From the NCBI GenBank assembly GCA_040752695.1, contig JBFMGO010000106.1, positions 1-21,053 on the forward strand: a DNA stretch of 21,053 nt, given 5' to 3'. Position numbers and translations under genes: made by a program. This DNA is from a bacterium (GTDB lineage: Bacteria; SZUA-182; DTGQ01). Shown here piece by piece: positions 1-21,053 of the stretch. The notes under the pieces were generated by a model. The model was given only the letters and a program-made list of their open reading frames with translations, made no database searches and was not told the DNA's origin. How positions within the stretch are numbered: the first letter of the stretch is position 1; every line of letters starts with the position of its first letter.

Positions 1-315
1 GTCAAAGTCGTATTCATTTTTTTTTGGTATCGTCTTCAGGAGATTGCCTCCGAGAGTAAGGTAAAATCCTTTGGTTGAGATGGACAGGATGAGAGGTTTT
101 TCCTGCTCCTCCTCTTGAGTCACCTGCTCCTGGGCTGAGCGAGCGGAGTCTGCGGGCTGAGAGGGGAGGGAAAGATTGATCACCGAAGTCTGAATAAAAA
201 CAGCCGTCACCAGCAGCAAGGGAATGATATTAAGAAAGATATTCAAAACCGGTGTCAGGTAAAGTTCTACGGTTTTATTATTTTTTCGTTTTTTTAATGT
301 CAGCCGATCCGCCAT
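1..315 (-). CDS. ExbD/TolR family biopolymer transport subunit (AglQ/AglS-like), 3' end outside the window
   Basis: Not in the ORF track; translated by hand from ATG at 315, preceded by an AAGGA RBS: MADRLTLKKRKNNKTVELYLTPVLNIFLNIIPLLLVTAVFIQTSVINLSLPS...PLILSISTKGFYL...EYDFD. Basic N-terminus, one TM helix and an 'INLSLP' segment fit ExbD/TolR; it lies directly downstream of an ExbB-like gene. Confidence 0.9.
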   Translation of the reverse strand, partial: MADRLTLKKRKNNKTVELYLTPVLNIFLNIIPLLLVTAVFIQTSVINLSLPSQPADSARSAQEQVTQEEEQEKPLILSISTKGFYLTLGGNLLKTIPKKNEYDFD

Positions 316-368
316 GAATCCTGTCCTTATGTTCCAGCGAATTGTCGCTCCTGTAGTTGTTGCTGCCC

Positions 369-416
369 GATGGTTCTGTTACCTGATGGTTCTGTTACCT
401 GATGGTTCTATTGCCT
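369..416. repeat. Intergenic 16-bp tandem repeat x3 (GATGGTTCTGTTACCT)
   Basis: Copies at 369-384 and 385-400 are identical; 401-416 has 2 mismatches; a partial GATG (417-420) abuts the stop codon of the ExbB-like gene. Confidence 0.95.
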
Positions 417-420
417 GATG

Positions 421-1047
421 TCATTGCTGCTTAAGGAAATTGATCAACTTCAGGGAGAATTGGTCAATATCATCAAGGATCTGGTCAGACATGGAATTTA
501 AAATAGAGTAGCTGATCATGCAGGGAATCGCTACGATCAAGCCAAAGGCAGTGGTATTGAGCGCCATGGCAATCCCTCCGGCCAGCATGGTGGCTTTTTG
601 AGCCGCATCGACATGGCTTACTGCCTGGAATGCCTGAATGAGCCCGTGAATAGTCCCTAAAAGCCCCATCAGTGTGGAAATATTGGCGATCATATTGAGA
701 TATTCCGTTCTTTTGGAAATACGGGGCAACTGTTCCATAGTGGCCTCGTCAATTGCGTTTTGGATTTCATCCGCATTCTGGCCGTGTCTCTCCAGGACAG
801 CCTTGACAATGATCGGAAGCGGGGCTTTTGATTTATCGCACATTTGGATAGCCTTGTCGATTTCCCTGGATTTGATGTGTTGAAATATCCTGGTCATAAA
901 AGCCTTCGACTTGATTCTGAACTGAAATCCAACCTTATAGAAGCGCTCGAAAATAATAGCCAGGCCAAAGACCGAAGCGACCAGGATAGCGTACATGAAA
1001 AAACCGCCCTGGATGAAGAAAAGCTTTATCAGTTGAAAAATGCTCAT
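421..1047 (-). CDS. MotA/TolQ/ExbB proton channel family protein (AglR-like)
   Basis: 208 aa with three TM segments and the signatures GGFFMYAIL...IIFER, ANISTLMGLLGTIHGLIQAF and GIAMALNTTAFGLIVAIP; AGGAG RBS upstream. Confidence 0.95.
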   Translation of the reverse strand: MSIFQLIKLFFIQGGFFMYAILVASVFGLAIIFERFYKVGFQFRIKSKAFMTRIFQHIKSREIDKAIQMCDKSKAPLPIIVKAVLERHGQNADEIQNAIDEATMEQLPRISKRTEYLNMIANISTLMGLLGTIHGLIQAFQAVSHVDAAQKATMLAGGIAMALNTTAFGLIVAIPCMISYSILNSMSDQILDDIDQFSLKLINFLKQQ

Positions 1048-1118
1048 TTATTTCTCCTTGTCCTCCTCACATACCTATAATACAAACGTTTTCATACACA
1101 TACGCTGGCATACACGGC

Positions 1119-1994
1119 CTAGTGCCTATGGCAGGTGATGCAGAAGGTATCCACGTCATACCCTTGCCCCGAACGCCCGCCTGCCGGCTCCTCTCTTCCC
1201 TGTGTCTGGCCGTCCTGCGGTCTTTTTCCCCACGACTGGCTCTCCAGTGGTCGGCTTCTCCACGAGCCCCACCCCTTAGGCCTGGCATTCCAACCTCCCC
1301 CCTTAAGGCGGCTCCCGGCCCCTTGCGGCTGCTTCCCCTGTGAAAGCATCCAGGGTGCATGGCACTTCTGGCAATTGCCCTTACCCTCATTATCCTGAGA
1401 CTGAGACTGATGAGGAGACTGAAAAACCGTCTTTTGGACCTCCTTCCAAAAGATGTGGTAGTAGCGGGAGGGATGGCACCGGAGGCAGCTTTGGTTGAGC
1501 TCTTGAAGCAGCGGCGAAGTTGAGCTGCCTGCTCTGGCGGTGGATGCGCTTTTGGGAATAGCCATTTCAGAATAATGGCAGGAAACACAGCTTCCCTCTT
1601 TTATCTCCGGTTTGACTGCATAAAAAGAAGATTTGAAAAAACAAAAGCTTATTTCTTTGGCAGATGCTGTCATGCTTTTAGCTCCTGTTGTTTCATTGAG
1701 GTCATCTGGCGCCTTTGGCAGAAAGTATTCATCATGTAATTTCATTTCTATCTTAAGGTCAGCGCGGGGAATAACATACATGGTACTTGGTTTGCGGATA
1801 CTCCCCTGGATTTGCATCTCCTGCATGTCGATTCTCTCATGCTCGGCATCGGCCCCGGAGGACCCGGATGAATCAAAAAAGGCAGCCGCACTCCTTTGCG
1901 CACCGAGGAGAAAGAGCATACTAACGAGCAGTATGCGCAACAGGCTGCTAAAAGCCGAAAGGGTACCGGTTATTTTTTGAGTGTTCTGATCCAT
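1119..1994 (-). CDS. Secreted GltF/CglF-like motif protein fused to a tetraheme c-type cytochrome domain
   Basis: Likely start is ATG at 1994 (MDQNTQK, after GGAGGT), giving 291 aa; the track start at 2033 overlaps the upstream gene further. Hydrophobic signal peptide ending near RSAAA. Motif IDMQEMQIQGSIRKPSTMYVIPR. Four CxxCH: CVSCH 1575-1589, CLRCH 1473-1487, CQKCH 1359-1373, CITCH 1128-1142. Confidence 0.8.
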   Translation of the reverse strand: MDQNTQKITGTLSAFSSLLRILLVSMLFLLGAQRSAAAFFDSSGSSGADAEHERIDMQEMQIQGSIRKPSTMYVIPRADLKIEMKLHDEYFLPKAPDDLNETTGAKSMTASAKEISFCFFKSSFYAVKPEIKEGSCVSCHYSEMAIPKSASTARAGSSTSPLLQELNQSCLRCHPSRYYHIFWKEVQKTVFQSPHQSQSQDNEGKGNCQKCHAPWMLSQGKQPQGAGSRLKGGGWNARPKGWGSWRSRPLESQSWGKRPQDGQTQGREEPAGGRSGQGYDVDTFCITCHRH

Positions 1995-2959
1995 TCCCTT
2001 ACCTCCGAAGACCTGGGACCACCCGCCTGGCAATAGTGCTGGTAATTTTTTATGGCCTCTTCAGGATTGAACAGATAGAGGTCATACAGGATGCCGAGAT
2101 TCAAAAAAGCCTCAAGGCAATCGGGTTTGACCTGTAGAGCCTGCTGATACTGTTCCCTGGCCAGGTCGTACTTGCCGCTCGATCGATAGATCGCCCCAAG
2201 ATTAATGTAAGCGGGATAATAATGGCTGTCCTTTTCTATGGCCTGCCGGTAGGATGCAAGAGCCTCCTTGAGTTCTCCCCTTCTCTCGTGAGCGAGGCCT
2301 GTGTTATTATACACTTCAACCAGGTTGGGGTCCATTTTTATGGCCTTTTCATATGAGGAGAGAGCATCCTCATATTGGTTTAGCCCTAAGTAAACATTGC
2401 CCAGATTTAAATACAACTTAGAAGAAGGTTTAATTCGCAGGGCACTTTTGTATTCTCTCACAGCCATATCCGGCTTGCCCACAGCTTCGTAAACAGAGGC
2501 CAGCCGCACCATCGTCTCTCTGGAATCGGGAAGTGCGGCCAGGGTTCTGTGGTACTCGATAATAGCTTTTGGATAAAGATGCTGCAACCGGTACAAATCT
2601 CCAAGCCCCTGGTGAATCTGGGGAATATTCCCTTTTTGACTCAGGGCTTTCAGGTACTCGTCTTTAGCCTGCGTATAGTGCTTGAGCCGGGCATAGGTCA
2701 ATCCCAGGTTATAATGGATATGGGGATCATCAGGATCAATTGCCAAAAGGCCTTTCAATTCGGTGAGGCATTGCTGATAATTGCCGTTCCGGTAGAGCAG
2801 ATTGGCCCGGTAGATCCCTTTCCCGACCGGACTGTGAATTTTGAATGTTTTCGTACATCCGCCCCAAAAAAGGCTATAGACCAGGACGCACATCAAGACC
2901 CGGAAGATCAGGCGGTTATTATTCAGCTTTTTATGGTAAAGAGATAGAGTCTGCATCAT
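1970..2959 (-). CDS. TPR-repeat putative lipoprotein (GltE/AglT-like)
   Basis: 329 aa; hydrophobic leader ending LFWGGC (loose lipobox); tandem TPRs such as YNLGLTY, LNLGNVY, INLGAIY; terminal LNLGILYDLYL...AIKNYQHY...VREWI. Its start overlaps the upstream stop (ATGA at 2956-2959). Confidence 0.85.
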   Translation of the reverse strand: MMQTLSLYHKKLNNNRLIFRVLMCVLVYSLFWGGCTKTFKIHSPVGKGIYRANLLYRNGNYQQCLTELKGLLAIDPDDPHIHYNLGLTYARLKHYTQAKDEYLKALSQKGNIPQIHQGLGDLYRLQHLYPKAIIEYHRTLAALPDSRETMVRLASVYEAVGKPDMAVREYKSALRIKPSSKLYLNLGNVYLGLNQYEDALSSYEKAIKMDPNLVEVYNNTGLAHERRGELKEALASYRQAIEKDSHYYPAYINLGAIYRSSGKYDLAREQYQQALQVKPDCLEAFLNLGILYDLYLFNPEEAIKNYQHYCQAGGPRSSEVREWIRTLKK

Positions 2960-5900
2960 TCCCTCAAAAGAAGCTGGTCAGGAAAATTCAAGTCAGATCG
3001 ATCCCTTGCCAGCGGCCTTTCTTCATTTCGCAGATACCGTGCCGGTCGCAAAACGGCCAGTCTCTGGTATGAATGCCCGATCCAGGGATTATACTCAATT
3101 TTACTGAAAAATGTCTCAATATTTTTTCTGTACATTTCAACAGCCTGATTTTGATAGGGCAGGGCCTTCTCCATGAGAGCCATCCGGTAGCTTTGGGCCT
3201 GTTCTTCATCGAGGACTTCAGGAACGGGAGCCTCTTTGATGAGTGAATATATTTTTTCATACCGTTGACCTGCCTGCCAATAGTCCTTGGTCAGATTCTC
3301 TTTGGATGTCGTGATCCATGAATCCTCGTTGATTTTGTTTTTTTCTGATAATTGTATGTTTTTTTGATAGAACAGCCCCGCTTTTTCCAGAAATTCGATA
3401 ATCTTCTGCTGAAGTTGAATGGTAATGAGCAGGGAGGCAGAGTCACTGCCTTGCGCCTGGTCTTCAGACCGGCTCAGTTCATTTTCCTGGAGTTGTTCAG
3501 CGAATTTATCCATGGCCAACCCCATCTTGAAATAGGCCTGGGTGGTCCATTCGGCGATTTTGAAATCAGCGGCCCTGGTATATTTTTCAAGCACTTTTTT
3601 GAGCAGATCCAGTTTCGCCTGCATACCTTTATCGCTGATTTCCTGCACTCCGACCCTGTCGTAAGCATCAAAGGCCATTTCCGCCATAAGAGTCTGGGCC
3701 CAGGCAGGGTAATAGGGAGTAACGGTGCTGTCGACCGCTTTATACCGCTCGTAGGTGTCCAGAACAACCTGAAAGGCAGCCTCGGCCTGGCTGACCGCGT
3801 TGCTTTTCATAAGTGCATATCCCCGCCTGAAATTGACTTCAAGGGCTAAAGAGGGTTCAGGCCGCAGGTCGGTCTGATAGAGGCTGAATACCCTGATAAC
3901 GTTTGACCAGATCTGCGCCTCTTCGTATAACCTTCCTGCCTTGTAGAGGGCTTTTGATGATTCTGCGAAGTGAGGATAATCGACATACAGCTTTTCGTAA
4001 CTCTGGGCCGCTTCTCGAACCTGCTTGCTTTTTTCCTGCTCAAGAGCGATGTGCAGGAGAGACTGGGGAGCATATTCCGAACCGGGATACTGCTGGATGA
4101 TCCGGCTATAGACCTGGCTGGCCCTCTTGGACAGACTCTGTGTCTGGTAGATCCTGGCTGCTTCAAACAGGGACAAATCGGCAGTCTGCTCGCTGGAAAA
4201 TGCATCTGCCGTGGCCTCGAACTTTTCCGCAGCCTCAAGAGGCTTTCCTTCTCTGAGGAGCAGTTCGGCTTCCTTGTAGCTCGAGAGGGCCATCATTTTG
4301 AAAGCGTTTCTGCGGGTTGATACAATCTCGACATCCTCTTGCTCTTTTTTCTCTTTTATCTTCTGATCACAGTCAGCCACAATTTCAGAGTATACCTTGG
4401 CTGCAAGGTCGAATTTTTCCTGAGTAAAACGGGCCTTGGCCAGCATTTTCAGAGCGGAAGAGCGGATCGCGCTCTCTTGAAAGTGCTGGATGATATACTC
4501 AAAAATACCGATCGCCTCCTGGGGATAGCCCTTCTTTAGATACAATTCTCCCTTCTTATAGAGAACCTCAGGCAGATGCTCATGCCTGGGAAAAGATTCA
4601 AGCAGATAGTCGCAGGCTGCCAGGAATTTTTTCTCCTCAGGTATCCATTCTTCTCCTTCTCCTGATCTTTCTCCTTCTCCCGCTCCTTGAACTTCTGCAC
4701 TATATGCCGTTTCACCTTTTCCTCTATCTTTTCCTCTCTTTTGTGCTTTCGTTTGTGTTTTCGTTTCCTCTTTGTCTTTCCCTTGCCCTTCTGCCGTAAC
4801 TTCTGCTTTATCTCCGGCTCCTGCTTTATCTCCTCTTCCCCTGGCTTCTTTCACCTTATCTCGTTCATTCTGTTCAATCATTTTCTCCAGGCAAAGGATT
4901 TGCTTATAGGCGGCGTCCTCGGAAAACTTGTGGAACTCCTGGTTCTGCACCACCCGCTCGTATTCGGAGAGCGCCTGCCCGTATTGATTCGTTTTATACA
5001 GGCATTCAGCCAGAAAAAAGGTAATGGTATAGACCTGCTCGGCGCTGGGGAAAAGGCTCAGGTTTTTCCGGTAAAACACGATCAGATCCTGGTAATCCTT
5101 TTCGTTCTTCGATTCCAGGAGGTATAAGGTGGTGTTACGGATAGATTCGTCGATGAGAGACGATACCTGCTTTCTGGCTGCTTCATCCTTATTTTCCCGC
5201 CACCACGGTGTGTTCTCGCCGTAATTGGTCACCAGCCGCTCTCTGGCACTATTGGCTGCCCTGGGAAGGTTCAGCTTGAGATAGCACTGCTCGATTCTGG
5301 ACTGAAACACGGGATTTTCAGAAGCAAGCGGAAAGCGTTTGATTACCCATTGATACGCATCGATCGCATCCTCGAATCTTTCCTGGTCGAACAAAAGCCT
5401 GGCCATCTCTTTCAAGACCCGAAAGAGGTAACTCTTCCCCTCAAGCGGGGAGAACGCCTTCCTGGCCTGTTCCACGGAATCATATTCACTGCCCATTTTC
5501 GCCAACTGGTAGGTCATCTCTGCCAGGAGGGGATCGTTTTGGGTACGCACATAATCATCGGCCAGGGAAATGAAAAGGTCACGTGCCTGAAGGTCCTTTT
5601 CCTGCTTGTAAAAGGACCAGGCCAGCTTATAGAGGACATTGTTCCGGTAATGATCGGGGAGTTTTCCGGAAGCTATCGCCCGGTTGTAGTAATCAGCAGC
5701 CTGAGCGAACTTATTCTCGTCAAAAGTGATTTCTCCCAGTCTGACCAGGACCTCAAGTGCCAGTGAACTATGAGGAAATTTCTGGATCAGACGCTGAAAA
5801 AGATCTTTGGCCAAAATGACCGCACCCTGCTCCTGATAGGCATAGGCCAGGGCATAGAGGGTTTTTTCCGTATAATCCCCTTCGGGAAACTGTGACAATA

Positions 5901-8643
5901 TCCTTTCGTAGAGTTTAATAGCCATGTCGTAAGTGGGTTTGGTTTCCAGGATAAAATCAGCCGGATTATCCTTCCATTTCAAGAACTTGAGCCGCTGCTG
6001 GAAATCAAGGGAGGACTTGAGATAAGAACACTCGGCCATTTGAAATAAGATCTTTTCAAGGTACGGACTTTGCGGGTACCTCTCGGCAAAAGATTCATGT
6101 GCCACAATCACTCTTTCCAGGGTATCCAGAGTTTTTGGGTTTTCTGCTGCGGACGGTGAGAAGGTTTCCTTAAATTTTGCAAGCCCAATCTCAAGGTCGG
6201 CCCGCTCCTGGATCTCTGAAAGTCTATTGCTGACCGTGCTTAAACCTTCCTGAACATCATTTTTAAGCTGAGTCAAAACCGCGCCCTTGATTTCCCTGAG
6301 CACTCTTTCCTGATCGAGGATTTTTTTAAAGGCAGCCCGCCTGACCTCTAAAAGCCCTTTTGACTGGTCATCCCCGGAGGACTCCTTTTGCGGCTCGCTC
6401 ATAAGCCCGGATAAGATCTGTATCTTTTTCGGGTACCCAGGCTCAGGAGCCAGAAGAAGATCTTTCATGGATCTGAGGGTTTCTTCGATCTCCAAAAGAG
6501 CATTCCAACAGGACAGGCTGGCTTTTGACTTGAGATAATCTCCTACCTCCCGGTACAAAAAAGAGGCCGGCGCAGACAGGGGAACCGAAGCGGAAGCGTA
6601 AACAGAGGAAGCGTAAACACTTGAAGGGTGATCAGGCAAAGGGTAAGCATCCAGAGAGCAATCGTTCGAAGGGTGAGCATCCAAAGAAAAAAGCAGCAGA
6701 TTTTCCATCTGCCCCTGATCCTTCCGGAACTGTTCGATAGCCGAAAGCGCTTTCCGGCATCTGTCTGTGGATTCCTGATACAGGGCATACGCATCTTGAT
6801 ATTTTCCCATATGCAGCCGGTTATCGGCCAGGCTGAACCGGGCATCGGAGAGAAACCGGTTTTCCAGGCATTTTTGGCTCACTTCATCCACGATCTCTTC
6901 GACTTTCTCTTCATTATGCAGCTTGAGAAAAACCAGCCCCTTTCCGGTCAGGCCGGACAGATAAAAGGGGCTTGTTTCGGGAATAGCTTCACATTCCTCC
7001 ATGGCTTTCTTATACTCCCCTTTTTGGTACCATATCTTTCCCAAAAGAAGATGAGCGGATTGAATAAGATAGCCGGCATCCGCATCAGAGCCAAGAATAA
7101 GCTGCATATTGCCCATGACCGCCGTAATCCCCGGATAGGCGGCAGAATCCATAACAGATCCGGCAGAAGCCGTAAGATGGGCATCTTTTACCATAGATCG
7201 GCCAGCAAAAGGGACCGCAGTGAGATGGGCAGGGGAGGGGAGACGGATTATTTTCCCCAGTGCGTCGGCCGCAGCGTCATTTTGCTGAACTGCCAGGCAG
7301 CACAGCGCAAGCAGGTACTGAGCAGCTCCATAATAAGGTGACTGCTGAGAGATTACCTGCAGAAGACTCGCGCTTTGGGAAAATTGCTTTTCCTGATAAT
7401 ACGATCGAGCGGCCATATAACGGGCTGGATCGAGAATTTCGGCATCTGTTCGAGATCCAAATTGCTGGAAATCGGCTGCCGTAAGATTATATTGCCCTGA
7501 CAGGTAATGGGCCATTTCAGTGCGAAGCATGGCAGCATAGCGGTAATCGCTTCCCGGATACTCCCTGCGTAACTGCTGATAAGCCCGAATCGCTTCGGCA
7601 TACATCTTGAGATAAAAGAAGCATTCCGCCCTGAGGAACAGTCCCTCAGTCAAAAGAGCCCTGAAAACACCAGGGCCTGAAAGAGCCCCACCGGGAGGAG
7701 CCCCGGTTTTGGCCCCGGTCACAATTCCAGGCGCAGTTCCGGCCGCCCCGCCGGACTGACCCGTATCAGTCTCTCTGAGGCTGCCCGTACCAGTCTCCCT
7801 CACGCTGGAAGATTCTTTCAAAACAGCATTCAGGCTTAACAGGCAAACAAGATATTCCTCATTGAGAAAATGCCCCCTGGCCGTTTCCACATCCATCTGG
7901 AGCTTTTCCACGCTCCCGGCTGGCGGGCTATCCAGAGTCACGGCTTCATTGCCGTCATCGAAAACAACGACCATGGTCAAGGCCCGATCGATCGGCCAGG
8001 AAAAACGAAAGGAACATTTCTTGACTATCCGCGTATCGGAAACTGGCTTTTTATGCAGGCAGCGGGAATCGGAAAGAAAGGAGCACCCTTTCAGGTGCGC
8101 GGCTTTTCCTGTCATGGTTTTTTGTTCCCTGTCACCACCACCACCATCACCACCATCATCATCACCGCTGCTGCCTGATTCGCCTGATGGTATCTCCTGA
8201 AATACAAAGGTGAGGCGAAGCTCATGCTCTCCGTCCGGTATATCCGATATGACAAACTCTTTAACCGTATTTCGATAAAAAATTCCGGAATCCTCAAAAG
8301 AGAAATTATAGTGAGTTAATTCTTTGTCAAGATGTGTAACCACATCAGTCAGAATGAGATCACAGGAAGCACGATTGCGAAGGGAGAGACTGATTCCATC
8401 CTCCGTCTTTTGTGGAAGGAAATCCGCCATGTCCTGGGCCAGGTGACCTGCTGTCAGGCCAATCGTTTTTTTAAGGCTGTCGGTCTGATCGCAAAGCCTG
8501 CTTTTTTGGGTTTCCTGCAGGTCGAATTCGGGAAGGTTCCATTCCCTGGCCTCTGTCAGTATTGTCAGGCTTGGAGAAAAGAGGCAAAGGATGAGGACCA
8601 GACTTACTTTATTGAAGATAATCTTGGCGGTCCTGTTTTTCAT
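2956..8643 (-). CDS. Giant secreted TPR protein (about 1900 aa), GltD/AgmU-like C-half with a possible GltC-like N-half
   Basis: Uninterrupted ORF; ATG at 8643 chosen, with the track's TTG at 8667 as an alternative. Signal peptide ...LILCLFSPSLTILTEA. Many BamD/YbgF-type TPRs (...YPGSDY, ...FPEGDY, ...FPHSSL). The C-terminus YTRAADFKIAEWTTQAYFKMG...APVPEVLDEEQAQSY...PYQNQAVEMYRKN...W...S...L...PARY is recalled as typical of GltD-like proteins. Confidence 0.85.
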   Translation of the reverse strand: MKNRTAKIIFNKVSLVLILCLFSPSLTILTEAREWNLPEFDLQETQKSRLCDQTDSLKKTIGLTAGHLAQDMADFLPQKTEDGISLSLRNRASCDLILTDVVTHLDKELTHYNFSFEDSGIFYRNTVKEFVISDIPDGEHELRLTFVFQEIPSGESGSSGDDDGGDGGGGDREQKTMTGKAAHLKGCSFLSDSRCLHKKPVSDTRIVKKCSFRFSWPIDRALTMVVVFDDGNEAVTLDSPPAGSVEKLQMDVETARGHFLNEEYLVCLLSLNAVLKESSSVRETGTGSLRETDTGQSGGAAGTAPGIVTGAKTGAPPGGALSGPGVFRALLTEGLFLRAECFFYLKMYAEAIRAYQQLRREYPGSDYRYAAMLRTEMAHYLSGQYNLTAADFQQFGSRTDAEILDPARYMAARSYYQEKQFSQSASLLQVISQQSPYYGAAQYLLALCCLAVQQNDAAADALGKIIRLPSPAHLTAVPFAGRSMVKDAHLTASAGSVMDSAAYPGITAVMGNMQLILGSDADAGYLIQSAHLLLGKIWYQKGEYKKAMEECEAIPETSPFYLSGLTGKGLVFLKLHNEEKVEEIVDEVSQKCLENRFLSDARFSLADNRLHMGKYQDAYALYQESTDRCRKALSAIEQFRKDQGQMENLLLFSLDAHPSNDCSLDAYPLPDHPSSVYASSVYASASVPLSAPASFLYREVGDYLKSKASLSCWNALLEIEETLRSMKDLLLAPEPGYPKKIQILSGLMSEPQKESSGDDQSKGLLEVRRAAFKKILDQERVLREIKGAVLTQLKNDVQEGLSTVSNRLSEIQERADLEIGLAKFKETFSPSAAENPKTLDTLERVIVAHESFAERYPQSPYLEKILFQMAECSYLKSSLDFQQRLKFLKWKDNPADFILETKPTYDMAIKLYERILSQFPEGDYTEKTLYALAYAYQEQGAVILAKDLFQRLIQKFPHSSLALEVLVRLGEITFDENKFAQAADYYNRAIASGKLPDHYRNNVLYKLAWSFYKQEKDLQARDLFISLADDYVRTQNDPLLAEMTYQLAKMGSEYDSVEQARKAFSPLEGKSYLFRVLKEMARLLFDQERFEDAIDAYQWVIKRFPLASENPVFQSRIEQCYLKLNLPRAANSARERLVTNYGENTPWWRENKDEAARKQVSSLIDESIRNTTLYLLESKNEKDYQDLIVFYRKNLSLFPSAEQVYTITFFLAECLYKTNQYGQALSEYERVVQNQEFHKFSEDAAYKQILCLEKMIEQNERDKVKEARGRGDKAGAGDKAEVTAEGQGKDKEETKTQTKAQKRGKDRGKGETAYSAEVQGAGEGERSGEGEEWIPEEKKFLAACDYLLESFPRHEHLPEVLYKKGELYLKKGYPQEAIGIFEYIIQHFQESAIRSSALKMLAKARFTQEKFDLAAKVYSEIVADCDQKIKEKKEQEDVEIVSTRRNAFKMMALSSYKEAELLLREGKPLEAAEKFEATADAFSSEQTADLSLFEAARIYQTQSLSKRASQVYSRIIQQYPGSEYAPQSLLHIALEQEKSKQVREAAQSYEKLYVDYPHFAESSKALYKAGRLYEEAQIWSNVIRVFSLYQTDLRPEPSLALEVNFRRGYALMKSNAVSQAEAAFQVVLDTYERYKAVDSTVTPYYPAWAQTLMAEMAFDAYDRVGVQEISDKGMQAKLDLLKKVLEKYTRAADFKIAEWTTQAYFKMGLAMDKFAEQLQENELSRSEDQAQGSDSASLLITIQLQQKIIEFLEKAGLFYQKNIQLSEKNKINEDSWITTSKENLTKDYWQAGQRYEKIYSLIKEAPVPEVLDEEQAQSYRMALMEKALPYQNQAVEMYRKNIETFFSKIEYNPWIGHSYQRLAVLRPARYLRNEERPLARDRSDLNFPDQLLLRE

Positions 8644-9096
8644 TGATAACTTAATATACCCTGGCAATTTTTACGACGAAACTTGAAAACACCACAAAAT
8701 GTTGATTCCATCTTCCATGGGGGGAACAGCGCCTGATTCCTGGAGATAACTTCCACCTTGGGCTGCTTTCTTTAAAATGCCCGGATGAGAAACTCCTCAT
8801 GTCCATTATAAGATCTCTCTCATCACTTTTCTCATCGGCTGGCAAAGAAGCTGCTATCGCCTCACCCTGGATGTTCCCATGCCTCAACTGAAAAATAGTC
8901 TTATTATTTCAATATGGTAACATATCCAGCCGATAATAGCAATATGACAGGCAGGGTAATGATTCATATATGAGAGATGGCACGCTGTTAAAAGGTGTTG
9001 ATTATAAGATTTTTTCCCTTCATACAATCTGTCTTTCCCGTTTCACAATCTCTGGTAGGTAGTAATCTTACGGCAGATTCTCCGAAAGACTAGCAG

Positions 9097-9182
9097 AACT
9101 AACCGCTTGCCGCCACCGTCAGGTAGCGTGACTGCCTTTTTCCGAGCTCAAGTGGCGGCGCGGCTGAAGCGGGGCGTTAGCT
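9097..9182 (+). mobile_element. Degenerate integron attC-like site (left boundary of the cassette)
   Basis: R''-like AACTAAC at 9097-9103 and R'-like GTTAGCT at 9176-9182. The right arm GCGGCTGAAGCGGGGCGTTAG is attC-like. CCGCTT pairs with AAGCGG and GCCGCCAC pairs with GTGGCGGC, but the partner of GCGGCTG is missing from the left arm. An RBS and ATG follow within 40 bp. Confidence 0.6.
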
Positions 9183-9218
9183 GGTTCTTAACCATCGATT
9201 GGAAGGAGTAGATCAATC

Positions 9219-9818
9219 ATGAACATTGCCGAGAAACCATTGGCTATTATTCTTTCTCGTAACTGGTGGGTGTTACTTCTGCGTGGCATTATCGCGATCA
9301 TGTTCGGCGTCTTGGCCTGGCTGAAACCCGGAATCTCGCTCATGGCGTTGGTATTGCTCTTCGGCGCATACACCCTGGCGGACGGCATCCTTGGGGTATG
9401 GCTCGCCATTGCGGGGCGCAAGGAAGACGAGCACTGGTGGATACTGCTCCTCTGGGGATTCATAAGCATTATCGTTGGAATCCTGACGTTCCTAACGCCC
9501 AGTGTCACCGCGTTGGCACTTCTGATCTATATCGCAATCTGGGCGATTGCTACGGGCGTTCTTGAGATCGTGGCCGCGATCCGCCTGCGAAGGGAGATAA
9601 GGGGTGAGTGGCTGCTTATTCTCGTCGGCATTGCATCGGTCATGTTCGGCGCCCTTCTTATGGCGAAGCCCGGCGCGGGCGCTCTCGCCCTGCTTTGGCT
9701 GATTGCGACATATGCCGTCATCTTCGGCGTCCTTCTCATTATTCTGGCGTTTAAGGCGCGCACATTCGGTAACCAAGTTGCACTCCATAAGGACCGAACA
9801 ATAAATGAATTCCATTAG
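9219..9818 (+). CDS. hdeD: HdeD/DUF308 family membrane protein
   Basis: 199 aa, about six TM helices, family signature NWWVLLLRGIIAIMFGVLA..P...L.LLFGAY.LADG; AAGGAG RBS. The symbol is family-level only. Confidence 0.9.
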   Translation: MNIAEKPLAIILSRNWWVLLLRGIIAIMFGVLAWLKPGISLMALVLLFGAYTLADGILGVWLAIAGRKEDEHWWILLLWGFISIIVGILTFLTPSVTALALLIYIAIWAIATGVLEIVAAIRLRREIRGEWLLILVGIASVMFGALLMAKPGAGALALLWLIATYAVIFGVLLIILAFKARTFGNQVALHKDRTINEFH

Positions 9819-9843
9819 CATTTAACCGAAAGGAGAAAAAGAT

Positions 9844-10638
9844 ATGAATAAGATGTTGGTAGCTTTTTTCGACACGGAGCAAGGAGCCTACGAAGGACTC
9901 CGCGCGCTCAAGGATCTCCATAATGAGGGAGATATCACGCTGTATGCGACGGCAGTTATTACGATGGATTCCTCAGGGGCCGTCGATGTGAAGCAGAAGG
10001 CCGACGAGAGGCCTGTCGGCATTGCCGTCGGCATGTTAACCGGCGGCTTGGCCGGTTTGCTGGCAGGACCGGTCGGGGGTGTTGTTGGGGCCTCGGCAGG
10101 ATCCCTGGCGGGCTTGATTTTCGATCTGCACAGATCGGGGGTCGATACCGACTTGCTGGATGATGTATCGGGGTTCCTGCTCCCGGGCAAGGCAGCCGTG
10201 GTCGCGGAGGTGCAGGAAACCTGGAAGACTCCGGTGGATATGAGACTTGGGGAACTGGGTGGACGCATCTTTCGGCGACCACGTTCTGAGGTCGTCGAGG
10301 ATCAACTGGTCCGGGAATCTGCCGCGCTTAGTGCCGAAATGGAGCAGATCAAGGGAGAGTTGAGGCATGCGAGTGCGGAGACCAAAGCCAAACTTCAAAA
10401 GGAACTCGAAGGCGTCAAGACGAAGATGGAGGCAGCGGAAACCCGTGCCAAGACGAGAGCGGAGCATGTGCAAAACGAGCTGGATGCAAAGGTCACTGCC
10501 TTGCAGGACCAGATGAAGCAGGCTGGCGATCGGCAAAAGGCGAAAATCCAGAAACACATTGAAGAGGTCAAGGCCGATTATGCAGTGCGTAGCGCCAAGC
10601 TTGAGAAGGCCCGAAAGCTCATCAAGGAGGCATTGTAA
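9844..10638 (+). CDS. DUF1269-like membrane protein with C-terminal coiled coil
   Basis: 264 aa; N-terminal MLVAFFDTEQGAYEGLRALKDLH.EGDITL, glycine-zipper GMLTGGLAGLLAGPVGGVVGASAGSLAG, LLPGKAAVVAEV, then a K/E/A-rich helical tail; AAGGAG RBS. Confidence 0.85.
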   Translation: MNKMLVAFFDTEQGAYEGLRALKDLHNEGDITLYATAVITMDSSGAVDVKQKADERPVGIAVGMLTGGLAGLLAGPVGGVVGASAGSLAGLIFDLHRSGVDTDLLDDVSGFLLPGKAAVVAEVQETWKTPVDMRLGELGGRIFRRPRSEVVEDQLVRESAALSAEMEQIKGELRHASAETKAKLQKELEGVKTKMEAAETRAKTRAEHVQNELDAKVTALQDQMKQAGDRQKAKIQKHIEEVKADYAVRSAKLEKARKLIKEAL

Positions 10639-10691
10639 GGCTTAGTACTGATCGCCTTAATTCCGCGACCAGTTAGCATGTAGTAATTCTT

Positions 10692-10719
10692 CGTCGTTCC
10701 CGCCTTCGCGGGAATGACG
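10692..10719. repeat. REP/dRS3-like palindrome
   Basis: CGTCGTTCCCGC-CTTC-GCGGGAATGACG forms a 12-bp stem with one G-T pair. The minus strand reads GTCATTCCCGCGAAGGCGGGAAC, matching the widespread ATTCCC-N8-GGGAAT class. Confidence 0.75.
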
Positions 10720-10760
10720 GTTAGGCAGTCTTTTCTTAAAAGTGTCCGCAAAAAGGACAG

Positions 10761-10899
10761 GTTCAACCGGTCGCGTATTTATGGCGACCTGTACTTAGTG
10801 ACGGTCCTAACGTATAAAAGTGACGGTCCTAACGTATAAACCGGAAGTGGTTGCAGCGGACGGCGTCTTTGCGTCACCGCTGCAACCACTATGTTGAAC
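10761..10899 (+). mobile_element. Interrupted integron attC-like site (right boundary of the cassette)
   Basis: R'' GTTCAAC (10761-10767) is the exact complement of R' GTTGAAC (10893-10899). The core AAGTG-GTTGCAGC-GGACGGCG...CACC-GCTGCAAC-CACTAT (10845-10892) has attC geometry once 10768-10844 is removed. Confidence 0.65.
10797..10840. repeat. Perfect 22-bp tandem duplication AGTGACGGTCCTAACGTATAAA x2
   Basis: Identical adjacent copies at 10797-10818 and 10819-10840. Confidence 0.95.
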
Positions 10900-11043
10900 T
10901 AAATCCACTTAGCATCGGCACAGAAGGATTCTCCAATAATAAAATAAATTTCACAATTTCACTCCGCATTGTACATGAGAGCAAGTCCGCATGGGTGATG
11001 GAATCCTGTATATATACCCCTCCCGGAGTTATTAACCCCATTA

Positions 11044-11071
11044 ACGTCTGATAATGGATATTATGTTAACT
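11044..11071 (+). other. dif: dif-like XerC/XerD recombination site
   Basis: ACGTCTGATAA-TGGATA-TTATGTTAACT has the 11+6+11 layout. The XerD arm differs by one base from E. coli TTATGTTAAAT and the inner ATAA/TTAT symmetry is intact. It lies in an AT-rich intergenic region. Confidence 0.85.
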
Positions 11072-11129
11072 TTGAGAACCCACTTGAAGCAGGGGGGGAA
11101 AAAAGAATACATTACAAAAGTATAGATTG

Positions 11130-11198
11130 TTTTGACTTAATTAATATGTCAAAATAGATTGGAGTATAAAGTATGGCTTTTATTTAAAGTATAGCTTT
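11130..11198 (+). promoter_or_regulatory. Sigma70-like promoter with overlapping inverted repeat and downstream direct repeats
   Basis: -35 TTGACT (11132-11137), 17-bp spacer, -10 TAGATT (11155-11160). Inverted repeat TTTTGAC-N11-GTCAAAA (11130-11154). Direct repeat TAAAGTATRGCTTT at 11167 and 11185. Confidence 0.55.
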
Positions 11199-11218
11199 AT
11201 ATATCGAGGTGGTTGACA

Positions 11219-11797
11219 ATGAAAAAAATATTTCTTTTCTCAATAATGCTTTCCCTCGCCTGGATTTTGGCTGCCGCAGGATGCAGCCGCTATCAGGTGA
11301 GGATTCCTGCACTTCCTCTTCGTGAAGCTGACCTTTACCCGCAGGAGCAGAATAAAGACGGCCTCATCGTGGCTGCGGATGATTATTTCGATGTAAATAA
11401 GTCGCATCAGGCATTTGGCGTTAATTTCGCGAAAGAAAATATTCTGGTCATCGAGGTTATTGTTTCAAATAGAAGCAATGATGCTTATGCCATTCAGAGC
11501 AACGAAGTGCTGTTACTCAGGGATGATCAGGTCATCTATCCTCTTCTGGCCCTGGAGGTTTCATCTGACGAGCAGTTAACCGAATATCTGAATATGGTCG
11601 AACTCAAAAATGTGGTTGTTAATCCGGGAGAATCGGCCCACGGCTTCCTCTATTTCCGGTTGCCGAAAGAACCACTGGAAGACGAGCGGACCCGGTTCTC
11701 GTCCATGTGGCCTCATGCCTACAGACTGCGTGTGGGAGCGACACAGATAGAACAAAATTCCAGGCTGGTATACACGATCAGCTTAAGAAATATGTAA
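11219..11797 (+). CDS. Hypothetical lipoprotein, possibly a DUF4352-like beta-sandwich
   Basis: ATG at 11219 after GAGGTGG; signal MKKIFLFSIMLSLAWILAAAGC with lipobox AAGC; segments IEVIVSNRS and VVNPGESAHGFLYF suggest an Ig-like fold. Confidence 0.85.
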   Translation: MKKIFLFSIMLSLAWILAAAGCSRYQVRIPALPLREADLYPQEQNKDGLIVAADDYFDVNKSHQAFGVNFAKENILVIEVIVSNRSNDAYAIQSNEVLLLRDDQVIYPLLALEVSSDEQLTEYLNMVELKNVVVNPGESAHGFLYFRLPKEPLEDERTRFSSMWPHAYRLRVGATQIEQNSRLVYTISLRNM

Positions 11798-11830
11798 TTT
11801 ATGATCTAAATAGCTCACTTATGAAATTGC

Positions 11831-11870
11831 AACCCCCGGCCGCTATTCATTCCATTAGCCGGGGGTTTTT
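11831..11870 (+). terminator. Probable intrinsic terminator or REP-like hairpin
   Basis: AACCCCCGGC-N17-GCCGGGGGTT followed by TTT, 33 bp after the lipoprotein stop; the loop is long for a terminator. Confidence 0.6.
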
Positions 11871-11927
11871 AAGCGATGCTGGTGATGCGTTAATCAGTGA
11901 TGTATTAACCAAAGAGGACCAAAAGGG

Positions 11928-11963
11928 CAAAATCCCCCCTCTTTGCAAAGAGGGGGGATTTTG
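11928..11963. repeat. Perfect 36-bp palindrome between convergent genes
   Basis: CAAAATCCCCCCTCTTTG|CAAAGAGGGGGGATTTTG; the arms are exact reverse complements with no spacer. It could act as a bidirectional terminator. Confidence 0.9.
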
Positions 11964-12033
11964 ATTGCCATTTTCAGCCATCGAAACGAGATCTCGATAT
12001 AGGCTTTTTATCCGCGCTTAACCGTCAGGTTTT

Positions 12034-12492
12034 TTAAGGAATGAGTACGCTCGGCGGGCTTATAAAAGATGGAAAAGTAAGCCCATACAGGAGTGTTATC
12101 AGCGGAAGTGGTGTAGACAATATCACAGACGTTGCGGGAGAAAGAGTAGTCGTGGCTATGGGAGCGGTAACCGTCGGTGCTAAAGCTGCACCTAATGTTG
12201 CACCTAAAACTGCAGCCTGGGAATTTCGCAGATAGGGAATCTGGCCAAGGAAGCCGGAAAATGCTCCCCAGGGAGGAGGGAAGGGATCTGACCATCGAGC
12301 GAGGGGATTGACCCACGGTGAACGGGGACCGGGAGAGAATCCAAAATAAGGAGCTGTCGTGTATCCAGCCGCTCCAGGGCCTTGAGTCCAGGGAAACCAT
12401 GTCCCGATGTCCGGGAATAGACCGCCCGTTATTCCTGTCAATACCTGGGTACTGTGCCGCTTTTCCAATCTTTCAAAAAAGATGTGGGCCAT
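12034..12492 (-). CDS. Hypothetical Pro/Gly/aromatic-rich protein with hydrophobic C-terminal half
   Basis: 152 aa; near-ideal RBS AAAAAGGAGGT followed by 5 nt and ATG; strongly biased composition; ends shortly before the palindrome. Confidence 0.75.
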   Translation of the reverse strand: MAHIFFERLEKRHSTQVLTGITGGLFPDIGTWFPWTQGPGAAGYTTAPYFGFSPGPRSPWVNPLARWSDPFPPPWGAFSGFLGQIPYLRNSQAAVLGATLGAALAPTVTAPIATTTLSPATSVILSTPLPLITLLYGLTFPSFISPPSVLIP

Positions 12493-12770
12493 GTGTTACC
12501 TCCTTTTTCACTCTGTAACCTGTTTATTCGCACTCTCATTCATGAACGAATGCCACTTGTAAATCATGCCGCTCGTCCTCGGCCTGGATGAGTATGTCAT
12601 CTCATATGACACCTATCATTCCAAAAATCTTACGAAATATTACGAATAACTGACGGCCGCGGCACAGTTTTTACCCTGATATACCCTCTATTCAGGTTTC
12701 GGCGATATGCCCTTTATCCAGCCTTCCGCACCACCCGTTTATTAAATTGAGCATTGCCACTTACACCTTT

Positions 12771-15700
12771 TTACACCTTTTCCAGTACAGGAAGCAAAAA
12801 ATAAGCGCCTTTTGCCAGTTTTTCCTTGAGAAACCCGGTGTATCCCATCCAGTAAACCGGATCCTCTTCCCGGTAAAACCGCACATACAGTTCTCTGATG
12901 CGATACATAAAAGGGCCTGTCCCAAGCCCCTTGAGGCAATTCGGATTGACCTTGCCGATCACGGTCTGCGGCTTGAACCGGCAAAGAAGAATATCCCCCT
13001 CCCGGCTGATTTCCACCTGGACACCGGCGTAAAGGCCCGTACTTTCCTGCCAGGCATCGAATCTCAAGCCAAATTCCCGCGAGATGAGCTCCCTGCCTGA
13101 AAAGGAAAGAACAACCGGCATCATCTGCTGGCTCTGGCTCTGCGGTGACTGCCCTGTCCGCTTGCCGGTATGCCCTGAACCTTCGGCACCCGCCCCGGAC
13201 CACAGGGAGCGGATCACCCGGTGCCTGGCCCGTGTAATGCCCACATAGCCGATATTTTTTTCCTCCCGGCCTTTCGGAGAGTGCTCCCAAGAGGAGGGAT
13301 TGGCAGACCCGCCGAAGGGGAGAAGGTAGACCACATCGAATTCCAGCCCCTTGACCTTATGCACGGTCGAAAAAATTATCTCGACACCTTTTCCTCCATC
13401 TTTTTTTTCTTCTTCTTCCTCCTCCCTTTCTTTTCCTTCCCTCCCCGTGTTTTCCCCGGCAAAGCTCAAAGAACTGGAATTCACTCCATGCTTCCTCTTT
13501 CCGAGCGCCTCTTCGATAAGATAATCCTCAAGCTCGATTCCATCGATCCGGCCACTGTCTCCGATATGGCCGCTATCTCCTGCTCTGGCCGGATAGCCAG
13601 CCGCATAGCCGCCTGAATAGCTGCCATCTCTTCCCATTTCTAAAGGTTGTTCACGTTCTCCCCTCTTGAGAAAAAGGGGGTCGGGGAGGATTTCATTTTC
13701 CTCCTCCGGCCAGGTCCGGATATCGGCAAACCCCTTTCCACGGTCATCGAGATAGGTCAACATAGCCATAGGCTCCCAATCCCGGTACGATCCGATATAA
13801 CCGGGAATCATACCAAGGCTCCGACAGCGGTCAAAAGCTGCTTTGATGGCTGTCTTGTCAACAATCCGCTGAGCCTGACGTTCTTTCCTGGCAAGGTCCC
13901 GGATGGCCTCAAAAATGTCCCACCTGCGCCAGAGGGGGAAATTCTCGTTCAGTGGCAGACAGCGGCCAAAGGGGGAAAGTTTCCGGCGAAGATGATAAAA
14001 GGCCGCTTCCACCTCCTGGTTGCTGCGGCCAAGTATGGCTATGGACAGGTTTTGTGATGCTGCCTGGCGGCAGGTTGTTATGCAGGCAATATCTTCGGCA
14101 ATAGGCTCGTAGATGGCCCTGTGAATTTCCTGCTCCGATGCCGCGGGGTCCACTTTTCTGGTTATTCCTCCCGGGAAGCCAGACTCTTGCCACTCCTGCG
14201 CCCTGGGCACGGCATGCACTCCCTGCGCCTCTTGCACCCCCTGCCCCTCCAATGTTCCCTGCTCTCCCTTATGCTTATCCTCCTCCCGGCCGGGGCGGTG
14301 AACCCGATGGGTGAATGCATAATTTTCCTTCACATACTCATCAAAGAACCGGCACAGCTCACTGCAACTGCGATAGTTTTTGGTTAATTCCCTTTCCGTG
14401 AGGCCGATTGATTGCTCTTTCAGGAAGGCGCTCAAAAGATCAAAGCTTGTCTGCTTTTCCTTGGGATACTGGTAATGGAAGATGTCCTGCAGGGGATCTC
14501 CCACCAGAAAAACAGTGAGATTTTCCTTATGGGATTTTAAGATAATCTTTTTAACAAATTCCAGCCTCTCGGCCAAAACATCCTGAAATTCGTCGATCAG
14601 GAGGTAGTGATAATGACGGCTTGAAAAAAGCTCAGCAGCTCTTTCCATGCACTTTTGGTGGAAAAGCTCGGTCTGATTTTCCTCTCTTTTTCCCCCCCTC
14701 CCCTTTTGGTCCTGCACCTCTTCCCTGATCCTGACCATTTCATCCTGCCCCAGTACTTTCCGGGCAAATCCATGAAAAGTGAAGATGTTCAGCCTCCTCC
14801 AGTCGTTTAAAAGGTCAAATTGCGGCTGATGGGCCCGAATCCGCTTTTGCAGCTCCACCACTGCCTTTTTTGTATAAGACAGAAGCAGTATGTTTTCTGC
14901 AGGAACGGCTTTTCGAATCAGAAGGTCCAGCGCAGCATAGATCAAGGTCCTGGTTTTCCCTGCACCGGGACCAGCCCTCACCATCAGTGATGCTCCATTG
15001 CCGAAAGCTTCCACGATTTTCTTTTGTTCATCATCGAGCTCGCGGTCTTTCGCCTCACGGTAATCCTTCTCCTTGCTTTCGGAAAAATAGCTCTTTATAC
15101 GAAGGCGCAACCGGTCATGCTCAGGTTTTTGCAAAAGCGCCAGAGTGTGCTCCGAAAACCCGGGAGAACGGGCGGAATGAAGGCAGGTAAAATAATCGGC
15201 AATTAACTGGTCAGCCAACTCCCGGTCACCCTGAGTCAGAACTGAAAAGAAAATCCTGGTGAGAAACTCTTTCACCCTGACCAACTGGTCAATTTCCCTG
15301 ATCCTGTCAAGGCACGCCTTGTTCCACTGATCCAGAGGTCTTACGGTCAGGCGGTAGCCAATCTCCTCCTCCTGCTCGAAGTAATGGATGTATCCAAAAA
15401 CCTTAAGCAGCGAAAGCGCCCGCTTCATCTCTTCCAGAGAGTGGTCCTTGTGGAACTGCTCATAGATACTCAGGATACCGAAGGATTCGGGCCTCAACCC
15501 GCTGCCGGCTCTTCGGCGGCTGCCAGGCGAATCCGTGCTCAGGCAGCCATAAGGCTGCCTTCTTTCGATATCAGCCGGGCTGCACTGGTGCAGGTACTCG
15601 TAAATCTCTTCAGCCAGGCATATATCCTGCCCGAAGTCATGCTTTGGATTCACCTCCAGAATGCGAAAAGCGAGGCTTTTTCTCTCTACCGGATTTTCCG

Positions 15701-18700
15701 TCCTGTACATTATAATCTTATGCCTTTGCCAGAAGCGGAAAAGATGCCCGATCCTTCGGGATTTTTTTACCAGGTCGTGCAGCATCTTTCGCCTGTGCTT
15801 TTCCAGCCACTCCTCAAGACGCGGATAACTTCCGGAAAGATGGCCAAGGTCAAGCTCGTAAAAAGGAGTATCTATCACGTAACCCGCCATAGCGCCGTCC
15901 ATATTATGTTCATGATCCACCCCCTGAGCCACGCCATCATGTTCATGATCCGCGCCGTGAGTCACGCCGTGATCTACTCCATAATCAACGCCGTGATTTA
16001 TACCGCGATCCACGCCGTAATCTATTCGATGATCTACGCCGCGGTCTACGCCGTGATCCATCCCATGGTCAATCCCACGGTAGCTGTCGTGCGGTGTTCG
16101 AAAGAAACCCTCGCGGCGAAGCTCTTCCAGCTCTGCCGACTCCTGACCCCAGATCCGGTTTTTCTCCTCTTCCGAAAAGAACACTTTTCCGTCCGGCCGG
16201 TACTCCCGGATCAGTGCGGTAATCCTGTCCACCAGATCTGGCCAGGAAATGGATTGCTCCCTGGCCAGGTACTTTTGCTGCACTTTTTCGAACAGAATAC
16301 GGCCAATGTGCAGGGGGAAAAAGAGCGGGAAAAAACATGTCCGGTCCCCATGCTGGCCCCAAGACAGAGCTTTCGATGGATCAGGATCATAAGCGCTGCC
16401 CTTTTCCGATCGGGCAGGCAGAACAAAGGATGTAGGTTGAATGCCCCGGTGGGAAATAGTGATGAGCCCCTTTCGCTGAAACTGAAGGAGGTCAAGATAG
16501 CAGGCTTTTTCGTCTCCATCGTACTGTCCGACCAGTTCCTGGAGAGAGAACACCGCCCGGCATTCCCTGCACAATTCTCTTTGCCATGCCCGATCGAGAG
16601 GGAAAGCGGAAGGATCGGCAGTGAGGTCTATTTCGAGGCCAAATAAGCGGTACTCGCCCCAGGCAAAGATTCCCGCCTCATATTGAGAGAGCCAGTAGAG
16701 GGCACTTCGAACCACAGCCTCTTTCCTCCTTTTCTGGGGAGCTGGAGAAAATTTGGATATACCCGACAGGCGGTCATCGAACCGGAAATCAAGACCATGA
16801 AACTGCATGGAAAAGGTGGCATCCTGAAGCGATCCGCCTTTGAAAACCTGCTCCATCAGTTCAGAGCGGATGTTTAGCACAGCCTCCCTGGTCACATCCG
16901 CTCCGCAGTCGGTTTCCTGTTCCAATTCGATAAGTCCACCGCCGCCTCCTTCACCCACTTCTTCACCCCCTTCAACAGGCTCCTGCGGTTCAAGGAGGAC
17001 ATAAGCGCGGGCAGGTGGATGGAAGCGCTCCCTCCTGCGGGCTGCCCTGCCGATTTCCTGAAGATAATCCTCCAGGGTTTGCGGCCTCTGATAGTGAATA
17101 ACCAGGGATATGTTCGGTATGTCCATACCCATGCCAAACGCCCTGGTAGCCACCAGGACCTGAATCTCTCCGCTGGCGAAGCGGCGGTAGATCATCTCCC
17201 GCTCCTCCACCGGAATTCCGGCATGAAAGCAATCGAAGTGCAGGGGCTCACCGCCCCGCATATCTTTGATCAGTGCCTCGTTGAGCATTTCGGCCAACTC
17301 TTCGGTGCCGTGCTGCGACTGGTAAAAGATAATGGCCCGAAAGCGCTCTGCGTCCAGATTCTCGCCAATGATTTTCCTGATGGCCTCGATTTTTGCCGCC
17401 TGTATGTCGAGCGGCATGCCTGCCTGATCGCCGCTTATCGCCTGTATGCCGAGCGGCATGCCTGGGTGATCGCCGCTTATCGCCTGTATGCCGAGCGCTG
17501 TACCTGCCTGATCGTCTTGCGGCATACTGGCCTGCGCGTCTTGTGGCACATCTGCCTGCGAGCTTTGTGGCGTTATCGCTCCCCCGGTTTTTTGTCTTTC
17601 GTCCTTTTCGCTCCGGCCCTGTGTCCTTCCGATGAGAAAGATGTGTTTTTCGATCCCAGGCCGCAAGGGGACCCGGTTTTCCGGATTCACATCCTTGATT
17701 CCTGTTTCCTTGATTCCTGGTCCTCCGGTTTCTGTTCCCTCGGTTCCCGTTCCCTCGATTACTGGTCCCTTGACTCCTGGTCCCTTGATTCCCGGTCCTC
17801 CGGTTCCGTTTTCTTTTGATTCTGTCGACCCGGTGTGCCGGACTTTATCAGCCAAAAGGCGCATATTGGTTTCCGTAACCGTAGCAGAAAAAAGAAATCC
17901 CTGCACCCGGCCGTAAATCTCGTGGAGTAACAGGTCCTGGTAGCAGCACAGGTAATCGGGCCGGAAATGGTATCCCCAGTCGGCTACGCAGTGGACTTCG
18001 TCAAAGACGACAAATTCCAGCCCTTCATCCAGGGCTGCCCTGCGCTGTAAAACCTTTCGAAAGGCGGGAGAGCGAAACCGCTCCGGAGTCACGTAAATGA
18101 TTCTCAAAGTACCATCCTGGATCTGATGGTAATACAATTGTACCTCTTCCCGGTCCAGATCCTGATGAAATCCGGCTACAAAATCGAACATGCCAAGAGA
18201 GCAGAGCTTGAAAGACTGTTCCTGAATCAGGGCCTTGAGCGGGGAGATAATCACTACCAGCTTGCCCGAATAGGCGGTTTTGATAATGGCCGGAAGCTGA
18301 AAGATCAGCGACTTTCCTCCTCCTGTGGGAAGAGTGATCAGCCGGTGACGCTGGTCCTTCGAGTCGAAGAACTGCTCCACGTTCTTCTTCTGCGTCCTTT
18401 CATAATGCTCTGAAGAAAATTCTCCCTCCCGGAAAAAAACCGAGCGAAGCAATAGGTCGATGTCGCTTTCTTTCTCAGGGCTATCCTTTTCTTCCCAAAA
18501 CTTCGGGTTAAAGAGCTGATTGACTTTTTCCCGCAAATCCGCGTCACATTCCGCATCAGGCGGCAGCGGCCAGTACCGGGTCTCGATGTCGGGAATCCGG
18601 TAATCAAAAAACAGGACCTGCCCGACACCTTCAAATAAACGCAGGTAGAAGGCGTGAAATTTCCGGAAGACAAGCTCCAGGGCATGGATGTCTCTGTCCT

Positions 18701-21053
18701 GTTCCAGCAGGCCATGCTCCGGCAGTTCAGGACGACTCCGCACCTGAGCGGCGGGACCATATCCATCCCCTTGCCTCTCCCCGTGCCTGCTGAACAGGCT
18801 ATAGGCAAGGGGGATACGAAACGGCAGGGACTCGAGAAGAAGGATTGGCCGTCTTACGGGCAGTGGCAGGGAGACCTTGACGGGCAATGGCGGCAGGGAA
18901 GTATGATCTTTGCCTGCTGCGCCCGGCGAGGCAGAGCCCGGTATAGAGCCCACGGCAGAGCCCGGGGCAGGGGGGGAATAAGCTCTTTGCCAGAAAGAAA
19001 AAGCCTCTAAAACCTCCGGCAGGGCAGTGGCAGGGAAAAAGCACGCTTCCTGCTTTCCTTCGAAGAGTAACTCCAGGTTGCGGAAAATTCCGGTCCTGCT
19101 TACCCGGCCCCCGGTTATCCGGGTTTCGTCCCTGCTAATCCGGGTTCCGCTGGCCAGATTGACCCTGGCAAGATTAACCCTGATCGACCTTTCTCTCAGA
19201 AACTGGATCATTTCAGGCCAGGGGTCCCGGCTGGCATACTTGTGAGGATCGTACAAAAAGACTACCCGCTCCCCCTCCCCCCGCACCTTGTGTAAGATAC
19301 AAAGCAGCACGGTAGTGTAAAAAAGATGATGATACGGAGAATCAGGTGAAACAAGAGATGTGCGAACCTGTGGCATAACCTTGATCAGCCTGGGGGATGA
19401 TACCTGCGATATCGCTTCCTTCCGCATTCCTTCCTCCTGCGGCCTCTCCTCTCGCATCCCCCTTTTCTCTTGCATCCCCTCCTTCTGCGGCGCTGCGGCC
19501 GGTTCACCTGTGCTTTCGGTGCTGTCTGCGACAAGCCAGGGAAAGGACTCAAGGTGAGGATAGAGGCGGACCTCGCCGGTTAAAACATGGAGGAGAAAAA
19601 GGGCATTCTCCCACAGAAAGTTCCCTGCTGTGCTTCCGGACTCCCTTGTCCCTTCAGCCAAACCAGGAGTACCGGGCGCACCGGCTGTGCCTCCGGATTC
19701 CCTTGTTTCTTCAGCCAAACCGGAAATACCAGGCGCACCGAAAGAGCCGGACACGCCGGATGGAAAGCCTTTGGCCTTAACCTCGCTCCCTCGTAAATAG
19801 AGCCAGTTTCGGCTGGAGCGATGGAGCAGAAAGTTAATCCTCTTCCTCTTGTGCATCTTTGCTTCATCCAGCAGCCCCGGGTCTTTCACCAGGAAAGCTC
19901 CTTCGTCTGAGTCTGAAGACCATTCCATCCGGGAAAGGTAGAAAGAACTATGGTCCGGCCACTTGAGGCTTTTGAACTCCTGCTCGGTCAGGCCCAAAAA
20001 AGGTAATTCTTCCATAAAGTAGACCGTGCATGCAGCCTCTTCGCCCGGCTCTTTTCGGGATTTATCCTTGGTGAAAGATAGCAACTCTTTCTGAGAGAAT
20101 TGCAGTTTTCCCTGACACCACTTTCGATACGGAATGGGATGCAGAAGATATCGTGAGAAGGGAATTCCTCTCTTCCTGCACTCATCGAAAAAGGAGTGGA
20201 TAAAAGCAGCACCAAGACCTTTTGTTCCTCCTTTTGTTCCTCCTTGAGGCTCACTAACGACCATTGAGATGGTTTTTTCTTTATCCAACAGGTGTTCGAA
20301 GATGCCCAAAAGAGCGAGTCCCTCTTTCCGCACTCCCTCTTTCCCTATCCCCTCTTTTCCATCCTCTTTTTCCCGCTCCTCTTTTCTCTCCCCGCTTCGG
20401 GTAAAGCAGTAAGGAAGGCGGCCTTTGAGAACTACATTCTTTCCCTGAAAAAGGTTGACTGCGGCCACATCGTAGCCCGGCATAATGAACTCTTCCGGCC
20501 GCAGCTCATAGAGCGGGACCAGGTCCTGGTCTGCCCCTTTTAATCCTCTCAAGCCCGATGATTCGGGCAGAAAAGAAGATAGCTCCCAAAGGGTTTGGAA
20601 AATGGGCAACTCCTGCCGGATACGGCTTCTGACTTCTGCGGATTTTGCTTGCAGCCTGAAGATTAAGGAAACAAAGAGGCGGACATTCCGATATACGTCC
20701 TCGTGCGCCCTGTGCGGGCACCTCAACCGCAGATCCGGCCAGAGAGGATGGGCAATGGCTGATAGCTCCAGCGTATCTATGACCCGGTCATCAGGAATGG
20801 TAAGTCCCCGGTTTTTCAATATGGCGAGGTCATGCTCCCTGATCTGGTGCCCCACCCAGTAAGGATTGTCAAGAGCATGGACCTTGAGAACTTCAAGGCC
20901 AGAATCAGTGCCCCTCAGTTCTCCCTGGCGTCCCCCCTGCCCTGCCTCTTTGCCCTGTTGTCTCCCCTGCCCTGCCTTTTCTTTCCGCTTTGCCAGTCCT
21001 GCCTGTTTTTCTCCCTGCCCACCCTGGCTTCCCCACCCCAGTTCTCCCGACCC
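12771..21053 (-). CDS. Giant DEDDh exonuclease / RecQ (SF2) / UvrD (SF1) helicase fusion, 5' end outside the window
   Basis: The frame stays open from the track start (20855) to the window edge, 66 more codons, giving 2760 aa visible. Exonuclease: VGHQIREHD, IDTLELS, HRAHED. RecQ: LPTGGGKS, SPLKALIQEQ, YVTPERF, DEVHCVADWGYHFRPDY, SAT, FHAG, ATRAFGMGMD, QEIGRA. UvrD: AGPGAGKT, SYTKKAV, TFHGFA, DEFQD, VGDPLQDIF, NYRS, STVHKVKGLEFD, YVGITRAR. Confidence 0.92.
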   Translation of the reverse strand, partial: GSGELGWGSQGGQGEKQAGLAKRKEKAGQGRQQGKEAGQGGRQGELRGTDSGLEVLKVHALDNPYWVGHQIREHDLAILKNRGLTIPDDRVIDTLELSAIAHPLWPDLRLRCPHRAHEDVYRNVRLFVSLIFRLQAKSAEVRSRIRQELPIFQTLWELSSFLPESSGLRGLKGADQDLVPLYELRPEEFIMPGYDVAAVNLFQGKNVVLKGRLPYCFTRSGERKEEREKEDGKEGIGKEGVRKEGLALLGIFEHLLDKEKTISMVVSEPQGGTKGGTKGLGAAFIHSFFDECRKRGIPFSRYLLHPIPYRKWCQGKLQFSQKELLSFTKDKSRKEPGEEAACTVYFMEELPFLGLTEQEFKSLKWPDHSSFYLSRMEWSSDSDEGAFLVKDPGLLDEAKMHKRKRINFLLHRSSRNWLYLRGSEVKAKGFPSGVSGSFGAPGISGLAEETRESGGTAGAPGTPGLAEGTRESGSTAGNFLWENALFLLHVLTGEVRLYPHLESFPWLVADSTESTGEPAAAPQKEGMQEKRGMREERPQEEGMRKEAISQVSSPRLIKVMPQVRTSLVSPDSPYHHLFYTTVLLCILHKVRGEGERVVFLYDPHKYASRDPWPEMIQFLRERSIRVNLARVNLASGTRISRDETRITGGRVSRTGIFRNLELLFEGKQEACFFPATALPEVLEAFSFWQRAYSPPAPGSAVGSIPGSASPGAAGKDHTSLPPLPVKVSLPLPVRRPILLLESLPFRIPLAYSLFSRHGERQGDGYGPAAQVRSRPELPEHGLLEQDRDIHALELVFRKFHAFYLRLFEGVGQVLFFDYRIPDIETRYWPLPPDAECDADLREKVNQLFNPKFWEEKDSPEKESDIDLLLRSVFFREGEFSSEHYERTQKKNVEQFFDSKDQRHRLITLPTGGGKSLIFQLPAIIKTAYSGKLVVIISPLKALIQEQSFKLCSLGMFDFVAGFHQDLDREEVQLYYHQIQDGTLRIIYVTPERFRSPAFRKVLQRRAALDEGLEFVVFDEVHCVADWGYHFRPDYLCCYQDLLLHEIYGRVQGFLFSATVTETNMRLLADKVRHTGSTESKENGTGGPGIKGPGVKGPVIEGTGTEGTETGGPGIKETGIKDVNPENRVPLRPGIEKHIFLIGRTQGRSEKDERQKTGGAITPQSSQADVPQDAQASMPQDDQAGTALGIQAISGDHPGMPLGIQAISGDQAGMPLDIQAAKIEAIRKIIGENLDAERFRAIIFYQSQHGTEELAEMLNEALIKDMRGGEPLHFDCFHAGIPVEEREMIYRRFASGEIQVLVATRAFGMGMDIPNISLVIHYQRPQTLEDYLQEIGRAARRRERFHPPARAYVLLEPQEPVEGGEEVGEGGGGGLIELEQETDCGADVTREAVLNIRSELMEQVFKGGSLQDATFSMQFHGLDFRFDDRLSGISKFSPAPQKRRKEAVVRSALYWLSQYEAGIFAWGEYRLFGLEIDLTADPSAFPLDRAWQRELCRECRAVFSLQELVGQYDGDEKACYLDLLQFQRKGLITISHRGIQPTSFVLPARSEKGSAYDPDPSKALSWGQHGDRTCFFPLFFPLHIGRILFEKVQQKYLAREQSISWPDLVDRITALIREYRPDGKVFFSEEEKNRIWGQESAELEELRREGFFRTPHDSYRGIDHGMDHGVDRGVDHRIDYGVDRGINHGVDYGVDHGVTHGADHEHDGVAQGVDHEHNMDGAMAGYVIDTPFYELDLGHLSGSYPRLEEWLEKHRRKMLHDLVKKSRRIGHLFRFWQRHKIIMYRTENPVERKSLAFRILEVNPKHDFGQDICLAEEIYEYLHQCSPADIERRQPYGCLSTDSPGSRRRAGSGLRPESFGILSIYEQFHKDHSLEEMKRALSLLKVFGYIHYFEQEEEIGYRLTVRPLDQWNKACLDRIREIDQLVRVKEFLTRIFFSVLTQGDRELADQLIADYFTCLHSARSPGFSEHTLALLQKPEHDRLRLRIKSYFSESKEKDYREAKDRELDDEQKKIVEAFGNGASLMVRAGPGAGKTRTLIYAALDLLIRKAVPAENILLLSYTKKAVVELQKRIRAHQPQFDLLNDWRRLNIFTFHGFARKVLGQDEMVRIREEVQDQKGRGGKREENQTELFHQKCMERAAELFSSRHYHYLLIDEFQDVLAERLEFVKKIILKSHKENLTVFLVGDPLQDIFHYQYPKEKQTSFDLLSAFLKEQSIGLTERELTKNYRSCSELCRFFDEYVKENYAFTHRVHRPGREEDKHKGEQGTLEGQGVQEAQGVHAVPRAQEWQESGFPGGITRKVDPAASEQEIHRAIYEPIAEDIACITTCRQAASQNLSIAILGRSNQEVEAAFYHLRRKLSPFGRCLPLNENFPLWRRWDIFEAIRDLARKERQAQRIVDKTAIKAAFDRCRSLGMIPGYIGSYRDWEPMAMLTYLDDRGKGFADIRTWPEEENEILPDPLFLKRGEREQPLEMGRDGSYSGGYAAGYPARAGDSGHIGDSGRIDGIELEDYLIEEALGKRKHGVNSSSLSFAGENTGREGKEREEEEEEKKDGGKGVEIIFSTVHKVKGLEFDVVYLLPFGGSANPSSWEHSPKGREEKNIGYVGITRARHRVIRSLWSGAGAEGSGHTGKRTGQSPQSQSQQMMPVVLSFSGRELISREFGLRFDAWQESTGLYAGVQVEISREGDILLCRFKPQTVIGKVNPNCLKGLGTGPFMYRIRELYVRFYREEDPVYWMGYTGFLKEKLAKGAYFLLPVLEKV
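15906..16076 (-). repeat. In-frame 12-bp repeat encoding a His-rich GVDH-type array
   Basis: GIDH GMDH GVDR GVDH RIDY GVDR GINH GVDY GVDH GVTH GADH (11 units, 15945-16076) followed by EHD GVAQ GVDH EH. Confidence 0.92.
17397..17558 (-). repeat. In-frame 42-bp repeat (about 3 copies) plus 24-bp units within the RecQ domain
   Basis: CGCCTGTATG recurs at 17397, 17439 and 17481. Peptide: QADVPQDA QASMPQDD Q AGTALGIQAISGDH PGMPLGIQAISGDQ AGMPLDIQAA. Confidence 0.92.
17688..17807 (-). repeat. In-frame 15-bp repeat x8 within the RecQ domain
   Basis: GTGGP GIKGP GVKGP VIEGT GTEGT ETGGP GIKET GIKDV. Confidence 0.9.
19626..19739 (-). repeat. In-frame 57-bp duplication
   Basis: GAPGISGLAEETRESGGTA / GAPGTPGLAEGTRESGSTA. 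Confidence 0.9.

Follow-up and report, generated by a model that had tools for sequence, protein, structure and literature searches.

What would a domain with four putative hemes be doing in a subunit of an Agl-Glt-like envelope motor? The question is raised by a gene at 1119..1994 (minus strand) of a 21,053-nt stretch of DNA, hereafter the window, which makes up contig C106 in full; the genome (G000) measures 6.0 Mb and is 96.6% complete. It encodes a 291-aa protein in which a GltF-like adaptor is fused to a four-CxxCH domain. The Agl-Glt core complex of non-gliding bacteria comprises aglR, aglQ, aglS, gltC, gltD, gltE, gltG, and one extra gene (PMC3169522, PMC3858216). Luciano et al. (2011) describe its function as unknown and consider it unlikely to drive motility alone (PMC3169522), and Wartel et al. 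(2013) propose that it is a basal machine for transport (PMC3858216). Its job in non-gliders has been unsolved since 2011 (PMC3169522), and heme inside a core subunit would tie redox chemistry to the machine physically.

The reading frame runs from an ATG at 1994, with GGAGG just 5′ of it, to a stop at 1119, has no internal stop, and overlaps with its start the 3′ end of the TPR lipoprotein gene. Both halves lie in a single frame, as a preliminary description of this DNA had it, and the same is true of full-length relatives; the motif quoted there for 1764-1832 is exact (23 residues, 55-77). The signal peptide that it named is probable: in the export-type N-terminus, a hydrophobic stretch (residues 18-32) is followed by an Ala-rich site and an AlphaFold2 model predicts a helix at residues 11-35. 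A probable Sec signal peptide would span residues 1-38 (1881..1994, minus strand), its cleavage site being a prediction. The region is poorly conserved (dN/dS about 0.5), and the hydrophobic N-terminus, predicted to be a signal peptide, may otherwise be a retained anchor.

Residues 53-92 (1719..1838, minus strand; core motif 1764-1832), encoded directly after the gltE-like TPR lipoprotein gene, form a GltF/CglF-like segment recognized by profile-profile comparison. A profile of ten fusion motifs matched a CglF-family profile, built from CglF-model matches outside the phylum (25 extracted, 21 aligned, and four near-copies dropped), with an hhalign probability of 87% and E 3.8e-6 over 30 columns. 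With the CglF-family HMM, the fusion ORF ranked second among the 51,405 six-frame ORFs of G000 (E 0.008), behind the heme-free F gene of a second system in the same genome, and in the reverse search a fusion-only HMM scored 15 of the 25 CglF cores, each weakly, above all other G000 ORFs. The fusion-motif HMM gave no score to the heme-free F gene of that second system. Judged by these profiles, the link is remote yet reciprocal, and the fusion motif is GltF-related. It also appears strongly constrained, with a dN/dS of about 0.09.

The resemblance covers positions 24-55 of the 77 in the CglF-family HMM. The fusion protein is Pro-rich where the CglF C-terminal helix would lie, and the helix is cut short; in all 25 CglF-model matches the protein stops no more than 14 residues past the matched region and has no CxxCH. 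The curated CglF model NF033764 (cut-off 90 bits) had no match on the query protein and gave weak ones on its relatives (15.7 bits for the G002 ortholog; 11.6 bits, E 0.22, for P0009), reaching E 1.9e-4 on P0017, an 87-aa heme-free protein found as a phmmer match of the query (E 6e-4) among 1.84 billion proteins. Neither Pfam nor any solved structure matched the N-terminal segment, and a search aimed at shorter homologs yielded alignments of just 30-46 residues. The GltF/CglF-like N-terminus claimed earlier therefore holds for a syntenic strand motif, and not for the full family signature, since the score lies far below the cut-off and the helix is truncated.

When 401 genomes were searched with the fusion motif, 31 matches lay outside the phylum, and for 24 of these the loci were inspected: 22 are small exported-type, heme-free genes (∼90 aa) beside Glt/Agl genes, with AglR directly downstream in 17 and GltG in 4, and CxxCH occurs in none of the 24. 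One outside match comes from G225, where genuine CglF, CglB, and GltJ are also present. GltF-like genes are thus found in many stand-alone operons, in apparent contrast to the restriction of gltF to Myxococcales and Bdellovibrionales stated in the 2011 paper (PMC3169522). In the predicted M. xanthus model of Attia et al. (2025), GltF contributes a strand that pairs with the C-terminal domain of GltG, and its helix occupies a GltC crevice (PMC11761067); we infer that the fusion motif may correspond to the modelled strand. A complex prediction for the F motif and the GltG C-terminal domain scored 0.01, a value that gives no verdict and is evidence neither way.

The four CxxCH motifs start at residues 136, 170, 208, and 285, as first described (1575..1589, 1473..1487, 1359..1373, and 1128..1142, all on the minus strand), and none of 20,000 shuffled versions of the mature protein contained four such motifs. 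Their conservation in syntenic homologs, which had been proposed as a check, is high: in an alignment of 15 full-length sequences (17 before two near-duplicates were dropped), motifs 1 and 2 are intact in 15/15, motif 3 in 14/15, and motif 4 in 13/15, so that motif 3 or 4 is lost in three sequences. Motif 1 is followed by an invariant Tyr, with Met at +4 in 10/15, and motif 2 by His180, the only semi-conserved free His (9/15). A variable low-complexity linker precedes motif 4, whose His is kept in all 15 sequences, even where the second Cys is lost. Two short relatives (P0012 and P0016), possibly fragments, have no CxxCH at all. Rough dN/dS values, from six close sequences with dS near saturation, are about 0.20 for the region of motifs 1-3, 0.13 for that of motif 4, and 0.37-0.48 for the linkers, compared with 0.20 for GltE and 0.10 for AglR, indicating that the heme domain is under purifying selection as strong as that on core subunits.

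The domain passed Pfam PF09699 (22.6 bits; cut-off 20.6), and its sequence neighbours in the atlas and the PDB are generic multiheme cytochromes. No close free-standing copy was found in 20 genomes of the phylum, where the six strong matches to the domain are the six fusion genes, i.e. it occurs there only in fused form. Heme maturation genes, another check proposed earlier, are present in G000 as Res/Ccs components (ResB and two CcsA-family genes, all over cut-off), and CcmE was not found in that genome. By analogy with its family, the fusion protein would be an exported one carrying covalent hemes. AlphaFold2 models are poor, both for the full protein (pLDDT 49) and for the heme domain of the G005 ortholog (pLDDT 47), and with the latter low-confidence model Foldseek returned no match and VIA a best Z of only 3.4.

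Histidines are scarce in this domain. The query has three outside the motifs, of which one is semi-conserved, and its ratio of 0.75 non-motif His per CxxCH is tied second lowest among 50 G000 proteins with at least three motifs; the most His-poor multiheme candidate of the genome is a gene at G000:C82:1245-2279, with five CxxCH and only one other His in their span. A bis-His wire requires at least one conserved distal His per heme, and here one semi-conserved His serves four motifs, so the electron-transfer link put forward in the preliminary description fits poorly if taken as a plain wire. Other ligand candidates are Met144 (10/15), a Cys at His180 +2 (9/15, absent from the query), and the conserved Tyr. 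Among c-type cytochromes, a scarcity of His is associated with a sixth position that is open or filled by another residue, as is typical of sensing or catalytic hemes, or with ligands supplied by a partner. Because the domain holds about one usable His, some of its hemes may be open, or ligated by Met, Cys, Tyr, or a partner.

The operon around the gene had been called Agl-Glt-like, and matches were obtained for AglR, two ExbD, GltG-like and GltE-like proteins, and GltC/GltD-like parts. The fusion gene lies, as originally placed, between the TPR lipoprotein and ExbB/ExbD genes, all on the minus strand. Upstream is the 329-aa GltE-like lipoprotein (1970..2959), which occupies the same position in relatives and matches NF033758 at E 2e-23, below cut-off, this being one of many TPR models matched. 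Downstream are an AglR-like proton channel subunit of the ExbB/TolQ family (421..1047; PF01618 E 2.5e-30; channel Thr motifs) and the first ExbD-family subunit (1..315), cut by the contig end. In G000 the operon is split over contigs C106 and C40, the latter carrying the rest of the first ExbD, the second ExbD, and a GltG-like TonB protein. At the channel position one ExbD has Asn and the other Asp, in the heme-type and the second system alike; in the operon of the window the Asn is in the first ExbD. The GltG-like protein matches the AgmX/PglI C-terminal model NF033768 with 83 bits (cut-off 40) and NF033760 at E 7e-23. The order giant TPR, GltE-like, heme-bearing F, AglR, ExbD, ExbD, GltG-like recurs in G001, G002, G003, G007, and loci L025 and L028, with one opposite-strand gene inserted in L025.

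In the giant TPR protein (1903 aa; 2956..8667, minus strand), three parts are probably fused: a small beta-rich domain, a stretch resembling GltC (about residues 340-680), and one resembling GltD (about 780-1790). Large TPR proteins encoded in heme-free operons align with its C-terminal part (E 1e-26 to 1e-57), and no GltD family model had a match on it. The N-terminal 800 aa match NF033756 weakly (E 3e-3 in G000, 2.7e-10 in G003), and a GltC-like profile placed its best domain in that N-terminal region for six of the seven giant proteins, TPR cross-matching limiting the certainty of both results. No separate GltC gene is present in the heme-type operon; a system without GltC was considered and dropped, since the giant protein seems to hold a GltC-like part. 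GltC and GltD are thus probably fused in it, and as far as sequence comparison goes the locus looks like a complete stand-alone Agl-Glt core complex, of which the gene studied here is very probably the heme-bearing F subunit.

The small N-terminal domain carries a lineage-specific Cys/His loop (C195, C203, H205, and C218; 8014..8085, minus strand), a candidate heme-ligand donor. The four residues are invariant in all seven heme-type systems and absent from the five small proteins of heme-free operons, in which the loop stretch aligns with a short hairpin; the relationship of the loop domain to these proteins is faint (hhalign probability 1.6%, E 0.03) and was missed by HMM. Among the 401 genomes, a search with the loop-domain profile turned up nothing convincing beyond the six, and the atlas matches of the domain all scored under 0.9. 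Because the heme-type operons form one clade, co-occurrence of heme domain and loop counts as one event. The loop possibly supplies ligands to the F hemes; its cysteines could also be plain disulfides, which would account for part of the pattern.

Around the operon, a 194-aa lipoprotein-like gene with a weak DUF4352 match lies upstream and divergent (window 11213-11797, plus strand; also in G001 and G002). In G001 and G002 the operon is preceded by a gene (L008:6735-7340) for an exported-type protein of ∼200 aa, rich in Pro and Thr and unmatched in Pfam; many paralogs of it occur in G000, where tblastn gave 30 pieces. Genes for a DUF308 membrane protein and a DUF1269 protein (window 9219-10638, plus strand) form an apparently unrelated insertion upstream of the operon, and the far end of the window (12771-21053, minus strand) is taken up by an ORF that runs off the contig, is at least 2,694 aa long, and combines DEAD/RecQ-like and UvrD-like helicase regions.

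The fusion was detected in 6/20 genomes of the phylum, namely G000, four of the five others of its family, and the single genome of a second family (families f1 and f3), and it was not found in 381 genomes outside the phylum, with genome incompleteness limiting claims of absence. Adding protein and contig searches brings the total to ∼15 distinct full-length sequences, and the evidence base for the fusion is of that size, from one origin and uncultured hosts. A 27-row AglR tree places the seven heme-type operons in one clade (100/99) amid heme-free ones; because all seven group together, the tree points to a single gain of the heme domain. Heme-free operons of the same type are common, so the hemes appear dispensable for the motor. 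Paired-CXXCH cytochromes occur in all 20 phylum genomes, suggesting that the fusion is unneeded for a cytochrome-rich way of life; 14 of the 20 have no fusion match, including G004, G006, and G008 (93-97% complete, with 39-51 paired-CXXCH matches each). An obligatory role in nanowire export was considered and rejected, as heme-rich genomes lack the system.

In the heme-free operons, the small protein, GltC-like TPR, and GltD-like TPR are often separate genes. Downstream of several of those at L140, L145, L146, L148, L149, and L151 come genes for a small protein and for an EpsL-like barrel; at L140 a polysaccharide export protein (NCBIfam) comes next, and similar genes occur at L145, L149, and L151. 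A polysaccharide role for the heme-free operon type is a lead.

The preliminary description had also raised a link to motility, and this was not supported by the gene content, which is that of a stand-alone core. CglB was not found in G000, G001, or G005 (positive control G225, 570 bits), nor was CglC, in a search without a positive control. The GltJ model matched only via a shared C-terminal domain. No Glt-type barrel was found in the heme-type operon or in G001, and a barrel-model match in G005 is the start of a protein with an OmpA-like tail. No FHA match was obtained on four GltG-like proteins of the heme-type system, two of which have no cytoplasmic domain. This search for gliding parts covered the barrels GltA/B/H, CglB, CglC, and GltJ. 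G001 (96% complete) has the heme-type system only, with no Glt-type barrel and no separate GltC, and G000, G002, and G007 have in addition a second, heme-free system with a barrel and a GltC-like gene. That all core parts are homologous to Agl-Glt would suit a redox-gated gliding motor, but with CglB, an own GltJ, a Glt barrel, and an FHA domain not found for the heme-type system, and with motility by the core alone judged improbable in the 2011 paper (PMC3169522), such a motor is very unlikely. Gliding by the heme-type operon in any form is unlikely, and the second system is a better candidate for any surface role. In G000 it occupies G000:C90:1-5680 (L015) and continues on G000:C57 (L138); further copies are at L034, L035, and L036. 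It comprises AglR, two ExbD, F, GltG, a Glt-type barrel, a GltC-like protein, and a large TPR protein; in G000 lipoproteins follow, one with a weak CglD-model match, and the system stands back to back with cobalt/nickel ECF transporter-like genes (by eye).

We tentatively favour a reading in which the hemes are a redox or ligand switch on the coupling point of the motor, and regard it as possible rather than probable. An AglR pentamer with two unlike ExbD subunits would spend the proton gradient to work GltG, and this TonB-like protein would pull against the periplasmic TPR scaffold. If, in keeping with the M. xanthus model, the F motif binds as a strand to the C-terminal domain of GltG, the three or four hemes would thereby sit where force passes from GltG to the scaffold, with their ligands partly supplied by partners, possibly by the Cys/His loop of the scaffold. 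Reduction or ligand binding might then change how F bridges GltG and scaffold, and the periplasmic redox state would gate an envelope transport or assembly job. The redox sensing or gating proposed in the preliminary description would find its place here.

Alternatively, the hemes could serve the cargo rather than the motor: the motor would move, place, or service redox cargo, such as periplasmic or surface cytochromes or an outer-membrane conduit, and the heme domain would recognize that cargo or hand electrons to it. G000 has 61 frames with at least two CxxCH motifs, in two genera the operon is closely followed, with no change of strand, by a multiheme gene paired with one for a cytochrome b (b6/ExtP-like; L011:12918-15193 in G003 and L137:4107-5740 in G005), and G002 has an 18-heme protein and a probable barrel upstream, all of which would suit this reading. 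However, redox neighbours vary and, over the extent fetched, are absent beside the operon in G000, G001, G007, L025, and L028, a standard wire would need more histidines, and most of the cytochrome-rich genomes of the phylum (14/20) have no fusion match; we therefore hold it unlikely. Whatever the reading, no conserved neighbour of the operon shows what the motor moves.

A structural or merely tolerated appendage, acquired once in a heme-rich lineage and with no redox role, in which the hemes stabilize a small domain standing in for the shortened C-terminal helix, would account for the single origin, the loss of a motif in 3/15 sequences, the short helix, the lack of an invariant distal ligand, and the fact that most operons of the type function without hemes. 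It is harder to reconcile with purifying selection matching that on core subunits and with retention across families f1 and f3, and four hemes would make a costly spacer; it strikes us as doubtful. Scarce distal His and the lack of a confident fold match would also be expected if the motifs bound zinc or iron, or formed disulfides, instead of carrying heme, but the motif 4 His kept even where its Cys is lost, the PF09699 match, the multiheme sequence neighbours, the export-type N-terminus, and the presence of Res/Ccs render this highly improbable.

Beyond the favoured switch at the coupling point, a 5:2 proton motor with a heme switch can be imagined, in which the scaffold loop ligates the F hemes, so that their redox state blocks or releases the transmission of force between GltG and the outer envelope; in a variant of this same reading, which is a long shot in either form, the pull of the motor swaps heme ligands and shifts their potential. 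If true, this would be a mechanical-redox coupling undescribed for Ton, Tol, Mot, or Agl motors in the literature searched, and the fusion would be a clue that the orphan core complex acts on redox substrates. Neighbouring heme genes merely suggest a redox link, unlike a heme domain within a subunit, and a small soluble protein with a spectroscopic handle makes ligation and partner binding testable without culturing.

How, then, does the locus compare with known systems? The preliminary description knew of no described case, and we likewise found no GltF-cytochrome fusion in the literature searched, which left subscription journals mostly outside; the word 'cytochrome' is absent from the main text of PMC3169522, and the accessible portion of PMC12204202 mentions neither GltG nor cytochrome. 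Its candidate for a new system thus stands as an undescribed fusion, and is better placed as a lineage-specific variant of a known operon type than as a new machine class. With paired-CXXCH, c7, and NrfB-like cytochromes (PF09699, PF14522), the heme domain shares CxxCH spacing and matches in Pfam, atlas, and PDB sequences, but the CxxCHxxH pattern is missing, the four motifs share roughly one conserved free His, and the similarity is generic only.

Closest in organization are the heme-free operons with the order TPR-TPR-F-ExbB-ExbD-ExbD-TonB, which share their gene order and the closest F sequences with the heme-type operons, whose clade nests among them in the AglR tree; a similar gene order is given for Fibrobacter succinogenes FSU_2397-2403 in the available part of PMC6851124. 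The F proteins of the heme-free loci inspected, however, have no CxxCH (0/24), and several of these operons continue into EpsL-like barrel and polysaccharide export genes that heme-type operons lack. Like GltF/CglF of M. xanthus (MXAN_4868; NF033764), the protein is of exported type, is encoded after gltE, and has the hydrophobic-Gly-Lys-Pro-Tyr strand motif; unlike it, it falls below the 90-bit cut-off by far, has a short helix, is followed by aglR rather than gltG, and bears ∼200 extra residues with predicted hemes. The whole resembles the Agl-Glt core complex in having, in one operon, an ExbB-family channel, two ExbD, a TonB-like GltG, and a TPR scaffold with a lipoprotein, with no gliding add-ons, and differs from it in that the GltC/GltD-like parts are seemingly fused behind a Cys/His loop domain and the small F gene bears a three- or four-CxxCH domain.
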